IMG/VR virus record: IMGVR_UViG_3300043449_000692
Span: 32,212-96,211 of that record
Direction: 5' to 3' (one strand)
DNA from: a virus
Length of the DNA: 64,000 bases
This document shows positions 1 through 64,000 of this stretch, one piece after another (position 1 is the stretch's first letter; each line of letters starts with the position of its first letter). The notes below the pieces were generated by a model, which ran no database searches, had not been told where the DNA came from, and worked only from the letters and a program-made list of their open reading frames with translations. Position numbers and translations under genes: made by a program.

Positions 1-823
1 CTACGGAGTTGTTGGCTAACGCCCTTTGGGGGTTGTCCAACCACCACTGCCCAACCTTTGCATCACGCATCCTCTCGTCCGTGAGATTGGATAGCGAGAT
101 AAGAGCCGATCTACGGACGCCCCCGACAACGACAATCTCTGCAATCTTACAGATAATGTCGTGACATTCGATGGAGGTGAGTTTTCTGCCAGCACTCTTC
201 TTAAAAGTGCTGACGGTAAATCGGAACAGGTCTTCAAGCGGCTGAGGTCCACTTGCTCGTCCACCGAAAGTCTTGAGGCGCGAACCAGCAGGACGAATGT
301 TAGACAAGTCCCATCGTGGGATCTGACCTCCAATAAGTAGGGATACCAATTCTCGGTAGGCTTTTGCCCATCCTTCTTTGGAGTCCTTGACCACAATGAG
401 AGTATCGCTGTTCGTAAACTCTTCAGCGATTGTAGGAAGTTTTTCAACATACTGGCGCTCCACGCTAAAGCCCACACCAGTCCCGCACATGAGAACATAC
501 AGGATCTCATCGAATGCACGAACCTTGTTGACCGCGATGTACGAGCAGTTGTAGCCAGCGGTGTTGTCGCGCTTGAGTGCTTCTCCTGCGGTCATCAGCG
601 ACCGCATGGAAGGCATTACCTCAAGGTTGAGAACCGCTTCACGGAGTTCTTCGCGGACTGCCTTATTTATCTTCACGCCCCGCTCGGTGAAATGCTCGTC
701 AAAGAAGCGGAAGTAACGGTCAACCGTTTCTTCCCAAGACTCGCGGCGTTTCTCGGATTCAATCCAACGGCTGTAACGGGAAAGATGGATAAAATCCTGA
801 TAGAGGGTAGGCAATCGCTTCAT
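1..823 (-). CDS. nrdJ: Class II (adenosylcobalamin-dependent) monomeric ribonucleotide reductase, N-terminal part; runs off the window start
   Basis: Manual translation from ATG at 823 (GGAG RBS upstream): MKRLPTLYQDFIHLSRYSRW...WEETVDR...VMPSMRSLMTAG...NCSY...GTGVGFSV...IRPAGSRLKTFGGRASGPQPL...VVVGGVRRSALISLS...NNSV. These are RTPR/NrdJm hallmark motifs. Missing from the ORF track because it is truncated. Confidence 0.92.
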   Translation of the reverse strand, partial: MKRLPTLYQDFIHLSRYSRWIESEKRRESWEETVDRYFRFFDEHFTERGVKINKAVREELREAVLNLEVMPSMRSLMTAGEALKRDNTAGYNCSYIAVNKVRAFDEILYVLMCGTGVGFSVERQYVEKLPTIAEEFTNSDTLIVVKDSKEGWAKAYRELVSLLIGGQIPRWDLSNIRPAGSRLKTFGGRASGPQPLEDLFRFTVSTFKKSAGRKLTSIECHDIICKIAEIVVVGGVRRSALISLSNLTDERMRDAKVGQWWLDNPQRALANNSV

Positions 824-851
824 AGGTTTACTCCTGTTTTGTTGGGTAGAG

Positions 852-858
852 TATGTAG
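852..858 (-). promoter_or_regulatory. Putative gp55-dependent late promoter CTACATA upstream of nrdJ
   Basis: Intergenic match to the recurring MTAMATA motif, just downstream of a terminator. Confidence 0.55.
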
Positions 859-867
859 GGTGCATCA

Positions 868-895
868 TAACAAGAAGAGGGGCTTTCGCCCCTCT
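868..895 (-). terminator. Intrinsic terminator
   Basis: AGAGGGGC-GAAA-GCCCCTCT hairpin (876-895) followed by TCTTGTTA on the minus strand. Confidence 0.8.
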
Positions 896-920
896 AAAGT
901 AATCGGATGAGTATTTGGTT

Positions 921-1136
921 TTAGAAGTCGTTTGATGCAACTTCTTCGAAAATATCTGGACTGAAATAGGGTAGGCGTTTCCCGCACAGCAGTCCTTCCA
1001 CGATGCAGCGACTAGTGTCTTGTGCAATCTCTCCGAAATAAATGAAACGATCCTCCGCCTTCATGTCGTAGTTGATCGCGTCAGCACAGGCAGGATCTTT
1101 GAGTTTTACTATGGATAGTGGTCTTGGGTTAGGCAT
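921..1136 (-). CDS. Hypothetical protein (71 aa)
   Basis: GGAG RBS, fills the gap between the upstream gene and the terminator. Confidence 0.7.
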   Translation of the reverse strand: MPNPRPLSIVKLKDPACADAINYDMKAEDRFIYFGEIAQDTSRCIVEGLLCGKRLPYFSPDIFEEVASNDF

Positions 1137-1146
1137 GAATTACTCC

Positions 1147-2004
1147 TTAAGAGAACAGTAGAATTTCACGATTGCACTGGCGGCGTATTCTTGCTCCCGC
1201 GTAATCTATCAGCAGAAGCCTCGCATTAACACTTGCGGTTCCTGCCTTGGTTACACCAAGCACAACTCCCATATAGTCTGCTGTTGCGCTGGGATAGCGA
1301 GCCACGGTGGTCGGAGCGGCGGTTCCTTCGGTGCTTGTACTACCTGAACGAATCTTGTATGTTGTGGTATAGGTTCCGTCCTGTGCAATCTCAACACAGA
1401 GGTACAGGCGATATGTTGTGCTTGCCGAAACCGTCACTCCTGTGTCGATTCTTTCTGCTGATGCGTCTTTGGTAAAGACCACTTTCCATGTGGTTTCGTT
1501 TGTGGTTCCGTTGACCAAAGAACTAAAGTAAACACCGTCTGCTGGCGTTGCGTTTGTTCCTGAGTTCATAAATCCGAATCGGTACTCACCGTGAACAGGA
1601 GTGGTGTTCTCGAAAATAGTGGAGTCTGTTCTGACCAGTGCCTCGCACTCCCATTTGTTCATTACTCCTGTGTTCAGGGCAGCAGTAATTCCAGGCAATA
1701 TGGATGTGTTGGTGAGCAGAAGAGAATATCCTGTTGCGTTGTTTGTGGTTCCTGTTGAGACAGAACAAGTTCCATTTGCCGCCGTGACACCGAAAGCCGT
1801 GAAATGGCTTGTGGTGTTGTTCTGCACCGTTCCGCCGTTTGCGTTTGCAAGATAGAAAACACCTCCTTGAGTAGGAGAGGTGGAAGATGGACCAGCAGAC
1901 TGAATCAGATCCGTGAAAAATAGCGTGTCCAACTGATTCGGATTTTCCGAGTTGGATGTGCCTGGCAAGACAAACTGATTCTTTGATGTTACTCCGTATG
2001 CCAT
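1147..2004 (-). CDS. Thr/Gly-rich beta-sandwich-like protein, probably virion/fibre associated
   Basis: 285 aa, GGAG RBS, directly downstream of the fibre gene, composition typical of structural proteins. Confidence 0.6.
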   Translation of the reverse strand: MAYGVTSKNQFVLPGTSNSENPNQLDTLFFTDLIQSAGPSSTSPTQGGVFYLANANGGTVQNNTTSHFTAFGVTAANGTCSVSTGTTNNATGYSLLLTNTSILPGITAALNTGVMNKWECEALVRTDSTIFENTTPVHGEYRFGFMNSGTNATPADGVYFSSLVNGTTNETTWKVVFTKDASAERIDTGVTVSASTTYRLYLCVEIAQDGTYTTTYKIRSGSTSTEGTAAPTTVARYPSATADYMGVVLGVTKAGTASVNARLLLIDYAGARIRRQCNREILLFS

Positions 2005-2013
2005 AATGTCTCC

Positions 2014-5000
2014 TTATATGATCATCCAGTTTGTGCCGTTGCTAATGAGATCCACAGCCTGATACTGAGTTGACAGCGGATATGTACTGTCGCCGTCAAT
2101 GGTCTGTGAAGCCGTGCATCCAATGGTGACCACTCCTGTTCCGCTGTTCTTGATGGTATAGCGGTTGATGTTTGAAATAGCCGTGGGCATCGTGAGAGTG
2201 AATGTTCCGCTTGTGGCGTTGTACACATAGTCCGTTCGACTAGATGCAAGTGCGGTTGTAGCACCCGTGATATTGTACACCTCTCTGGCGTACATCATGG
2301 TGTTGCTTGTAAGCGTAGTGAACGATGCGGTATATCCTGTTATCGGTGGTATTATGGCAACACTGTCTGCGAAAACGGCTACAGCCTCCGTACCGTTTGC
2401 CCACAGACGAACTGCCTGTTCATCGTTGTTTACTTCTACCTCGCTGAAACCGCTGTTTCCGAAATAGATTGTTTCTCCAGGAGTGGTGTATATTCTGTTT
2501 GCTGGATTTAGGAACACACTACCCGTGAATGTGGCTCCTGCTGCACACACACCAGCAGGCGCGTTGAGCAATCCATACACCGTTGCGGATGTCTGCGAGG
2601 TTGCACCGATCACAGCAGTGTTAGAGCCGCCACCAACAGCGTTGGCTCCGATCACAATTTCATTTATCCGATTCAGAGTTGATCCGCGAGCGTAGTAACC
2701 AATGTAAACACCACCTGTACCAGACAACATCTGATTTGATAGTATTGTTCCTGTTTCACCGTCACCCCAGAATGTTCCCGCAAACGCACCAACCGCAGTG
2801 TTGTCGTTGCCGCTTACATTATATTGAATTGCACCCGCTCCAACGGCTGTACTGTTGTTTACTGTCGTTGCAGTAAGAGTGTTTGGACCAATCGCGGTAT
2901 TGAACACACCCGAAGTGACCGCACCGAGCGCACTTGGACCAATCGCTGTGTTGGATGAGCCAGTGGTGTTCGCAAACAGTGCGCGTCTTCCCACCGCTGT
3001 GTTGGAGCCACCAGTTGTGTTTGCGGTTAGAGCAGAGTTTCCGACTCCTGTGTTGAATGTGCCGCTGTTCAGAGCCAACACATTGACTCCCAAAGCAGTA
3101 TTTGATACAGCACCGCTGGTACTTCCGCGACCAACGGTCATGGTGTTCACTCTGATGTCTGCCGCAAATGTGGCTCCGCTGGCAGAAATTCCTGCATCAA
3201 ACGAGTTCAGCGCAGTGAATGTGTTTGCACCGCCAACCGTTACGCCAGTGACCGCACCTGTTAAACCATTGAACGATGTCACTACATTGGTGGGAGAGGC
3301 AGAACCTGCATAGTTGATGGTTAGAGTTTTTCCAGACAGAGATACCGAAATATCTGTCCCACCAGTGATACCAACTGTACCTGTAAGTCCATTAAGTGAC
3401 TGAACTCCGATATTGGTGATAGTCACAGATCCTGTAGCACCACTGACAGAAATACCAGTACCAGCCACAGCAGCAGATACGCCTTGCACAGCACCAGTGG
3501 CTCCGTTGAACGAAGACACCACATTCTTGGTCAGAGCAATAGTTCCTGTGTCATCAGGCACATACAGGAATTGGTCTGCCGTTAAATATGTCTGTGCAGT
3601 AACGGTGGAAGATCCAGATAGTGTGTCACTATCATCTGTTCTTAATTTGATACCACCAATGAATGGACCAAGAAGATTTTCCTGTCCTTTCTGTACATCA
3701 ACAATACCAGTTGCCGAATTCAGAACAAGATTGTCGCTTACTTGTCCAGAAAGAAATATGCTGTTTGATGCAAGAGGAGAAGCATTTGTAGTGATGCCCT
3801 TGAGAAGAATCGAATCACCTTTGTTCGTGATGCTTCGTGTACCGCTCAGGTTGATATTTCCAGTAGCCGTGAGTCCCGTGGCAAAGTTGTTGCTGCCTGC
3901 GAAGTCTGTACGGTTGTTGAAGGTGGTTCCTCCAAACACTGTTAGTGTATCAGTGCTTTGATCACCAACTTGTGTGTTGCCGACAACCTTGAAGTTTCCA
4001 GTGATGTCAATCCGTGAGGCAGTCAATCCGCCGTTGAACCGTGCGGAATCAGTTACATCCACTGTAGATGCAAATGTAACACCGCTGTTGAATGTCTGCA
4101 CAGCCGTGAATGTGTTTGCCTGTGCCGCACACACTCCACCAACAGCACCCGTGAGTCCGTTGAATGATGTAACCGCACTGGTCGCTGCTGTTGAGCCGTT
4201 CACTGCGCCCATGAGTTGGGATGTGAGCGCAAGAATTCCCGAAGAGGCAGGAAGCCTATTTGTTATGGTTCCTCCTGCTAAACCAGTAAGATCATCGCTT
4301 GGACGCAGAGTCTGAATGCTGTTGTCACCGCTCGGATCAAAAGCAAACTTCACTGTGTCAGAGGCAACAGTGGTTATTGATTGATATGCTCCATATCCAG
4401 AAACGGTGGAAAATCCTACCGATGATACGGTTGACTCTGCGGTGATTCCAGATCCAGAACACAGACCGCCAATAAAATATTGTGTGGGAGTAAAGGTGTT
4501 TGCCTGTGCAGCACATACGCCCCCGACCGCACCAGTCAAACCATTGAAACTGCTTACATAGTTCACAAACGAAATCGCACCAGTGCTTCCGTTGAAAGAC
4601 TGAACACCCGTATTCGTGATAGTAACTATTCCCGTTGCCCCGCTCACGGATATACCAGTGCCTGCAACAGCAGCCGACACACCTTGCACCGCGCCTGTCC
4701 GTCCGTTGAACGAGGTCACCGCATTGGAAACACTTGAACCAGTATAGTTTACGGTGAGAGTCTGACCAGAAACCACAACGGATATATCAGTTCCACCTGT
4801 AAGTCCAACCGCACCCGTGAGTCCATTCAAAGAACCCACATATTGTGTGATGGATGTTCCTCCAGCAGTGTTTCCGTAGCACAGTCCCCCGATGTAGTTC
4901 TTGACTGCCGCAAGAGTGGGAATCTTGTAGGTGATGCCTGCCGCAATGTCCGCGCTCAAGCCGCTGATGGGTGCGCCAACCCATGCCGCAGTGACTCCGT

Positions 5001-5118
5001 AGCCCAAGCCGATATGGAAAGTATTCAGCGTGGTGTTGAACGCTGGCTCGGCAAGCGTGAGTCCCGACCCTGATGTGGGGTCGTTTTCGCCTCTGCGGAA
5101 TATGATCGTGGTTCCCAT
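2014..5118 (-). CDS. Long tail-fibre/adhesin-like protein
   Basis: 1034 aa. N-terminal 'IIFRRG...LTLAEPAFNT' fibre-anchor-like motif, 8 copies of VxSxNGxTGAV, and NTAVG/NTAIG-xxAL repeats (YadA-head-like). Confidence 0.8.
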   Translation of the reverse strand: MGTTIIFRRGENDPTSGSGLTLAEPAFNTTLNTFHIGLGYGVTAAWVGAPISGLSADIAAGITYKIPTLAAVKNYIGGLCYGNTAGGTSITQYVGSLNGLTGAVGLTGGTDISVVVSGQTLTVNYTGSSVSNAVTSFNGRTGAVQGVSAAVAGTGISVSGATGIVTITNTGVQSFNGSTGAISFVNYVSSFNGLTGAVGGVCAAQANTFTPTQYFIGGLCSGSGITAESTVSSVGFSTVSGYGAYQSITTVASDTVKFAFDPSGDNSIQTLRPSDDLTGLAGGTITNRLPASSGILALTSQLMGAVNGSTAATSAVTSFNGLTGAVGGVCAAQANTFTAVQTFNSGVTFASTVDVTDSARFNGGLTASRIDITGNFKVVGNTQVGDQSTDTLTVFGGTTFNNRTDFAGSNNFATGLTATGNINLSGTRSITNKGDSILLKGITTNASPLASNSIFLSGQVSDNLVLNSATGIVDVQKGQENLLGPFIGGIKLRTDDSDTLSGSSTVTAQTYLTADQFLYVPDDTGTIALTKNVVSSFNGATGAVQGVSAAVAGTGISVSGATGSVTITNIGVQSLNGLTGTVGITGGTDISVSLSGKTLTINYAGSASPTNVVTSFNGLTGAVTGVTVGGANTFTALNSFDAGISASGATFAADIRVNTMTVGRGSTSGAVSNTALGVNVLALNSGTFNTGVGNSALTANTTGGSNTAVGRRALFANTTGSSNTAIGPSALGAVTSGVFNTAIGPNTLTATTVNNSTAVGAGAIQYNVSGNDNTAVGAFAGTFWGDGETGTILSNQMLSGTGGVYIGYYARGSTLNRINEIVIGANAVGGGSNTAVIGATSQTSATVYGLLNAPAGVCAAGATFTGSVFLNPANRIYTTPGETIYFGNSGFSEVEVNNDEQAVRLWANGTEAVAVFADSVAIIPPITGYTASFTTLTSNTMMYAREVYNITGATTALASSRTDYVYNATSGTFTLTMPTAISNINRYTIKNSGTGVVTIGCTASQTIDGDSTYPLSTQYQAVDLISNGTNWMII

Positions 5119-5142
5119 GTACTCTGTTCCTCTGTATACGGG

Positions 5143-5149
5143 TATTTAG
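5143..5149 (-). promoter_or_regulatory. Putative late promoter CTAAATA
   Basis: Overlaps the upstream TAA and lies ahead of the fibre gene RBS. Confidence 0.65.
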
Positions 5150-8100
5150 GCGAATGTTCCGCCGTCTACTGTGGTGAGATTTTGCGAAATCACATTCACC
5201 TGATCGTAAAAGTCCACGGCTATTGGTGAGGAACCGTCCACTTGCACCATCAGGGGAGCCAATAGTCCTTGCCCCAAAACCCCACTGTATTTGGGATACG
5301 AGACAAGTGGAGTGAATTGATTGAACATATTGGTGATGTTCATCAGGTACATTTCACCTGAACCACCAGTATTTTTTCTCTGAACAAGCAGGAAGTCTAC
5401 ACCAGCAGGATTGTCTGATCCTCCCACCGAGTATGCTTTGATGTCTAGGCTTTGACCGCCGTGTTGGAAATCAATTGCAAAAGAAATGCCGCTGCCAGAC
5501 ACAGCGTATGTAACTCCAGCACCTGTTCTGAATGTAACCGCACCAGTGAGTCCATTCGCGGACGAGACACCCTGAACTGCACCCGTCCGTCCGTTGAAGG
5601 AAGTGACTGCTCCTGACAGTATTTCGTTCGTGGCATTCGTGGAAGTTATGATCTTCTGCGAATTGTCTGCACTGTCGAACAGTAGCAAACTTCTGCTAGT
5701 AATGGAGGTGACTGTTGCTGGAAGCGATCCTGACTCATAGGGTGTGCTGAGTAGTGTTCCGATTTTGGTGACTCGTAGAGTCCCATCATTCTTTTCATAT
5801 AAAATATTGTCGCCGCTGCTTGGTGCCGCAGCCGCTATGTTTTCTGCACCCTTAACAAAGTCTATCCTGAAGGTATATGTGTTTCCCACCAAAGCAAAAG
5901 AAATACCCTGTCCAGCAGACAATCCAAAAGCACCTGTCTTGCCTTGGAAGGACGAAACACCTTGAACCGCACCCGTCTGTCCGTTGTAGGAAGTGACGGA
6001 AAGGTGTGAAGCAGGACTATTTGACCACTGCTGCGTGGCAGAGTCATAGATGATCAGATCATTGTCTTGAATGTTGCTGATCGTGACATCGGTGAGATCG
6101 TCCAGATTGATTGCCACCGACCCACCGCCGCTTGTGGTGGAGCGGAAGGTTCCTGATTGCAGTATGAGTGCATCTGCGGTGTTCTGTAGACTGTTTGCGC
6201 CTGCCTTGACGATGAGATACCCAAGGAATATGGCATTCGTACGGGTGTTCTCAATCTCAGAGAACTCCTCAATGTTCAGGTTTGCGGCGGCTTCGGCAAT
6301 ACTCACATAGGTGGCACGACCATAGTACACACCGAGTATGTCTGGTGTCTTTGGGTAGAAGAATATCCTCTGAATGGTGTACTTGCCGTTGGGAGCGGTT
6401 GACAGCGTTCCAGTGCCATCGTCCCATCCCGTGGGATTGATCTCGGTTTTTGTAATATCTGTTACGAATCCGCCGCTGCCGTTCCTATAGTAGTAGTAGA
6501 ACGAGCAGTCCGTTTTTGCGCCATCGCTCAACACGCTCGGGTTGTTTGGATCGTATGCGTAGTTGCGACCCAATACAAACGCGGTTCCCGATGCGCGATT
6601 CAGTTTCAGATTCGCGCCGTTAGCCGAAATGGTGTGTCCCGAAATCTTGATCGGACCGAATGTGCGGATGAACTGCTCGTACTGCTTGTCTGTGGCATAC
6701 GCAACATTGGGAATACTACGAGCCAGCGAGATCACGGTGTTGGTGGGATGGATCAGCGCACCAATGGTAATGTTGTTCTCAATCTGATCGTCTGTGTAGA
6801 ATGTGGGCTGTTGGTGCAGCACACCGTTGCTGTCGTAGTACAGCCATGTGGTGGGGTGTGTAGCCAAGTAGTCAAGAGTGACCCCTGTCTGTGCGCCCCA
6901 ATTCACGAAGGTAAGAGTTGGCTGTGGATCGTGTGTGTATCCTGCACCCGCGTAGTGGATCTGTCCGCGCCCTGCGCTGATATTAAACTTTGCAGCACAC
7001 ACACCGTTGATGTCTAGTGTTCCGCCGTGCAGTAGACCTGTTGCAAGATTGGATGCGTAAATCTCTGCGCTTACGCCGTACACGGTGGGTGAACTGATGG
7101 CGAGCGTCTTGCCGCTCTGCGTGATGACAACATCTGCCCCTGCGCTCAAGCCCACAGGACCAGTGATGCCGTTCAGCGAGTAAACATAGTCACCAGACAC
7201 ACCACTGCCACCAGTGCTGCTGATGTTCACTGTGACCTTGCCGCCCACCTTCGTGGCGGTCACTCCTGCGCCAGTGAAATCAAGTGTGCGAACATCAGGC
7301 GTGATCTTGGAGCCGTTGATATACACAGCCACCTTGCCGCCGCCGCCAGTGGATGCAAGCCACCCCATGTCTTGAGCGGACACCTTTCCGCCACCCATGA
7401 TCTTCTTCAGGATCTTGTCCAACCGCTCTTCGTCAATGGCGATGGACTTCTCCTGCGGATCGTAGACAAGCGGGAACTTGGCGGTTACAACTCCAGTCTC
7501 GCCAGCATCTCCCTTGTCGCCTTTCTCACCCTTTGCACCCTTTGCGCCAGCCTTGCCCGCCTTGCCTTCAGCACCGCGCTCACCCTTCTCGCCCCGTTCG
7601 CCACGCGGACCAGCAGCACCATCACGACCGTCAGCACCCGCAGCACCATCAGCACCGCGCTCACCACGCGGTCCTTGCGGACCGACTGCTCCTGCTTCGC
7701 CCTGTTCACCTTTCTCGCCGCGCTGTCCCCGTTCTCCCTGTTCACCTCGTTCTCCGCGTTCTCCTTGCGGACCTTGTAGACCGCGTTCGCCCTGTTCCCC
7801 ACGATTACCCTGCGGACCAGGTTCGCCACGCTCCCCTTGCGGTCCACGCTCACCCGCATCGCCCTTTTCGCCCCGTTCTCCCTGTTCACCGCGTTCACCC
7901 CTTTCGCCCTGCGGTCCCTGCGGTCCGACATCGCCCTTGTCGCCCTGAACGCCTGTGTAGCCACGCGGACCCCGTTCACCGCGCTCTCCACCAGTGGAGC
8001 GAACAGAGGCAATCTCGTTCAGAACGCCAGCAAGACCTTCACGGAAAGTCTTGAACTGCTCGGCTGTGACATGGCGGGGTGGAGCGTCTTCGGCTCCAAT

Positions 8101-8412
8101 CTCCTCAACCACTTCTCGCTGCGGTTGATCAACCAACTCAAAAATAGAGTCAATCTGCGTGTCTCCTGCCTCAATCCGCAGGGGCTTGCCACGGGGATCT
8201 ATAAAGTAGTTTTCTCCCACCCCACCAAGAATCAGTGTGTTGGGATCGTGGCAGTCTTCACCCTCTACGAGCATGAACTGATCGCCCACAGAGTACGCGG
8301 AACCACGGATTTCGCGCACTAAACGAAACACGGAACCGTACTCAAACTGACCACTGGAAACAGCAGCAGTTCGGCGTGGCTCTGTGGGCTTGGAGTTCGT
8401 AGGGTCGTTCAT
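5146..8412 (-). CDS. Collagen-like fibre protein (~1088 aa)
   Basis: About 55 uninterrupted Gly-X-Y triplets plus 5 VxSxNGxTGAV-type repeats and a C-terminal 'DGGTF' motif. Start re-assigned to ATG 8412 because the track start lies inside thyX. Confidence 0.85.
7493..7989 (-). repeat. Collagen (Gly-X-Y)n coding repeat
   Basis: [12 protein letters not shown]...[21 protein letters not shown]. Confidence 0.9.
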
Positions 8413-8417
8413 CCCTG

Positions 8418-8424
8418 TATTTAG
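8418..8424 (-). promoter_or_regulatory. Putative late promoter CTAAATA, 5 nt from the ATG (leaderless)
   Basis: CTAAATA-CAGGG-ATG. Confidence 0.65.
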
Positions 8425-9140
8425 GTGGGCTGGCTGTGCGTCAAAGCCGCCCATGAGTGTGGAAACAGTGGCTGAATGATTGCACCGAATGCCGCTGCAT
8501 ACTGCTGGCATTCCCATTGTGCATGGGGATCGCTGCGCTGTGCGTACACACGCGCAAACGCTGCCAGAGAACCTGTCCACCACCATTCGGTGTAGGTTCC
8601 CTGTGGCAGCACTGATCGCGCCTGTTCGGGAGCCACGCCCAACTTCAGGAGTTGTTCATAGGAGAACAGTGCTTCCCGCACACACATTTCGTAGTGGCGG
8701 CTCACGGTGTTGTACGCATCATCTATGGGCATGAAGTCTTCCGACCCCTGCTTCGCGCCGTTCGTGGGCTTGCCGCGCCAATGTGGAAAATACACGGTTG
8801 GCGGATCACTCACATAGCGGCGGGACACTTCGTTCTCGGTAAATCCAACCTTGTGCTTGAAAAGTTGGGTGCGAATGAAGATCGGAGCCTTGATCCGCAG
8901 GGTGATCTGTGGATGCGCGAACGGAGTCCAGTGCTTGTGCTTGGCAAGATACCCGATGAGTTTCTTGTCCTTGTCGGAGAGTGTGCGCGGATGGTAGCCT
9001 CGCCAATCAGGTTCGGATTCCCAATCGCTCTCCTTATTGAATGAAACACGCGCAGAGTTTACCACAGTCAGGTCATTGCCCATGTGGTCAACATACTGCA
9101 CGAATCCGTTGTCCAACACCTTTATGTTCTCGTTTTTCAT
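8421..9140 (-). CDS. thyX: Flavin-dependent thymidylate synthase
   Basis: VNSARVSF, HWTPFAH, KHKVGFTENEVSRRY, APEQARSVLP. ATGA overlap with the primase stop. Confidence 0.93.
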   Translation of the reverse strand: MKNENIKVLDNGFVQYVDHMGNDLTVVNSARVSFNKESDWESEPDWRGYHPRTLSDKDKKLIGYLAKHKHWTPFAHPQITLRIKAPIFIRTQLFKHKVGFTENEVSRRYVSDPPTVYFPHWRGKPTNGAKQGSEDFMPIDDAYNTVSRHYEMCVREALFSYEQLLKLGVAPEQARSVLPQGTYTEWWWTGSLAAFARVYAQRSDPHAQWECQQYAAAFGAIIQPLFPHSWAALTHSQPT

Positions 9141-10129
9141 CGCACTCTCCATTGTGAAAACCTCGCCAGTGCAGTCAGACCGCTGCACGAACACTCGTCA
9201 ATGATGGCTTGAACCTCTTCGGGAGATCGTCCCGCAAGCACCATGTCGTTGATGTCCTTCTCTCCGATGCTGCTGTTCCACACACAGACGGTATAGCCGC
9301 TGCGGATCGCGTCTTCCATCTTGTGTACAATCTCGGGATTGCGTGGTTCGTTGTCATATACAACAACGCAATCGCGGAAAAGTTTAGTGGCGTGAGCGAG
9401 TTCGCTCCCAGCAAGAGCAATAGAGTTACGCAGAAATACAGAGTCAATCGGACCTTCAACGGCGTACACCTTCTTTGAATAATCCAACCGATCTTCGCCG
9501 TAGACCGCTCGTCCGTCCTTGGTGAACTTCACGGTAATGTATCGGATTGAATTTTTGGAACCGCTCAAGCAGCGTCCTTGCGCCGCGAGGAGTTCCCCTG
9601 CTTTGTTCACGAATGGTATGACGATACGCTCGTCATTCGGAACGGTAGTGTATGTAGAGTCGATGGAGCGCACCCAATCACCAAACGCTTTTGAAAAATA
9701 GAACCGATCAAGGTGGGGAACCTTGCGGTTTTCCAAATATTGCCGTGCAGGGTTTGTTTCAGGCAGGGTGGACACGGGAGGAAGCCGTATCTGTGCCTTT
9801 GGAAGGGCTACAGCAGCCTCCACAGGCTTCACATAGTTGCTCTTACCGTTCTCCCCGTTTCGCCACCGTTCAAGCGCGTATTCCTGTGCCAGAGCAGGAG
9901 CCACGGTTTCCAAAAATCGGTACACCGAATGTCCTGCACCGCAGTTGTGACATTTGAAAAAATAGTCGTTCTTCTTGGGGAAGAAGAAGCCACGCGCCTT
10001 GCTCTTGCTCCGCTGTGAGTCACCACAGAGAGGACAACGGCAATTTGCAAGTGCTTGGGTCTTCCACTTGAATCGCTCAAGTTGGGGAGACACCATGTTA
10101 ATGTATTTCTTGTCGATATAGGTGGACAT
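9137..10129 (-). CDS. gp61: DNA primase (T4 gp61-like)
   Basis: Zn finger CRCPLCGDS...CHNCG; TOPRIM motifs VEGPIDS and KDINDM. Confidence 0.95.
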   Translation of the reverse strand: MSTYIDKKYINMVSPQLERFKWKTQALANCRCPLCGDSQRSKSKARGFFFPKKNDYFFKCHNCGAGHSVYRFLETVAPALAQEYALERWRNGENGKSNYVKPVEAAVALPKAQIRLPPVSTLPETNPARQYLENRKVPHLDRFYFSKAFGDWVRSIDSTYTTVPNDERIVIPFVNKAGELLAAQGRCLSGSKNSIRYITVKFTKDGRAVYGEDRLDYSKKVYAVEGPIDSVFLRNSIALAGSELAHATKLFRDCVVVYDNEPRNPEIVHKMEDAIRSGYTVCVWNSSIGEKDINDMVLAGRSPEEVQAIIDECSCSGLTALARFSQWRVR

Positions 10130-11124
10130 TACGGCTTGGATTGCTCTCGCTTGAAGTCAGAATCGTACATCATCTTTGCAAGGGAGATCATATCGTGCTT
10201 CGGCTCCCACTGCAAGACCCGCTTGGCTTTTTCAGGATTACCAAGCAGATACGGAACTTCGTTAGGGCGGAACAGACGGGGATCAATCTCCACATACTTG
10301 CGATAGTCACCAAGTCCCGCGTGGTCAAATACTACTTCCAAAAACTCACGAACCGAGTGGGTGCGGTTTGTTGCCACCACATAATCATCACCATGCGGTT
10401 GCTGAAGCATGAGCCACATGGCTTCCACATAATCACCAGCAAAACCCCAATCTCGCTTCGCGTCAATATTGCCCAGAAGAAGTTTTGACTGCTTTCCCTG
10501 TGCGATTCGTGCAGCAGCCATAGTGATCTTACGGGTCACGAATGTCTCGCCACGGCGTGGGCTTTCGTGGTTGAACAGGATTCCCGAACTTGCGTGAATC
10601 TTGTATGCCTCACGATACACGCGAGTCATGTGGTGAGCGTGGAGTTTAGCCACGGCGTAGGGCGAAACAGGCATCATGCGGCTGCTTTCAGTGTATCCTG
10701 TGTCTCCGTGGTCTGTTGAGTCACCAAACATCTCTGATGATGACGCTTGATAGAATCGTGTCTGTGGACTGACAGAACGAATTGCTTCAAGAATCTTCAG
10801 AGTTCCTCCAGCAATTCCGTCACTTGTATATTCAGGCACATCAAACGAAACAGCCACATGGGACTGCGCGGCAAGATTATACACTTCGTCTGGCTTGTAC
10901 TTCGCCAACAGATTGGTCATGGCTCCACCATCAGAGAGATCGTAGTAGCACATCTTGAATTGGGTGCAATCAATCGGGTGGTTGTAGATGTGATCGACTC
11001 GCTCAGTATTGATAAGCGAGGTGCGCCGCTTCAAGCCAATGACATAGTACCCCTTTGAGATCAGGAGATCCGCGAGGTAAGATCCGTCTTGTCCGTTTAC
11101 GCCAGTAATGATTGCTGTTTTCAT
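10129..11124 (-). CDS. gmd: GDP-mannose 4,6-dehydratase
   Basis: ITGVNGQDGSYLA, NLAAQSHVAVSF, YQASSSEMFG, SPYAVAK, LFNHESPRRGETFVTRKIT, RDWG. TAATG overlaps at both ends. Confidence 0.96.
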   Translation of the reverse strand: MKTAIITGVNGQDGSYLADLLISKGYYVIGLKRRTSLINTERVDHIYNHPIDCTQFKMCYYDLSDGGAMTNLLAKYKPDEVYNLAAQSHVAVSFDVPEYTSDGIAGGTLKILEAIRSVSPQTRFYQASSSEMFGDSTDHGDTGYTESSRMMPVSPYAVAKLHAHHMTRVYREAYKIHASSGILFNHESPRRGETFVTRKITMAAARIAQGKQSKLLLGNIDAKRDWGFAGDYVEAMWLMLQQPHGDDYVVATNRTHSVREFLEVVFDHAGLGDYRKYVEIDPRLFRPNEVPYLLGNPEKAKRVLQWEPKHDMISLAKMMYDSDFKREQSKP

Positions 11125-12539
11125 TAGATGTTCCAATCGCTAGTGTCACGCTTCTTGCCGAACTTCGCCGTGAAGTCCTTGGCACCGTATCCTGATCCGT
11201 ATCCGTCCTCTTCACCCTTTTGGATGTTCGCATCCATGAGGTCTTCCGAAACGCTGCTGTCAATATCATAGAACTTCATCTTGGCGTAGTTCAAGCCCAC
11301 GATGAACTTCTTGTTTGCAGCCTTGCCGTTGTAGCGGTTCTTCAACTGCTTCACCATGATCTGTCCTGCCTTCTCCAACTCATCGGTGGTGATGAGGGCA
11401 ATCATCAGGTCTGCGGTGTGGGGCAAGCCGAATGATTCTGAAGTATCCGTGAGGTCAACATCGGTGGACGAGAACCCTGCGCGGTTCACCTGTGTGGCAC
11501 TCACGATGGGAACATCCCGCTCCATTGCCAGACCACGCAACTCCTCGGCAATAGCCTTGATATAGCCATACGAGTTGATGTTGTTGCCGTGCTTGAATCG
11601 TGCAGACGAGCAGATGTTGATGTAGTCCACGAAAATGATGTCGGGGATGAACTGCTTCTTCAGGCGCAACTCGTCCAACAGGATGCGGAAGTGGTTCACA
11701 TTCGCAAAAGAGGTGGGGTATTCCTTCACGATGAGTTTACCGCTCACGCCACGGGTCGCACCCTTCAGTCGTTTCTCGTACATCTCAAGGGGCAAGTCCT
11801 GAAGTTCATCCATCGTGATGTCCATGATGTTTGCGTCAATGCGTTCTGCGATGCGCTCTTCAGCCATTTCAAGAGTGATGTACAGGACATTTCGGTTCTG
11901 CATGAGACACGCAGCCGCATGGTGGCACATGAACAGCGACTTGCCAACGCCTGTTCCTGCCATAATGATGTTCAGGGTCTTCGGAGAGATACCGCCCTTG
12001 GTGATGGTGTTGAACATCTCCAAGTCAAACGGAACCTTCCGCTCTACCCTGTGGTAGAACTCATGGCGAGACTCGTAGTCCTCAAGGAAATCGTGTCCCA
12101 CATTCGTGTCAAACGAAACCGCGAGAGCCTTCGACAGAATCTCGGGGAGAGCATGGGGAGTCCGCGCCTTGTCCTTGCCGTCTATGATCTGAATGGATTC
12201 AAGAATGGCATTGTAGATGGCTTTGTCCTTGCAGAACTTCTCGGTGGTGTCACTCAACCACTGCGTGTCCTGCTTCGGGGACTTCCCCATGTCTCCTACG
12301 AGGCTCTTGCACTTGGAGAACTCGTCCTCCGTCAATCCCTTGTTGTCTTCAAGTGCAATAAGCAGGGCATCTTTTGTGGGAATGCCCTTGTACTGATTCA
12401 CGAATTCCTTGATGGATCGGAACACAGCCCGATCCACGCGATCAAGGAAGTACTCCTCCTGCAAGAATGGAATGGTCTTCTTGCAGAATTCGCTGTCGTT
12501 AAGCAGCCCTGCCAGTATTGTCTTCTCGGTTTGGCTCAT
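11124..12539 (-). CDS. gp41: Replicative DNA helicase (T4 gp41-like)
   Basis: AGTGVGKS Walker A, ITLEMAEERIAERID, TSESFGLP, KQLKNRY. Confidence 0.96.
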   Translation of the reverse strand: MSQTEKTILAGLLNDSEFCKKTIPFLQEEYFLDRVDRAVFRSIKEFVNQYKGIPTKDALLIALEDNKGLTEDEFSKCKSLVGDMGKSPKQDTQWLSDTTEKFCKDKAIYNAILESIQIIDGKDKARTPHALPEILSKALAVSFDTNVGHDFLEDYESRHEFYHRVERKVPFDLEMFNTITKGGISPKTLNIIMAGTGVGKSLFMCHHAAACLMQNRNVLYITLEMAEERIAERIDANIMDITMDELQDLPLEMYEKRLKGATRGVSGKLIVKEYPTSFANVNHFRILLDELRLKKQFIPDIIFVDYINICSSARFKHGNNINSYGYIKAIAEELRGLAMERDVPIVSATQVNRAGFSSTDVDLTDTSESFGLPHTADLMIALITTDELEKAGQIMVKQLKNRYNGKAANKKFIVGLNYAKMKFYDIDSSVSEDLMDANIQKGEEDGYGSGYGAKDFTAKFGKKRDTSDWNI

Positions 12540-12894
12540 TTAGTCCAAGTTCCTCATCAAGTCTAGCCAGACGATCCATTGCTTCCTGACGCTCTTTGTA
12601 CTCGGGGGTTTCCCGCAACTTCTCAAAATACTCTAATGCGTCATCTGTAGTAGGGGTATCGTACATTGCTTCGGATCGGTCGTCAATCTCTTTCTGCAAC
12701 TTCTTGCCGTCTTCTGAAGCCTTCCATGCTTCAATCGCGGGATTGTCGCATGAGCAGACAAGAGCCTCATGGGAGTTTGGTCCTACGAGCATACCGTCCC
12801 ACTCGTAGCAGAAATGCCATCCTGCTGCAATCTCTTCAGGAGTCAGTTTCTCTTCCCAATTGTCCATCAAGGAGTTGTACCGCTCCTTACTCAT
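12499..12894 (-). CDS. Hypothetical protein between uvsX and gp41
   Basis: Fills the gap. Start at 12894 or 12900; the longer track ORF overlaps uvsX. Confidence 0.65.
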   Translation of the reverse strand: MSKERYNSLMDNWEEKLTPEEIAAGWHFCYEWDGMLVGPNSHEALVCSCDNPAIEAWKASEDGKKLQKEIDDRSEAMYDTPTTDDALEYFEKLRETPEYKERQEAMDRLARLDEELGLNEPNREDNTGRAA

Positions 12895-13936
12895 CTCCAT
12901 CTGCGGACTCCTCTGCTGGCTTCTCGTCTGATCCGTAGCAGAACTCCTTCTTCGCTGCGGCATCAATGGCTGCAAGAATCTCGTCCGTGTAGTACTTCTC
13001 GGGATTCTTGTTGATCTGCGACTCGAAAGCCGTCTTGCCGTTGGGCAGTTCAATCTTCGTGGACACCTTCTTGAAGATACCGTACTTGATGGCGACATCA
13101 AGCAGACCATAGTACTTGTTCAAGCCTGTCTCAAAGTTCAACTGCACATCCACCATCTTGTCCTGCTTCGTCAGGCGGCTCTTGTACGCCTTGCAGTGGA
13201 TGATGTTGCCCACCACCTCGTTGTCCACCTTGTCCTTCTTCTTGGACAGGTAGATGATCGTGGACGCGGCGTACTTCAGACCGCTGCCGCCGCCCATCTC
13301 CTTCGTGGGAACATACGCACCCACCACATCGTAGGTGTGGTTCGTCATCAGCAGGGGAATCCGTGCATGACCCAACTTGATGGTCAGAACGCGGAACGCT
13401 GCCTTCGTGACCTGTGCGCGAGTCATGTCGCGGGTGTTCTTGCCCTCTGCGGTGTCGTTCATCTCCTTCTCAGTGGACAACATTCCAAGCGAGTCAAGCA
13501 CGATCATCATGCGGGGACGGGTGTCCTTGTCTGCCTCAAGGTACTTGTCCACCGACAGCACACACTGGTGGCGGAACTCCTCCACCGTAGCCACAGGCAG
13601 CACAGCCACGCGGTCGGTGTCAATACCACGGGACTTGAGCAGATCCGAAGTGATCGCTTGCTCCGTGTCAAAGTACATGACCATCGCGTTGGGATCGGAG
13701 TTCAGGAACTCACGCACCACATTGAGAGCAAAGTAGGTCTTGCCCGTGGCTTGCTCTCCTGCAAGAGCCACGATCTTGTTGTCAGGGATACCACCGTGAA
13801 TCGAACCGCTCAACAGTGCGTTGAATGCATACGATCCCGTGGAGATGAATCCCTTTACATCGCTGCCCTCCAAGCCGTCAGAGGCTACGGTGGCGTACTT
13901 GTTTCCTGCTGCCTTCAGAATGTCCTTCAGTTTCAT
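12887..13936 (-). CDS. uvsX: RecA-like recombinase UvsX
   Basis: AGEQATGKT, YFDTE, LDSLGML, MGGGSGLKY. Confidence 0.95.
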   Translation of the reverse strand: MKLKDILKAAGNKYATVASDGLEGSDVKGFISTGSYAFNALLSGSIHGGIPDNKIVALAGEQATGKTYFALNVVREFLNSDPNAMVMYFDTEQAITSDLLKSRGIDTDRVAVLPVATVEEFRHQCVLSVDKYLEADKDTRPRMMIVLDSLGMLSTEKEMNDTAEGKNTRDMTRAQVTKAAFRVLTIKLGHARIPLLMTNHTYDVVGAYVPTKEMGGGSGLKYAASTIIYLSKKKDKVDNEVVGNIIHCKAYKSRLTKQDKMVDVQLNFETGLNKYYGLLDVAIKYGIFKKVSTKIELPNGKTAFESQINKNPEKYYTDEILAAIDAAAKKEFCYGSDEKPAEESADGDE

Positions 13937-14106
13937 AATCTCTCCAATGCTTTGGTCTGCGTGTCAATGAGAACCATCTCGTTCTCGTTAGCCCGTATTG
14001 TATCCAAGGGCGTGAGTTTGTCAACGATCATCTTCTGCGTTTCACGGCGCAGCAGGTCTTTTCGCGCTGCGAGAAGACCTTTCAAGTATTCAACATCTAC
14101 TTGCAT
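13933..14106 (-). CDS. Small hypothetical protein (57 aa, not in the ORF track)
   Basis: MQVDVEYLKGLLAARKDLLRRETQKMIVDKLTPLDTIRANENEMVLIDTQTKALERL; TAATG and ATGA overlaps with its neighbours. Confidence 0.75.
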   Translation of the reverse strand: MQVDVEYLKGLLAARKDLLRRETQKMIVDKLTPLDTIRANENEMVLIDTQTKALERL

Positions 14107-14435
14107 TATTGGGTTACGAGTTTGAGTCCTGCTGCGGTCGGAGCAACACTCGGAACCACGATGCCGTTGAAAGCACCATTGAATTCATTTGCAAGATCGG
14201 TTGCAGGCTCGGCGGTGAACATCACATAAGACGCAGGAACAGTCATCTTCTGCTCCTTCACCGATGCCATCCACGGCACGACAGCAATATTTGCACCGCC
14301 GCCCTTCGTGGGCATGGGAACAACCATGCACGGATTCTTGAGAGTGTACGACACAATCTTGTCACCTTCGAAATTTTCGGTGACCATTGCAATGAGTTCT
14401 TCGCCAGTCTGAACCTTCACGATCTTTGTAGCCAT
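14106..14435 (-). CDS. Conserved T4-like hypothetical protein, Sm-like fold
   Basis: KIVKVQTGEELIA...LKNP...PW motif; usual position after gp43. Confidence 0.7.
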   Translation of the reverse strand: MATKIVKVQTGEELIAMVTENFEGDKIVSYTLKNPCMVVPMPTKGGGANIAVVPWMASVKEQKMTVPASYVMFTAEPATDLANEFNGAFNGIVVPSVAPTAAGLKLVTQ

Positions 14436-14462
14436 GATGAATCCTTTTGTTAGGGGTTACTG

Positions 14463-14469
14463 TATGTAG
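14463..14469 (-). promoter_or_regulatory. Putative late promoter CTACATA
   Basis: Intergenic MTAMATA after the gp43 stop. Confidence 0.5.
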
Positions 14470-14477
14470 TGAGGCGG

Positions 14478-17030
14478 TCAAGCAAACAACGACTCAAGAC
14501 TATTTCTTTCTTCGGGACTCCATCCAACCGCATCGGTGATGGCGCGTAGAGGCTCAAGGAAAGTCTTTTTGAATTGAGTGTCGTAGTCAATGTATTTCTG
14601 AAGATCGAACTCCTTCGGCATCGTCACAGGGAATCCGATCACGCCTTCGTGGATGGGATTGGGAGTCTTCAGATAGATGAACTTCATCTTCTCGCCCTCA
14701 CCGATGGTGCGGTACTTCTTGCTCAAGCCCATCTTTTTTACAAGCGAGTTGTGGAGCAGGGCAGACTTTACCGCGATGGGCGTACCCTTCTTGTAGATGG
14801 TAAGCGGTGACGAGTATTCCTCCATGCCGTTCACGGATCGGGGAGAGGCGACTTCCTCCACGGGCAAGGACTTGAAGTCTCGTTCAGTCTTGCGGACAAA
14901 CTCCTGAAGCGTGGCTTCGTCCTGCATCAGCACCATCTCAATGGCAGTCTTCAGAGACTTGCGGACATAGGCAGGAGTGGATGAACGCGCTGTTTCCATG
15001 CCCATGATCTTGAACTTCGGAGTCTTGTAGCGAACGCCTTCGGCATCCCACACGGACAGCATATACCGCTTCTTTGCCGTCCACACGCCCTTCTCCGCAA
15101 TCACTTCGCGTCCCATTGCCATCTTGTTCGCGTAGGCATTGGTGCAGTCCGCAAGGGTGGCGAACTCCTTTTCGATCTGTGGCTGAATCACCCGCTCACA
15201 GAACTTGTCCAAGAAGTCCACCACCCGTTGCGTATCAGCCTCGCCCTTGAAGGACGACTGCACCACCTTGCCAAGTCTCAAGTAAACAGAATCGGTGTCG
15301 GACGCAATCACATAGTCCTCGCCCTCGGTCTTCAGGACGCGATTGAGAAACTTGTTCAGAGCGTCACCGATCCACTGGATGCTCAACTGCCCCGACAGCG
15401 TGATGGCTTCGGCAAGTGCCACATCAAAGAATCTGAAGTATTGGTTGCCGATTGCGCCGTATGCGGAGTTCAACTGAATCTTTCGCACCAACTGAAAGTT
15501 GTGGTACTTGGAAATCTCGTACTCAATCTTGCGCCGCTCTTCGGCTGGCGCATTCTTGTCCAAGTCCACCAACCGCTTCTGTGCTGCGATCATCAGCCCC
15601 TTGTAGTGCTTGCGTTCTGCGTACATCTTCTCCATGAGTTCAGGCAGGAAGCCTTGGCGGTCGCGCACGAATGCAACGCCGTTCGCTGCCACGCTCACGC
15701 CTTCCGCCTTCGCGGAGTTCAGATATTCAGCAGGGTCAATGAACTGCTTTACAGTCTCGCCGCGATTCCGTGCCAGCATGGACTCGGGAGAAATGGCTCC
15801 ACGCCGCCACACGGGATTAGGATGCTTTGTCTCGGGAGAGATGTTGTACTGCATGATGAGGTGGGGATACAGCGAGTTCAAGTCAAAACTCACCACCCAA
15901 TCGTGCTTGCCTACAAGCGGATCTTTCACATACGCACCCGCGTACTGATCGTCCTTCTTGTGTTCGGTCTTCTGCGGAATCACCATACCCTTGCTCATCA
16001 GGTGGTGGTGGATGATGGCATCCCATGTACGGACTTGCGAGAACACATCCTCAAAGTTCACCCGTGCCGAATACGCCAACGCCACCGCGAGTTCCATGAG
16101 TTTCAGTTTGGATTCAAGGCGATCAACGAGCCGCACATCTTGGAAGTTATACTCCATGAACTTCTGAAAGTTCTGTGTGTAGAACTCCTGAATGGTTTCG
16201 TATTCCGCATACGACAGTTTCTCTTCGCCCAACTCCACCTTGGAAATGTGATTGAGGGAGTAGGACTCCTGCTTCACATAGGTGAAAGTCTGATACAGTT
16301 CAAAGTAGTCAAGCGTGGCAACGCCGCTGATCACATACGCGGTCTGATCGCGTCCCATGCGATTCACCACAGTCTCGCGGAGTTTGCCCCACGGCGAGAG
16401 GGAGTTTCCCCATCCTTCTTCAAGGTAGTTCATCCGCGCCACAAGGTACGGAATATCAAAGAAGCGGATGTTCCAACCTGTCACGATGTCGGGATCAAGG
16501 AACCGCCATAGTTCAATGAACCCTGCAAGCAGTTCTCGCTCGTCATCGTAAGGAATGCAGGAAACTCCCTCGCCGTCAATATGAAAGTCCCCCAAGCCTA
16601 GCACATAGGTCTTGTCGCCCATTGAGATCGTGATTGCAATGACCCGCTCGGTGGGAGCGGATGGCGTGGGAAAACCGCCGTCACACGATGTCTCAATGTC
16701 CAAGTTGGCTATGCGGAGGCTGCTGAAGTCGTAATCGACTTCATTGGGAAACTCCTTGTAAAGGTACTGGTACACAAAGTTGGTGTTTCCGTAGATGTCG
16801 TAGTTGGAGACATCCTTGAAACGGTCAATGAACTCGCGGGCTTCCCCGATACCGTCAAACTGAATGGGCTGCACGGGCTTGCCGTTGATCGTGGTGAACT
16901 CTCCCTCGTCCTTGGAGGGGATGTAAAGCGTGGGGCAGAACGGGATGCGGAGATGCTGTCTCTGCCCGTTCTTCCATCCACGATACAGGATGTTCTTGCC
17001 ACGAATATCAACGGAAGTGTAGAAGTCCAC
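14478..17030 (-). CDS. gp43: Family B DNA polymerase (T4 gp43-like)
   Basis: ExoI DIET, GWNIRFFDIPY, SFDLNSLYP, KIQLNSAYG, SDTDS, KKRY. Confidence 0.97.
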   Translation of the reverse strand: MDFYTSVDIRGKNILYRGWKNGQRQHLRIPFCPTLYIPSKDEGEFTTINGKPVQPIQFDGIGEAREFIDRFKDVSNYDIYGNTNFVYQYLYKEFPNEVDYDFSSLRIANLDIETSCDGGFPTPSAPTERVIAITISMGDKTYVLGLGDFHIDGEGVSCIPYDDERELLAGFIELWRFLDPDIVTGWNIRFFDIPYLVARMNYLEEGWGNSLSPWGKLRETVVNRMGRDQTAYVISGVATLDYFELYQTFTYVKQESYSLNHISKVELGEEKLSYAEYETIQEFYTQNFQKFMEYNFQDVRLVDRLESKLKLMELAVALAYSARVNFEDVFSQVRTWDAIIHHHLMSKGMVIPQKTEHKKDDQYAGAYVKDPLVGKHDWVVSFDLNSLYPHLIMQYNISPETKHPNPVWRRGAISPESMLARNRGETVKQFIDPAEYLNSAKAEGVSVAANGVAFVRDRQGFLPELMEKMYAERKHYKGLMIAAQKRLVDLDKNAPAEERRKIEYEISKYHNFQLVRKIQLNSAYGAIGNQYFRFFDVALAEAITLSGQLSIQWIGDALNKFLNRVLKTEGEDYVIASDTDSVYLRLGKVVQSSFKGEADTQRVVDFLDKFCERVIQPQIEKEFATLADCTNAYANKMAMGREVIAEKGVWTAKKRYMLSVWDAEGVRYKTPKFKIMGMETARSSTPAYVRKSLKTAIEMVLMQDEATLQEFVRKTERDFKSLPVEEVASPRSVNGMEEYSSPLTIYKKGTPIAVKSALLHNSLVKKMGLSKKYRTIGEGEKMKFIYLKTPNPIHEGVIGFPVTMPKEFDLQKYIDYDTQFKKTFLEPLRAITDAVGWSPEERNSLESLFA

Positions 17031-17038
17031 GATGCTCC

Positions 17039-17302
17039 TTAACGCTCAACTAGTGCAATCCAGTCCTGATGAACCATGTCACCGCCATCATGTCCCTGAC
17101 CTTGGTTCTTGGTGCGATCCCACAGAACCTTGTCTCCAACCTTGATGTCTTCCGTTATCTTATCACCGATTGCGGTAACCGTAGCCCAAATGTACTGGGT
17201 TTTGACTACTTCATTGTAGATGATGCCTGCTTCGGTTTCCTTCTGTCCGCCAAGGTGCGACTGCACCCAAATCCATTTTCCAATTGGCTTGAACTTGCTC
17301 AT
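17039..17302 (-). CDS. groES: GroES-like co-chaperonin
   Basis: FKPIGKWIWV...ETEAGII...VTAIG...IKVGDKVL, 87 aa. Confidence 0.8.
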   Translation of the reverse strand: MSKFKPIGKWIWVQSHLGGQKETEAGIIYNEVVKTQYIWATVTAIGDKITEDIKVGDKVLWDRTKNQGQGHDGGDMVHQDWIALVER

Positions 17303-18255
17303 TCAAATACTCCTTCTAGGGTTTGTGGAATTGATTCTTTAATACGCTCTTCCGCAATCTTCACATATTCGGGATTGAGTTCAGTCCCGATGTAGTGCCG
17401 ATTATTCTTCATTGCCACCACAGCCGTGGTTCCGCTGCCTGTGAATGGGTCAAAAACCACACCCCACTTCGGGCATCCTGCAAGCACACACGGCTCAATC
17501 AGGTTCTCGGGGTACACCGCAAAGTGTGCGCCCTTGTAGCCCTTGGCGTTCACCGTCCACACCGACCGCTTGTTCTTCGTGGGATTCTCTTCCCACTCCT
17601 TGCCCTGTAGCCCGTGGTGCTTTAGTTTGGGATCGGTGGTTCCGTCACGCATCTCGGAGCGGTCGCGGGTTCCCCAGTTACGAGCGGGTTCCTTGACCGC
17701 TTCGTGATCGTAGTAATACTTTGGCTTCTTGGACAGAAGGAAGATGTACTCATGCGACTTGGTGCAGCGATCTTCCACGCTCTCGGGCATGGGGTTAGGC
17801 TTGCTCCAAATAATGTCCTGCCGCAGATACCACCCGTCCGCTTGCAGCGCAAAGGCTACGCGCCACGGAATACCGATCAAGTCCTTTGTCTTCAGCCCCT
17901 TCTGATCCTTGCGATTGGCAGGAACAAAGTCTGAAGGCATTCCACGCTGACCGCCCTGCGTCTGCGGGGGCGGGGCGCAGTTCTTTGCGCTCATGTACGA
18001 GTCACCAAGGTTCAGCCACAGCGTACCGTCATCACGCAGGATGCGGCGCACCTCGCGGAACACCTCGGTCATCTTCTGCACATAGCCCTCAACGGTGTCC
18101 TCCTGTCCGATCTCGCTGTCCCCGCCACCATAGTCGCGGAGTCCAAAGTACGGTGGGGATGTGATGCAAGTGTGGATAATGCCATCGGGCAAAGTCTTCA
18201 TGCCCTCAATGCAGTCACCCGTGATGATGCGGTAGTGTGGTTGGTGGTTGGTCAT
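17299..18255 (-). CDS. DNA amino-methyltransferase (N4-C/N6-A, beta class)
   Basis: Catalytic TSPPY precedes the SAM-binding DPFTGSGTT; HFAVYP. Confidence 0.92.
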   Translation of the reverse strand: MTNHQPHYRIITGDCIEGMKTLPDGIIHTCITSPPYFGLRDYGGGDSEIGQEDTVEGYVQKMTEVFREVRRILRDDGTLWLNLGDSYMSAKNCAPPPQTQGGQRGMPSDFVPANRKDQKGLKTKDLIGIPWRVAFALQADGWYLRQDIIWSKPNPMPESVEDRCTKSHEYIFLLSKKPKYYYDHEAVKEPARNWGTRDRSEMRDGTTDPKLKHHGLQGKEWEENPTKNKRSVWTVNAKGYKGAHFAVYPENLIEPCVLAGCPKWGVVFDPFTGSGTTAVVAMKNNRHYIGTELNPEYVKIAEERIKESIPQTLEGVFE

Positions 18256-18647
18256 TAGATGTCCCCGTATCCCACACCACGCTCAAAGTACCGCTCTTCG
18301 TGCTGCTCAAATCCAAAGCACTCCCGTGCGTAGTCAAGAATGATCTGCTTGTCAAACTTGTTGCACGAATACACATCAAGCGTGATGAAGTGGGTGGGTT
18401 CAATGGAGTGAATCTGAATGCCGCTCTCAATAAGCGGAACCCAACCACTTACTCCTGCTTTTTCGGGGAACATCTCTACACCGTAAAGAGTTGGTGCATG
18501 GATCACGAAAGGCTGACTCATGCGGGTCATGCCGATCTTGTCCACCACGCGCTCAAGAAAGCGGTAGTGCAGTTCCAAGTCATCCGCTGCTCCTGCGCGG
18601 CAACGGTACATATCAAGGTAATACGAATATCCGAATGGCTTGCTCAC
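18255..18647 (-). CDS. speD: Pyruvoyl-dependent S-adenosylmethionine decarboxylase-like proenzyme (divergent)
   Basis: GVSGWVPLIE|SGIQIHS...LDVYSC; GTG start in a GTGA overlap with AGGAG RBS. Confidence 0.72.
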   Translation of the reverse strand: MSKPFGYSYYLDMYRCRAGAADDLELHYRFLERVVDKIGMTRMSQPFVIHAPTLYGVEMFPEKAGVSGWVPLIESGIQIHSIEPTHFITLDVYSCNKFDKQIILDYARECFGFEQHEERYFERGVGYGDI

Positions 18648-19030
18648 TTGCTCATCTCCTTTACAATCTTGTTCCAATACTTCACGGTCGCGCTACGCTT
18701 ATGACCCCGTGGTCCGCCGTTGTGTATTCTCGCCAACTGCTCAATGGTCGCGTCCTTCGGAGCATACCGCGCCCAATACGCACGAATGATCTTTTCGGCA
18801 TACGCCTTGTCCATGCAGTCTTCATACTTCCCGCCGATGGACTTGTCGTGTTCCACAGCGTCCTGCCAATACTCACGCCAAATCTGATACGGACCAATCG
18901 CCTTCCCGCCATCACCAACGAGATTCTTACCGCGATTCGACTCCACGGTGTACATGGCATCAAGCAGGGGGCGGGTATCAACGCTAGGAGGAACGAGGCA
19001 GAGAACGGTAGAGAGAATCAAACCAAACAT
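18644..19030 (-). CDS. Invertebrate-type (destabilase-like) lysozyme with hydrophobic N-terminus
   Basis: VES, GPYQIWREYWQDA, AYWARY, ARIHNGGPRG, YWNKI. Confidence 0.8.
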   Translation of the reverse strand: MFGLILSTVLCLVPPSVDTRPLLDAMYTVESNRGKNLVGDGGKAIGPYQIWREYWQDAVEHDKSIGGKYEDCMDKAYAEKIIRAYWARYAPKDATIEQLARIHNGGPRGHKRSATVKYWNKIVKEMSK

Positions 19031-19947
19031 GGTGCGTAAGCCTTTCTGTATTCAAGCAGTGCCAAGTCCTTTGCCTTGGCTTCAATCATCACATCGTACT
19101 CTACTGTATCCGACAGCAGAGGTATCTCCTCCCGAATGTAGTCCGAGTGGGCTTGTGGTCGCGCTCCCGCCTTGGACTCCGAATAGTGAATCTTCGGAAC
19201 TTCACAGAACCCCTGCCATGTACGGAACGCCATGTCTGTTGCCTCAAGCAGCGACTCCCGATGGCAGAAGCGGTGGTGGTGAACATCCAACACCAACTTC
19301 ACAGGGCAGTGCTTTGCCACTTGAGTGTACAGTTCCGTCATGCTCCACATCGTGGGCTTGTCATCGTTCTCAAGGGTGAGCCGCCGCTTGATGCTGTCGG
19401 GCAGTCGGGAGAACTCACGCAGGAAGCGATCAGCCGTCTTGTGCTTGTCGCCGTACACGCCGCCCATGTGGATGTTGATGGCAAACTCGTCACCGTAGCC
19501 CAAGATGTCGGGAATGAGGGAGTGCATAGCCAAAGACTTGATGCTTTTCTCCACCGTGTGGGGATCAGGCGAGGCAATGCAAGTGTACGGACCAGGATGG
19601 CACGACAGGCGCATCCCGTTTGTTTTGGCAAACCAACCCGCTTGAATCAGCGATGCGCGAATGGAGGCTTCGTGTTCAGGCAGCAGATCGGTGATCTCGT
19701 AGCCAAGCGTGGGGTGATCCATGAACGGAAACATCCCGCTGCCGATACGAAAGAACTTGATGCCGTTGGCTACATTCCATTGGAGAATGGGGAGCAGATC
19801 GGCGGCGTTCCGCGCACCGAGTTCTCCCACACGCTCCAACGAAAAGCCGTCCATCCGCAGAGTGCGGTCGGTGAACAGCCGATCCTTTGCCTTGCGCCCT
19901 TCGCACAGGGACAGGTTCTGACAGGCATAGCCAAGGTGACGAATCAT
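19018..19947 (-). CDS. uvsE: UV damage endonuclease (UvsE/UVDE)
   Basis: LGYAC, FFRIGS..FP, RLSCHPG, NIHMGG, LENDD, LDVHHH, HYSES, AHSDY, MIEAKAKDLA. Confidence 0.93.
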   Translation of the reverse strand: MIRHLGYACQNLSLCEGRKAKDRLFTDRTLRMDGFSLERVGELGARNAADLLPILQWNVANGIKFFRIGSGMFPFMDHPTLGYEITDLLPEHEASIRASLIQAGWFAKTNGMRLSCHPGPYTCIASPDPHTVEKSIKSLAMHSLIPDILGYGDEFAINIHMGGVYGDKHKTADRFLREFSRLPDSIKRRLTLENDDKPTMWSMTELYTQVAKHCPVKLVLDVHHHRFCHRESLLEATDMAFRTWQGFCEVPKIHYSESKAGARPQAHSDYIREEIPLLSDTVEYDVMIEAKAKDLALLEYRKAYAPCLV

Positions 19948-19953
19948 GCTGCT

Positions 19954-19981
19954 AGTATACACCACGCAATATTTGTGACAA
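19954..19981 (-). promoter_or_regulatory. sigma70-type early promoter of uvsE (likely leaderless)
   Basis: TTGTCA-16 nt-TATACT, ATG 6 nt downstream, no RBS. Confidence 0.65.
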
Positions 19982-19985
19982 TAGG

Positions 19986-20630
19986 TTACTTTGACTTTTC
20001 AATATTACAGTTGGCGATTTCATTTTTTAAATCGTAATAATACGAATCATCTTCACCTTCAATGACCCAACGATCACTCGCGGCTTCGCATCGGAACACT
20101 TTATCGTCAACTTTAAAGTCTGGGTTTGTGGGAAAGGGGTTGGTGACAAAAGACATATGCTTCCAAAATATTCTATTGTTTGGCTGTAGCGTGTAGCATC
20201 CGTTATCCAACCGTATCATGTGCAGGGACTTGTACTGTGTTGGTTCATCACTGTATGGATTGCCGTACCAATCAAAAGACATCATGTACTCGCCCCATAG
20301 TTCCTGCTTGTCTTTCAGAACTACTTTTGCTCTTGCCGCTTTCAGATACTCGTATACAACTGCTGTACAGTTCACAGAAAAACAGTCCCACAACTGCAAG
20401 TAGTCCAAAGACATTTGCGGTGCGGTTTGCTTGTGGCACAGCATATGAATAGGAACCCTGCTGCGAACAAGCCCGTCATCTGTTAGAACATGGAACAGCA
20501 AAGCCCTGTCTGGATTGGACTGTGCAGCAAACACACTGACCTTCACAAATTCACCAATGTGGCTCTTGTGCTGGTACATATGCTCTTTTCTCATGTAGCA
20601 GTAGAAATGAGGTATGTTTATGTTCAGCAT
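19986..20630 (-). CDS. Conserved phage hypothetical protein
   Basis: LNINIP...RALLFH...RVPI...LQLWDCFS...QPNNRI pattern, recalled from aquatic phage proteins. Confidence 0.7.
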   Translation of the reverse strand: MLNINIPHFYCYMRKEHMYQHKSHIGEFVKVSVFAAQSNPDRALLFHVLTDDGLVRSRVPIHMLCHKQTAPQMSLDYLQLWDCFSVNCTAVVYEYLKAARAKVVLKDKQELWGEYMMSFDWYGNPYSDEPTQYKSLHMIRLDNGCYTLQPNNRIFWKHMSFVTNPFPTNPDFKVDDKVFRCEAASDRWVIEGEDDSYYYDLKNEIANCNIEKSK

Positions 20631-20638
20631 ATGGATGG

Positions 20639-20965
20639 TTACTTGCTCTGTGATTCCTTGTCCTTCAGATACGCGGCAAGCAGCACCATGTAGTTGATAA
20701 CATCCACACAGGTGTCCATGAATGATTCGTCTTTCACATTCATCTTGCCAGCGCGGACAAACGAGGACAGGCGGCTCATCTTGTCCGTGAGGCGCACCAT
20801 GAAGCCCTGCTCGGTTTTACAAATTCCCATTGCCTCAACTCGGGTGAAATTGGCAAAAGGCTCAACTCCTTCATTGCCTGCGTAGTCCCGATTCTTCAGG
20901 CTCATCAGGTCGCGGGCTTCCTTCGTGATCTCTTCGTGAAACTTCAGTAGTTCATCGCGTGTCAT
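20639..20965 (-). CDS. DUF1599 / nucleotide-modification-associated (Nmad1-like) all-alpha protein
   Basis: KNRDYAG...FANF...GFMVRLTDKMSRL...DES..DT..D.INY. Confidence 0.7.
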   Translation of the reverse strand: MTRDELLKFHEEITKEARDLMSLKNRDYAGNEGVEPFANFTRVEAMGICKTEQGFMVRLTDKMSRLSSFVRAGKMNVKDESFMDTCVDVINYMVLLAAYLKDKESQSK

Positions 20966-20966
20966 A

Positions 20967-21539
20967 TTAGGCTCCTTTGTTAGCGTCCCATGAAAACTGT
21001 CCCGTGCTGCCAAATCCGCCTTCGCGCTGCGTCTTCCGCTGCGGTGGGTGATTGATCTTCAAGAGGTCAACAGGCTGATTCCGCACCAGTTCTGCTTGGC
21101 AGATCCGCGATCCATTGGGGATGCTCACCAAGCAGTTGCTAGTAGCGGTCACCATCACCTTGAGTTCATCGGTGTAGTCCGAGTCAATCACTCCCTCCGC
21201 GTTCGCAAGCACCAAGCCTTCCTTCAGCGCGAGTCCGCTACGGGTATGGAGGCGCACAGAGTAGCCTTCGGGGATATCCAAGATGAGTCCCGTGGGAATC
21301 AGGAACCGCCATCCCGCAGGAACATCAAGCACTCCCTGCGTGGGATAGATTTCGGTCTTCACATTCTGCGGACCGTAGGCGATCACTGGCTTGAACGCAT
21401 CCCAGTCTGCTTCCGAATTCTCGCGGTCGTGATGGAAACAGGCGCAGATGTCAAAACACGCAGAGCCGTCTGTTGCGAATGCGGGAAGGGTTGCGCCTGT
21501 GTCGGGAATGCAATAGAAGCCGAGTGTGGGCTTGTCCAT
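20967..21539 (-). CDS. dut: Trimeric dUTPase
   Basis: SACFDI, IPTG, RSGLA, GVIDSDY, RICQ, REGGFGSTG. Confidence 0.93.
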   Translation of the reverse strand: MDKPTLGFYCIPDTGATLPAFATDGSACFDICACFHHDRENSEADWDAFKPVIAYGPQNVKTEIYPTQGVLDVPAGWRFLIPTGLILDIPEGYSVRLHTRSGLALKEGLVLANAEGVIDSDYTDELKVMVTATSNCLVSIPNGSRICQAELVRNQPVDLLKINHPPQRKTQREGGFGSTGQFSWDANKGA

Positions 21540-21561
21540 GATGAAGTCTCCTTTACGGAGG

Positions 21562-21589
21562 AGTATAGCGTATCGCTCAAAAGTGTCAA
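21562..21589 (-). promoter_or_regulatory. sigma70-type early promoter of dut
   Basis: TTGACA-16 nt-TATACT, then AAGGAG RBS. Confidence 0.8.
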
Positions 21590-21599
21590 GCAGTAAACA

Positions 21600-22154
21600 T
21601 CAAATGTCGAGATATTCTTTGGTGATGATCCAGTATTGCGGGTATGGATCTGCTGCGCTTAATGCACCATCCACCTCTGTAATTTCAACAGTCATTTCAT
21701 AATCACTTTCACGATCAATTATAACACCCGTCCACCTGACAGCCGCTTGATTGATACTCTCCAAACCGTAAACGGTTGTTCCGATGTTGTAGTATGTGTC
21801 GATCAGAGACTCTTCTATAACGAAGGTTGTGTCCAATCCTACTTGTATAGAGTCTTCCGATCCAACAGGCTGGTCTGCAACATTAGTCCATACTTGAGTA
21901 TTGGAGTGAACTTGCGGAAATCTGTCTATGGGCGGAAAGTACACGGAAGCCTTGCACACCGTTGTTTGCTTTTGTTTTTGAATCACTACTCCTGAACGGC
22001 GGTCGTGTTTCAGCACATAGGTTACAGGATTTTTTCTGATCTGCACTCCGTCAGGCTTTGGTTTCACCGAGTAGGTCAACGAATCAACTACAATCTTGCC
22101 CTCGCTTTGCTTGGGCTTGAGTGAATACTCAACAGACTTTATCTTCAGTTTCAT
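21600..22154 (-). CDS. Hypothetical protein, possibly structural
   Basis: 184 aa, ATGA-coupled, short internal V(E/T)Y(S/V)(L/V)K repeats. Confidence 0.6.
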   Translation of the reverse strand: MKLKIKSVEYSLKPKQSEGKIVVDSLTYSVKPKPDGVQIRKNPVTYVLKHDRRSGVVIQKQKQTTVCKASVYFPPIDRFPQVHSNTQVWTNVADQPVGSEDSIQVGLDTTFVIEESLIDTYYNIGTTVYGLESINQAAVRWTGVIIDRESDYEMTVEITEVDGALSAADPYPQYWIITKEYLDI

Positions 22155-22573
22155 CGGGTGTTCTTTGGAGCCACCACGAACTGTCCATGCATGAGTTCTT
22201 CCGTGGTTACACCTCGGGTGATATCAAGCGAATATTTCCACGATCCTGCACGAACATAGCCCATCGTGGTGGCATCGGCGGTGATGAGAATCCCACCAGT
22301 GAAAACTGCACCTGTCTCTCCCTTGTTCAGGAAGATTCCGCCGCTTCCGCTGATGCCAGCAGTTGAGCCAAACTCGCCTGTGGAGCCTCCGCTAGTGACT
22401 CCTGAAGTGGTGATCATCAAGTACAGTTTGCTTGAATCATTGTTTGGACGAACATGGAAACGCGCAGTGTAACCATTAAGGTCAAAAGCGTTCCCGTTCT
22501 CGTCATAGTACTCTGCATGGAAGTTCAGAGTGGAGTACTGCTGTGCGTTGATGTCGTAGTATGCTGATGCCAT
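22151..22573 (-). CDS. BppU-like/Ig-like putative virion accessory protein
   Basis: YDI..QQYSTL...DLNGYTARFHVR...KYSLDI...GQFVV pattern. Confidence 0.6.
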   Translation of the reverse strand: MASAYYDINAQQYSTLNFHAEYYDENGNAFDLNGYTARFHVRPNNDSSKLYLMITTSGVTSGGSTGEFGSTAGISGSGGIFLNKGETGAVFTGGILITADATTMGYVRAGSWKYSLDITRGVTTEELMHGQFVVAPKNTR

Positions 22574-22704
22574 TACTGTGCCTTTGCTGCTGCATTACGG
22601 GCGCGATTTGCGCTCTTGACCAGTGCGGCTTCTTTTCTTGCGCGGCGAGTTTTTGCACTTGCAAATCCGCCTTTGCCTTTTCCTGATTTGCTGCTTCGTG
22701 CCAT
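22573..22704 (-). CDS. 43-aa highly basic peptide (not in the ORF track)
   Basis: MARSSKSGKGKGGFASAKTRRARKEAALVKSANRARNAAAKAQ; exact TAATG overlaps at both ends. Confidence 0.75.
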   Translation of the reverse strand: MARSSKSGKGKGGFASAKTRRARKEAALVKSANRARNAAAKAQ

Positions 22705-23936
22705 TACTTCCTCCGCTTCTTGAAACTGTGCTGCTTTGGAGTATTTAGCAAAGACGGAGCGGCTGTTACCTGTACAGGCTTCTGCATTTGCATCTGTGCA
22801 GCCATCTGCTGTTGGGCGGCTTCCATCTGCTGTACTTTTTCAATATACGCCCTGTGGTTGTTCTGATTGCGCTCCACCTCGCTCTGTGGGAGGCGATTCT
22901 GCTTCAGGAGTATTTCACAAGCAGCCAATCCAGACTTATAGTCATGCACATAGAACGCTGTGGCAGCGAGTTCATCCAGTGCCATCCACTTGTACACATT
23001 CGTGTCGATGAACAGGATGTCATGCTGTGGGTACGGGATCTGGGCGGCTTCCTTCGCAAAAAGGTAAGCCGCCCGTGGTCGCCCGTTCATCCGAAGAAAA
23101 CGCGCTATGGCATGGAGAGGTTCGGCACGGCAGGGTCGGTAGTCGTAGGCATCCAAGAACTTCTGCTGAACCACTGGCCAGGCAGACTCCTTGGAGATTT
23201 CGCAGAGCGCGATGCGGAACAGAGAGTAGTAGCACTCCTCTTCCCATCCGCCCATCTCAACCCGCTTGTAGTACGCTGCAATAGCCTTGTCCCACTGCTG
23301 CGAGTCAAAGTATGACTGCGCGAGATAGAACTGATAGCGGGTGTTGTTCGGCTCCTTCTTCAGTTCTTCCTCAAGCAGGATTGCGTCCTTGGAGTATTTC
23401 TCAACTGGAGTAACACCACCGTTTCGCTCCTGACCAAGGGTACGAGCCTCAAGATAGTACTCGCCTTCAATCTTCTCTTGGTGCAGAGGCTGCTTGTCGC
23501 AGTGAGCGTATTCATGGAGAACACCCACATACTTCCAGCCGATGCCTGTCTTGAAGATTTGGTTGCGCCACCACACACAGCCTTCTCGCCCGCACTTGAT
23601 GGCATAGGCATCCGCAGTCAGATTCCTGTTGTGTGGGTACTTGAAGTCGCCAACCACCTTGTCGTCTGCGTCAATCATCCAAGCGTAGTCTGCCTTGCCT
23701 GCACACAGATCAAGTGCTTCGCTGCGGTTGTGTCCGAATCCAACCCACGGACGCTCATGCAGTTCACCAGGAATGCCCTTCTCGGCAAAGTACTGCTTGA
23801 TGTACTCCTGTGTTCCGTCTGTAGAGCCTGTGTCCACGATAACCCAGTAGTCGATGTTCTTCCAAATAGAATCAAAGCACTCATGCAGAATCTTGGTTTC
23901 GTTCTTGACGATCATTGAGAGACATACTGTAGCCAT
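22704..23936 (-). CDS. GT2 glycosyltransferase with C-terminal TPR-like repeats
   Basis: CLSMIVKNE, IVDTGSTDGT, DADD, YVGVLHE, RYQFYLAQSYFD, RAEPL; AGGAG RBS. Confidence 0.9.
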   Translation of the reverse strand: MATVCLSMIVKNETKILHECFDSIWKNIDYWVIVDTGSTDGTQEYIKQYFAEKGIPGELHERPWVGFGHNRSEALDLCAGKADYAWMIDADDKVVGDFKYPHNRNLTADAYAIKCGREGCVWWRNQIFKTGIGWKYVGVLHEYAHCDKQPLHQEKIEGEYYLEARTLGQERNGGVTPVEKYSKDAILLEEELKKEPNNTRYQFYLAQSYFDSQQWDKAIAAYYKRVEMGGWEEECYYSLFRIALCEISKESAWPVVQQKFLDAYDYRPCRAEPLHAIARFLRMNGRPRAAYLFAKEAAQIPYPQHDILFIDTNVYKWMALDELAATAFYVHDYKSGLAACEILLKQNRLPQSEVERNQNNHRAYIEKVQQMEAAQQQMAAQMQMQKPVQVTAAPSLLNTPKQHSFKKRRK

Positions 23937-23958
23937 GTTCACGGTTCTCCTTGTACGG

Positions 23959-24900
23959 TTATTTATGCGCTGCGATCCAGTCTTCAAGACGAACTTTGGG
24001 AGTCCATCCAAGATGTTCGCGCGCTTTGCTGGCATTTGCTAGAGTGATACGAGCCTCGCCTTGGCGAGGAGGAATGTTTACTGCTTCCCCACCCATCATG
24101 GATACTATTTCATTCACGGAGTGATTGCGTCCAGTTCCTATGTTGTAAATCTGACCCCACTCCCAATTTGTATAAACTTGGCAACTTCCAACATCACGAA
24201 TATTGTATTCTGGAGAGGTGAACGCTGATGCCTTGATATTGGCTTCCACCACATCACTAACATGAGTGAAATCTCTCCGCTGATTGCCGTCACCCACGAT
24301 GGTCATGGGTTCTCCTGCGGCTCGTTGACGCAGGAATATACCGATCACTGGAGCGTACTGACCACGGAGCGGCTGACGCTCACCGTACACATTGAAATAA
24401 CGGAATATGATGGTCTGTAGTCCGTACAGTTTAGAGTACATCTTGCACAACTCTTCGCCTCCCACCTTGCTGACTGAATACGGATTCAGACAGTCGTTGG
24501 GCATGGTTTCAACAAGCGGAGGTGTGTTCTTCAGCCCGTATGCCGATGATGTGGACGAGTAGATTACTCGCTTGACACCGCAGACCCGAGCGCACTGCAA
24601 CACGCTAGCCGTGCCAAGCATATTGGCTTCCACCGCCTTGAGTGGATCAACAATACACGGTTGAATTCGCGCTTCAGCAGCAAGGTGAAAAACCGTGTCC
24701 ACACCCTCGTACAGTCTACGAACCATAGTGTAGTCATTGATGTCGTACTTGTAGTTCTTGGCAGCAGGATTCCAATAGAACTGATCATGTGCATCCGATG
24801 ATTCGTTGTCAATCACCGTGACATCGTGACCGTCTGCAACCAACCGATCTACAAGATTTGATCCAATGAATCCTGCTCCACCAGTTACTAGTGCTTTCAT
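23959..24900 (-). CDS. NAD-dependent NDP-sugar epimerase/dehydratase (GalE-like extended SDR)
   Basis: TGGAGFIGS, SSTSSAYG, YSVSK, RYFNVYG, RDFTHVSDVV. Confidence 0.92.
   Translation of the reverse strand: MKALVTGGAGFIGSNLVDRLVADGHDVTVIDNESSDAHDQFYWNPAAKNYKYDINDYTMVRRLYEGVDTVFHLAAEARIQPCIVDPLKAVEANMLGTASVLQCARVCGVKRVIYSSTSSAYGLKNTPPLVETMPNDCLNPYSVSKVGGEELCKMYSKLYGLQTIIFRYFNVYGERQPLRGQYAPVIGIFLRQRAAGEPMTIVGDGNQRRDFTHVSDVVEANIKASAFTSPEYNIRDVGSCQVYTNWEWGQIYNIGTGRNHSVNEIVSMMGGEAVNIPPRQGEARITLANASKAREHLGWTPKVRLEDWIAAHK
23960..23966 (-). promoter_or_regulatory. Putative late promoter ATAAATA upstream of the GT2-TPR gene
   Basis: Overlaps the epimerase stop, ahead of the RBS. Confidence 0.55.
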
Positions 24901-25499
24901 TTCCATTCACTCCAATTGATATTGAGTTCTTTGAGCGACCGTCTAATGTATCTTTCTGTTTCAGCATGACCAGGAACAAATTTTGAATGAAATTCAACGA
25001 TCAATCGGTCTATAAATCGTATAGTTCCTGTGTTGATCATTTTACAAAGAATAGCGTATTCTGCACCCTCAACATCCAACTTCATAATGATTTTTGGAGG
25101 ATGAGCCTTTCCATTCACATAGGTTTCATACAAATCTCTGATGAAATCTGATGTATCTATCGTAGTTCGCTCAATCAACTCTCCATGAATGGGAATAGAA
25201 AACTCGTTACTAGGAATTAGAGTGGATGTAGTTCCGTCTTTTTCTCCATATGCATCAGTCTGCATTCTAAAAGTTACTGATTGAACGCGATCATATAGAG
25301 GAGAATCGGAAAGCGTGATGTCGTAATCACCCCATCGTTTATGTTCTATGCTGTGTTTAAGTTTTGAAAAAGCCACAAAATTTGGTTCGAACATGAAAAC
25401 TTTACAAGGCAAGGTAATGAGTCCATTACTACGGATCTCATCAAATCCTTCTCCCCAATGAGATCCCCCATCAATAAAAATGGTAGAGTACTCATCCAT
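24897..25499 (-). CDS. FkbM-family SAM-dependent methyltransferase
   Basis: FIDGGSHWG, FEPN, MKLDVEGAEY, VEFH. Confidence 0.85.
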   Translation of the reverse strand: MDEYSTIFIDGGSHWGEGFDEIRSNGLITLPCKVFMFEPNFVAFSKLKHSIEHKRWGDYDITLSDSPLYDRVQSVTFRMQTDAYGEKDGTTSTLIPSNEFSIPIHGELIERTTIDTSDFIRDLYETYVNGKAHPPKIIMKLDVEGAEYAILCKMINTGTIRFIDRLIVEFHSKFVPGHAETERYIRRSLKELNINWSEWK

Positions 25500-26454
25500 A
25501 GTGCTTTGGATTGTTTAGGATAAACTCCATGTTTTCAACATACCACTGATAGGTCATCTTGATACCATCATATAGATTGATCTTGGGAAACCATCCCATC
25601 TTCTTTATTTTGTTGATGTTCAATGGACGCTTCATGGTTCCATTTGGTTTTGTCGTATCCCAAATGATTTCTCCCTGAAATCCGACTATCTCCTTCACCA
25701 TCTCTGCTACCTCTTTGATTGTGTATTCCACTCCACTGCTGATATTGATGATCTCGTGATGATCGTATTTCTGCATGACTTCAAAACAGGCTGAAGACAA
25801 GTCATCAATATACAGAAACTCTCTCTCTGGGCTGCCATCACCCCAACACTGAATCTTGTCCTTACCTTCAAGTTTGGCAGAGTAGAACTTCTGTATCAAA
25901 CCAGATATGACATGACTGTTTTGTGGATGGAAGTTGTCGCCAGGACCGTACAGATTAGACGGCATTACAGACACGGCATTGAATCCATACTGCTTGCGAT
26001 AGAATTCACACATCTTTATGCCGCATATCTTTGCGATTGCATACGCTTCATTGGTTGTCTCTAGAGGACCAGTCATAAGATGGTTCTCTCGGATGGGCAA
26101 TTGCGATTCCTTTGGATAAATGCAAACAGATCCCAAAAATAGGAACTTTTTCACACCTGTTTCATAGGAACTTTGAATCAGATTGCTCTGTATCATTATG
26201 TTGTCGTATATGAACTCAGCGGGGTATGTGCTATTGGCAAGTATGCCACCAACCTTTGCAGCAGCATCAAATACAAACTCGGGCTTTTCTTGGAGGAAAA
26301 ACTCTCGCACAGCCTGCTGATTGCGAAGATCCAATTCTTTCCTAGAACGAACAACCAAATTCGTAAATCCTTTGCTCTCCAAACAGCGAAGGATCGAAGA
26401 GCCAGCAAGACCGCGATGACCCGCTACAAAAATCTTGGAGTTAGTTTCCATCAT
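25492..26454 (-). CDS. fcl: GDP-L-fucose synthase (epimerase/reductase)
   Basis: AGHRGLAGS, AAKVGGILAN, LGSVCIYPK, NEAYAIAK, PSNLYGPGDNF, SHVI, WGDGSPEREFLY. Confidence 0.95.
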   Translation of the reverse strand: MMETNSKIFVAGHRGLAGSSILRCLESKGFTNLVVRSRKELDLRNQQAVREFFLQEKPEFVFDAAAKVGGILANSTYPAEFIYDNIMIQSNLIQSSYETGVKKFLFLGSVCIYPKESQLPIRENHLMTGPLETTNEAYAIAKICGIKMCEFYRKQYGFNAVSVMPSNLYGPGDNFHPQNSHVISGLIQKFYSAKLEGKDKIQCWGDGSPEREFLYIDDLSSACFEVMQKYDHHEIINISSGVEYTIKEVAEMVKEIVGFQGEIIWDTTKPNGTMKRPLNINKIKKMGWFPKINLYDGIKMTYQWYVENMEFILNNPKHYG

Positions 26455-26456
26455 TA

Positions 26457-26807
26457 TCAGTTACCTTTGTAAATCTTTACGGAATCTTCAGTCAAAGACC
26501 TACCATTCAATATCGCGGCATCCACCATGCGATTGATAGCCTGAATATACTGTGGTCGCTTTTGCTTGAAGCAGGTGTCGATTTTTCTCTTCAGAGAGGC
26601 AACTTCTTCATCTGTTTTTGCAACACCGATCATGTCTTCCAAAAACCATGTTCTGATGTGTAGTATACACAGTTTTTCAATAACTTCTCCCAAATTATCT
26701 GTTGCAACTAGATCGTTTGGTAGATCAGGAATCCCATCAGCGTTCAGTGTTTCTCTAATCTTTTCATTCATAGCGGCTTCAATCACACTAGCAATATCAA
26801 TACTCAT
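26457..26807 (-). CDS. DUF4254-like helical protein
   Basis: GEVIEKLCILHIRTWFLED...KRKID...R motif. Confidence 0.55.
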   Translation of the reverse strand: MSIDIASVIEAAMNEKIRETLNADGIPDLPNDLVATDNLGEVIEKLCILHIRTWFLEDMIGVAKTDEEVASLKRKIDTCFKQKRPQYIQAINRMVDAAILNGRSLTEDSVKIYKGN

Positions 26808-26825
26808 AACAATCCTTTCGTTAGA

Positions 26826-27584
26826 TTAAATCAAAACAGTCCAGTCTTTACTGGTTGCATTCTTACCATGCCCACAAAACGAAAACATATTTTCGGCTTG
26901 ACGCACATACCAATGGATAAACAGACGAACTCTGTCTGTATTTAGTGTCTCTATGTAAGCCCTGAATGAACTTTCCATCAAATGTACCTGTGTTGCTCGC
27001 TCTAGTATGAGTCCAAAGTTCAAAATAGATTCCGAAACATCGTTCTCTATTACCTTTAGGTTTTCAGAGTTGTACTTGGATACCCTGGAATAATCAATCA
27101 GTCTTCCTCTAGATGAATCACCATGTACGAATATGTACGGTACATTGTCAGGATTCAATTTTTTGTAGACACGCTCTTCTTCTTCATAGTCTCTTTCATA
27201 CTTAAATTGGGTATATCTGACAGAAAAATCATATCCGAGAGCAGCGTAAAATCGTTGGTGACAATCAAACTGTGGAAACGCCTGCTGCAATTTCCAGTAG
27301 TTTTCGTGACCAACAATAAGGGTGTGACTTGGTGCTAATGTTGATACAAGTCTATCGACCTCTTTTCGCTCACCCTCTCCATCAAACTCTCCTGCGGTAG
27401 AAACAGAAACACATTGTATCTTTGGTTCGTCACGATACATTGTCGATACAGTTTGAAGATGCTGCTTCTTGACAACAAGATACAGTTTTTCAAAATCGTT
27501 GTCGAACAATATCTTTCGAACCAATCCGTTACAGGATATACAGTCTCCAAGACCAAGATGATGATACAGCAGAAGGGTTTTCAT
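26826..27584 (-). CDS. Putative GT-B glycosyltransferase (fucosyltransferase/GT9-like)
   Basis: HHLGLGD at the N-terminus, YIFVH, HLMESSF; two genes upstream of fcl. Confidence 0.6.
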   Translation of the reverse strand: MKTLLLYHHLGLGDCISCNGLVRKILFDNDFEKLYLVVKKQHLQTVSTMYRDEPKIQCVSVSTAGEFDGEGERKEVDRLVSTLAPSHTLIVGHENYWKLQQAFPQFDCHQRFYAALGYDFSVRYTQFKYERDYEEEERVYKKLNPDNVPYIFVHGDSSRGRLIDYSRVSKYNSENLKVIENDVSESILNFGLILERATQVHLMESSFRAYIETLNTDRVRLFIHWYVRQAENMFSFCGHGKNATSKDWTVLI

Positions 27585-27586
27585 TA

Positions 27587-28351
27587 TCAGTTCCTATTGT
27601 TGTGGAGATCAACAAAAAACCAATCATCAGCAGAACCGTGTTGTCTCCTCCAATTATTCCCCCATTGAGTAAAATCATCAACACAAGTAACGGAATGGAG
27701 TTTGCACATCACACTCCATATGGATTGATCATGTCTATTTTCGCAAAATCCTTCTACTTCTTTTTGATGCGTACTGGGACTATCATCCACCAAATTTTTC
27801 ATGCAGGCGTACTGCAAGCAGTCTTTTATGAATTTTTTAGCAAACGCAGTTCCTCGCATCAATTTGAATCCAGATTGTATTTGCTGTGTGTTCTTTATTT
27901 TGTTTCTCTTCTCTTCTTCGAGCGAATCAACGCCAAGAACTCTGAACACATCGGATTTTGTCCACTTCCATTCAACATGGTAGTCTGGTCTATCTGGAGT
28001 CAAAAAACAAATCACACCCTTTGGATCATTCATAACCAAATCAAAAAGAGGTTGTGCAGGCTTGATGAAATTGGCATCACAGTCACAATACATCAATATG
28101 TCGGTTTCCTTCAGACCAGACAGTATCTTGTCTTGGAAATAATATTTCCACAACCCGTATCCAGCCAGTCTCTTGCAGTCTAGTATGTGTTTATTAGATT
28201 CGTAAAAGTTAGGATCAATATTCTCTCTCTTCATCTGATAAACGATGTTGAACCCCGCAAGCAAAGCGCACTGAGAGTTCTTTGATTGGGATTGATAGAA
28301 CCCTCCATCTGCGTAATTCACCAGTATTTTTTTGTTTGATATGTTAGGCAT
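27587..28351 (-). CDS. Putative GT-A glycosyltransferase ('RHDQS' family), paralog 1
   Basis: GYGLWKYY, YCDCD, WTKSD, NRHDQSIWS. Confidence 0.7.
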   Translation of the reverse strand: MPNISNKKILVNYADGGFYQSQSKNSQCALLAGFNIVYQMKRENIDPNFYESNKHILDCKRLAGYGLWKYYFQDKILSGLKETDILMYCDCDANFIKPAQPLFDLVMNDPKGVICFLTPDRPDYHVEWKWTKSDVFRVLGVDSLEEEKRNKIKNTQQIQSGFKLMRGTAFAKKFIKDCLQYACMKNLVDDSPSTHQKEVEGFCENRHDQSIWSVMCKLHSVTCVDDFTQWGNNWRRQHGSADDWFFVDLHNNRN

Positions 28352-29153
28352 AGTCAGTCATCGTTGATTCTACCAGAGTTTCATGGAGTCGGAACACTTT
28401 GTTGCGACAAGACAGTATTCTACATCCAAGATCAGCCTGACACAAGCCAAAAAATTCATCTGCTGCACTGAATACTGTCTCGTAATCTGATATTGATCGT
28501 TTGATTTTTTCTAATCCTGATCTGCTTATCATGTATGCAGATGATCCGCTATACCACTGAACAGCGGTTTCGTATACTTCTTCATTGCGATACCCATCGG
28601 GACTAGCACTATAGTCACGATGGAAGCCTGTTCCCAACAAGAAAAAGTCAAACTCTTCTTTTAAGAATTGTGATAATGCGTTGGTCAAGAATTGGGATTC
28701 TCTGGACACTATATCCACATCGTCTTCAAGAATCAATGCATAATCGCATCCGCTATCATCAAATGCTTTTAAACACTTCATGTGAGATATACTACAACCA
28801 ATGGTTCCAAGATATAGAGCGGTTGTATACGGATTGTATCTGCTGCGAATCATTCCTGGCGGGATATACCTATAAACTTCTACTTGCCCGTCTGATGGGC
28901 GAGTATATTTGATGATGGTTGGTTTGACTACACCAAAAATTCGATCTCCACCCGCCAACACAACTTCATTTAGTTCAATTTCTTTTTCAGTATGATTGTC
29001 CAGCATATGCTTTCGATCTACGCCCTCACAGAAGTTTATTGGGAATCCAACATCCTTCATTTGGGAATCCACGCTCTTTTTTCTCTCTGGAGAGCGAAGC
29101 AAATTAATGCACAGAGGAAGAATAGTCTTTCCTTCGATGGTTGCAATATTCAT
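28344..29153 (-). CDS. GT25-family glycosyltransferase
   Basis: INLLRSPERK, GVD, IGCSISH, LILEDDV, AYMISRSG. Confidence 0.85.
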   Translation of the reverse strand: MNIATIEGKTILPLCINLLRSPERKKSVDSQMKDVGFPINFCEGVDRKHMLDNHTEKEIELNEVVLAGGDRIFGVVKPTIIKYTRPSDGQVEVYRYIPPGMIRSRYNPYTTALYLGTIGCSISHMKCLKAFDDSGCDYALILEDDVDIVSRESQFLTNALSQFLKEEFDFFLLGTGFHRDYSASPDGYRNEEVYETAVQWYSGSSAYMISRSGLEKIKRSISDYETVFSAADEFFGLCQADLGCRILSCRNKVFRLHETLVESTMTDYA

Positions 29154-29944
29154 AGGGTGACCGTTTTTACTGATGCATCAAACATTCTCATACCACTGAA
29201 GACGAACCAAGACGCGAGATATCTCTCCATCAACCCACCCTGCTGCCTACAGGTCTTTGCAGGATCAAAGCAGTCAATGTTTTTGTTGTCTGCAACCCAA
29301 CGCAGATAGCACACCAAATCCTTGAACTCGTTTCTGCCTATGATGAATGACGAGCAAAGTGGCAACTTGTTTTCATCGTGGAGGAAAATATCGTACTGCG
29401 TCTTGCGTGTTCCGTAGTACTCGTTGAAGTGTTCAGCCATGACTGAATAGCAGGACGGCTGACCCTGCAAACGCTGTGGATCGGTATAATCCATGCAAGT
29501 GCGATTCACTGGTAGTTCATATTCGCGGATAGGAAATGTGCGTAGTGCAAAGTACTCACGATCACTACGGATTCCCTTTGAGCCTTGCAGTTTCCAGTCA
29601 AAGAAATCAAACACAGGCATACCAGAAAAGTCAATCTCCATGCCGTGATCATATTGCGTCATGCCAATCCAATCACCAGTAATAACGGAATCAAAGGTTG
29701 ATGGATCGGAAACAAGATTCAACAGGAATTCAAATTCAGCCCATCGCGGACCATACGGAACAAATCCTGATAGCGTATTTGCATCAAGCACAGCAGAACG
29801 AATCCAATCTCTTTTTACCGAGTATTCGTGGTTTCCTACTCGGACAAAGGTGAACTTGTGCCGAGACTCCTTGTACGGCTCGTAAATGTCTTCACGAAGC
29901 CCCTTGTGAAAGAGGCAGAACATCTGAATATTTGGAGTGGTCAT
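29150..29944 (-). CDS. DUF4422-like putative glycosyltransferase
   Basis: WAEFE, WIGMTQY, SSFI, GGLMERY; ATGA-coupled on both sides. Confidence 0.55.
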   Translation of the reverse strand: MTTPNIQMFCLFHKGLREDIYEPYKESRHKFTFVRVGNHEYSVKRDWIRSAVLDANTLSGFVPYGPRWAEFEFLLNLVSDPSTFDSVITGDWIGMTQYDHGMEIDFSGMPVFDFFDWKLQGSKGIRSDREYFALRTFPIREYELPVNRTCMDYTDPQRLQGQPSCYSVMAEHFNEYYGTRKTQYDIFLHDENKLPLCSSFIIGRNEFKDLVCYLRWVADNKNIDCFDPAKTCRQQGGLMERYLASWFVFSGMRMFDASVKTVTL

Positions 29945-30651
29945 CGTGGATCTCGGGTGTGAAAAATGTATTGGTGTTCTTCCGTATTCTCGCCGTGTTG
30001 AACACCCCACTGTGTGGGATCAGGCAATATAGTGATCCCGTGCTTCTTTGTCAAGAGGCTCCATATGGATTGATCGTGGCGATGATCTTTGAAGTCGGGT
30101 TCAACCCATCCATCAGAGTTCGGAGAATCCGTGACCAAATGTGGATTGGTAGCCAAAGACAAGTATTCAGTCAACAATCCCCGTGCAAAATCAGTCCCTC
30201 TGAAGCACATGAAACTAGCCATTCGTTGGGGGCTATCGGTGTATTCTGAAGAATACATTCCCATATGCAGGAACAGATCCCGCTTCGTCCATAACCTTTC
30301 GGAATGCTTTCCTGCTAGAGTAAAACAAAGAACTCCTCGCTTGTCAGCCCGAACAGAATCAAAAACTGGTTCTATTCTACGCACAAAAACTGATCCAGAA
30401 TCAGCATAAAACAAGATATCATCTTCTCTCATGGTCTTCAAAATGCGTTGAATGAAATACGGCTTCCATAGCCAGTATCCAACACCTCTGCGCTGATTCA
30501 GAATATCACTGTGGCGTGTAGAAAAATCAGAGTCAATCTCATTCCGATTCATCTGATATACCACATTAAATCCTGCTGCAAGACCTGTCTGACTGTTCTT
30601 GAACTGAGACTCCAAGAATTTTCCGTCTGCGTAATTTAGAAGAATTTTCAC
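29941..30651 (-). CDS. Putative GT-A glycosyltransferase ('RHDQS' family), paralog 2
   Basis: GYWLWKPY, YADSG, WTKRD, HRHDQSIWS. Confidence 0.7.
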   Translation of the reverse strand: MKILLNYADGKFLESQFKNSQTGLAAGFNVVYQMNRNEIDSDFSTRHSDILNQRRGVGYWLWKPYFIQRILKTMREDDILFYADSGSVFVRRIEPVFDSVRADKRGVLCFTLAGKHSERLWTKRDLFLHMGMYSSEYTDSPQRMASFMCFRGTDFARGLLTEYLSLATNPHLVTDSPNSDGWVEPDFKDHRHDQSIWSLLTKKHGITILPDPTQWGVQHGENTEEHQYIFHTRDPR

Positions 30652-31289
30652 TGCTGCTCCTGTGGAACAAGCGAAGCAGTGGTCTTTGAGTTGTAGATGT
30701 AGCCGTGCAAAGAATCATCAATGTGATGCTCGGTCTGAATCTTCGGATACAGACGCATGAGCCAGTCAATGTCTTCCGTGGACTGCCCATTGGCTCCGTA
30801 GACAGGATTGAATGCCTCGGTGATTGCAATGTCGCGCCGCCACAGGCACATATGGTAGGGAGGACGCTTGATGCCACCAAGGAATCCGTCTTCGTCCCGC
30901 CACAGATGACCGTGGGGGTTTCCGATACCGAACTCTACATCCATTGGCTCACCGTCAAGGTTGCACCACTGATTGAAAGTAATGCAGTCAACCCCTTCGT
31001 GTTCATCAATGGCTTGCAGAATCTTGCTCATGTAGTCCTTGCTCACGGCATCATCATCATCCAAGAAGGCGATATACTTGCCACGCGCTGACATGAGCAG
31101 GTCATTACGCTTTTCTGAAATGCTTTTGGAGCGGTTGTCTAGCATGACAAGGATTTCCACCGACTTCGGCTGTCCCGTGGCATCGGCTTGCTTCTGAAGA
31201 TGCTCCACAGCAGACTTCATGGATTCGATCCGCTCGGGAATGGACAGGATCAGAACACTGAACTTGATATCACTTGCTGGTACTGGCAT
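30648..31289 (-). CDS. GT2-family glycosyltransferase
   Basis: FSVLI, KRN..L..ARGKYIAFLDDDD, EDIDW. Confidence 0.85.
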   Translation of the reverse strand: MPVPASDIKFSVLILSIPERIESMKSAVEHLQKQADATGQPKSVEILVMLDNRSKSISEKRNDLLMSARGKYIAFLDDDDAVSKDYMSKILQAIDEHEGVDCITFNQWCNLDGEPMDVEFGIGNPHGHLWRDEDGFLGGIKRPPYHMCLWRRDIAITEAFNPVYGANGQSTEDIDWLMRLYPKIQTEHHIDDSLHGYIYNSKTTASLVPQEQQ

Positions 31290-31974
31290 AGAACATAGTC
31301 TCCATGTCAAACTTGTTTGCGGCTCGCCGCTTGAAGGTTTCACCATCAACACCATACATTTCTTTGTTCTCATTCCTTGCATGGAGTTCGTCCCACGGTT
31401 CACCGCTCCACTGATGCTGAATGATACACAGGTCGCAGCGGCGCAGTTTACCCAATGCCATGCACACCTGTGTCTGCTCGTTGTCGCAGTACAGGGACTT
31501 GTATTCAGGGTTGTAGATGTAGCCGAAACGCTTGTATAGGGGGAAGCCCATGACCGTCAGAGTCATCAGGGGATCTTCCTTTGGGCGCAGACCGTCCCAG
31601 AACTTGATTGCACCGTCATAGTCGGGGAAAGCCTGCTCGTACACCTTGGCAATGATGTCATCGTAGCCCATCTGCACAGGAACCATGTCATCGGACGCAA
31701 GCAGCAGCACATCGCCGTCCACGCCCTCTAGGTTAGCGTTGCAGGCTTCGATCTTGCTCTTGGAGTGTCCGTAGAAGCACTCAATGTTTGCACAACGAGC
31801 GCGAGTGGCAATCCACTGCTGCATCTCGGGGGTGTTCATGGTGGCATCGTCCTCGTCCATCGTGACGATGAAACGCACATCATGCCGTCCGCTAAGGAAG
31901 GTAAGATAGCGCGTGAACACAGCCTTGAACTTGTCGGGACGATTACGGGTTGGAAACTTAATCACTAGTCTCAT
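31270..31974 (-). CDS. GT-A (GT2-like) glycosyltransferase
   Basis: FPTRNRP, DEDD, KIEACN, ASDDM, YCDNE. Confidence 0.75.
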   Translation of the reverse strand: MRLVIKFPTRNRPDKFKAVFTRYLTFLSGRHDVRFIVTMDEDDATMNTPEMQQWIATRARCANIECFYGHSKSKIEACNANLEGVDGDVLLLASDDMVPVQMGYDDIIAKVYEQAFPDYDGAIKFWDGLRPKEDPLMTLTVMGFPLYKRFGYIYNPEYKSLYCDNEQTQVCMALGKLRRCDLCIIQHQWSGEPWDELHARNENKEMYGVDGETFKRRAANKFDMETMFYASTSK

Positions 31975-31990
31975 TATGAATATCTCTCTT

Positions 31991-32428
31991 TCACTCTTCG
32001 GGCTTCATGGTCTTCTTTGACCGTCCTATATGGTATTTAGGGCAGAGTTCCCACTCCCCCTTCTCCTTGAACGGAAGGATCTTTATTTTGTTGAGGGGAA
32101 CCTTGTCCGTGATCTTTGTCTTGTCCACGATCTTCACCAAGCCCCACTCCTCAAGCAGACACGCGATGGTGTTGCGCCGTCCAGTGTCTTCGGTGTTGAT
32201 GGAGGTTGGTAGATCATCAAGCGCAAACATCTCCTTGAAGTGGACAATGTAGTACTTGCCCTTCTTGTGGAGAATATGGCATGACTGCCACAACTTCTTT
32301 TCGGCTCGGGAAGATACGCCAATGCGGGTCAGCGTTTCACGGACTTTCAAGAAGTCATCAGGTTTCTGTAGCGTGACCTCAAGCAGATCCTTTGTCTCAA
32401 GGTCGATATAGCGTTCGTTTTGTTCCAT
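31991..32428 (-). CDS. regA: Translational repressor RegA
   Basis: DDFLKVRETLTRIG, QSCHILHKKGKYYIVHFKEMFALD, RRNTIA. Confidence 0.96.
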   Translation of the reverse strand: MEQNERYIDLETKDLLEVTLQKPDDFLKVRETLTRIGVSSRAEKKLWQSCHILHKKGKYYIVHFKEMFALDDLPTSINTEDTGRRNTIACLLEEWGLVKIVDKTKITDKVPLNKIKILPFKEKGEWELCPKYHIGRSKKTMKPEE

Positions 32429-32465
32429 GTTGCGTTCACTCCCAAATATTGAACAGACACGGAAC

Positions 32466-32472
32466 TATTTAG
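32466..32472 (-). promoter_or_regulatory. Putative late promoter CTAAATA upstream of regA and the glycosyltransferase cluster
   Basis: Intergenic, immediately after the gp62 stop. Confidence 0.6.
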
Positions 32473-32473
32473 A

Positions 32474-32866
32474 TCAACGCCGCTTTCCACCTTTGTTCAC
32501 AGCCGCTAGTATCTCCTCCATATCGCCTTCAGACAGCACGGAGAGGGCTTCCCGTGCCTTCCGCGTGGAGATGCCGTAGTACTCCACAAGAGCCGCCACA
32601 CGGGTATCTTCCTCCCGCTTCAGCCACTTGGAGAACCGCTTGCGAGGACGCACCGCACCCCGCAGGAAGTCAAAGTGCATTTTTGAATCCAAGTGGGGGC
32701 GGATGTTCATCTCGTTCGCGGCGAACAGGGTGTCAGGGAAATACGACAAGCAGCGCGTCACCACGAACGGTGGATACGACTGCTTTGTGTACGACTCGCT
32801 CTCGTCCAAGAGCGGTTCCTTGTTCACATTGATGGCATTCAAATAATCAGTCAGTTGGTGCGACAT
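32474..32866 (-). CDS. gp62: Clamp loader small subunit
   Basis: YPPFVVTRCLS, ANEMN, RKRFSKW, EYYG. Confidence 0.92.
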   Translation of the reverse strand: MSHQLTDYLNAINVNKEPLLDESESYTKQSYPPFVVTRCLSYFPDTLFAANEMNIRPHLDSKMHFDFLRGAVRPRKRFSKWLKREEDTRVAALVEYYGISTRKAREALSVLSEGDMEEILAAVNKGGKRR

Positions 32867-33117
32867 CGTGTCTTCCTGCCATTGGTTTTCTTGTTGTATT
32901 CCTTCAGGTATTGCTTGTTGATACGCATCATCGCATCAAGTTCGGATCGTGGCATTTTGGTGATGTCCTGCTTCATCATCCGCTGAACGGCTTCAGGCAT
33001 TATGGAATAGTGCGGGGGATCAGGAAAATCAACAGGACTTACAGGTGTCTGATACTCTCGCCTGTCCTTGAAATCCTTGAACACTCTACCTTTTCGCAGA
33101 CTCCGATTCCGTGCCAT
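32851..33117 (-). CDS. Basic hypothetical protein inserted between gp44 and gp62
   Basis: TAATG overlap with the gp44 stop. Confidence 0.6.
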   Translation of the reverse strand: MARNRSLRKGRVFKDFKDRREYQTPVSPVDFPDPPHYSIMPEAVQRMMKQDITKMPRSELDAMMRINKQYLKEYNKKTNGRKTRCRTN

Positions 33118-34070
33118 TACTTGAACTTCACTTCCATCATCAATTGCACAAGACACGCCGTCAGATTGATCTCATGGTCGGCTGCAAACGCTGCCTTGTA
33201 CTGATAATCACCAAGCACAAGAATGGCTTGAGGAATGGAACCAGGCTCCGCAGTCTCGTACAGGCTGTCGTAGATCGCACGGAAGATGCGGGTCTGATCG
33301 TTGTCCAAGTTCTCCACCACCCACTTGCGGACAGCACCGAAATCCTTGGACTTCATGTGCTTGACGAGTTCCTTCACAGCCACATCACCCACGCTGTTCA
33401 GGATGCCCACATCAATCTTGCCGTTTGCGGCGTACCGCTGCAACTCGTTCAGTGTGCGGCGGAAGTCGGGGAAGTACTTCATAATGAGTTGGGCTACCAC
33501 CTTCTCATCATACTGCACCCCTTCCGCCTCAAGGATTTCCGCTGCCCGCTTCAGGAACTTCACCGCTAGAGCAGGCTTCTCCTTGGACGGAATGCGGAAG
33601 TCAATGCAGGTGCATCGGGAGTGCAACGGCTCAATCACCCTGTTCTTGAAGTTGCAAGTCAGGATGAAGCGGCAGTTGTCCGCAAACTCTTCAATGAAAC
33701 CGCGAAGGGCGGGTTGAGTGGACTGTGCGTTTGAATAGTCAAACTCGTCCAAGATCACGACCTTTTTGACCCCATCGGTCAAGGACACGGTGGAAGCGAA
33801 ACTCCTGATCTTTGTACGGAGGGTGTCAATGTTCCCGTCCTCGGAGCAGTTGATGATCATTGTGTCACAACCAAGATCATTACAAAGTGCCTTCGCCACG
33901 GAGGTCTTGCCACAGCCTGGTCCTCCCGACAACAGGAGGTTCTGTGGTTCTCCCCGTTCAACCATCCGCATGAAACTCTCATGCGTTTCCGTTGGCAAAA
34001 TGCAGTCTTCCACGGTCTGTGGGCGGTACTTCTCAACCCAAAGACCCTTCACGGTTTCAGTTGTATTCAC
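33117..34070 (-). CDS. gp44: Clamp loader large subunit
   Basis: WVEKYRP, GPGCGKT, DEFD, LHSRC, PDFRR. Confidence 0.96.
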   Translation of the reverse strand: MNTTETVKGLWVEKYRPQTVEDCILPTETHESFMRMVERGEPQNLLLSGGPGCGKTSVAKALCNDLGCDTMIINCSEDGNIDTLRTKIRSFASTVSLTDGVKKVVILDEFDYSNAQSTQPALRGFIEEFADNCRFILTCNFKNRVIEPLHSRCTCIDFRIPSKEKPALAVKFLKRAAEILEAEGVQYDEKVVAQLIMKYFPDFRRTLNELQRYAANGKIDVGILNSVGDVAVKELVKHMKSKDFGAVRKWVVENLDNDQTRIFRAIYDSLYETAEPGSIPQAILVLGDYQYKAAFAADHEINLTACLVQLMMEVKFK

Positions 34071-34073
34071 GAA

Positions 34074-34781
34074 TCAAGCCTCGTAGGTAGAGTCGGCGTT
34101 CAGAGCAATCCAATAGGTCAGCGGTTCATTCTTGTTGGAGAAGGACGAAACAACCTTCTCCGAAATGGCAACGGTATAGTCGCCAGGCAGGATCTTCAGG
34201 TTCTCCACATCAAAGATGAACTCAAATGTGGCTCCTGAAGTGTTGTCTCCCACCACAAGCGAATAGAAGTTGGAAGTCACATCTCCCTTGTCCGTGGCGG
34301 CAAGTTCAATCTTGGAACCATCAGCAGACGAGCGGACACACAGGTGTCCCACCTGAAGCACGGACGCTGCCTTGATGATGTCCGCGAAATCTTTTGCGGT
34401 GAGATCAAACTGCACCACGGGGGACGGCATGGCGATCTTCTTGCTTGTGGAAGTCACCAACTTTGGGTCGCAGTAGTAGTATCGCACACTGGACTTGCCG
34501 CTCTTCACCGTGATGTAGTTCTCTTCAAATACGAACTCTGGATCCTTGAACAGGCTCACGGTGCCAAGGAACTTGTTCAAGTCCCAAATGGCAAACGACT
34601 TTGTGAAAGTCTCGCCAACCTTGGCTTCCGCGAGAATGTTCTTCGTGGATGACAGCGTGTTGAGGGTATTACCCTCGTTCACGATGATACCAGAGTTGAT
34701 GGATGCGAAGTTCTTGAGTATTTCAAGAGTCCGCTTTGAGATGGTGGTGGAATTACTGGTCATTGTCTTCGTACTCGTCAT
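34074..34781 (-). CDS. gp45: Sliding clamp (start 34781 or 34763)
   Basis: TLEILKNFASIN, IWDLNKFL, ENLKILPGDY, YWIAL. Confidence 0.93.
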   Translation of the reverse strand: MTSTKTMTSNSTTISKRTLEILKNFASINSGIIVNEGNTLNTLSSTKNILAEAKVGETFTKSFAIWDLNKFLGTVSLFKDPEFVFEENYITVKSGKSSVRYYYCDPKLVTSTSKKIAMPSPVVQFDLTAKDFADIIKAASVLQVGHLCVRSSADGSKIELAATDKGDVTSNFYSLVVGDNTSGATFEFIFDVENLKILPGDYTVAISEKVVSSFSNKNEPLTYWIALNADSTYEA

Positions 34782-34944
34782 AATCAAAATCTCGCTTTCC
34801 TGCATTGTATTCGTCCATAAAACGCTTCAGATGTTCCTTTTCATCATGTCGCCTCGCGCTCTTGTGCTTGCGCTCTACGCTTTTACGCGCCTTTCTCGCA
34901 CTAGGATCGCGGTCGTATTCACTCCAGTCATTACTTCTGCTCAT
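34753..34944 (-). CDS. Small charged hypothetical protein
   Basis: 63 aa, basic N-half and acidic C-terminus; fills the gap between rnh and gp45. Confidence 0.6.
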   Translation of the reverse strand: MSRSNDWSEYDRDPSARKARKSVERKHKSARRHDEKEHLKRFMDEYNAGKRDFDYDEYEDNDQ

Positions 34945-34945
34945 T

Positions 34946-35794
34946 TCAGAAATCTCCGATGTCCTCAATCAAGTTGCGTAGTCCCTTCTCAATCATGTAG
35001 TTCAGAATCTTGGCGCGAGAGGGTGTAAAGGGTTTATTCCACTCCGATTCAATTCTTTCTTCGTACTCCGCAGGAATGTGCAGCAAGTCGATAAGAGTCT
35101 TGTTGCGATTCCAATTAGCGGAATACTTTGTAGCAATGTTGCCTGTCTCGGCGTAGAACTCCAAGATTTCTTCCATTCGCTTCTTCGTCACAGGCTTCTG
35201 TCGCTTGGACTCATCCACAAACGAATCATCATCCGACAGCACATTCGGAACACCATCGGAAGAGTCTCCCTTGATGATGTGTTCAAGCAGATACTGCTTT
35301 GGATTCTCTACCGTGATGAACTTCTTCAGCAGGGGCGAGTACTGATCAACGCCAGGATACAGTTGCAGTTGACCAAAGTCCTTGTCTCCGCTCAAGATCA
35401 GAATCTTCTCGGTGGGAGCGTATCGCTTCGTCAGGAATGCAATGATGTCATCGGCTTCGCAGCCCTGAACAATCATGTTTCTGTACGGGAAAATCTGCGC
35501 GACTTCATCGCGGATCGTATTGATAATGCTGTAGAACCGCTCCCACTGCTCGGGGTTTTCCTTGCGATCAGCCCTACGCTTTGCCTTGTATAGAGGAAAG
35601 AAATCGCGCCGCCAAGATGCACCGCCGTCTTGACAGATCACCAATTCTCCGTACTCGCGGAAGAACTTCTTGCGGTACATACGGTAGGTGTTCAGCACCA
35701 TATGGCGCACAAGGTGTTCGTCAATTGCACCGATGTCCCGTTGCTGTGCAAAGATGGAGGACATCAGAACCTGTGTGTTGTCTACGAGAATCAT
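34946..35794 (-). CDS. rnh: T4 RNase H-like 5'-3' exonuclease
   Basis: WRRDFFPLYK, EADDIIA, SGDKDF, GDSSDGVPN. Confidence 0.93.
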   Translation of the reverse strand: MILVDNTQVLMSSIFAQQRDIGAIDEHLVRHMVLNTYRMYRKKFFREYGELVICQDGGASWRRDFFPLYKAKRRADRKENPEQWERFYSIINTIRDEVAQIFPYRNMIVQGCEADDIIAFLTKRYAPTEKILILSGDKDFGQLQLYPGVDQYSPLLKKFITVENPKQYLLEHIIKGDSSDGVPNVLSDDDSFVDESKRQKPVTKKRMEEILEFYAETGNIATKYSANWNRNKTLIDLLHIPAEYEERIESEWNKPFTPSRAKILNYMIEKGLRNLIEDIGDF

Positions 35795-36912
35795 TACTGT
35801 ACCTGTAGAATAAGGCAGTGCTTGTTCACACGACCTGTAGGAGTTCCTGCTTTGGTCTTCACGCCGTTGAGGTAACGCACCGCAGCGGTAAAACTCTTTC
35901 TGCATCCATCGGCATTCTTCACAAAGTCTTCAGGCTTGCGGACAGTCTTTTCAAAAGACTTTGCGGAATCGAATCCCATGACCGTAGACCCCTTCACGGA
36001 CAGTCCGCTCTTGGGTTCTACTGCCACAAAAACTGTAGCCTTGTTGTTCTTGGTGTTGAACATGATGAAGCCTTGTGACCCAATGATATCACTTGCTTTC
36101 GCAGAGTCAACACCAAATGTCTCACATCTTGGCAAGAACTTCAATCCCTTGATCTGCGCCTGTACGCTCTTGGGCTTGCGCTTACGGGGCTTGCGAGAAG
36201 CCTTCAGAACACCAAGGCGGTCATTCAAATTACGAATGGCTTCCTCGAAATATTCTACAAGGGTCTTCAGGCTCTTGGGTTTTAGATATGAGTATCCTTC
36301 AACCAAGTCTGCGTCCGTCTTGTCGTGCGCTGCCTTCAGGTCAGTGTAAGACTGCTCTAGGCGGTGAAGTGCTACCGTAGCCATAGGCTTGTTTAGATCA
36401 GCCCCCTTGATCCAGTCCATGAGGGGATTGGGCTTCTTCTTGGTCGCCATAACGCTCTCAATGGCAGTATCAAGCACAGGCTCAAGGGTGGTCAGCATCT
36501 CATTTGCCTTGGCTTCAATCCGATCCTGAACCGTTACCCGCTCGGTCGGCTCCTTTGGAACGCGCTTCCGTGCGTCATCAAGCAGTTCATCCACATTCTT
36601 GCGGATAAACTCCCGCTGCTTGTCTGTGAGGGGAAACCCACGACTGGCGCAGCGGCAGTACGGAGAGATCATCTTTAGTAAATTTTTAGATGCACGGGAC
36701 ACCAGTTTTGCGTTCTCGTCACGACCCTCCGCAGTTAGCCACTCCACAATCCACTTCTTCGCGGCAGACGAATTGAAGTTCTGCCGATACCAGTGGAGAG
36801 ACTTTTCCAAAAGCAGATCGGTGTCTGCGTCTTGAGGAATGGCTGTAAAGTCAGGCTCATCGCCTCCCGAAAGAATGCTGCGAGCGCGTTCGTTGGACAG
36901 TTTCCGACTCAT
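35794..36912 (-). CDS. Conserved T4-like hypothetical protein
   Basis: LVEGYS, RKPRKRK, FNTKN, LSVKGST, KTVRKP, GRVN pattern. Confidence 0.75.
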   Translation of the reverse strand: MSRKLSNERARSILSGGDEPDFTAIPQDADTDLLLEKSLHWYRQNFNSSAAKKWIVEWLTAEGRDENAKLVSRASKNLLKMISPYCRCASRGFPLTDKQREFIRKNVDELLDDARKRVPKEPTERVTVQDRIEAKANEMLTTLEPVLDTAIESVMATKKKPNPLMDWIKGADLNKPMATVALHRLEQSYTDLKAAHDKTDADLVEGYSYLKPKSLKTLVEYFEEAIRNLNDRLGVLKASRKPRKRKPKSVQAQIKGLKFLPRCETFGVDSAKASDIIGSQGFIMFNTKNNKATVFVAVEPKSGLSVKGSTVMGFDSAKSFEKTVRKPEDFVKNADGCRKSFTAAVRYLNGVKTKAGTPTGRVNKHCLILQVQ

Positions 36913-36914
36913 GG

Positions 36915-38627
36915 TTAGCATAGTTTGCTGAAGTTGTTGACCTTCTTGTAGGTCAAGATATTTTGGAACTTGTCTAGCAGTTGATCCGACTTGTGAGAAA
37001 TCACGAATATGTTGTTCGAACCGCCCATGCTCTGTAGGATCTTGATGACCTCTTCAGTACCCACGGCATCCAAAGAAGAATCAAATACCTCGTCCAAGAT
37101 GAGAAGGTTCGTGTTTGCACTGTTCTTCATTCTAGCAATGTCTCGCCATGCTAGCAAGAGGGACAGGTCGATTCTCAATTTTTCACCCTCACTGAAATTA
37201 TCATACGAAAATTCATCTCGGTGGCGGCTCTTGATTATTTCATTGAAGTCCTCGTTCAGCGTGAACTGTGCGAAGAAGTCCATTGAAATCAAATACTTGT
37301 TAATGATCTTGTTGAGAGCAGGAATGTATTTACGAATAATCTTGCGCTTGATTCCGCTGTCCTTCAGCAGCACCGTGGCAATCTCCATTGTGTGAAGATC
37401 CTCCACGAACTCCTTCCGCTGTGCTTCCGCGCCCTGCTCCTCCGTCTGTAGAGCAGCCATGCCGTCCCGCTCGGTCTGTACCGATCCCTTCTCCTCTTCG
37501 GTCTTGCGAGACAGATCCTGCAACTGCTTCATGTACTTCTTGGAGGATGCAATAGCAGAATCCGTCTTGTGGGACTCCTGCTTCTTCGATTCAATGAGGG
37601 ACAGAACCTCTGTGGACTTGTCCAGTTTAGTTCGTGCATCCTCAAGCATCGTCTGCATTTTTTGAAGTGCTGTGACCAACTCAATCTCACGGGAGTCCTT
37701 CTTGCCGATCATGTCCTGACGAAACTCGTCAGGCAATTCATGCTTGCACACAGGACACTCCTCGTTCTGTTCATAGAAGGACTTCTCCTCCTGAACCTTC
37801 TTCACACTAGACTGCATCTGCTTTCGCAGGGCAGTCATCTGCGAGATGGAGTCACGCTGCTTGTCAACGGATGCCACGCTCTCTGCAAGCGCAGCAATAT
37901 CGCTCTGAAGATCCGCCTTCTTCTCAAGCAGTGCAGTGAGTGCCGTCTGCTCTTCTGCTAGAGACTTGTTGTACGACTCCAACTGACTGTCGGACTTCTC
38001 CTCAATCTTGGCGATCATGTCCGCCTTGTGTTCTATCTTCAGTTTGAGGGTAGAAATCTGTGACTCCACGCCACGCAGTTCTTCCTTTGTGGAGGAGATG
38101 CGATTCTTCAGAGCCTCGTTCATCTTGGAGAACACATCAATGTCCAACAGGTTCTCTACGATGTTGCGGCGATCAGCAGCAGGAAGCCGCATGAACGGCA
38201 CATAGTTTGTGGAGCCAAGAATCACTACCTGACAGAATGTCTTGTAGTTCATCTTGAGGATTTGTCCCTCAAGAATGGCTTGGTAGTCCTTCGCATTAGC
38301 CGTCTGCTCAACGGTCTTGCCGTCCTTCTCAATGGTGAACACCTTGGGAGAAAGACCACGAACTACCTTGTATGCGTGTCCGTTCATGGTGAATTCAATC
38401 TCCACCACGCAGTCCTTGCCGTTGATGGAGTTCACGATCTGCGGCAGGTTGATGTTGCGGAACGGCTTGCCGTACAGCACAAAGGTAAGGGCATCCAACA
38501 TGGTGGTCTTACCCGCACCGTTCTCACCGCAGATGAGCGTGGTGGAGTGCTTGTCTAATTGCACTTCCGTGAAGTAGTTTCCCGTGCTTAAGAGATTCTT
38601 CCACCGTATCTTGTTGAATGTAATCAT
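36915..38627 (-). CDS. gp46: Recombination endonuclease subunit, SMC/Rad50-like
   Basis: WKNLLSTGN, GENGAGKTT, CPVC hook, FSEGEK, LDEVFDSSLD. Confidence 0.96.
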   Translation of the reverse strand: MITFNKIRWKNLLSTGNYFTEVQLDKHSTTLICGENGAGKTTMLDALTFVLYGKPFRNINLPQIVNSINGKDCVVEIEFTMNGHAYKVVRGLSPKVFTIEKDGKTVEQTANAKDYQAILEGQILKMNYKTFCQVVILGSTNYVPFMRLPAADRRNIVENLLDIDVFSKMNEALKNRISSTKEELRGVESQISTLKLKIEHKADMIAKIEEKSDSQLESYNKSLAEEQTALTALLEKKADLQSDIAALAESVASVDKQRDSISQMTALRKQMQSSVKKVQEEKSFYEQNEECPVCKHELPDEFRQDMIGKKDSREIELVTALQKMQTMLEDARTKLDKSTEVLSLIESKKQESHKTDSAIASSKKYMKQLQDLSRKTEEEKGSVQTERDGMAALQTEEQGAEAQRKEFVEDLHTMEIATVLLKDSGIKRKIIRKYIPALNKIINKYLISMDFFAQFTLNEDFNEIIKSRHRDEFSYDNFSEGEKLRIDLSLLLAWRDIARMKNSANTNLLILDEVFDSSLDAVGTEEVIKILQSMGGSNNIFVISHKSDQLLDKFQNILTYKKVNNFSKLC

Positions 38628-39691
38628 GGCTTGGCACTCTCGTTTGCAATGCACTCCGCATACAGTTCACGCACAAGCGTCTTCAGCCGCTTCGGATCGG
38701 AGATGTTCTGTAGGGCTTCGATCTCCTTGTTGATGATGGTGATCGTGTCCTCGCCCAAATCCACCGCTTCGCTGTCCCCGCTGTTCTGATCCACTTGCAG
38801 GTCTTCGATGATGGTGACCCCGTGTGGACTAGTGGAATACACCGAGTCAACGAATTTCTCAAACAGATACGGCTTCGTCTTCTGCTCCACTATGATGCGG
38901 ACAAACTTACCCCGTGTCCGCTCTTCATCCACCTTGATGTGGGTAGTCTCGCTTACCGCGCTGTCATCGTAGCGAATCTGCGTGAAAATTGTGTAGGGAT
39001 TCTTCACGAACTCCAATTCATGGGTTTCGGTGTCGAAAATATGAAACCCCTTCTTGTCACCGTAGTCATTCATGGTGATCTGATAGGGGCATCCCAAATA
39101 GTGGATGTTCTCGCGTGAATGACGAGTGTGGAAGTGTCCTGTGTACACAGCCTTGAACCGCTTGAATGGCTCGGGACTCATGCCACCGTCAAACGGTGTG
39201 TTCCGCAGCACCTGATAGCCGTTCAGTTCAAGGTGACCGCACAGGATTTGGGCAGGAGTTTCTGCGATGAACTTCAGCGATTCTGCTTCGTTCTCCTTGT
39301 TGATCCACGGCAGCAGAGCAATCGGTGTTCCGTCAAACTCAACGGTGGTTGGCTTGTCGTACACCACGAACTTATCGGAGAACAATTCCTGAAGCGAGTT
39401 CACCTCGCTCTTGTTCTTGAAGAAGATGTCGTGGTTGCCAAGAATGCAGTGCATGACTGCACCGCTCTCTTCAAGCCGCTTCACAAAACCGTTACGGACA
39501 GCATTCAGCGTGAGAAAGTTCACGAACTTGCGGCGATCAAGGAAATCGCCCATGTGAATAATGGTGGTTATTCCCTCTGCTTGAATACGCGGAAAGAACA
39601 CGCGGTCAAAGAACCGCATGAAGTGTTCCATGAATACAGGGGAATCATTACGCGCACCAAAGTGCGTGTCCGTCACGATGGCAATCTTCAC
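38624..39691 (-). CDS. gp47: Recombination endonuclease subunit, Mre11-like
   Basis: DTHFG, GDFLD, GNHD, GHLE, GHFH. Confidence 0.96.
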   Translation of the reverse strand: MKIAIVTDTHFGARNDSPVFMEHFMRFFDRVFFPRIQAEGITTIIHMGDFLDRRKFVNFLTLNAVRNGFVKRLEESGAVMHCILGNHDIFFKNKSEVNSLQELFSDKFVVYDKPTTVEFDGTPIALLPWINKENEAESLKFIAETPAQILCGHLELNGYQVLRNTPFDGGMSPEPFKRFKAVYTGHFHTRHSRENIHYLGCPYQITMNDYGDKKGFHIFDTETHELEFVKNPYTIFTQIRYDDSAVSETTHIKVDEERTRGKFVRIIVEQKTKPYLFEKFVDSVYSTSPHGVTIIEDLQVDQNSGDSEAVDLGEDTITIINKEIEALQNISDPKRLKTLVRELYAECIANESAKP

Positions 39692-40287
39692 TTCTTCTTG
39701 CCTTTCTTTGAAACCTTTGCTTTCGGCTTCTTTGGCTTCGTGGTCTTCTTCGGCTTTTCCACTGGCTCTTCCACTACTGCTTCAGATTCACCAGTCTTCT
39801 TTTCAAACGAGTTGATGTCATTCTCTGTCAGAAAAGTGGGCAGCGTTTCAAAGTTGTCGCCCACCTTCAGGTAGTTCTCACGGAACCACTTCTTCATCTG
39901 CGAGTCTACATCGCTCATCTCAATCTTCTTCAGTTTGATGTATGCCTGCTTCTTCTCCTTTTGAATGCGGCGAAGGAAAGCATAGTAGATGATCTGCGTG
40001 AAGTACGAGAACGGATTCTTCGACTTGGACGGATCAAAGTTGTATGCATACAGCAGGCAGTTTTCGATTCCGTCCGAGATCATCTCGTCACGATATGGAT
40101 AGTTGATGAAGTTTGGCTTGCGGGAAAGGTTCTCCGCAATCTTCATAAAGCACTCGCCAATGTAATGCGTAACAGGAGGATGCGGAGTTCCCGCCTTGTC
40201 CGCAGCATTCACTAGAGTTTTCCACTCCCGCATCTCTTCAAAAAACTGTTGATTGTCTATGTAATGTTCACTTTTCTTTTTCGCCAT
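39688..40287 (-). CDS. gp55: Late-transcription sigma factor
   Basis: HYIDN, YIGECFMKIA, NFINY, MISDGIENC, NPFSYFTQIIYYAFLRRIQKEKKQ. Confidence 0.96.
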   Translation of the reverse strand: MAKKKSEHYIDNQQFFEEMREWKTLVNAADKAGTPHPPVTHYIGECFMKIAENLSRKPNFINYPYRDEMISDGIENCLLYAYNFDPSKSKNPFSYFTQIIYYAFLRRIQKEKKQAYIKLKKIEMSDVDSQMKKWFRENYLKVGDNFETLPTFLTENDINSFEKKTGESEAVVEEPVEKPKKTTKPKKPKAKVSKKGKKK

Positions 40288-40306
40288 CGTGTTCCTTTCA
40301 CACATC

Positions 40307-40334
40307 ATTATCCATCATGTAATCTTTTTGTCAA
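40307..40334 (-). promoter_or_regulatory. sigma70-type promoter of gp55
   Basis: TTGACA-16 nt-GATAAT. Confidence 0.7.
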
Positions 40335-41227
40335 CCCTCATCTTGATTTTTTGGAGGCTCTTGTTCTGGCAAGTAGTCCTTCAGGTACGGCGACCAGTCA
40401 TCATGGCTGTTGCCGTAGTTGGGCTTCTTCTTTAGATCATCAGACGGCTCTTTCCACTCGTCCTTGGAAATCTTCTCCCGCTTGGGTTTCTTTTTCTTGG
40501 GCTTCTGTGGAACCTCGTCCTCTTCATCATTCATAATCTCTTCCAAGAAATCAGTACTCATAAAGTCCTGAACACTGTCCTTCAAATAGTCGATGAAGCC
40601 GCTCTCCACCCAAGCAGCAAGTATGTCTTGCGGAATGCTCACGCTGAACAGTATGGAGTTCGGCATTCGCGGAGGAATGCCCATGCCAGGATTCATAAAG
40701 GGGAGAGGCGTAGATGGAAGCGGATTAAGCGGTGGCTTGGAGGCATCCCAATCCATTCCGATAGGCTTGATTGCATCGCCAGAAAGTCCACGCGGCTCTT
40801 CCCTAGCCAACTGCTTCAGCATCTCCTCTAGTTTTTCGTCAATCTCATCGGTCATTTTCTGAAGGTCGGCTTCGGTCATGTTCGGAAACAGAGACTTCGG
40901 GTTCTTTGGTTGAGGGGAATTGTTTGTGTCCTCCACCTCTGTTTGTCGTGAATACAGAGAGATCATGTCTGGATCAGGAGACAGTTCCACCACGATGAAG
41001 TCCAATGGAATGTCCGCAGACAGTTCTGCGGTGTTTCCAAGCCAATTCGTGAAGAACACAAACTGACGCTTTGCTCCCGTGAACGGATCAGTCTGATAGT
41101 TCTCCACGATCTTCATGGGACGCTGCAACTTGATCTTGTCCTTGGACTTGCCAGCAACCTTCGCAATGATCTCTTCACCGCTACGAAGTTTGAAGACTCT
41201 GAGTTCCGATTTCTTGGCTCTTCTCAT
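40331..41227 (-). CDS. Hypothetical protein with Sm-like N-terminus and Pro-rich/charged tail
   Basis: FKLRSGEEIIAKV...P; usual position between uvsW and gp55. Confidence 0.7.
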   Translation of the reverse strand: MRRAKKSELRVFKLRSGEEIIAKVAGKSKDKIKLQRPMKIVENYQTDPFTGAKRQFVFFTNWLGNTAELSADIPLDFIVVELSPDPDMISLYSRQTEVEDTNNSPQPKNPKSLFPNMTEADLQKMTDEIDEKLEEMLKQLAREEPRGLSGDAIKPIGMDWDASKPPLNPLPSTPLPFMNPGMGIPPRMPNSILFSVSIPQDILAAWVESGFIDYLKDSVQDFMSTDFLEEIMNDEEDEVPQKPKKKKPKREKISKDEWKEPSDDLKKKPNYGNSHDDWSPYLKDYLPEQEPPKNQDEG

Positions 41228-42726
41228 GCGTCTTCTCCTAACTGTATCTTGACTAGTTTGTGTTCGAACCCTTCCGCTTCGTACAATCTCATACGCTCGT
41301 TCATGTGTCGTAGCGTATGGTTTTTCCAAGATTTCCACGAAAGGTCATCACCGATGTCGTAAAGTCGCGCCACCGTTTTGTCTTGCGACACCCGCAACTG
41401 TCGCCCTATGCTCTGTAGGACGCGAATGCGGGACTTGGACGGTGAGGCGAATATGATGTTGTGGAGGCGGCGAATAGAGATTCCTGTGCTGAATGTGCCA
41501 TATGATGCGATGATTACTGCATCGGATTCGCTTTCAACAATCTTACGAATCTCCTCTCTGTCAGCAGCCTCCGTACCACCATGCACAAAGAATACCTTAC
41601 GCTCGGGAGGAACGCAAGCCCTCACAAGACTATTTAGCACCTTTCCGTGGTCTTCTACGAATTGAAATAGTATGAGGGAGTTGCCCTTCAGTCGCTGACA
41701 CATACCCGCGATGAATGCGTTGCGCCGCTTGGAGCCGATGATCCATTTGATCTCGTCTTGATATTTTGCTCGCTTCACAGACTCACGATCAAGATCAGGA
41801 TATGATAGTAGCAAACACTCAATCTTTAGATCGCTGAGTATTTGCTTTTCCATGAGGGTTTTTGTTTTAGTGACCTCATACGCTTTTCCAAAAAGTCCCT
41901 CAAGCACCAATTTGTGAGTATTCGTGCCGTCTAGTGTTCCTGTGGTTCCCACACGATACGGACAGGTCTTTAGTTTGGACATGATGGCGGTGAGAGACTT
42001 CGACTTGAACAGGTGCGCCTCGTCACCAACCACTGCACCAAACTGCTGAAACCACTTCTCGCTCTGCTTGTATATGCTCTGCCAAGTGGACACCACCACC
42101 CGCTTGTCGCTGTTCTTTTCCTCACCCGACATGATCTTGTGGCAGTTGCTCTTCACGCTCCACCCATTCGCAGACGAGTAGTCCGTGAAATCAGACAGCA
42201 TCTGCTCCACAAGAGACACCGTTGGAACCACGATCAACACCTTCTTGTCCGATGGGATCTTGTCCAAATAGTAGCGCAGAAGAGTGTAGATGATGAGGCT
42301 CTTTCCGCTGCCTGTGGGAGACAGGAGCAAGCACCGCTCCTGCTGCATGGCGTGGTGTACTGCATTCACTTGGTGTTCGTGTGCGTCAACCTTCTTGCCA
42401 CCCACATGAACCTGCAAGAAGTCTTGCATGAACTTTCTCACAGCGTCAGGCGTGATGTTGATTTCGTTTCGCGCAGGAAAGGTAACGGTGTACTGCCGCT
42501 CGTCCGCAAACTTCTTGATGTAGTCCACCAAACCCGCGTAGATGAGTTGGCTATGGATGTTGTACAGTTTGATCTCACCATTCCACAGGCGAGAACGGTA
42601 TGCAGGCATGAACTTGTAGCCAGGCACCTTGAATGTGAAGTAATCAGACAGTTCATGCGCGATTCCCCTGTCGCACTGCACACGCACATGAACCGAATCG
42701 ACTACGCTCACATCAAGGTCAAACAT
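41224..42726 (-). CDS. uvsW: SF2 DNA helicase UvsW
   Basis: SPTGSGKS, DEAH, TGT, QSIGR. Confidence 0.96.
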   Translation of the reverse strand: MFDLDVSVVDSVHVRVQCDRGIAHELSDYFTFKVPGYKFMPAYRSRLWNGEIKLYNIHSQLIYAGLVDYIKKFADERQYTVTFPARNEINITPDAVRKFMQDFLQVHVGGKKVDAHEHQVNAVHHAMQQERCLLLSPTGSGKSLIIYTLLRYYLDKIPSDKKVLIVVPTVSLVEQMLSDFTDYSSANGWSVKSNCHKIMSGEEKNSDKRVVVSTWQSIYKQSEKWFQQFGAVVGDEAHLFKSKSLTAIMSKLKTCPYRVGTTGTLDGTNTHKLVLEGLFGKAYEVTKTKTLMEKQILSDLKIECLLLSYPDLDRESVKRAKYQDEIKWIIGSKRRNAFIAGMCQRLKGNSLILFQFVEDHGKVLNSLVRACVPPERKVFFVHGGTEAADREEIRKIVESESDAVIIASYGTFSTGISIRRLHNIIFASPSKSRIRVLQSIGRQLRVSQDKTVARLYDIGDDLSWKSWKNHTLRHMNERMRLYEAEGFEHKLVKIQLGEDA

Positions 42727-43259
42727 CAGATGAAATCCTCGTTTCCTACGACCCGACCAGAGAACCGTATACTGTATTTAGTTCCCAAGTCTCCGCTCCA
42801 ACCAACCACAGAGATGCCAGCGTCCTGCATCATCGTCAAACCGCTCCGTATGGACTCTTCCCACTTGGGAGAAGTTGCTTCCACCAAACGGCGCAGGGTG
42901 ACCACCCGCTTCACGCCAAAGCGAATGATACAGCGTGAACACTCCGCACACGCAGCCCAAGTGCAGTACACAGTCAATCCTTGAGTGGGAAGACCATTCT
43001 CAAGAGCCTTGAACAGCAAGTCTCGTTCTGCGTGTTCAGTGCAGTAGTTCTTTGTTTCAGGACTCTTCGGGTAGCCATTCAGACCCCTGACAACATGATT
43101 CCATCCCGACAACACCACACCCCCCGCAGGAAGCACAAGCACCGCTCCAACCTGTGTGTTTGTGTCGGTGCTGTTGTTTGCCACAGCAACAGCATCCTGT
43201 AGGTACATACGGTCAACCCACCAGTTGTTCTTGTCGGTTTGTAGCAGATCACTCTCCAT
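42726..43259 (-). CDS. dCMP deaminase-like Zn-dependent deaminase
   Basis: QVGAVLV, HAE, ACAEC. Confidence 0.82.
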   Translation of the reverse strand: MESDLLQTDKNNWWVDRMYLQDAVAVANNSTDTNTQVGAVLVLPAGGVVLSGWNHVVRGLNGYPKSPETKNYCTEHAERDLLFKALENGLPTQGLTVYCTWAACAECSRCIIRFGVKRVVTLRRLVEATSPKWEESIRSGLTMMQDAGISVVGWSGDLGTKYSIRFSGRVVGNEDFI

Positions 43260-43683
43260 TGGTGAATTTTCTCCACTCAATAGCGTTTCGGATCTTCCAG
43301 TGGCGAGTGTTCAACTCCTTCACCACCTCTTCAAGCAGAGCGACCTTTTCCTTCTGATACTGCGTCTTCTGCTGCAATTTGATAAGGTCAGTGTCGGAGT
43401 TCAAATACAGGTCGATGTCTTGGCGCAGAATCTTCAGGGCAAATGGTTGCCAACCACGCAAATCCAACTCTTCCTGCGACATCTTTCCTGTGTAGTATTC
43501 CCACTTCGCTCTCAACAGAATGCTATAGTCTGCCTCGGTCTTGCGCTGTACAAGTCGCTCGTCCATGAGGAAGTTAAGATACTTGCTGTGGAGTTGTGGA
43601 ATCTTCAGCGACTCTAGGTCAAGAGCCGCCTGATCCAAAACCATGTCACGCTTCAGTTCATCACGAATTTCATCTAGGGTCAT
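43249..43683 (-). CDS. uvsY: Recombination mediator UvsY
   Basis: IPQLHSKYL, WEYYTGK, IRNAIEWRKF. Confidence 0.93.
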   Translation of the reverse strand: MTLDEIRDELKRDMVLDQAALDLESLKIPQLHSKYLNFLMDERLVQRKTEADYSILLRAKWEYYTGKMSQEELDLRGWQPFALKILRQDIDLYLNSDTDLIKLQQKTQYQKEKVALLEEVVKELNTRHWKIRNAIEWRKFTNGE

Positions 43684-43704
43684 GCTGCGATTCTCCGTGT
43701 GGTG

Positions 43705-43732
43705 ATTCTACAGCACACAGGAATACAGTCAA
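43705..43732 (-). promoter_or_regulatory. sigma70-type promoter opening the replication module
   Basis: TTGACT-16 nt-TAGAAT, then GGAG RBS. Confidence 0.75.
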
Positions 43733-43739
43733 GTAAAAA

Positions 43740-44267
43740 TCAGTACACTTCAATATTGTAGTTTCGATACGCGAAAGTAGCCGTGCATTGGAACGGCTCT
43801 GGATCTGTCAGAATAGAAGAAAAGTCTATGGACGAGAGGGTTCTCGGATACACACCCTCGAAAGTCACATTCAATTTTGGATTCTTGTTGCTGTTCAAGA
43901 TCAATAGATTGGCTGTGCATAGATGCGTGTTCGATGCCTTGAATTCTTCATAGTCTTCCACATTCGTCATGGATCGCATCCAGTTGAATATTTCAAGCCA
44001 GTTCTTCATCTCTTCGTCCACAATGAATGTAATACTCAACTCGTCAAAATCCAGTTTCGTTGGCTGCTTCACCGCCATGAATGGAGTAGGCATAAGCACC
44101 TCTCCCATAGTCACGGTCGGCAGGGACGCGCTCTGGCAGAAGTATGTGGTGTACGGCAGTCTAGAGATATAGAAGCGGTAGTACGAGGGCAGCAACTGAT
44201 TGATGCGCTCAGGATACCGATCCTTGATATCTTCGGGAATGTCTTCAAAAGAAAATGGGTTTGCCAT
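43740..44267 (-). CDS. gp3: Tail completion/tube-terminator protein
   Basis: YFCQSASLP, FIVDEEMKNWLEIFNW; position after gp23. Confidence 0.85.
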   Translation of the reverse strand: MANPFSFEDIPEDIKDRYPERINQLLPSYYRFYISRLPYTTYFCQSASLPTVTMGEVLMPTPFMAVKQPTKLDFDELSITFIVDEEMKNWLEIFNWMRSMTNVEDYEEFKASNTHLCTANLLILNSNKNPKLNVTFEGVYPRTLSSIDFSSILTDPEPFQCTATFAYRNYNIEVY

Positions 44268-44272
44268 ACTAG

Positions 44273-44279
44273 TATGTAG
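44273..44279 (-). promoter_or_regulatory. Putative late promoter CTACATA, 5 nt from the gp3 ATG (leaderless)
   Basis: CTACATA-CTAGT-ATG right after the gp23 terminator. Confidence 0.65.
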
Positions 44280-44310
44280 AAAAGAAAAGGGGAGGGCTTT
44301 CGCCCTCCCC
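44280..44310 (-). terminator. Intrinsic terminator after the major capsid gene
   Basis: GGGGAGGGC-GAAA-GCCCTCCCC followed by TTTTCTTTT. Confidence 0.92.
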
Positions 44311-44336
44311 CGTTCGGTTCGTTACCGTTGCTTCTA

Positions 44337-45782
44337 TTACGAAGCCACGCCGTGGAGGTTATCCACGCGGAACATACGGTAGTAGCGGTTGCTACGAGCG
44401 TTGAGTACGCCGCTTCCAACTGATGCACCTTCCGCGAAGGGGTTCGCAACCATGCCGTAGCGGGTCTTGAACGCCATCTTGGGCTGGAACGAGGAGGTAT
44501 CAACTGCACGCATCATCTGTAGCGGGACATAGGGGCAGTAGAACAGACCCGCATCATACGGGCTAGTTCCCTTATATCCAACGCAGACGAAGTTCGAACC
44601 ACTGGTAGCAGTGGTGTCGATGTACGGATCAATGTACACCTTGATCTTGCCGTTGAGGGTACCAGCAAAGGTGTTGCCAGTGTCATCAACATCAAGGCTG
44701 ACATTCAGCGCGGGGCTGATGTTCAGGAAGCCACCCATTGCGAGGGCTGAAGCAACATCTGCGGAGCAGATGATGAAGTTGCCCTTGCCACGGCGGGTGT
44801 CCTTGGCGATCTGATTGCACTCACGCTCAATCTGGAACATCAGACCACGGAACTTCTCCGCGCTCCAACGACCATCCGAGTCCTGAATGAGATCGTAAAC
44901 GCCGCCAACACCAACTGCACCAGTGGTCATACCACCGCCAACGGTCTTGTAATACAGATCGCCCTGTTGCGCTCCGAGGCGTGCGCTGCGGTAAACCGTG
45001 CGAACGACTTCGCGGTTGATTTCAGCAAGGATTTCTGTGCTGAGAATGTTGGCGAGTTCTGTCTCAGCGTCAAGACCGTGAACAGCCTTGAGATCCTGAG
45101 CCAGTTCAACCGAGTAAGATGCAGCGAGAGCGCGAGTACGGGCTTCTACGGCTACACGCTCAATGGTGAATGCCATCTGAGCAGGCGAAAGACCTTCACC
45201 CGTGCTGGTGTTCATACCTGTGCCGCTGGTAACACCAGAAGCAGCAGTCGGATCACCGAGGTTAGGAACGCCCTGGAACGGATCAACAAAGAACGATGAG
45301 AAGGTTGTGCCTGTGGTTGCACTAGTGACCGTTCCCTTGCTGCTGTTGTTGCCAGTAACACCCGAGAACGCAACCTGCGGCTCGTTGTAGAACGCCTCTG
45401 CTCCCAACGCACCACCATCACTGGTCGTAGCGTACTTGGTACGCATTGCGAAGATCAGACCTGTCGGAGCCGACATAGCCTGAACGCCGCAGATGTCGTA
45501 AGCCATGAGATTTGGCATAGCGCGGCGAACCAATTGGATCAGAATTGGATCGTAGCCCTGAATCTGTGCGTTGCTATCGCTGCCGACAACGCCAGTGCCA
45601 GTCATGGTGCTAGTCGGACCTTCAGTCAGCATCTGCTGCTTGATTGCCTTCTCCTGGTTCTCCAGAAGGGTGGCAAGGGTAGCGCGCTTGTGGCTGTCCG
45701 TGATGGGAGCCATGTCCTTGTGGTCGAGAACAGGCTTCCACTTGCGGAGTGCCTGCTCGGTTAGAAACTTTTCTTCTGCCAT
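44337..45782 (-). CDS. gp23: Major capsid protein
   Basis: LVRRAMPNLMAYDICGVQ, ELAQDLKAVHGLDAE, YCPYVPL, FKTRYG. Confidence 0.98.
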   Translation of the reverse strand: MAEEKFLTEQALRKWKPVLDHKDMAPITDSHKRATLATLLENQEKAIKQQMLTEGPTSTMTGTGVVGSDSNAQIQGYDPILIQLVRRAMPNLMAYDICGVQAMSAPTGLIFAMRTKYATTSDGGALGAEAFYNEPQVAFSGVTGNNSSKGTVTSATTGTTFSSFFVDPFQGVPNLGDPTAASGVTSGTGMNTSTGEGLSPAQMAFTIERVAVEARTRALAASYSVELAQDLKAVHGLDAETELANILSTEILAEINREVVRTVYRSARLGAQQGDLYYKTVGGGMTTGAVGVGGVYDLIQDSDGRWSAEKFRGLMFQIERECNQIAKDTRRGKGNFIICSADVASALAMGGFLNISPALNVSLDVDDTGNTFAGTLNGKIKVYIDPYIDTTATSGSNFVCVGYKGTSPYDAGLFYCPYVPLQMMRAVDTSSFQPKMAFKTRYGMVANPFAEGASVGSGVLNARSNRYYRMFRVDNLHGVAS

Positions 45783-45806
45783 TTTAGTATCTCCTTGAAA
45801 CTTTTA

Positions 45807-45823
45807 AACAGTCTATGACTGTG
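45807..45823 (-). promoter_or_regulatory. Leader hairpin upstream of gp23
   Basis: ACAGTC-ATA-GACTGT; shares CAGTCATAGA with the gp18 leader. Confidence 0.55.
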
Positions 45824-45825
45824 AA

Positions 45826-47040
45826 TTACTCTCGTGTCTTGCTCATTGAGCGCACATATGCCTCAACAAGCGGGGAAGCCTCGGAAGCGTCCTCGTAGGA
45901 TTCCTCTAGGGACTCCTCCGTGGCTTCTCCCTCGGTAACGGTGTTGCCGATGGTTTCGATGTTCTCGCGGAGAACACCCAACTTTTCGGCAAATTGCTCT
46001 ACGGTGTCGAACTCAAGGTCTTCGGCAAGACGGCGAAGTTTCTCGCTGTCGGTGTCGGTTAGACCCTCTGCGATCTCGCGGAACACGATCTCGCATTTCA
46101 ACTGCTCAACCTCTTCCGCGAGTTCGATGTTCTTCTCAACCTGGCTCTGTAGTTCGCCGTCAAGCACTTCAGCCTGCTCAACGGTGGACTCAAACAGATC
46201 CAACTTCTCCTCGGGAACCTCAATGTACGACTCGGCAAAGAGCGAACGGAGGTTGCCAATGAAGTTCTCGGTGATCTCGGTGCGGAGTCCCTGCTCAACA
46301 GCCAGACGGTTCTCCTGCATCCACTCTTCGACCACATAGTTGAGGTAGTCGTCAATGCGCTCAACGAGTTCTTCGGTGACAGCAACGGTGTGCTGCTCAA
46401 GCAGATCCTCGTACTGTCCCTTCAACTGCTCTTCGATCTGGTGAACGCGCTCGTTGATGTGAGCCTCGAAAAGGGTTGCAGCCTGCGACTTGAACTCTTC
46501 GGAGAGTTCCTGACCGCTGAACATGGCTGCAATCTCTTCCTTCATAGCCTTGGGTGTCTCAACCTTGCTGCTGGCAGCAGATGGCTTTGCCTTGATAGTA
46601 GCCATGTTCTTGCCACTCGCATCACCAGTTGGCTCTGCGATCTTGGCAGTCTTGCCGTTGGCGGTCTTGTACATCTTCTCGCTGGCGTAGTCAGAAGCGG
46701 ATTCTTCCATCTTTTCCTTGCCCTTCTTGCCAAACTTGCCCTTGAGGAAGGCAGGCATCTTCTTCTTGCCCTTGGAGTCCTCTTCGTCCTCCTCCTCTTC
46801 TTCCTCTTCCTCTTCTTCCTCTTCTTCCTCGGACTCTTCGTCCTTGGCTTCTTCGAGGGTTTCCTCTTCAACTACTTCTTCGCCGCCCTCTTCGAACGAC
46901 TCGTCAGCAGCGAGAGTTTCCTCATCGGAGGTGTCTTCTCCCTCGACTGTCTGCTCGTTCTCGGGGTCGGTGTTCTCGGCTAGGAATCCCTCGCCAAGAA
47001 TGACCTTCTTGATGACATCTTCGATGTTTTCTCTTGCCAT
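45826..47040 (-). CDS. gp22: Prohead core scaffold protein
   Basis: LSEEFK, YLNYVVEEWM.EN, poly-Glu tract; position between gp21 and gp23. Confidence 0.92.
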   Translation of the reverse strand: MARENIEDVIKKVILGEGFLAENTDPENEQTVEGEDTSDEETLAADESFEEGGEEVVEEETLEEAKDEESEEEEEEEEEEEEEEDEEDSKGKKKMPAFLKGKFGKKGKEKMEESASDYASEKMYKTANGKTAKIAEPTGDASGKNMATIKAKPSAASSKVETPKAMKEEIAAMFSGQELSEEFKSQAATLFEAHINERVHQIEEQLKGQYEDLLEQHTVAVTEELVERIDDYLNYVVEEWMQENRLAVEQGLRTEITENFIGNLRSLFAESYIEVPEEKLDLFESTVEQAEVLDGELQSQVEKNIELAEEVEQLKCEIVFREIAEGLTDTDSEKLRRLAEDLEFDTVEQFAEKLGVLRENIETIGNTVTEGEATEESLEESYEDASEASPLVEAYVRSMSKTRE

Positions 47041-47064
47041 GACTGTGAGTCTCCTTCTAGGAAA

Positions 47065-47071
47065 TATGTAG
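47065..47071 (-). promoter_or_regulatory. Putative late promoter CTACATA upstream of gp22
   Basis: Intergenic, before the AAGGAG RBS. Confidence 0.65.
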
Positions 47072-47076
47072 AACCG

Positions 47077-47718
47077 TCAGAGTTTTGAAATGAAATCCTT
47101 GAACAGTTTCATTGCCTGCTCTTCCAACTTTCTGGAAGAGGTCTTCTCAATGATACGCTTGTAATTTTCAACTTCCACGGGCTTCAGAACGCCACCGTCC
47201 CAAATCCATTCCCGTCCTTCCATGATGCCGTTAACAAAAGCGTTGGGTGCAGACGGGTCAGCGACCACATCCACCGCAGCGAGCATGAAGTCTTCCTGTA
47301 CGACATTTACCCCGTCCTGCTCCTTCAGACTGCCCATGCCACGGGACGAAACGCCCAGTTTCACGCCCTCGTCAATGAGGTTGCGGACAATCTTGCCGTA
47401 TGGGGTGTCAAGGATCTTGGCTTTGCCGTACACATCGTTTCCCTCAAGGCGCAAGTCCTTGATGAGGTGGGACACGCGCTCAAGGTTCACAGTCGGACCT
47501 TCGGGGTGACCGAGTTCGCCCATAGCGCGGTTCGTCTTCACATATTCGTTCTGATACCGACCAAGTTCCTTCTCCATCACAGCCATTGGGTACACGCGAC
47601 CGTTGCGATTCTTCGCTTCAGCCTGCATGAACACGCCTTCAATGAAGTAGTGCTTCTGACCGTTCTTCTCTTCGGTCAGAATGTTGATGTCCTGAACTGT
47701 TTCGGTAATGAGTTTCAT
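47077..47718 (-). CDS. gp21: Prohead protease
   Basis: KNRNGRVY, GELGHP, GVSSRGMGSL, DVVADPSAP. Confidence 0.96.
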   Translation of the reverse strand: MKLITETVQDINILTEEKNGQKHYFIEGVFMQAEAKNRNGRVYPMAVMEKELGRYQNEYVKTNRAMGELGHPEGPTVNLERVSHLIKDLRLEGNDVYGKAKILDTPYGKIVRNLIDEGVKLGVSSRGMGSLKEQDGVNVVQEDFMLAAVDVVADPSAPNAFVNGIMEGREWIWDGGVLKPVEVENYKRIIEKTSSRKLEEQAMKLFKDFISKL

Positions 47719-48026
47719 TAGTCCTTGCCCGCCTTCTTGTTGTGGAGTTTCCAAGCGGTGGCGTACATGACGCTCTTGCCGCGCTTGCCGTACTGCTTGG
47801 CAAACGAAGCCTTGACTTTCTTGGAGCCTGTCATCTTCTCCATGTCGGGGGGAGAGACTTCATCCAACTGCTCGGTGGCTTCGTTGAATACGGCGTTAGC
47901 AACGGCGAAGCGAGCCTCATCAAGAGCGAGAGATGCCTTGGCGTACAGCGACTTGAAGACCAGTTCCTTGGCTTCGGCAAAACTCTTGTTGACCAATGCT
48001 TTTGCGATCTTCTTGTTCGTGTCCAT
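47718..48026 (-). CDS. Small prohead core-like protein
   Basis: AAGGAG RBS; between portal and protease; C-terminal 'YGKRGKSVMYATAWK' motif. Confidence 0.7.
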   Translation of the reverse strand: MDTNKKIAKALVNKSFAEAKELVFKSLYAKASLALDEARFAVANAVFNEATEQLDEVSPPDMEKMTGSKKVKASFAKQYGKRGKSVMYATAWKLHNKKAGKD

Positions 48027-48050
48027 ATGATCTCCTTGTGCAGACTTCAT

Positions 48051-48057
48051 TATTTAG
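48051..48057 (-). promoter_or_regulatory. Putative late promoter CTAAATA
   Basis: Overlaps the upstream TAA. Confidence 0.6.
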
Positions 48058-48221
48058 TTTTCATCCGCGTTTGACTGGGTTTCCGTTGTTTCATCCTGAT
48101 TAATTTCACCGCGCAAAAGAGAGTTTGAAATATACTCTCGCTCCGTATCTATGCGCTCTGAAATCTTGTCTCGCAGTGCTGCGTGAATGGCTGTTCTGAA
48201 TTCTTCAAACGAATCAATCAT
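48054..48221 (-). CDS. Small acidic prohead core protein (gp67-like; 55 aa, not in the ORF track)
   Basis: MIDSFEEFRTAIHAALRDKISERIDTEREYISNSLL...; GAGG RBS; directly follows the portal gene. Confidence 0.7.
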   Translation of the reverse strand: MIDSFEEFRTAIHAALRDKISERIDTEREYISNSLLRGEINQDETTETQSNADEN

Positions 48222-48231
48222 GGTGTACCTC

Positions 48232-49884
48232 TCAATCGTTCAGGTCTTCTTCATCCGCAGGCACTATCTCACCAATCGTGATCTGTGGCTGCTCTCCACC
48301 GCTTGTGTCAGATGGCGTTTGTGCGCTCGGAGGGGCGGATTGGGGCATTTCAGGCTCGCCCGTGGTCTGACCCATGTCCTGATCAGGACCAGCAATCAGA
48401 CCAGAAGCCTGCTCTGCCTGTATCTGCTTGTCAATCTGCTCCACATCGTCTTCGGTCTGACGCAGAATCTTCTTCCGTACCCATTCGCGGGAGTAGTACT
48501 TGCCAACGAAATCCTCTGCATCCCGTGCAGACTGTAGACGGTCTTTAAGGATTTCGCTCTCCTTCAGTTCGGAGAAGTGCGAGTCCTTCGCAAACTTGAA
48601 GGCAATACGCCCAACCATCTCGTCCCATTCGCTCTCCTTGATGACTCCCTTCATCACCAACTGCACACGCAGGAGTTCAAGGAACAGTTCGGAGAACTTC
48701 ATACGGAGGCGTTCAATGAACTTGAAGAACTTCACCTCATCGCGTGAAATCTCGGAAGCCTTGCCGAGATTGAATCCCGTGGTTTCCTCAAGACGCGAGG
48801 ACGGAACATTGAGCGACTGAAACAGTTTCTTCTGGAAATACTTTACATCATCCATCTCGGACAGGTTCTGTCCTGCCTCAAGCGTCTGAATCTCCGTGCC
48901 GCGACCGCCTTCGCGCCGTGGCATCCAGAAGTCCTCAAGCATGGACAGGTGCTTGCGAGAATCCTGCACCTCGCCAGTGTTCGGATCGTACATCAACTTG
49001 TTGCGATACCGCTGCATCAAGCCACGCACATATTCCTCTGCCTTCTGCTTTGGCAGATTTCCGACATCCACATAGAACACGCGCCGCTCGGGAGCGCGGG
49101 TGATGCGGTAGATCACCACTGCGTCCTCAATCATGCGGAGTTGATTCAGAGCCTTGATAGCCTTGTGTAGATAGCCGATGATCTTTTTGTGATACCCGTC
49201 AAACAGTCCGCTGTGTACAAAGCAGATTGCATCAGGATAAATCTTCAGTCCGTCCATAGTCATGGACGCTGAATTTGCCTGCTGCTCGTTGTACACATAG
49301 AACTCTTCCACCGATGTAACCACCTGAACACCAACAGGAGCCGTCTTGTCCAGCGGCTTCTTGTTGATTTTTCTGACCTTTCTGATCTTTGTGGGGTCGA
49401 TTGGACGAAGTTCTTGAATGCCCTTCTTCTTGTTCTTCTCGTCAACAATAATGTGGTAGTACAGTCGGCTGTCAATGTACCACTTGCGGAAAATCTCGTA
49501 TCCGCGCCGCGAGAAGTTCAGAAGTTGCAGCACCTCATCAAACTCTGCCTCAACCTTGTCCTTGATGGATTTAGACTGCTTCAGGTTCGTGGTGTCGATC
49601 TTCACTGTGGTGAAGGTGTCATCGTACACAATGGCTTCATTGCAAATATCCGCGATGGCAGACTCCACCTCGGGGTGAAGAGCCATGTCGCGGTACTTGC
49701 GAATGAGTTCAATATCTGACTTGATGCTGCCGTCAAAATCAACAACTGCACCGAAGTAACCACCGACCTCTATAGGAACAGAACCATCATCGTAGTCGGG
49801 CGGTACAAACGAAAGAGACTTCTTGGATTCCTCCGAAGAAGTCCCCTCCTTACCGATAGTAAAACCAAACAGTTTGATTGCCAT
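48232..49884 (-). CDS. gp20: Portal protein
   Basis: YLHKAIKALNQLRMIEDAVVIYRITRAPERRVFYVDVGNLPK, MLEDFWMPRREGGRGTEI. Confidence 0.98.
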   Translation of the reverse strand: MAIKLFGFTIGKEGTSSEESKKSLSFVPPDYDDGSVPIEVGGYFGAVVDFDGSIKSDIELIRKYRDMALHPEVESAIADICNEAIVYDDTFTTVKIDTTNLKQSKSIKDKVEAEFDEVLQLLNFSRRGYEIFRKWYIDSRLYYHIIVDEKNKKKGIQELRPIDPTKIRKVRKINKKPLDKTAPVGVQVVTSVEEFYVYNEQQANSASMTMDGLKIYPDAICFVHSGLFDGYHKKIIGYLHKAIKALNQLRMIEDAVVIYRITRAPERRVFYVDVGNLPKQKAEEYVRGLMQRYRNKLMYDPNTGEVQDSRKHLSMLEDFWMPRREGGRGTEIQTLEAGQNLSEMDDVKYFQKKLFQSLNVPSSRLEETTGFNLGKASEISRDEVKFFKFIERLRMKFSELFLELLRVQLVMKGVIKESEWDEMVGRIAFKFAKDSHFSELKESEILKDRLQSARDAEDFVGKYYSREWVRKKILRQTEDDVEQIDKQIQAEQASGLIAGPDQDMGQTTGEPEMPQSAPPSAQTPSDTSGGEQPQITIGEIVPADEEDLND

Positions 49885-49911
49885 GAATAAAAAATCCTGT
49901 CAAAGAGTGAA

Positions 49912-50523
49912 TCAGAAGCCTTGACCGATGTTGATTCCCGCTCCCTGTAGGAGAGAACGAATGTTCTCCGCTCCAGTGCCTGTGGCGGGAACGGCAGCAC
50001 CAGCCGCAGCCTCCCACCAAGAGTAGTTGATGGTGACGGGGAACTCGGCAATGGTGTCGTTGTTCTCGTAGGACAGGTCAATCGCACCGATTTCGCTTGG
50101 GAAGCACCCAATGAAATTGTAGGTACGCAGAGCCTCGCCGTTGCGGAGCAACTGTGTCACCGACCATGTGGGCATGAACTGCATGAAGTTCGTTGCCGAA
50201 ATATTGCTCACATGGGAGTTGAAGGTGGCACTCCAGTACTCGAAACCCGAGCGAAGCGTCATGTTCGCATCAGAGATGACTGTGATTGTCCAATCCTGGA
50301 AGGTGCGGTCACCTGGCAGTTTGATGCGGCGACCACGGTACGGCACTTCAATCGTGCCGAGCGATGACGCGGGAATCTGTGCTGCCTTGCACAGGAACGA
50401 GATGGCGCGATTGTTCGAATAGCCAGGGATGTTTCCCGTGACCATGAACAGGTTTGTGCGTACACCACCGCCAGCGAAGGCGTTTACAAATCCCGAAATA
50501 TTGTTTGTAGGATCTACTGGCAT
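49912..50523 (-). CDS. gp19: Tail tube protein
   Basis: GGGVRTNLF, FLCKAAQIP, GDRTFQDWTITV. Confidence 0.95.
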   Translation of the reverse strand: MPVDPTNNISGFVNAFAGGGVRTNLFMVTGNIPGYSNNRAISFLCKAAQIPASSLGTIEVPYRGRRIKLPGDRTFQDWTITVISDANMTLRSGFEYWSATFNSHVSNISATNFMQFMPTWSVTQLLRNGEALRTYNFIGCFPSEIGAIDLSYENNDTIAEFPVTINYSWWEAAAGAAVPATGTGAENIRSLLQGAGINIGQGF

Positions 50524-50540
50524 GGATTACTCCTTAGTCT

Positions 50541-50547
50541 TATTTAG
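50541..50547 (-). promoter_or_regulatory. Putative late promoter CTAAATA upstream of gp19
   Basis: Intergenic, before AAGGAG. Confidence 0.7.
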
Positions 50548-50551
50548 ACGA

Positions 50552-52573
50552 TCAGCCACCGACTTCGCTGAAATCTACACCTGTCTTGGTTGCAATAAAG
50601 TTCAACTGGATGAAGTTGATGCTGCGAGTTGGCTTCACAAAGATGTCAGCCACGAACTCGTTGCGGTCGATTACTTCACCTGTGTTGTTGGTTTCATCGC
50701 ACACCACCTTGAAATCGGTGATGCCCCGCCGCTGCTGAACCGTCTTGAGGAACGGAACCACGAGATTCTTGAACTGTGCGCGAGTGAACGCATCGTTCTG
50801 CTCGAACAGGAAGAACTTCGAAGCCGTGGCAATCGCCTTTTCAAGAATGATGAACAGGCGGCGAACATTGATGCGGTCGAATGCGCTTGGACGAGTCTGC
50901 ATGGTCTTATCACCAAACAGGATCACGCCTTCGCCAGGGAACGACACGACAGGGTTTACCTGACGGGTGTACAGTTCGTCACGATGAGCCTCGGAAGAGG
51001 GGTTGTACGCCAACTTCACCACTCCCTTGACCTGACCACGGTTGAAACCTGCGGGCGAGAACCACGCTTCAGTGGTGAACTCGGTACGAGCAACCAGACC
51101 CGCAATGTCTGCATTGAGCGGAACAAGGCGGACAATGTTGTTGTAGGTGTCTAGTTGATACTTCCAACCGCTGTCCATGACTGCATACGAAGAGTTCAGG
51201 TTCAGTGTGTTGTCTCTGTAACCCTTGATCTCGTTCAGAGCCTCGTATGCGAGTTTGTTTTCCACATCGCTCTTCTCTGGAGAGACAAATGCCATGCAGT
51301 CCAAACGCTTTTCGCAGATGTTCTGAACCACAAGTCTGGCGAGTGTGGAAGAAGCACTACCGAGAGGCAGAAGAGACACATCTACTGCATCCGAATCGGC
51401 AAACTTGCTCCATCCGCTAGCCCAACGCTCCGAATCAGATGGAGCAGCAGAAACGGCTCCAGTCAGACCAAGAGAGTTTACGCCGTCTGCAACCACTGTT
51501 TCAGCAGCAAGAGCCGAACCGATTGCGGTCCAGTTGGTTGTTGTAGCCTGATAACCTGCACCACCGTTGTTTCCTGAAACATCAGCCTGCAAAGCCCAAA
51601 CATACGCCGACTGATCATTAATCACGGTGCGATAGTAGTTGCTGCTGCCGTCAAACTTACGGGCATCAGTGGCGCGAGACAGTCCTTCGAATTTCTCAAG
51701 CAGAGAATTTGCAGTTCCTGTCCACTTTCCGTCCTTGTCCATGACAAGGATGTTGATCTGATCTCCCGAACCACCAGCGTCAGCCGCGAATGGTGTTGTG
51801 TACGAATTGGAGCCAATATACTTCGCGTACACGCTCTTGTGGGTAAACGCTGCTCCGCTGCTCTGATCTTTCGTCAAGAGCGATTGCAGGTTCAGGGTGA
51901 TACCGCTAGCAGAACCACTGACGCGGAAAATGTCTCCGCTGGTGGCTCCGAGAACCGTGGTGCCAGAAGAGATCACTCCGCTGACTGTTACGCTTGTTCC
52001 GTCCGCAAAGGTGATTTCATCACCAACAGAGAACGAAGCGGTTGTTCCAGCACCCTTGGTGATGCGAATGCTGCTTGCTCCAAGAGAGGCGTTCGCAGCA
52101 AGGGTTCCTGTGGTGGTTCCTGGTCCAGATGTAATAACAACCTTCAGGCTGTTTCCAAGCACACCAGGATACTTCGAACCAAAGAGAACACCCGCAGCCG
52201 CAGCAGTGGAAGCAGAAAGACCAGCACTTGCACCGAACTGTGTTTCGTTGTTGATGATGAGTGTGGCAACACCCGTGACACCAGCCTTTGTTACATTGGC
52301 GTTCTTTGCGGCAGAGCCGACCACGCGAACGGTTTGCAGATTGTTTCCATACGACAGGAAGTTTGCTGCCGTAAAGAAATCCTCGTAGTTGTTGTTGTCG
52401 GGCTTGTTGAAAATATTCGCAAGTTCAGTTTCCTGCGTGACCGTGACGATCTCATCGACTGGTCCCCAGTGGAAATAACCCGCGAAACCACCAGGCGTGG
52501 TGGCAACAGCGGGAACGATGGTGGTCAGGTCAACCTCTTTGATGCTAACGCCAGGGCTTACTCTAAATGCCAT
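50552..52573 (-). CDS. gp18: Tail sheath protein
   Basis: SPGVSIKEVDLT, WFSPAGFNRG, FDRINVRRLF, KPTRSINFIQLNF. Confidence 0.97.
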   Translation of the reverse strand: MAFRVSPGVSIKEVDLTTIVPAVATTPGGFAGYFHWGPVDEIVTVTQETELANIFNKPDNNNYEDFFTAANFLSYGNNLQTVRVVGSAAKNANVTKAGVTGVATLIINNETQFGASAGLSASTAAAAGVLFGSKYPGVLGNSLKVVITSGPGTTTGTLAANASLGASSIRITKGAGTTASFSVGDEITFADGTSVTVSGVISSGTTVLGATSGDIFRVSGSASGITLNLQSLLTKDQSSGAAFTHKSVYAKYIGSNSYTTPFAADAGGSGDQINILVMDKDGKWTGTANSLLEKFEGLSRATDARKFDGSSNYYRTVINDQSAYVWALQADVSGNNGGAGYQATTTNWTAIGSALAAETVVADGVNSLGLTGAVSAAPSDSERWASGWSKFADSDAVDVSLLPLGSASSTLARLVVQNICEKRLDCMAFVSPEKSDVENKLAYEALNEIKGYRDNTLNLNSSYAVMDSGWKYQLDTYNNIVRLVPLNADIAGLVARTEFTTEAWFSPAGFNRGQVKGVVKLAYNPSSEAHRDELYTRQVNPVVSFPGEGVILFGDKTMQTRPSAFDRINVRRLFIILEKAIATASKFFLFEQNDAFTRAQFKNLVVPFLKTVQQRRGITDFKVVCDETNNTGEVIDRNEFVADIFVKPTRSINFIQLNFIATKTGVDFSEVGG

Positions 52574-52596
52574 TTGTAGTTCTCCTTCGTGAAGAA

Positions 52597-52630
52597 GTCA
52601 ATTCTATGACTGCGCTTCCGATGTATGTAT
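52597..52630 (-). promoter_or_regulatory. Putative late promoter ATACATA (52624-52630) plus leader hairpin upstream of gp18
   Basis: AGTCA-TAGAAT-TGACT hairpin. Confidence 0.55.
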
Positions 52631-52654
52631 TATTTTGAAGGCTTCACCAAAAGG

Positions 52655-54325
52655 TCAAAAAGTCCACCCCATATCTAGGTCTGAACTGTTTCCGCCCCTC
52701 CATGTGGTTCCGCTTGCGTCAGTAAATGAATTGATGCTGCTCCCGTCATCCACAAAACCAAACGGTGTCATCTCCTCTTCCAGTGCCTTCATTTGGTCTT
52801 CATACAGGTCTTTGCGAATGTCGCTGCCCGTGATCTGTTTGAAATATGCCTGTGTGGTCAGCCATCCAAACAGCACCAGAGTCATCACCAAGTCATCGTG
52901 GTGGTTTTCTTCTGCCTCAAACGAGTCGCCCTTTGCCACAAACGAGCAGAACTCGTCCACCGTGTTGAAGTCCTCCACGATGAGTTTGGTGTCTTCAATC
53001 AGATTTTTCAAAATGGAGCAGCCGATGCGCTTCACGGCAGTGGAGGTTTTTACCCCCTTCATGGACGATCCCTTGCCGCCGAAGCCGCCGTTCACCACCT
53101 GTCCTTTGCGTCCCTGCATGGACACATAGATCACATTGTCATACTCAAGTTCATCGTGAAGAATGTCTGCCACCTGACCGCCGATGTCGTTTACCTCCAC
53201 CAAGCAGTACGCATTATTGTACTGCCGCAGGATGGGGTAAATGGCATTGGGATAAAGCATGGGCGGCATCTCGTTGTTGCGAAATGTTGCCACCACCCGA
53301 TACGGCATCGCAGAAACATCAATCACGGAGTAGGCGTGGTAGTCGAGTCCCTGTCCCCGCGCCGTGTCCACGATGGTGATGTATTTGTGATCGGGAAGAG
53401 GCTTCTGATACACCCTCAGCCCCTCGTTGTTCCAATATTCAGGAGTGCGGTACACCATGCACTTGAGTTTTTCGGGATGCACCAGTGTGTGCATGGAGCC
53501 AAGGAACTCACACTCAAACTCCGTGCGGAACTGCTCTTCGGAGGTGTTCGCAATCGTCTGCTTTTTCCACGCATCGTCACGACCAGGCACATCGCTCCAA
53601 TGCACCTCCATTGGCACATACTCGTTCTTGCCTTCCTCACCTGGCTTCTTGTTCGCGTTCACCCAGAAGCGGTAGAACATATTCAAGCCCTTGGGCGTTG
53701 AAATGATCGTGACCTTCGTGCTTTGACCGCTGGTGATCGTGGGGTAAACGGACGAGAAGAACTCTTCTGCGACATTCTGCGGCACATACGCAAACTCGTC
53801 AAGGAAGATGTAGTTGAACGATCCGCCACGCACCGCAGACGATGATGTGGCTGATGCAAGAATCTTGGAGCCGTTCTCCAACACAATGGAACCCTTGTTC
53901 CATTCCACCACGCCCTGCTGCAACCACATGGGCAGATACTCGTATGCCAACTGCAAGCGTCCTAGTAATTCGCGCGCTGTGTTCAGTTTGTTCGCAAGAA
54001 TCGCCACGCTCATGCTCTGATTGAACAGCACATAGTGAAGTAGATACGCGATGATCGTGGTGGATTTACCTGTCTGACGGGGCAGTTTACCGATCACGAA
54101 GCGGTTTTCGTGAATGGTGCGGATCATGTTCTCCTGATAGTCATACGGCTCAAACGGCACCAAGCCCTTGTCGAGGGACACGATCTTCACATAGTTCTTG
54201 ATGAAGTACAGCGGATCTTGGGCGCACTTGATGTATTCTTCAATCTGTTCGGGAGAGAAGTTTACATTTACGCCTGCTGCCTTGAGATTGGAGTTGCCGA
54301 GATACTTCGTGCTTTTCTTACTCAT
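52655..54325 (-). CDS. gp17: Terminase large subunit
   Basis: PRQTGKST, LDEFA, STPKG, HDDLVM. Confidence 0.97.
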   Translation of the reverse strand: MSKKSTKYLGNSNLKAAGVNVNFSPEQIEEYIKCAQDPLYFIKNYVKIVSLDKGLVPFEPYDYQENMIRTIHENRFVIGKLPRQTGKSTTIIAYLLHYVLFNQSMSVAILANKLNTARELLGRLQLAYEYLPMWLQQGVVEWNKGSIVLENGSKILASATSSSAVRGGSFNYIFLDEFAYVPQNVAEEFFSSVYPTITSGQSTKVTIISTPKGLNMFYRFWVNANKKPGEEGKNEYVPMEVHWSDVPGRDDAWKKQTIANTSEEQFRTEFECEFLGSMHTLVHPEKLKCMVYRTPEYWNNEGLRVYQKPLPDHKYITIVDTARGQGLDYHAYSVIDVSAMPYRVVATFRNNEMPPMLYPNAIYPILRQYNNAYCLVEVNDIGGQVADILHDELEYDNVIYVSMQGRKGQVVNGGFGGKGSSMKGVKTSTAVKRIGCSILKNLIEDTKLIVEDFNTVDEFCSFVAKGDSFEAEENHHDDLVMTLVLFGWLTTQAYFKQITGSDIRKDLYEDQMKALEEEMTPFGFVDDGSSINSFTDASGTTWRGGNSSDLDMGWTF

Positions 54326-54827
54326 TGTTCTTGTCACCTTGAATTACATCACGAACATCGGGGCGATTGTCAAACGCCTTTGTAGAAGAACGGGCAGAGT
54401 TGATGATATCCTGTAGTTCCTTTGTAGAACCCACATAGATGGACTGATTCGTTGTCGTGTTGTTGTTCGTGACACTCTGATCAATCTTGCGGATGGTTTT
54501 CACGCGGTTATGGAGATCCATGAGTTCCCGATTGGTTTCAGCAAGTGTCTTGATGAGTTGAGCCACCACTTCGTATGCACGGGGCTGATCACCTTCCTGT
54601 GCCACCTGAATCACTCCGTCTAGTGCGTTCTTGCCCATGTCCACGAGTTCTTTGAGATTGTCTCGTACTACCTCGTAGTCACTCTTCAGGTCTTTTTCAA
54701 GCCGCTCATCGGTAAGCGGAACAGGTTCCACACTCACCACAATGGCATTCTGTGGAATTCCACCGCCTACAAGAGGCTTCGCAGGCTCTGCTCCCAGAGC
54801 CTTTTCTATATTCTCAAATCCACTCAT
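54318..54827 (-). CDS. gp16: Terminase small subunit
   Basis: DYEVVRDNL, PRAYEV, YVGSTKELQ. Confidence 0.92.
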   Translation of the reverse strand: MSGFENIEKALGAEPAKPLVGGGIPQNAIVVSVEPVPLTDERLEKDLKSDYEVVRDNLKELVDMGKNALDGVIQVAQEGDQPRAYEVVAQLIKTLAETNRELMDLHNRVKTIRKIDQSVTNNNTTTNQSIYVGSTKELQDIINSARSSTKAFDNRPDVRDVIQGDKNNE

Positions 54828-54837
54828 GCTCTACTCC

Positions 54838-55710
54838 TTAAATATTCCAATCCACAGTAACGCCACCCGAAACCATGCCTGCTGAATAGGTGCTTCCACC
54901 TGCACCAGGATCATTCTGATACACCTTTCCATACGGGCTGTAGTCGTTCGCGTTTGAACTTGCTCCGCTCGGTCCAGAGATGCCCACGATGACATCCGCG
55001 TAGTTTGGTTTGTCTGTGGTGTTGCCTGGCGTGTATGTGATTCCGCCAACGAAATCTTCGCCAAACACATCGTTGTTCCACAGTCCAACCTTCGTGACCC
55101 GAATCTCTTTGTAGTTCTTTGCAGGACCAAACAGATAGGTCTTCATCGTGAAGTTCAGGGTGAAGATGATTGACCGCCTGTTGCTGAAATCGCCTTCGTA
55201 GTCTTCTTCCGATGACACCGAGTTCAGGAAAATCGGCACATCCACCTTCTTGTTTACATCATCAAAGTTCACGGTCACCAAGAATTCAGGAGAGAAGAAC
55301 GGAATGATCTGCTCAATGATACGCAGTCCGTCTTCCATGTTACGAACATAGATGTACAAGCCGAAATCAATGTTGTACGGCACTTCTGCATATGTGAAAT
55401 CCACCTTGCTCGGATTGCTTGTGGTTGGTCGCACAATGTGACGAGTCAGGCTGTTGCGCTTTCGGGTGGTGTCGTATGCGTATCCCGTGATCTCGAAAGC
55501 CATTCGTGGCAGCGTGATCTGGTTGGGGTTGTTCAGTTCAGGATCACCCGCCAAGCGAACCTTGTACTTATCTTTTGCAGCATACGCAATAGGCACCAAC
55601 AGGGTCTTGGTGCCACCGCTCTCTGCCTTGTCGATGTAGATTTGGTTGAAGAGTGAGCCAAAAGCCACAACCATGCGGCGAATGGAGCCGTTGTAGAAAT
55701 TAGTGAACAT
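54838..55710 (-). CDS. gp15: Tail sheath stabilizer/completion protein
   Basis: VAFGSLFN, LPRMAFE, VPYN, IEQIIPFFSP. Confidence 0.93.
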   Translation of the reverse strand: MFTNFYNGSIRRMVVAFGSLFNQIYIDKAESGGTKTLLVPIAYAAKDKYKVRLAGDPELNNPNQITLPRMAFEITGYAYDTTRKRNSLTRHIVRPTTSNPSKVDFTYAEVPYNIDFGLYIYVRNMEDGLRIIEQIIPFFSPEFLVTVNFDDVNKKVDVPIFLNSVSSEEDYEGDFSNRRSIIFTLNFTMKTYLFGPAKNYKEIRVTKVGLWNNDVFGEDFVGGITYTPGNTTDKPNYADVIVGISGPSGASSNANDYSPYGKVYQNDPGAGGSTYSAGMVSGGVTVDWNI

Positions 55711-56603
55711 TAATCATTGCCTCCGTAGTTGCCTTCGGAGAACGGATCGACTTCAGTGAAATCGAAAATAGAGTTGCTGTTCGATTCCAGATCCAACTGC
55801 TCGTTGTCCTGCTGATCTTGATGTCCTGCGCGAATGGTTGTGTCGTAGATTCCCGAGATTGAATATGTCACGCCGCTGACCGTGCCAGTAAGAACATCCC
55901 CAACCTGAAATACGCCGTCTTGCCTGTTGACGAACACGAAACTGCTGCCGACAACAGGATCGGTGAAGTTTACAACGCGACCGAAAGCCTTCTTGTCTGA
56001 AGACACGCCTGTATACACCTCTTCGCCTTCTGTGTACGATCCCGTTCCACTGCCGAGCGTGATTCCCAATAGGTAAGACGAGGTAATCTCCATGACCCCA
56101 TCCATCTCGGATTCGCCTGTGTCGATCTTCTCGTTCGAGTATTTGAACGCTTCGCAAACGAGTTTGAAAGAGTACCGATCCCCACCAGGATAGAAGGGGT
56201 TGTCGTGTTCAACAAACTTGATTTCAAACATGGAGAACGGATAGTCAAAGTAGATGATGTCGCCTTCCCGTGGGCGACCTTTCTTTCTGATATCTGTGTT
56301 GTGTCCCATGACATCCAAGAATCTCTGTCGAGACACTATGAATGTGGCACTCTCCCGAACATCAAGACCAAAACGCGACATCTCTTGGTCGCCTTCGTAT
56401 TCACCGCCTTCAAGATACATCTCTATGCGGTTTGCGTCCTTGAACTCCGAAACCTCTTCACCTAGAATGAGGTCTTCCGTAACCTTCTCTCGCGGAATGT
56501 ACACCATCTCGTGACCGTGGATCTTGATCGCTTCGGTCGTGAGTGATTGAAGAAGGCTCTGTTCGCCTTTCTTGTTCCTGCGAAAGTACGGATTGACGGT
56601 CAT
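55710..56603 (-). CDS. gp14: Neck protein
   Basis: YIPRE, RPREGDIIYF, FEIKFVEH, DFTEVDPF. Confidence 0.93.
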   Translation of the reverse strand: MTVNPYFRRNKKGEQSLLQSLTTEAIKIHGHEMVYIPREKVTEDLILGEEVSEFKDANRIEMYLEGGEYEGDQEMSRFGLDVRESATFIVSRQRFLDVMGHNTDIRKKGRPREGDIIYFDYPFSMFEIKFVEHDNPFYPGGDRYSFKLVCEAFKYSNEKIDTGESEMDGVMEITSSYLLGITLGSGTGSYTEGEEVYTGVSSDKKAFGRVVNFTDPVVGSSFVFVNRQDGVFQVGDVLTGTVSGVTYSISGIYDTTIRAGHQDQQDNEQLDLESNSNSIFDFTEVDPFSEGNYGGND

Positions 56604-56605
56604 GG

Positions 56606-57370
56606 TTATCCTGTAATGAAGTCAGGCGGCTCTTGGTACTTCAGCAGCACCTCTTCTTCAATTGCCTGTATTGCTGTGGTGGCTTCCTCGTAGATGCGCT
56701 GTCCGTTGAATGTGATATTGCCTGGCAGTGGAATGCCTTCAAACTTGGACAGGTTTGCACCCCACTGCTGCTTTATGAGTGCTGTGGCGTACTTCTTCAG
56801 CATTGGGTCATTCCACGCTTCGCTGTACTCCGCAGGATCAACCACCGCAAACCCCTCAACCAAAATGTACTGACCAGGAGCAAAATCACTCCAGTTCATG
56901 TCCATCTGCAACTTGTTCTTGTACTTGTTGAATCGAATCTGCTTCTCGGGGTCAAGCAGTTGCTGCAACATTTCGATGTACTGCATCGTGGACACATAGT
57001 AGTTCATGTTCATGTTGCCTGTGCGGAGTCCGTAGAAATCCGTCAGTGCCATCTGATAGCGAATATTGAATATGTTGTTGATCTGTAGGTTGAAGCCGAT
57101 CTGAAACACCCGCGTGATGTTTGCAATCTGCGGTCCATTCGGATCAAGCGTGTTTGTGTCGATGTACTGATTAGTGATGTCCTGCTGGGTGATCTCATAC
57201 TTCCAGTACTGACGCTGCATACCAAGCGAGTTCCAGTCATTGAAGTATTGGATAGCCTGATCAATGCGGTCTTCCACTTGGGAATCGTCCACATTGATCT
57301 CTATTACTGGCGCACCAAGAGCGCGCAGGCAGTATTCCTTGAATTCTTGTCGTGTGGTGGGCTTTGCCAT
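56606..57370 (-). CDS. gp13: Neck protein
   Basis: YCLRALGAPVIEINV, YATALIKQQWGANLSKF. Confidence 0.95.
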   Translation of the reverse strand: MAKPTTRQEFKEYCLRALGAPVIEINVDDSQVEDRIDQAIQYFNDWNSLGMQRQYWKYEITQQDITNQYIDTNTLDPNGPQIANITRVFQIGFNLQINNIFNIRYQMALTDFYGLRTGNMNMNYYVSTMQYIEMLQQLLDPEKQIRFNKYKNKLQMDMNWSDFAPGQYILVEGFAVVDPAEYSEAWNDPMLKKYATALIKQQWGANLSKFEGIPLPGNITFNGQRIYEEATTAIQAIEEEVLLKYQEPPDFITG

Positions 57371-57388
57371 CCGTGTCTCCTTTACGAG

Positions 57389-57395
57389 TATTTAG
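57389..57395 (-). promoter_or_regulatory. Putative late promoter CTAAATA upstream of gp13
   Basis: Intergenic, before AAAGGAG. Confidence 0.7.
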
Positions 57396-57404
57396 AAGAA
57401 CGGA

Positions 57405-57671
57405 TCACTGCTCCTGCTCGTTTTTCAGGCGGTCTACGAGTCTGGCAAGTTCGCCTTCGCGGTTGCATATGGCATCGCAATACGGGTCATTCAGAGGGAG
57501 GTATATGGTGTTTGATCCGTCACTGGCGTAGTGCCGAACTCCCCCCTCATACACTCGAATAGAGAATCCGAACGGAGCAGAGTATGTTGGATGAACTCTT
57601 AAAAAGTCCTCAAACGAGTACTTTCGTTCGTTGATCTCAATCTGATTTAGATCATAATGTACAAGTTTCAT
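57405..57671 (-). CDS. Hypothetical protein (88 aa)
   Basis: Fills the gap in the structural module. Confidence 0.65.
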   Translation of the reverse strand: MKLVHYDLNQIEINERKYSFEDFLRVHPTYSAPFGFSIRVYEGGVRHYASDGSNTIYLPLNDPYCDAICNREGELARLVDRLKNEQEQ

Positions 57672-57676
57672 GGCTT

Positions 57677-59575
57677 TCAGTTCAATTCTTCTTCAAGGGG
57701 AAGAATCTCGTCTTCATTAATCTGATACTTTCCTTCTGGTCGGTTTGTTTTCTTCGATGCTCTTGCAGGTGGAGACACAAACACAACTCCAACATCAGCA
57801 ACTCCAGGAGCAACCTTTCTAGCCAAACCTTCTTCAACAAATCCAGAAACAGATCGAAGTTGTGAGAAAGAAGACTTGCTTGATATAGTGTTGTTCATGG
57901 AAACACCCAACTGTATGGCTTTGGTGTGGTATTCCACTATGTCTTGATATAGATTGCGTACATCAGCACTAACAACACCATACACAGTACCTGTGTCGTA
58001 GTCTTTGATGTAAAAAGTTCCTGTGTTTCCGTTGTACACAATATCATCAAAGTATGTTCGTAGTTCTCGTATATTTGATTCAATTGGAAGATACGAGAAA
58101 GAGTTTCCGCCCCAGTTTCTCTTAAAAAGCCTAGAGAAGTCACCAGAAGAACCAGAATATCCCCGCATAGCAGTGTATCCGAGAAGGAACGATATAGTGA
58201 ACTCTGCTCCGTTTCCGCGAACCTTTTTAGCGTCAGGCAGGGGTCTGGTTTCCTTTACATCACCGACAATAATACAGGCTCCACTGTCGTATCCAAAATA
58301 ATATCCAGCCGATCCACCAGAAATCTGATGACCACCACAGAATCCACCAAACAGGCAGATTCCGTGTAGAGAAGTTTCATTTCTGGAAACTAGTGCGGCA
58401 CCAACGGTGCTGTTCGGTCTGTCCAGATACACCACAGAGGAAATCACTTTTGCTTCACTCTCGCAAGGAAAAATGCTGTGACCGAGAGGACCATTCATGC
58501 TCAACAAGCGCACAGTATACTCTCCCGCAGAAATTTCGTCTGTTGGGATAGTTGCAGTCAATCCAAATGCGCTGAAGGAACGCAATGCTGCCGTTTCTCC
58601 ACCGCAACTGATTGCAAGGTCTTCTAGCCAACCCTTCAGTGGCTTGTCTCCTGAAGCACCACAACCAACACAAACGCTGGCAGTGCTGTTTCTTATGTTT
58701 CCAGACAAGCCAGCGATTTTGCCTATTCTGTTTCCGTTCCAATAAGAAGCAATCGCAGCAGATCCACCTCTATTGGAATATGCAATAGCAAAATGGTGCC
58801 ACTCGTTCAGGGTGACTCCGTTTGTTGGACAAACCGCAAGCATGACAGGCTCGTATCCCGCAGAAGCATAACTCTGTGTAGCGAAATGAAACTGCAACTG
58901 CGAAGAAGTATTGTCGTATTCTAGCCTGAACGAGTCATTGGTTGTGGGTGTAACACCGTCTGTGCTGCGAGTTATGATTATTGGATCGTATGCAGATGAC
59001 GGAGTTGATTCAAAATACACGAACGATTCTAGCAAGAAATTAGCGCAAGTGGTTCCAGACGAAGCAAAAGAAGCCAAAGAAATTCCTGCTGCTTTTGTGT
59101 CTGTGTCCAACAAAGACCCCTTGAACTGCCCCGCTCGTCTTCCAAGATAAGAAGTGGTTGTTCCTTGTTGTATGCCAATCACGGGTTCGTATTCTGTGGC
59201 TGTTGCTCCAGAAACTGAAAGACCATTGATGATTCGAGGAATCCAAGTAGACTGAAATGCTTGTTCGTTCAGAACAAACTCACCGTATTGAGTACCAGTA
59301 ATAATCTGCTCTGCGTATGGATTGATCAGAACTCGTGTGGTGAATGTTGTTTGAGAACCAGCAGGAGACTGCTCGTCAAGTGGAAGCAAATTTTCCAGTG
59401 CTTGATCTGAAGACACTCTCTCTATCTCAAGAAAGTCTACTCCGCTGTCCACCAAAACAGGCAACACAGGCTGTCTTTGTGACAGAACAGCGGGATTGTA
59501 GTCATACGGAAGCGCACCAATCTGGCTTCCCCCCTGTGTTCCGTCTGCATTGAGCGTTACAATAGTCTTTTGCAT
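57677..59575 (-). CDS. LamG/concanavalin-A-like domain virion protein
   Basis: LNEWHHFAIAY...YWNG...VG...LKGWLEDLAI. Confidence 0.72.
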   Translation of the reverse strand: MQKTIVTLNADGTQGGSQIGALPYDYNPAVLSQRQPVLPVLVDSGVDFLEIERVSSDQALENLLPLDEQSPAGSQTTFTTRVLINPYAEQIITGTQYGEFVLNEQAFQSTWIPRIINGLSVSGATATEYEPVIGIQQGTTTSYLGRRAGQFKGSLLDTDTKAAGISLASFASSGTTCANFLLESFVYFESTPSSAYDPIIITRSTDGVTPTTNDSFRLEYDNTSSQLQFHFATQSYASAGYEPVMLAVCPTNGVTLNEWHHFAIAYSNRGGSAAIASYWNGNRIGKIAGLSGNIRNSTASVCVGCGASGDKPLKGWLEDLAISCGGETAALRSFSAFGLTATIPTDEISAGEYTVRLLSMNGPLGHSIFPCESEAKVISSVVYLDRPNSTVGAALVSRNETSLHGICLFGGFCGGHQISGGSAGYYFGYDSGACIIVGDVKETRPLPDAKKVRGNGAEFTISFLLGYTAMRGYSGSSGDFSRLFKRNWGGNSFSYLPIESNIRELRTYFDDIVYNGNTGTFYIKDYDTGTVYGVVSADVRNLYQDIVEYHTKAIQLGVSMNNTISSKSSFSQLRSVSGFVEEGLARKVAPGVADVGVVFVSPPARASKKTNRPEGKYQINEDEILPLEEELN

Positions 59576-59597
59576 TTACGGTTCCTCTGTTGGCACA

Positions 59598-62500
59598 TCA
59601 TACATATCTGCCCCAGTTGTAGTTCAACGATACAAAATCTGCGGTACTTTTTGTCAGCGCGGGTCCGCTGAATCCTGGTGTACCAGCATTATAAGCGGCA
59701 TTGATCTGCGGTGTGGTTATGGTTCTGTCTCTTGGGTTAGAAGCATTTGAGGATGTGTTTAGAGAAGCAAAGAAAGTAGGAACGCTGCCAACCGCAGAAC
59801 TACTGCTCACCCAACCACTGCCGCCCGAACCAACCCCAAGAGTCCACCACATGGTTGCACCCCGTGGAGCGTTGTACAACCACTGTCTGTAAGTAGTACT
59901 GTCATTCCATCCTCCACGCGTCATAATGCGCGGGAAGTTACTGCTGACAATTCCTTGAGTTGGATTATACACAAATCGAAGAGAACCTACTCCGTATGCG
60001 TCTGCACCCAACTCCATTTTCATAACAGAACCAGAAGGACTGCTAGACATACTAGCCCGTCCACCATCGTGTCCTGCTACCAACACTCCGTATCCACCGC
60101 TAAACGCTCCAAGAGAGTTGTAAGAGATGTATAACGGAGTATGATCTCCAAAATCAACTGATGTAGGAGAAGCAGAGTTAATGGAGTAGAAACCCATGTG
60201 TTTCCCATCATGGTTCACATAATTGTGGGTATGTAGAGGAACACTAACAATTGCACTGCCTCCTCTGCCCACGCGCCATTCACCAGAACCTCGGGAGTAT
60301 AGACCGTACCCGTATGGACTAGGCGAGTAATCGTAATTTATCCCGTTACCACAAGGATTTTTCATAAAGATGTTTCCGAACACCGCACTGCCATTCAGAT
60401 CCGACAGGTGTCCGCTGTGATTCCACTCACTGATCATCATCACATTGACGAAAAGATTGGATTCACGATAGGAAGACGAACCAACATATGATTTTCCGCT
60501 GAGATGGGCGTACCCACCAATATCAACAGTGGAATTGCTGTCCACTACGAGTTTATGGTGACCTGATTGATTGATAGACTGGCAGTCCACGCTTCCACAA
60601 ATACCAACCAAGAATCCAGAAACCCTCACTGGCTTTGGATTAAGACCAAAGGAACTTCCTCCGTTGTTTGCAGACAATCCGCTCAGGGTATATCCAGCGG
60701 AAATTCCCATAGTGAATCCTTTTGCACTGAGGGAGTAATACTCGTTTGCAATGGTAACTCCCTCGGCATTGTCGCTGTAGGCAAAAAACTCTATGGCTCT
60801 GCCTGCACCGCCGTTAAGCCAAGCCACGGCTGATTCGTGATTGTCCATCTTGAAATCGGCGTTTCCACCGCCGCCTATGCGATATCCCTCGAAGCGAACC
60901 GTTTCCGAATAAGATGGACGCAAAGTAGTAGTTGTGAGCGTAGTAGTTCCACCAGAGAATCCAGTACCAGCACTCCAACCACTAGTTGTGTATGTTATTC
61001 CTGTTCCTATGATGTCTACCACTCGGGTGAAAGCAGTTCTAGTTGATCCCTCTCTCAAGTAACCAACCACGCTCTTGTACTTACTGCCACGACCAGCATC
61101 AAACACATTTGGAATGTAGAAAGCGGCAGTACTTCCGCCAAGAGTGGCACCAGGAAACACTGGTATGTTCAGTCTAAAAGAACACAGTGCTGAATTATAT
61201 CCACTGCACACCGCAACAATGTTGTCTAGTTTTGCAAAACTGTCTTCTTGAGCAGCAAGGCAGGAGGATATAGATGCCTGAACCCATGTGGTATTGTCTG
61301 CATTAAATACTGCCTTTGTTCCAGTGTTATCCGAAGCATTGCCTATAATTTTTCCAGAATCAGACACACGAATGCCACCACCATGAGAAATAACAAAGAA
61401 AGGACAGTTGTGAAGCGCACCTAGTTCGGCGTACACCAACGGACCGTCACTGTAAACATCTGCACGATTACCACTGGTCTTAAAATCTATTCCTCTGTCT
61501 ATAAACAGAGTAGACTTGTTCACCACTACACTTGCTCCGATTGTCAGGAGATTAATAGTGTTCTGACCCAGTGCTTGCGAACTGTCCTCATCCAGAGTAG
61601 ACGACAGAGTTTCGGTTTGGGCATCTGAAATCTTTCCAAACCCGTATCCGTGTATTCCTATATGACGAACTGATGTGGAAGCACCGTTCTTAAGCACCAT
61701 AAGCGGAGACATAGGATATTTCAGTCTGCTCATGCTGATCTGTGCATCCATCCCCTCGCAAATATTTGTGCTGGCGTAGGTGGGTTTATCGTAGTTTGCG
61801 TTCACAAACATGAGGTTACGAATGCTTCGTATCGAACTGCCATCCAAGAGTAGGGGAACAGAACCTACCTTGAATTCGTTGTTTGCGGTGTTGACGCGAA
61901 TGACTACGGGGAACAGAGTAAGAAGGTGAGCATCATCCGTAATGTGGATTTGCCCACTGTCACGACCAGGATAATTCCAGTTTGCACCAGAATTCTGGTT
62001 CTTTCCGTATGTGGTTGCGTTCTCAAGTTCAAGATTTGGCTGAACCACCGCGTTCGATGAGTTTACCGATGCGGTTGGTCCGTAGTATCCGTTTGGAACC
62101 GAATACTGAGGTTCTGGATAATTGCTGCTTATTTCGGCGTAGTCCAAAGCATTTCCCAAGCCACCGTCTAGTCTGCCCTTGTTTGCGCCTGCCGAAATCT
62201 GTGGAAACAACATTATTCTGCCGTCCAAGTTCTGATACTTGAACTGCATCTTCAGATCGTATGGATTCGCAGCAGCACTCTCAATTTTGGAAAGACCACA
62301 TATTGCATTTGCTTCTTCATACGACAGTCCGTGATTGAAGAAATATCGCCCAAAGTGGTGTCCCGTGTCTGCTCCTCTCTGGTACTTGTTTCCGCTGTAC
62401 ACTCCGTTCTTGCGATCCAAGTAATACGAATTGTTCCAATAAGCCATCCCACCCATGAATGCGTTTGTCACCGCAGCAAAGCAGCCCTCGTCTTCTCCAG

Positions 62501-63035
62501 TAAAGCCGTGTGAAGTGGTGCCGTTAATGCTTGAAACCGTTCCGTACTTGTCGCTTCCGTACCAAGTGTTTACCGTGCCTGTGTGTCCGTATTGCGACCA
62601 ACGGGACATATCCCAAGAGTAATCCTTTACGGAGTAGATATACCTCTGCTTGATGGCATTGAGATCGCCTTGAATAACAATGTTCTGACCCTGCGGATGG
62701 TGAAGATTCTGAGGAAACGGATTGGTGGTTTCATCGTTCAGATCGTAAGTGTATCCGTAGATGCCCTTCTGAAACTGAATAGTGAGAATTGCATCGCCTG
62801 TGACGATGTAATCCTGTGCCTTGTCCCATGCCTTCTTCAGGGTGGCATACGGCTTTGCTAGGGTTCCGTCACCAGTGGTGTCGTTGCCCCAAGTCAAGCC
62901 TGTCCATCCAGGCGCAGATCCCGTCTTGCCCAACCCGTTGTTCGCGGGAGCAATGTAGATGGTGGTGTCTTCCGCGATTACCCGCAGGTTTTCGAGGTTG
63001 GTGTTGCCAGGAAACGGTAGACTTGAGTATGCCAT
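59598..63035 (-). CDS. Large tailspike/fibre-like virion protein
   Basis: 1145 aa, G/S/N-rich; 'TIYIAP...GNDTTGDGTLAKPYATLKKA' motif typical of beta-helix/tailspike N-termini. Confidence 0.7.
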   Translation of the reverse strand: MAYSSLPFPGNTNLENLRVIAEDTTIYIAPANNGLGKTGSAPGWTGLTWGNDTTGDGTLAKPYATLKKAWDKAQDYIVTGDAILTIQFQKGIYGYTYDLNDETTNPFPQNLHHPQGQNIVIQGDLNAIKQRYIYSVKDYSWDMSRWSQYGHTGTVNTWYGSDKYGTVSSINGTTSHGFTGEDEGCFAAVTNAFMGGMAYWNNSYYLDRKNGVYSGNKYQRGADTGHHFGRYFFNHGLSYEEANAICGLSKIESAAANPYDLKMQFKYQNLDGRIMLFPQISAGANKGRLDGGLGNALDYAEISSNYPEPQYSVPNGYYGPTASVNSSNAVVQPNLELENATTYGKNQNSGANWNYPGRDSGQIHITDDAHLLTLFPVVIRVNTANNEFKVGSVPLLLDGSSIRSIRNLMFVNANYDKPTYASTNICEGMDAQISMSRLKYPMSPLMVLKNGASTSVRHIGIHGYGFGKISDAQTETLSSTLDEDSSQALGQNTINLLTIGASVVVNKSTLFIDRGIDFKTSGNRADVYSDGPLVYAELGALHNCPFFVISHGGGIRVSDSGKIIGNASDNTGTKAVFNADNTTWVQASISSCLAAQEDSFAKLDNIVAVCSGYNSALCSFRLNIPVFPGATLGGSTAAFYIPNVFDAGRGSKYKSVVGYLREGSTRTAFTRVVDIIGTGITYTTSGWSAGTGFSGGTTTLTTTTLRPSYSETVRFEGYRIGGGGNADFKMDNHESAVAWLNGGAGRAIEFFAYSDNAEGVTIANEYYSLSAKGFTMGISAGYTLSGLSANNGGSSFGLNPKPVRVSGFLVGICGSVDCQSINQSGHHKLVVDSNSTVDIGGYAHLSGKSYVGSSSYRESNLFVNVMMISEWNHSGHLSDLNGSAVFGNIFMKNPCGNGINYDYSPSPYGYGLYSRGSGEWRVGRGGSAIVSVPLHTHNYVNHDGKHMGFYSINSASPTSVDFGDHTPLYISYNSLGAFSGGYGVLVAGHDGGRASMSSSPSGSVMKMELGADAYGVGSLRFVYNPTQGIVSSNFPRIMTRGGWNDSTTYRQWLYNAPRGATMWWTLGVGSGGSGWVSSSSAVGSVPTFFASLNTSSNASNPRDRTITTPQINAAYNAGTPGFSGPALTKSTADFVSLNYNWGRYV

Positions 63036-63042
63036 ATGCCTG

Positions 63043-63049
63043 TATTTAT
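63043..63049 (-). promoter_or_regulatory. Putative late promoter ATAAATA, 7 nt from the ATG
   Basis: ATAAATA-CAGGCAT-ATG. Confidence 0.6.
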
Positions 63050-63053
63050 CCTT

Positions 63054-64000
63054 TTACGCAATACGCATGGCGTAGCCGCTGATCTGACTTGCAACAAACC
63101 AACCACCACCACCCTGATACACGCAACCCGATGCGGGTCTGTCACCACCAGTCGCGGTGTCTGCGTTCTGCTCGTTTATGAGTTGTGCGGTTCCGTTTGT
63201 TTTGGAAATCCAGGTCCACCCCTTTGCACCAGTAATTTCTGCTGGTGGGAAATCATTTGAAGCAGTTCTGTAGGGTGCTGGATCAGTTACAAGTTTCCAA
63301 GCCAATCCACTTATGCTATCACTAGCAAAACTAGTGTACGCATGAGAATGAGCAAACACCAGCCACTGACCAGCAGGCACAACCCATGTCTGTGCCATCG
63401 TAAACGAAGTGTTTTCAGCATCACCAGTGGTACTGTCTGTGTTTGAAGTCATAAATACGAACCATGTTCCAGCAGGAATTGGTGCTGCGTGGTTTCTCGG
63501 AACCGTAGCACTGCCAATGTTTCCACCCCATGTCAGAAGGGGGATCACCTGTCCCACCCCACCAGCGGCATTCGTAGCCTTTGCCATCACATTGGTGCTG
63601 CCGCCAAAGTTTCCCACCCGCAGAGTGCCGTTCACATCAAGGGTGGCTCCGTGTGAAACGGCTCCAGTTCCAATCCCAACATTTCCTGTTTGGTCAATGT
63701 AGAGTCTACTAACAGAAGCAGAGTCATTCACTCCTCGTGTTGCGACTTCCCATGCAGTATACTTGAATGATTGGGTGCTGTATCCGTTGAATCCAAAATA
63801 TCCAACAGTTGTTCCGTCCTGTTTTGTTGATATAAAGTAAGCGTCATCACGATTGTTGTTTATTCGTGTGCCACCAACACTCAATATAAGAGGATTTCGT
63901 TCGCTATTTGATGAGTCACCAGGAAAGAGGATGTCGCCCGTATTTCCGTTTCCATAAATACGCATCCGCTCTGTGCCGCTGCCGCTGTCCCCGCTTGTGT
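63054..64000 (-). CDS. C-terminal part of a tail-fibre-like protein; begins beyond the window end
   Basis: The frame stays open to the edge (..SGSGTERMRI..); 'ERMRI' and 'RLYIDQTGNVGIGT...TLDVNG' fibre repeats. Confidence 0.75.
   Translation of the reverse strand, partial: TSGDSGSGTERMRIYGNGNTGDILFPGDSSNSERNPLILSVGGTRINNNRDDAYFISTKQDGTTVGYFGFNGYSTQSFKYTAWEVATRGVNDSASVSRLYIDQTGNVGIGTGAVSHGATLDVNGTLRVGNFGGSTNVMAKATNAAGGVGQVIPLLTWGGNIGSATVPRNHAAPIPAGTWFVFMTSNTDSTTGDAENTSFTMAQTWVVPAGQWLVFAHSHAYTSFASDSISGLAWKLVTDPAPYRTASNDFPPAEITGAKGWTWISKTNGTAQLINEQNADTATGGDRPASGCVYQGGGGWFVASQISGYAMRIA

Follow-up and report, generated by a model that had tools for sequence, protein, structure and literature searches.

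A swappable block of sugar-making genes beside a protein-type glycosyltransferase gene in an uncultured T4-like water phage may serve to glycosylate the phage particle

The window, a 64,000-nucleotide stretch of IMG/VR record IMGVR_UViG_3300043449_000692, comes from an uncultured T4-like water phage. It contains an exchangeable block of about 8 kb whose genes encode soluble sugar-making proteins, with a glycosyltransferase gene, GT2-TPR, at the end of the block (Table 1). ORF mapping placed 13 tightly coupled minus-strand genes between regA and the dUTPase gene, whose products include three glycosyltransferases assigned at family level (GT2, GT25 and GT2-TPR), five weaker candidates, Fcl, a GalE-like epimerase and an FkbM-type methyltransferase. 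Between regA (31991-32428) and the 184-aa ORF (21600-22154), neighbouring genes overlap by up to 20 nt or are at most 22 nt apart, confirming the coupled run after regA that an earlier, sequence-only reading of this DNA had described. The GC content of the island core is 0.40-0.44 versus about 0.5 in its flanks, and its surroundings form a replication and nucleotide-metabolism module; near the cluster lie a dUTPase-like gene, a DNA methyltransferase and a weak match to DUF1599 ('nucleotide modification associated domain 1'). The sigma-70-like promoter before the dUTPase gene is the probable boundary of the late unit.

Table 1 Features of the island and associated genes, with positions in the window.
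Feature	Position	Strand	Basis or remark
GDP-mannose 4,6-dehydratase (Gmd), gp41 helicase-gp61 primase interval	10129..11136	-	TIGR01472, 432 bits, above cut-off
Sigma-70-like promoter TTGACA-16-TATACT, before dUTPase gene	21562..21589	-	
184-aa ORF, no assigned function	21600..22154	-	start overlaps stop of 140-aa gene; poorly conserved
140-aa Ig-like putative virion protein, G/S/T-rich	22151..22573	-	AF2 + Foldseek; phrog_1084
43-aa very basic small ORF, between two TAATG overlaps	22573..22704	-	conserved in 13 loci
GT2-TPR, 410 aa, soluble GT-A + TPR candidate protein glycosyltransferase	22704..23936	-	PF00535, E 2e-11; weak TPR matches
GalE-like NDP-sugar epimerase or dehydratase (SDR), conserved right flank	23959..24906	-	PF01370, E 8e-57; TIGR01179, E 5e-47 (under equivalog cut-off)
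Late-promoter-like CATAAATA, overlapping epimerase stop, 23 nt before GT2-TPR ATG	23960..23967	-	consensus match
FkbM-type methyltransferase	24897..25499	-	PF05050, 23.0 bits, cut-off 22.7 (borderline); TIGR01444, E 2e-7
GDP-L-fucose synthase (Fcl)	25492..26454	-	NF047922, E 3e-133, 444 bits, full length
116-aa weak DUF4254-like protein	26457..26807	-	PF14063, E 9e-4, under cut-off
252-aa protein, HHLGLGD N-terminus	26826..27584	-	Atlas nearest named cluster GT9, 0.92
'RHDQS' paralog 2, 254 aa	27587..28351	-	paralogy to paralog 1
GT25-family glycosyltransferase	28344..29153	-	PF01755, E 2e-13; phrog_2835
265-aa protein, no putative function assigned	29150..29944	-	13 close, unnamed homologs only
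'RHDQS' paralog 1, 236 aa	29941..30651	-	Atlas leads to GT34 and TOD1/MUCI70
GT2-family glycosyltransferase, conserved left flank	30648..31289	-	PF00535, E 7e-8; phrog_8858, E 8e-32
234-aa candidate glycosyltransferase, conserved left flank	31270..31974	-	PHROG family only: phrog_14945 'glycosyltransferase', E 2e-8
regA translational regulator	31991..32428	-	PF01818, E 2e-42
Late-promoter-like CTAAATA, 37 nt before regA start	32466..32472	-	consensus match

Most gene labels of the sequence-only reading held (GT2, GT25, Fcl, Gmd, epimerase, GT2-TPR and the paralogy of the 'RHDQS' proteins), with FkbM borderline; its DUF4254 label stayed under the cut-off, its GLGD GT-B label corresponds to the weak Atlas lead to GT9, and its 'DUF4422-like' label for the 265-aa protein was not confirmed, as Pfam, NCBIfam and PHROG searches all returned no match. 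The NF047922 and TIGR01472 matches support the proposed supply of GDP-L-fucose by Fcl and Gmd, the gene for the latter lying 12 kb off the island at a position kept in close relatives. The epimerase gene is immediately 5' of GT2-TPR in most close loci, and FkbM domains recur in related islands. Five candidate transferases have no family-level assignment. Homologues of the 234-aa ORF occur in 15 related loci, and its searches gave no Pfam or PDB match; in the neighbouring GT2 gene, Met39 of the 251-aa ORF is the probable start. The 'RHDQS' pair proved genuinely paralogous (43% identity, E 3e-62) and belongs to a family with no Pfam model and 6635 cluster representatives, elsewhere fused to GT10, GT47, GT2/GT7C and FkbM domains; these fusions and the Atlas leads suggest the weaker label of a glycan-pathway domain. 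The 252-aa HHLGLGD protein, possibly a GT9-like GT-B enzyme by its Atlas lead, has 162 unnamed homologs, all without Pfam match, and a PDB search found none.

The true start of GT2-TPR is Met34 of the long ORF, and its C-terminal tail is basic. In a profile search of the PDB it matched GmaR (E 1.5e-14), SunS (2e-9) and a ThuS-like protein (9e-9), with other GT2 enzymes at E 2e-3 at best, and in a fold search its AF2 model (pLDDT 90) matched SunS and ThuS over 396 of 410 columns (E 8e-16 to 5e-15), followed by TarP and TarS at only E 4e-7. Judged by profile and by full-length predicted fold, GT2-TPR is closest to the protein/peptide glycosyltransferases GmaR, SunS and ThuS, a kinship new here that supports the protein-glycosyltransferase type proposed earlier. 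Like SunS/ThuS (PDB 7msn, 7msk) and Listeria GmaR, it has an N-terminal GT-A (GT2) domain with DxD followed by a TPR-type helical domain, and those enzymes are soluble and cytoplasmic, as GT2-TPR is predicted to be. It differs in that it is phage-encoded, with a late-type promoter and the basic tail; moreover, it shares only about 14-16% identity with SunS/ThuS, lacks the neighbouring Cys-rich precursor peptide and bacteriocin export gene of their glycocin systems, and does not have the antirepressor domain of GmaR, which adds O-GlcNAc to flagellin (PMC9638930). Its best viral relatives are giant-virus proteins (about 30-40% identity, TM 0.75-0.83), from Indivirus, pithoviruses, Harvfovirus and CeV-01B (31-40%), in which the module is a domain of 466-1164 aa proteins with a putative role, whereas here it is a 410-aa protein. 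The hosts of giant viruses have no LPS. Among isolates the best match to GT2-TPR is Tunturi_5 (39%); a search for an ortholog in cultured cyanomyoviruses found none, and psbA is absent from this phage lineage.

Immediately downstream, the AF2 model of the 140-aa Ig-like protein (pLDDT 92) resembles the collar of the T5 tail tip and a baseplate protein of phage 80alpha in Foldseek (8hqz, 7qg9 and 6v8i), which suggests a tail structure. In most island-bearing loci GT2-TPR ends in a TAATG overlap with the gene that follows, either the Ig-like gene or the 43-aa ORF; these overlaps and the predicted tail-tip-collar fold uphold the reported coupling to structural-looking genes. The arrangement is similar in architecture and gene order to C. 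difficile SgtA/BclA3, where a GT-A + TPR enzyme adds GlcNAc to Thr of BclA3, the surface protein encoded directly downstream, and the glycan is then extended (PMC7157674). The likeness extends to two relatives, one (L017) with an Ig-like paralog fused to a G-x-T collagen-like fibre and another (L053) with a fibre bearing short collagen-like stretches directly after GT2-TPR; unlike BclA3, the Ig-like neighbour in the window has no collagen repeats. The collagen-like fibre of the window has charged G-E-R triplets rather than G-x-T, and the fibres described earlier as very S/T-rich proved only moderately so (S+T 18-25%). An extra S/T tail, as in glycosylated mycobacteriophages, was looked for on the major capsid protein and none was found. 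Both the capsid and the fibre type count against glycosylation of the virion.

The late-promoter motifs reported at 32466 and 23960 are present, and the latter, CATAAATA, is followed by a GGAG ribosome-binding site. A second CTAAATA (32034-32040) lies at the regA 3' end inside P-K-Y codons, with the first island gene 59 nt on. MTAAATA occurs 16 times in the window, compared to 5.15 +/- 2.27 expected, with 14 of the 16 on the coding strand, and stands 7-59 nt before 10 gene starts, mostly of structural genes. Across relatives, the NNTAAATA box is kept 5' of GT2-TPR in 44 of 67 distinct loci with differing upstream genes (epimerase, gmd, regA), suggesting that the GT2-TPR unit is expressed late; the motif calls are consensus matches, one of them within conserved regA codons, and this too counts against the virion interpretation.

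GT2-TPR is a conserved syntenic gene on more than 200 viral contigs, and the island 5' of it is hypervariable, with 261 gene clusters in 61 loci, 158 of them singletons. One clade has retained GT2-TPR with neither the island nor a neighbouring Ig-like gene, in the order regA, GT2-TPR, dUTPase, so the functions of island and GT2-TPR could be separate. GT2-TPR would then be a stand-alone core enzyme that transfers a single host-donor sugar onto a phage or host protein, and the variable block a separate accessory cassette inserted where the genome tolerates it. The extreme variability of the block and the differing GC of island core and flanks also fit this scenario, which we nevertheless regard as improbable: wherever the island occurs, the block shares the orientation of GT2-TPR and directly abuts it, most often with an NDP-sugar enzyme as its last gene; most of the examined loci with an island have an Ig-like gene beside GT2-TPR, and no locus lacking the island does; and, by their commonest Pfam families, the related cassettes hold glycan-building functions only rather than a random accessory mix.

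The regA-to-gp43 region of T4-like phages is a recognised insertion hot spot for accessory genes. The usual acceptors of GT25, GT2 and GT9-like enzymes are lipid-linked or LPS molecules, and peripheral enzymes of that kind likewise have no membrane helices. This location and these usual acceptors weigh against virion glycosylation, as do the five unassigned transferases. The location, the foreign GC and the GT25, GT2 and GT9-lead families, typical of LPS synthesis, favour an 'LPS/cell-wall' accessory block as in P-SSM2, S-SCSM2R and pelagimyophages; retention of GT2-TPR without the island in one clade also fits. On the inner side of the membrane, the soluble transferases would modify lipid-linked or core-LPS intermediates of the host; host flippase and ligase would export the product, and the altered surface would block superinfection or re-adsorption of progeny to debris. 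GT2-TPR might modify flagellin, pilin or another protein of the host surface. P-SSM2, S-SCSM1/2R and pelagimyophages have comparable glycosyltransferase/NDP-sugar epimerase blocks in hypervariable T4-like regions, with GT25, GT2, GT10 and GT11 families, and these are read as host-surface or DNA modification, host O-chain modification being the published view of similar aquatic T4-like islands (PMC7029224; PMC12801897). The present lineage differs from that group, whose cultured cyanomyoviruses yielded no GT2-TPR ortholog, and has no psbA. We consider remodelling of the host envelope a tentative, rather unlikely alternative, because the anchor enzyme falls in the protein-transferase clade and not in lipid/LPS clades, its nearest viral relatives are in giant viruses of eukaryotes, and late-type boxes and tail-gene coupling are ill suited to a pre-lysis job. 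Furthermore, no initiating transferase, flippase, polymerase or ligase came up in the 61 islands: the first three are missing from their 25 commonest Pfam families, and almost no membrane proteins occur among the 678 ORFs 5' of GT2-TPR. In the window no island ORF has a membrane helix or a 19-residue window with Kyte-Doolittle hydropathy of at least 1.5, so the earlier remark that the cluster holds no membrane-bound or export gene stands.

T-even and some other phages have glycosylated DNA. The transferases could similarly put a complex glycan on modified bases to evade restriction, as the nucleotide-module setting, the dUTPase-like gene, the weak DUF1599 match and the DNA methyltransferase might suggest; diverse DNA glycans are reported as products of virus glycosyltransferases (Pyle et al. 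2024, as cited within PMC12619734). This is very improbable given that a search for a ThyA-like dCMP/dUMP hydroxymethylase came up empty both in this contig and in five relatives (one a complete 147-kb genome), the sole thymidylate-synthase-type gene seen is ThyX, GT2-TPR is nearest to protein transferases, and late-type promoters do not suit replication-coupled modification. A TET/JBP search of this contig also gave no match, as did control genomes.

Phage-encoded cytoplasmic protein glycosylation, with proteins of the phage's own particle as the most likely acceptors, is the best supported reading, in which we place about even confidence, based on the relatives of GT2-TPR, its synteny beside the hypervariable island, the conserved late box, the stop overlaps, the giant-virus kinship and the missing hydroxymethylase, all new here. 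Of the virion glycosylation proposed by the sequence-only reading, the enzyme type, late box, virion-type coupling, lack of export genes and GDP-L-fucose supply held up; the very S/T-rich fibres did not. An enzyme of protein type, under a late-type promoter and joined to a tail-structure gene, suggests that the phage probably sugar-coats its own particle. Chloroviruses and mimiviruses use their own soluble transferases and sugar-nucleotide enzymes to make fucose-containing, methylated glycans on particle proteins. Actinobacteriophages carry glycans on the C-termini of capsid and tail-tube subunits (Freeman et al. 2023, as cited in PMC12619734 and PMC12801897); as far as these citing accounts go, phage-encoded glycosyltransferases, here with a methyltransferase, are likewise proposed to decorate the particle, whereas the present phage is T4-like, has no capsid extension, and has a far larger, hypervariable island with its own nucleotide-sugar synthesis and a GT-A + TPR enzyme as its anchor.

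Beyond the observed gene identities, solubility, synteny, promoter box and fold relationships, we infer late expression, the acceptor, the order of steps and the place of the product on the virion as follows. The fixed part would be a late-transcribed unit of GT2-TPR followed by the overlapping genes of the small basic peptide and the Ig-like tail-structure protein. In GT2-TPR, the protein substrate would be bound by the TPR half and would receive its first sugar, on Ser, Thr or Cys, from the GT-A half. The variable block, whose origin is best explained by horizontal transfer within this evenly held scheme, would supply activated sugars, namely GDP-L-fucose (made by Gmd and Fcl from host GDP-mannose) and a 4-epimerised UDP-sugar, and up to seven further soluble transferases and the FkbM-type methyltransferase would extend and cap the glycan sugar by sugar. 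Related phages swap the block and would thereby place different glycans on the same scaffold.

GT2-TPR, the 410-aa candidate protein glycosyltransferase encoded at the far end of the minus-strand sugar-gene island behind regA, was taken to start at Met34 of the long open reading frame because its homologs align from that residue on. The N-terminal GT2/GT-A domain matched PF00535 (E 2e-11), and its DTGSTD and IDADD motifs are invariant in 28 homologs; the C-terminal part gave weak Pfam TPR matches, and in an AF2 model (pLDDT 90) 10 helices extend across residues 177-384. A profile of the 28 homologs retrieved GmaR (E 1.5e-14), SunS (2e-9), and a ThuS-like enzyme (9e-9), with the remaining GT2 enzymes (TarS, chondroitin synthase) at E 2e-3 or worse. 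Using Foldseek, the model aligned over its full length with SunS and ThuS (396 columns, E 8e-16 to 5e-15), nine orders of magnitude ahead of TarP/TarS (E 4e-7). Given these profile and fold matches to GmaR, SunS, and ThuS, GT2-TPR has the sequence and predicted fold of the soluble protein-glycosyltransferase class. The protein ends in a variable low-complexity linker followed by a basic tail (K-x-F-K-K-R-K-K type), which is kept in nearly all 28 aligned homologs and might serve in membrane, nucleic-acid, or capsid targeting.

Among BFVD matches to the model, the nearest viral relatives were domains of 466-1164-aa giant-virus proteins (31-40% identity), which lie closer to GT2-TPR than any cultured phage protein does. 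Viruses with such a GT-A plus TPR domain include Indivirus (40% identity, TM 0.83), Pithovirus LCPAC302/202, Harvfovirus, and CeV-01B. The eukaryotic hosts of giant viruses have no LPS, which makes a conserved role in LPS modification improbable for GT2-TPR. These matches tie the glycosylation enzymes of phages to those of giant viruses and hint at gene flow between the two in water.

GT2-TPR relatives were detected in at least 214 viral contigs, and the wider family comprises thousands of environmental proteins; 80 loci with GT2-TPR identities of 49-89% were kept. Every informative locus places the gene between regA and a dUTPase plus DUF1599-like pair, and when loci were picked via the DUF1599-like neighbour, 37 of 55 carried GT2-TPR, including every close relative with enough upstream sequence. 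The interval between regA and GT2-TPR is either occupied by a 7-9.6-kb island or, in one clade, empty (10-35-nt gaps). This clade, with GT2-TPR alone, counts against a role of the whole system in glycosylating the virion; that GT2-TPR and the island have two independent functions is in our view unlikely. The closest relatives have in common the two regA-side island genes and the epimerase gene on the GT2-TPR side, with a differing island middle. The 678 ORFs upstream of GT2-TPR at 61 distinct loci fell into 261 clusters, 158 of them singletons. Among 141 cluster representatives from these 61 islands, the Pfam families found were mostly NDP-sugar SDR, Gmd, FkbM and other methyltransferases, GT2, GT47, GT10, and GT11, together with DegT aminotransferases, C-methyltransferases, and TPP-dependent enzymes. 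Judged by these families, the related islands are predicted to equip the phages to make sugars that are rare, methylated, or fucosylated.

In the window, genes from regA to the 184-aa ORF are packed: neighbours overlap by up to 20 nt or stand at most 22 nt apart, and the island core has a reduced GC content of 0.40-0.44 (see table). Firm assignments were obtained for Fcl, Gmd, a GalE-like SDR epimerase, GT2, GT25, and GT2-TPR. The sequence-only reading had credited the phage with its own GDP-L-fucose supply, and profile matches to both pathway enzymes, Gmd and Fcl, agree with this prediction; the Fcl score of 444 bits lies below the strict 500-bit equivalog cut-off of NF047922. No GT10 or GT11 fucosyltransferase-family enzyme was found in the window's island; both families are present among the related islands. 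The same reading had named several further enzymes, and these labels fared unevenly: the two RHDQS proteins, named by a sequence motif, are indeed paralogous (43% identity), the FkbM methyltransferase survived as a borderline match, and the DUF4254-like protein scored under its cut-off. The 252-aa ORF called a 'GLGD' GT-B protein gave only an Atlas lead to GT9, and the 'DUF4422-like' label of the 265-aa ORF was not confirmed, as its homolog search yielded just 13 proteins, all close and unnamed. The 234-aa ORF had a single match, to a PHROG family that bears the name glycosyltransferase. The RHDQS paralogs and the 265-aa, 252-aa, and 184-aa ORFs matched nothing when searched as single sequences in Pfam (with E allowed up to 10), NCBIfam, and PHROGs; no relative in the PDB came up with profiles built for the RHDQS, 252-aa, and 234-aa families.

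Positions of features discussed in the text (window coordinates unless a related locus is named)
Feature	Position	Strand	Details
Collagen-like fibre	5146-8586	-
CTAAATA box in fibre ORF	8418-8424
UvdE to DNA methyltransferase gene set	17299-20630	-
184-aa ORF	21600-22154
43-aa very basic ORF	22573-22704	-	12 K/R; TAATG overlaps at both ends
GT2-TPR	22704-23936	-	start (Met34) at 23936
RHDQS paralogs	27587-28351 and 29941-30651	-	no Pfam model
regA	31991-32428
CTAAATA box ahead of island	32034-32040	-
Gmd			12 kb from island, between gp41 and gp61; TIGR01472, 431.8 bits, above 415-bit cut-off
Fcl			GDP-4-keto-6-deoxymannose epimerase/reductase; NF047922, E 3e-133, positions 2-306 of 308 aligned
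551-aa fibre, related locus L017	11796-13448

The RHDQS family has 6635 cluster representatives, 1356 of them at E 1e-30 or better. Elsewhere the domain shares a polypeptide with GT10 (a single distant protein), GT47/RXYLT1, GT2/GT7C, FkbM, or class I methyltransferase domains; these fusions suggest a role in glycan synthesis without proving that the domain is itself a transferase, and RHDQS may define a new family of glycan enzymes.

The motif MTAAATA occurs 16 times in the window compared to 5.15 +/- 2.27 expected, a count reached in 0 of 100 shuffles. Fourteen of the 16 copies are on the coding strand, and 10 of these 14 stand 7-59 nt ahead of a gene start; most of the genes concerned encode fibres or proteins the size of tail-tube or baseplate components. 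Late-promoter motifs had been proposed from the sequence, and putative boxes were recovered ahead of regA, the first island gene, GT2-TPR, and the small ORF that follows it. The start region of GT2-TPR consists of CATAAATA followed by GGAG and the ATG, and a NNTAAATA box precedes the gene in 44 of 67 distinct related loci. This box is kept despite swaps of the upstream gene, either overlapping the epimerase stop or lying within the C-terminal P-K-Y codons of regA, and where gmd sits upstream the box behind it is a perfect TATAAATA. In island-less loci (L057-L073 range) a regA-embedded CTAAATA box precedes GT2-TPR, and the regA codon choice CCT AAA TAC is retained in 9 distinct loci, suggesting dual use. 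The window's CTAAATA box ahead of the island also lies inside regA Pro-Lys-Tyr codons (CCT AAA TAC). Upstream of the dUTPase gene, the 60-nt intergenic gap contains a near-consensus sigma-70-type promoter, which suggests a unit boundary at this point. Going by these signals, GT2-TPR is apparently expressed late.

The proposed coupling of GT2-TPR to structural-type genes held: its stop overlaps the 43-aa ORF (TAATG), whose own stop overlaps the start of a 140-aa gene. Thirteen related loci keep the small basic ORF at a length of 43-45 aa; many others lack it, and there GT2-TPR runs directly into the 140-aa gene through the same TAATG overlap. The peptide could be an acceptor, an internal DNA-binding peptide, or neither. 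The 140-aa protein was modelled as an Ig-like sandwich (pLDDT 92), with best solved matches to the ~140-aa tail-tip collar protein of T5/DT57C and a baseplate protein of phage 80alpha (TM ~0.6). In two related loci, L017 and L018, a 551-aa collagen-like fibre of the G-x-T type (long G-P-T / G-N-T repeats) begins with a paralog of this protein as its N-terminal domain and is encoded directly behind the first stand-alone Ig-like copy; in another, L053, GT2-TPR is followed by a fibre protein with short collagen-like stretches. Island-less genomes carry distant Ig-like gene copies at other sites. In the SunA-SunS system the substrate gene adjoins the transferase gene. SgtA (GT-A plus TPR) primes Thr of BclA3, a spore-surface protein encoded immediately downstream (PMC7157674), and flagellin is O-GlcNAcylated by GmaR (PMC9638930). 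In the window, the genes behind GT2-TPR, in overlapping frames, are the 43-aa basic ORF and the Ig-like virion gene, whose products are at most candidate acceptors.

The window also encodes a fibre in which 56 consecutive collagen-like triplets are of the charged G-E-R / G-E-Q / G-P-Q type; the real start of the fibre gene is probably just downstream of the thyX stop, at a CTAAATA box. A role for GT25 as a galactosyltransferase of this fibre, like the collagen galactosyltransferases, was dropped given the fibre's G-E-R triplets; no lysyl hydroxylase came to notice either. Some features of the particle proteins count against glycosylation of the virion: the fibres, described earlier as S/T-rich, are only moderately so, the collagen-like fibre is of the G-E-R type, and the major capsid protein has no S/T-rich C-terminal extension (residues 1-476 of 481 align with cyanophage capsid proteins). 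In its capsid protein the phage thereby differs from actinobacteriophages, whose already known virion glycosylation involves an S/T-rich C-terminus of the capsid or tail-tube protein.

An alternative is that the island products remodel the host surface. As the sequence-only reading had it, membrane and export genes are absent from the window's island, with no 19-mer of hydropathy >=1.5 in any protein. Only 6 of the 678 ORFs in the 61 related islands reach hydropathy 1.8, a strongly hydrophobic segment occurs in 1 of 678, and the 25 most frequent Pfam families in these islands include none for an initiating transferase, flippase, polymerase, ligase, or transporter. Wzx/Wzy- or ABC-dependent O-antigen/EPS clusters, in contrast, include membrane-bound steps. 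To our knowledge, peripheral LPS transferases likewise lack membrane helices. This, and the publication of similar islands as host O-chain or DNA modification (PMC7029224; PMC12801897), also weigh against the virion reading, and we regard host-surface remodelling as doubtful, though the likeliest of the alternatives. For DNA as the acceptor, T-even-type glycosylation depends on a base-modifying enzyme, whereas PF00303 (ThyA-like hydroxymethylase) is absent from the contig and five relatives, one of them 100% complete. PF12851 (TET/JBP) was unmatched in the contig, in a search where control genomes were uninformative. The lack of a hydroxymethylase in both the contig and the complete relative disfavours DNA modification, which we consider very improbable.

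The source is a 96-kb IMG/VR viral contig (completeness estimate 53%). Its T4-type replication genes run gp45, gp44, gp62, regA ... gp43, UvsX, gp41, gp61 and all lie on the minus strand, along with the structural genes. When the 11-kb region was compared by Megablast with 50,697 phage records, no match was obtained. The clamp loader and major capsid protein are just 53-57% identical to their cyanomyovirus counterparts, and psbA was not found in four large relatives or a complete 147-kb relative, which together suggest an uncultured sister lineage; the label 'cyanophage' was dropped because the complete relative lacks psbA, though replication and capsid genes are nearest to cyanomyoviruses. 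That relative, G002 (147,410 bp with terminal repeats), has a GT2-TPR 78% identical to the window's and gmd at the same remote position, and neither psbA nor a ThyA-like gene was found in it; it is a potentially useful reference genome for the lineage. Between the dUTPase/DUF1599-like pair and gp43, the window carries genes for a UvdE UV-endonuclease, a destabilase/lysozyme-like protein, an S-adenosylmethionine decarboxylase-like protein, and an N6/N4 DNA methyltransferase, a set unusual for a T4 replication module.

The leading reading, to which we give an even chance, is that the island and GT2-TPR glycosylate virion or other phage proteins. It leads because the conserved enzyme belongs with the protein transferases, appears to be late and is coupled to a tail-structure gene, because the whole system is soluble with no membrane step of lipid-linked glycan export, because no hydroxymethylase for DNA glycosylation was found even in the complete relative, and because the nearest viral relatives of GT2-TPR are in giant viruses. 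More tentatively, a protein-priming GT-A plus TPR module common to aquatic T4-like phages and giant viruses may start particle-protein glycosylation, with a recombining cassette island between conserved flanks yielding a strain-specific rare-sugar coat. Sugar-gene islands are common and already known in aquatic T4-like phages, where the default annotation is host LPS or cell-wall genes. New here are a conserved anchor enzyme of GT-A plus TPR type, preceded by a putative late-type box and coupled to a structural gene, the cassette-like variability of the island, and the giant-virus relatives of GT2-TPR. The island also brings to light two large enzyme families without a Pfam model. A conserved protein-type transferase that is apparently late and coupled to a tail-structure gene offers a testable alternative, that these abundant phages coat themselves with strain-specific glycans. 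If true, phages of aquatic hosts of the Gram-negative type would come in viral 'serotypes', and many annotated 'LPS genes' of marine and freshwater T4-like phages would in fact be virion genes. Glycan coats, if present, would alter adsorption, decay, grazing, aggregation, and antibody or lectin recognition, and would change how environmental viral proteomes are read.
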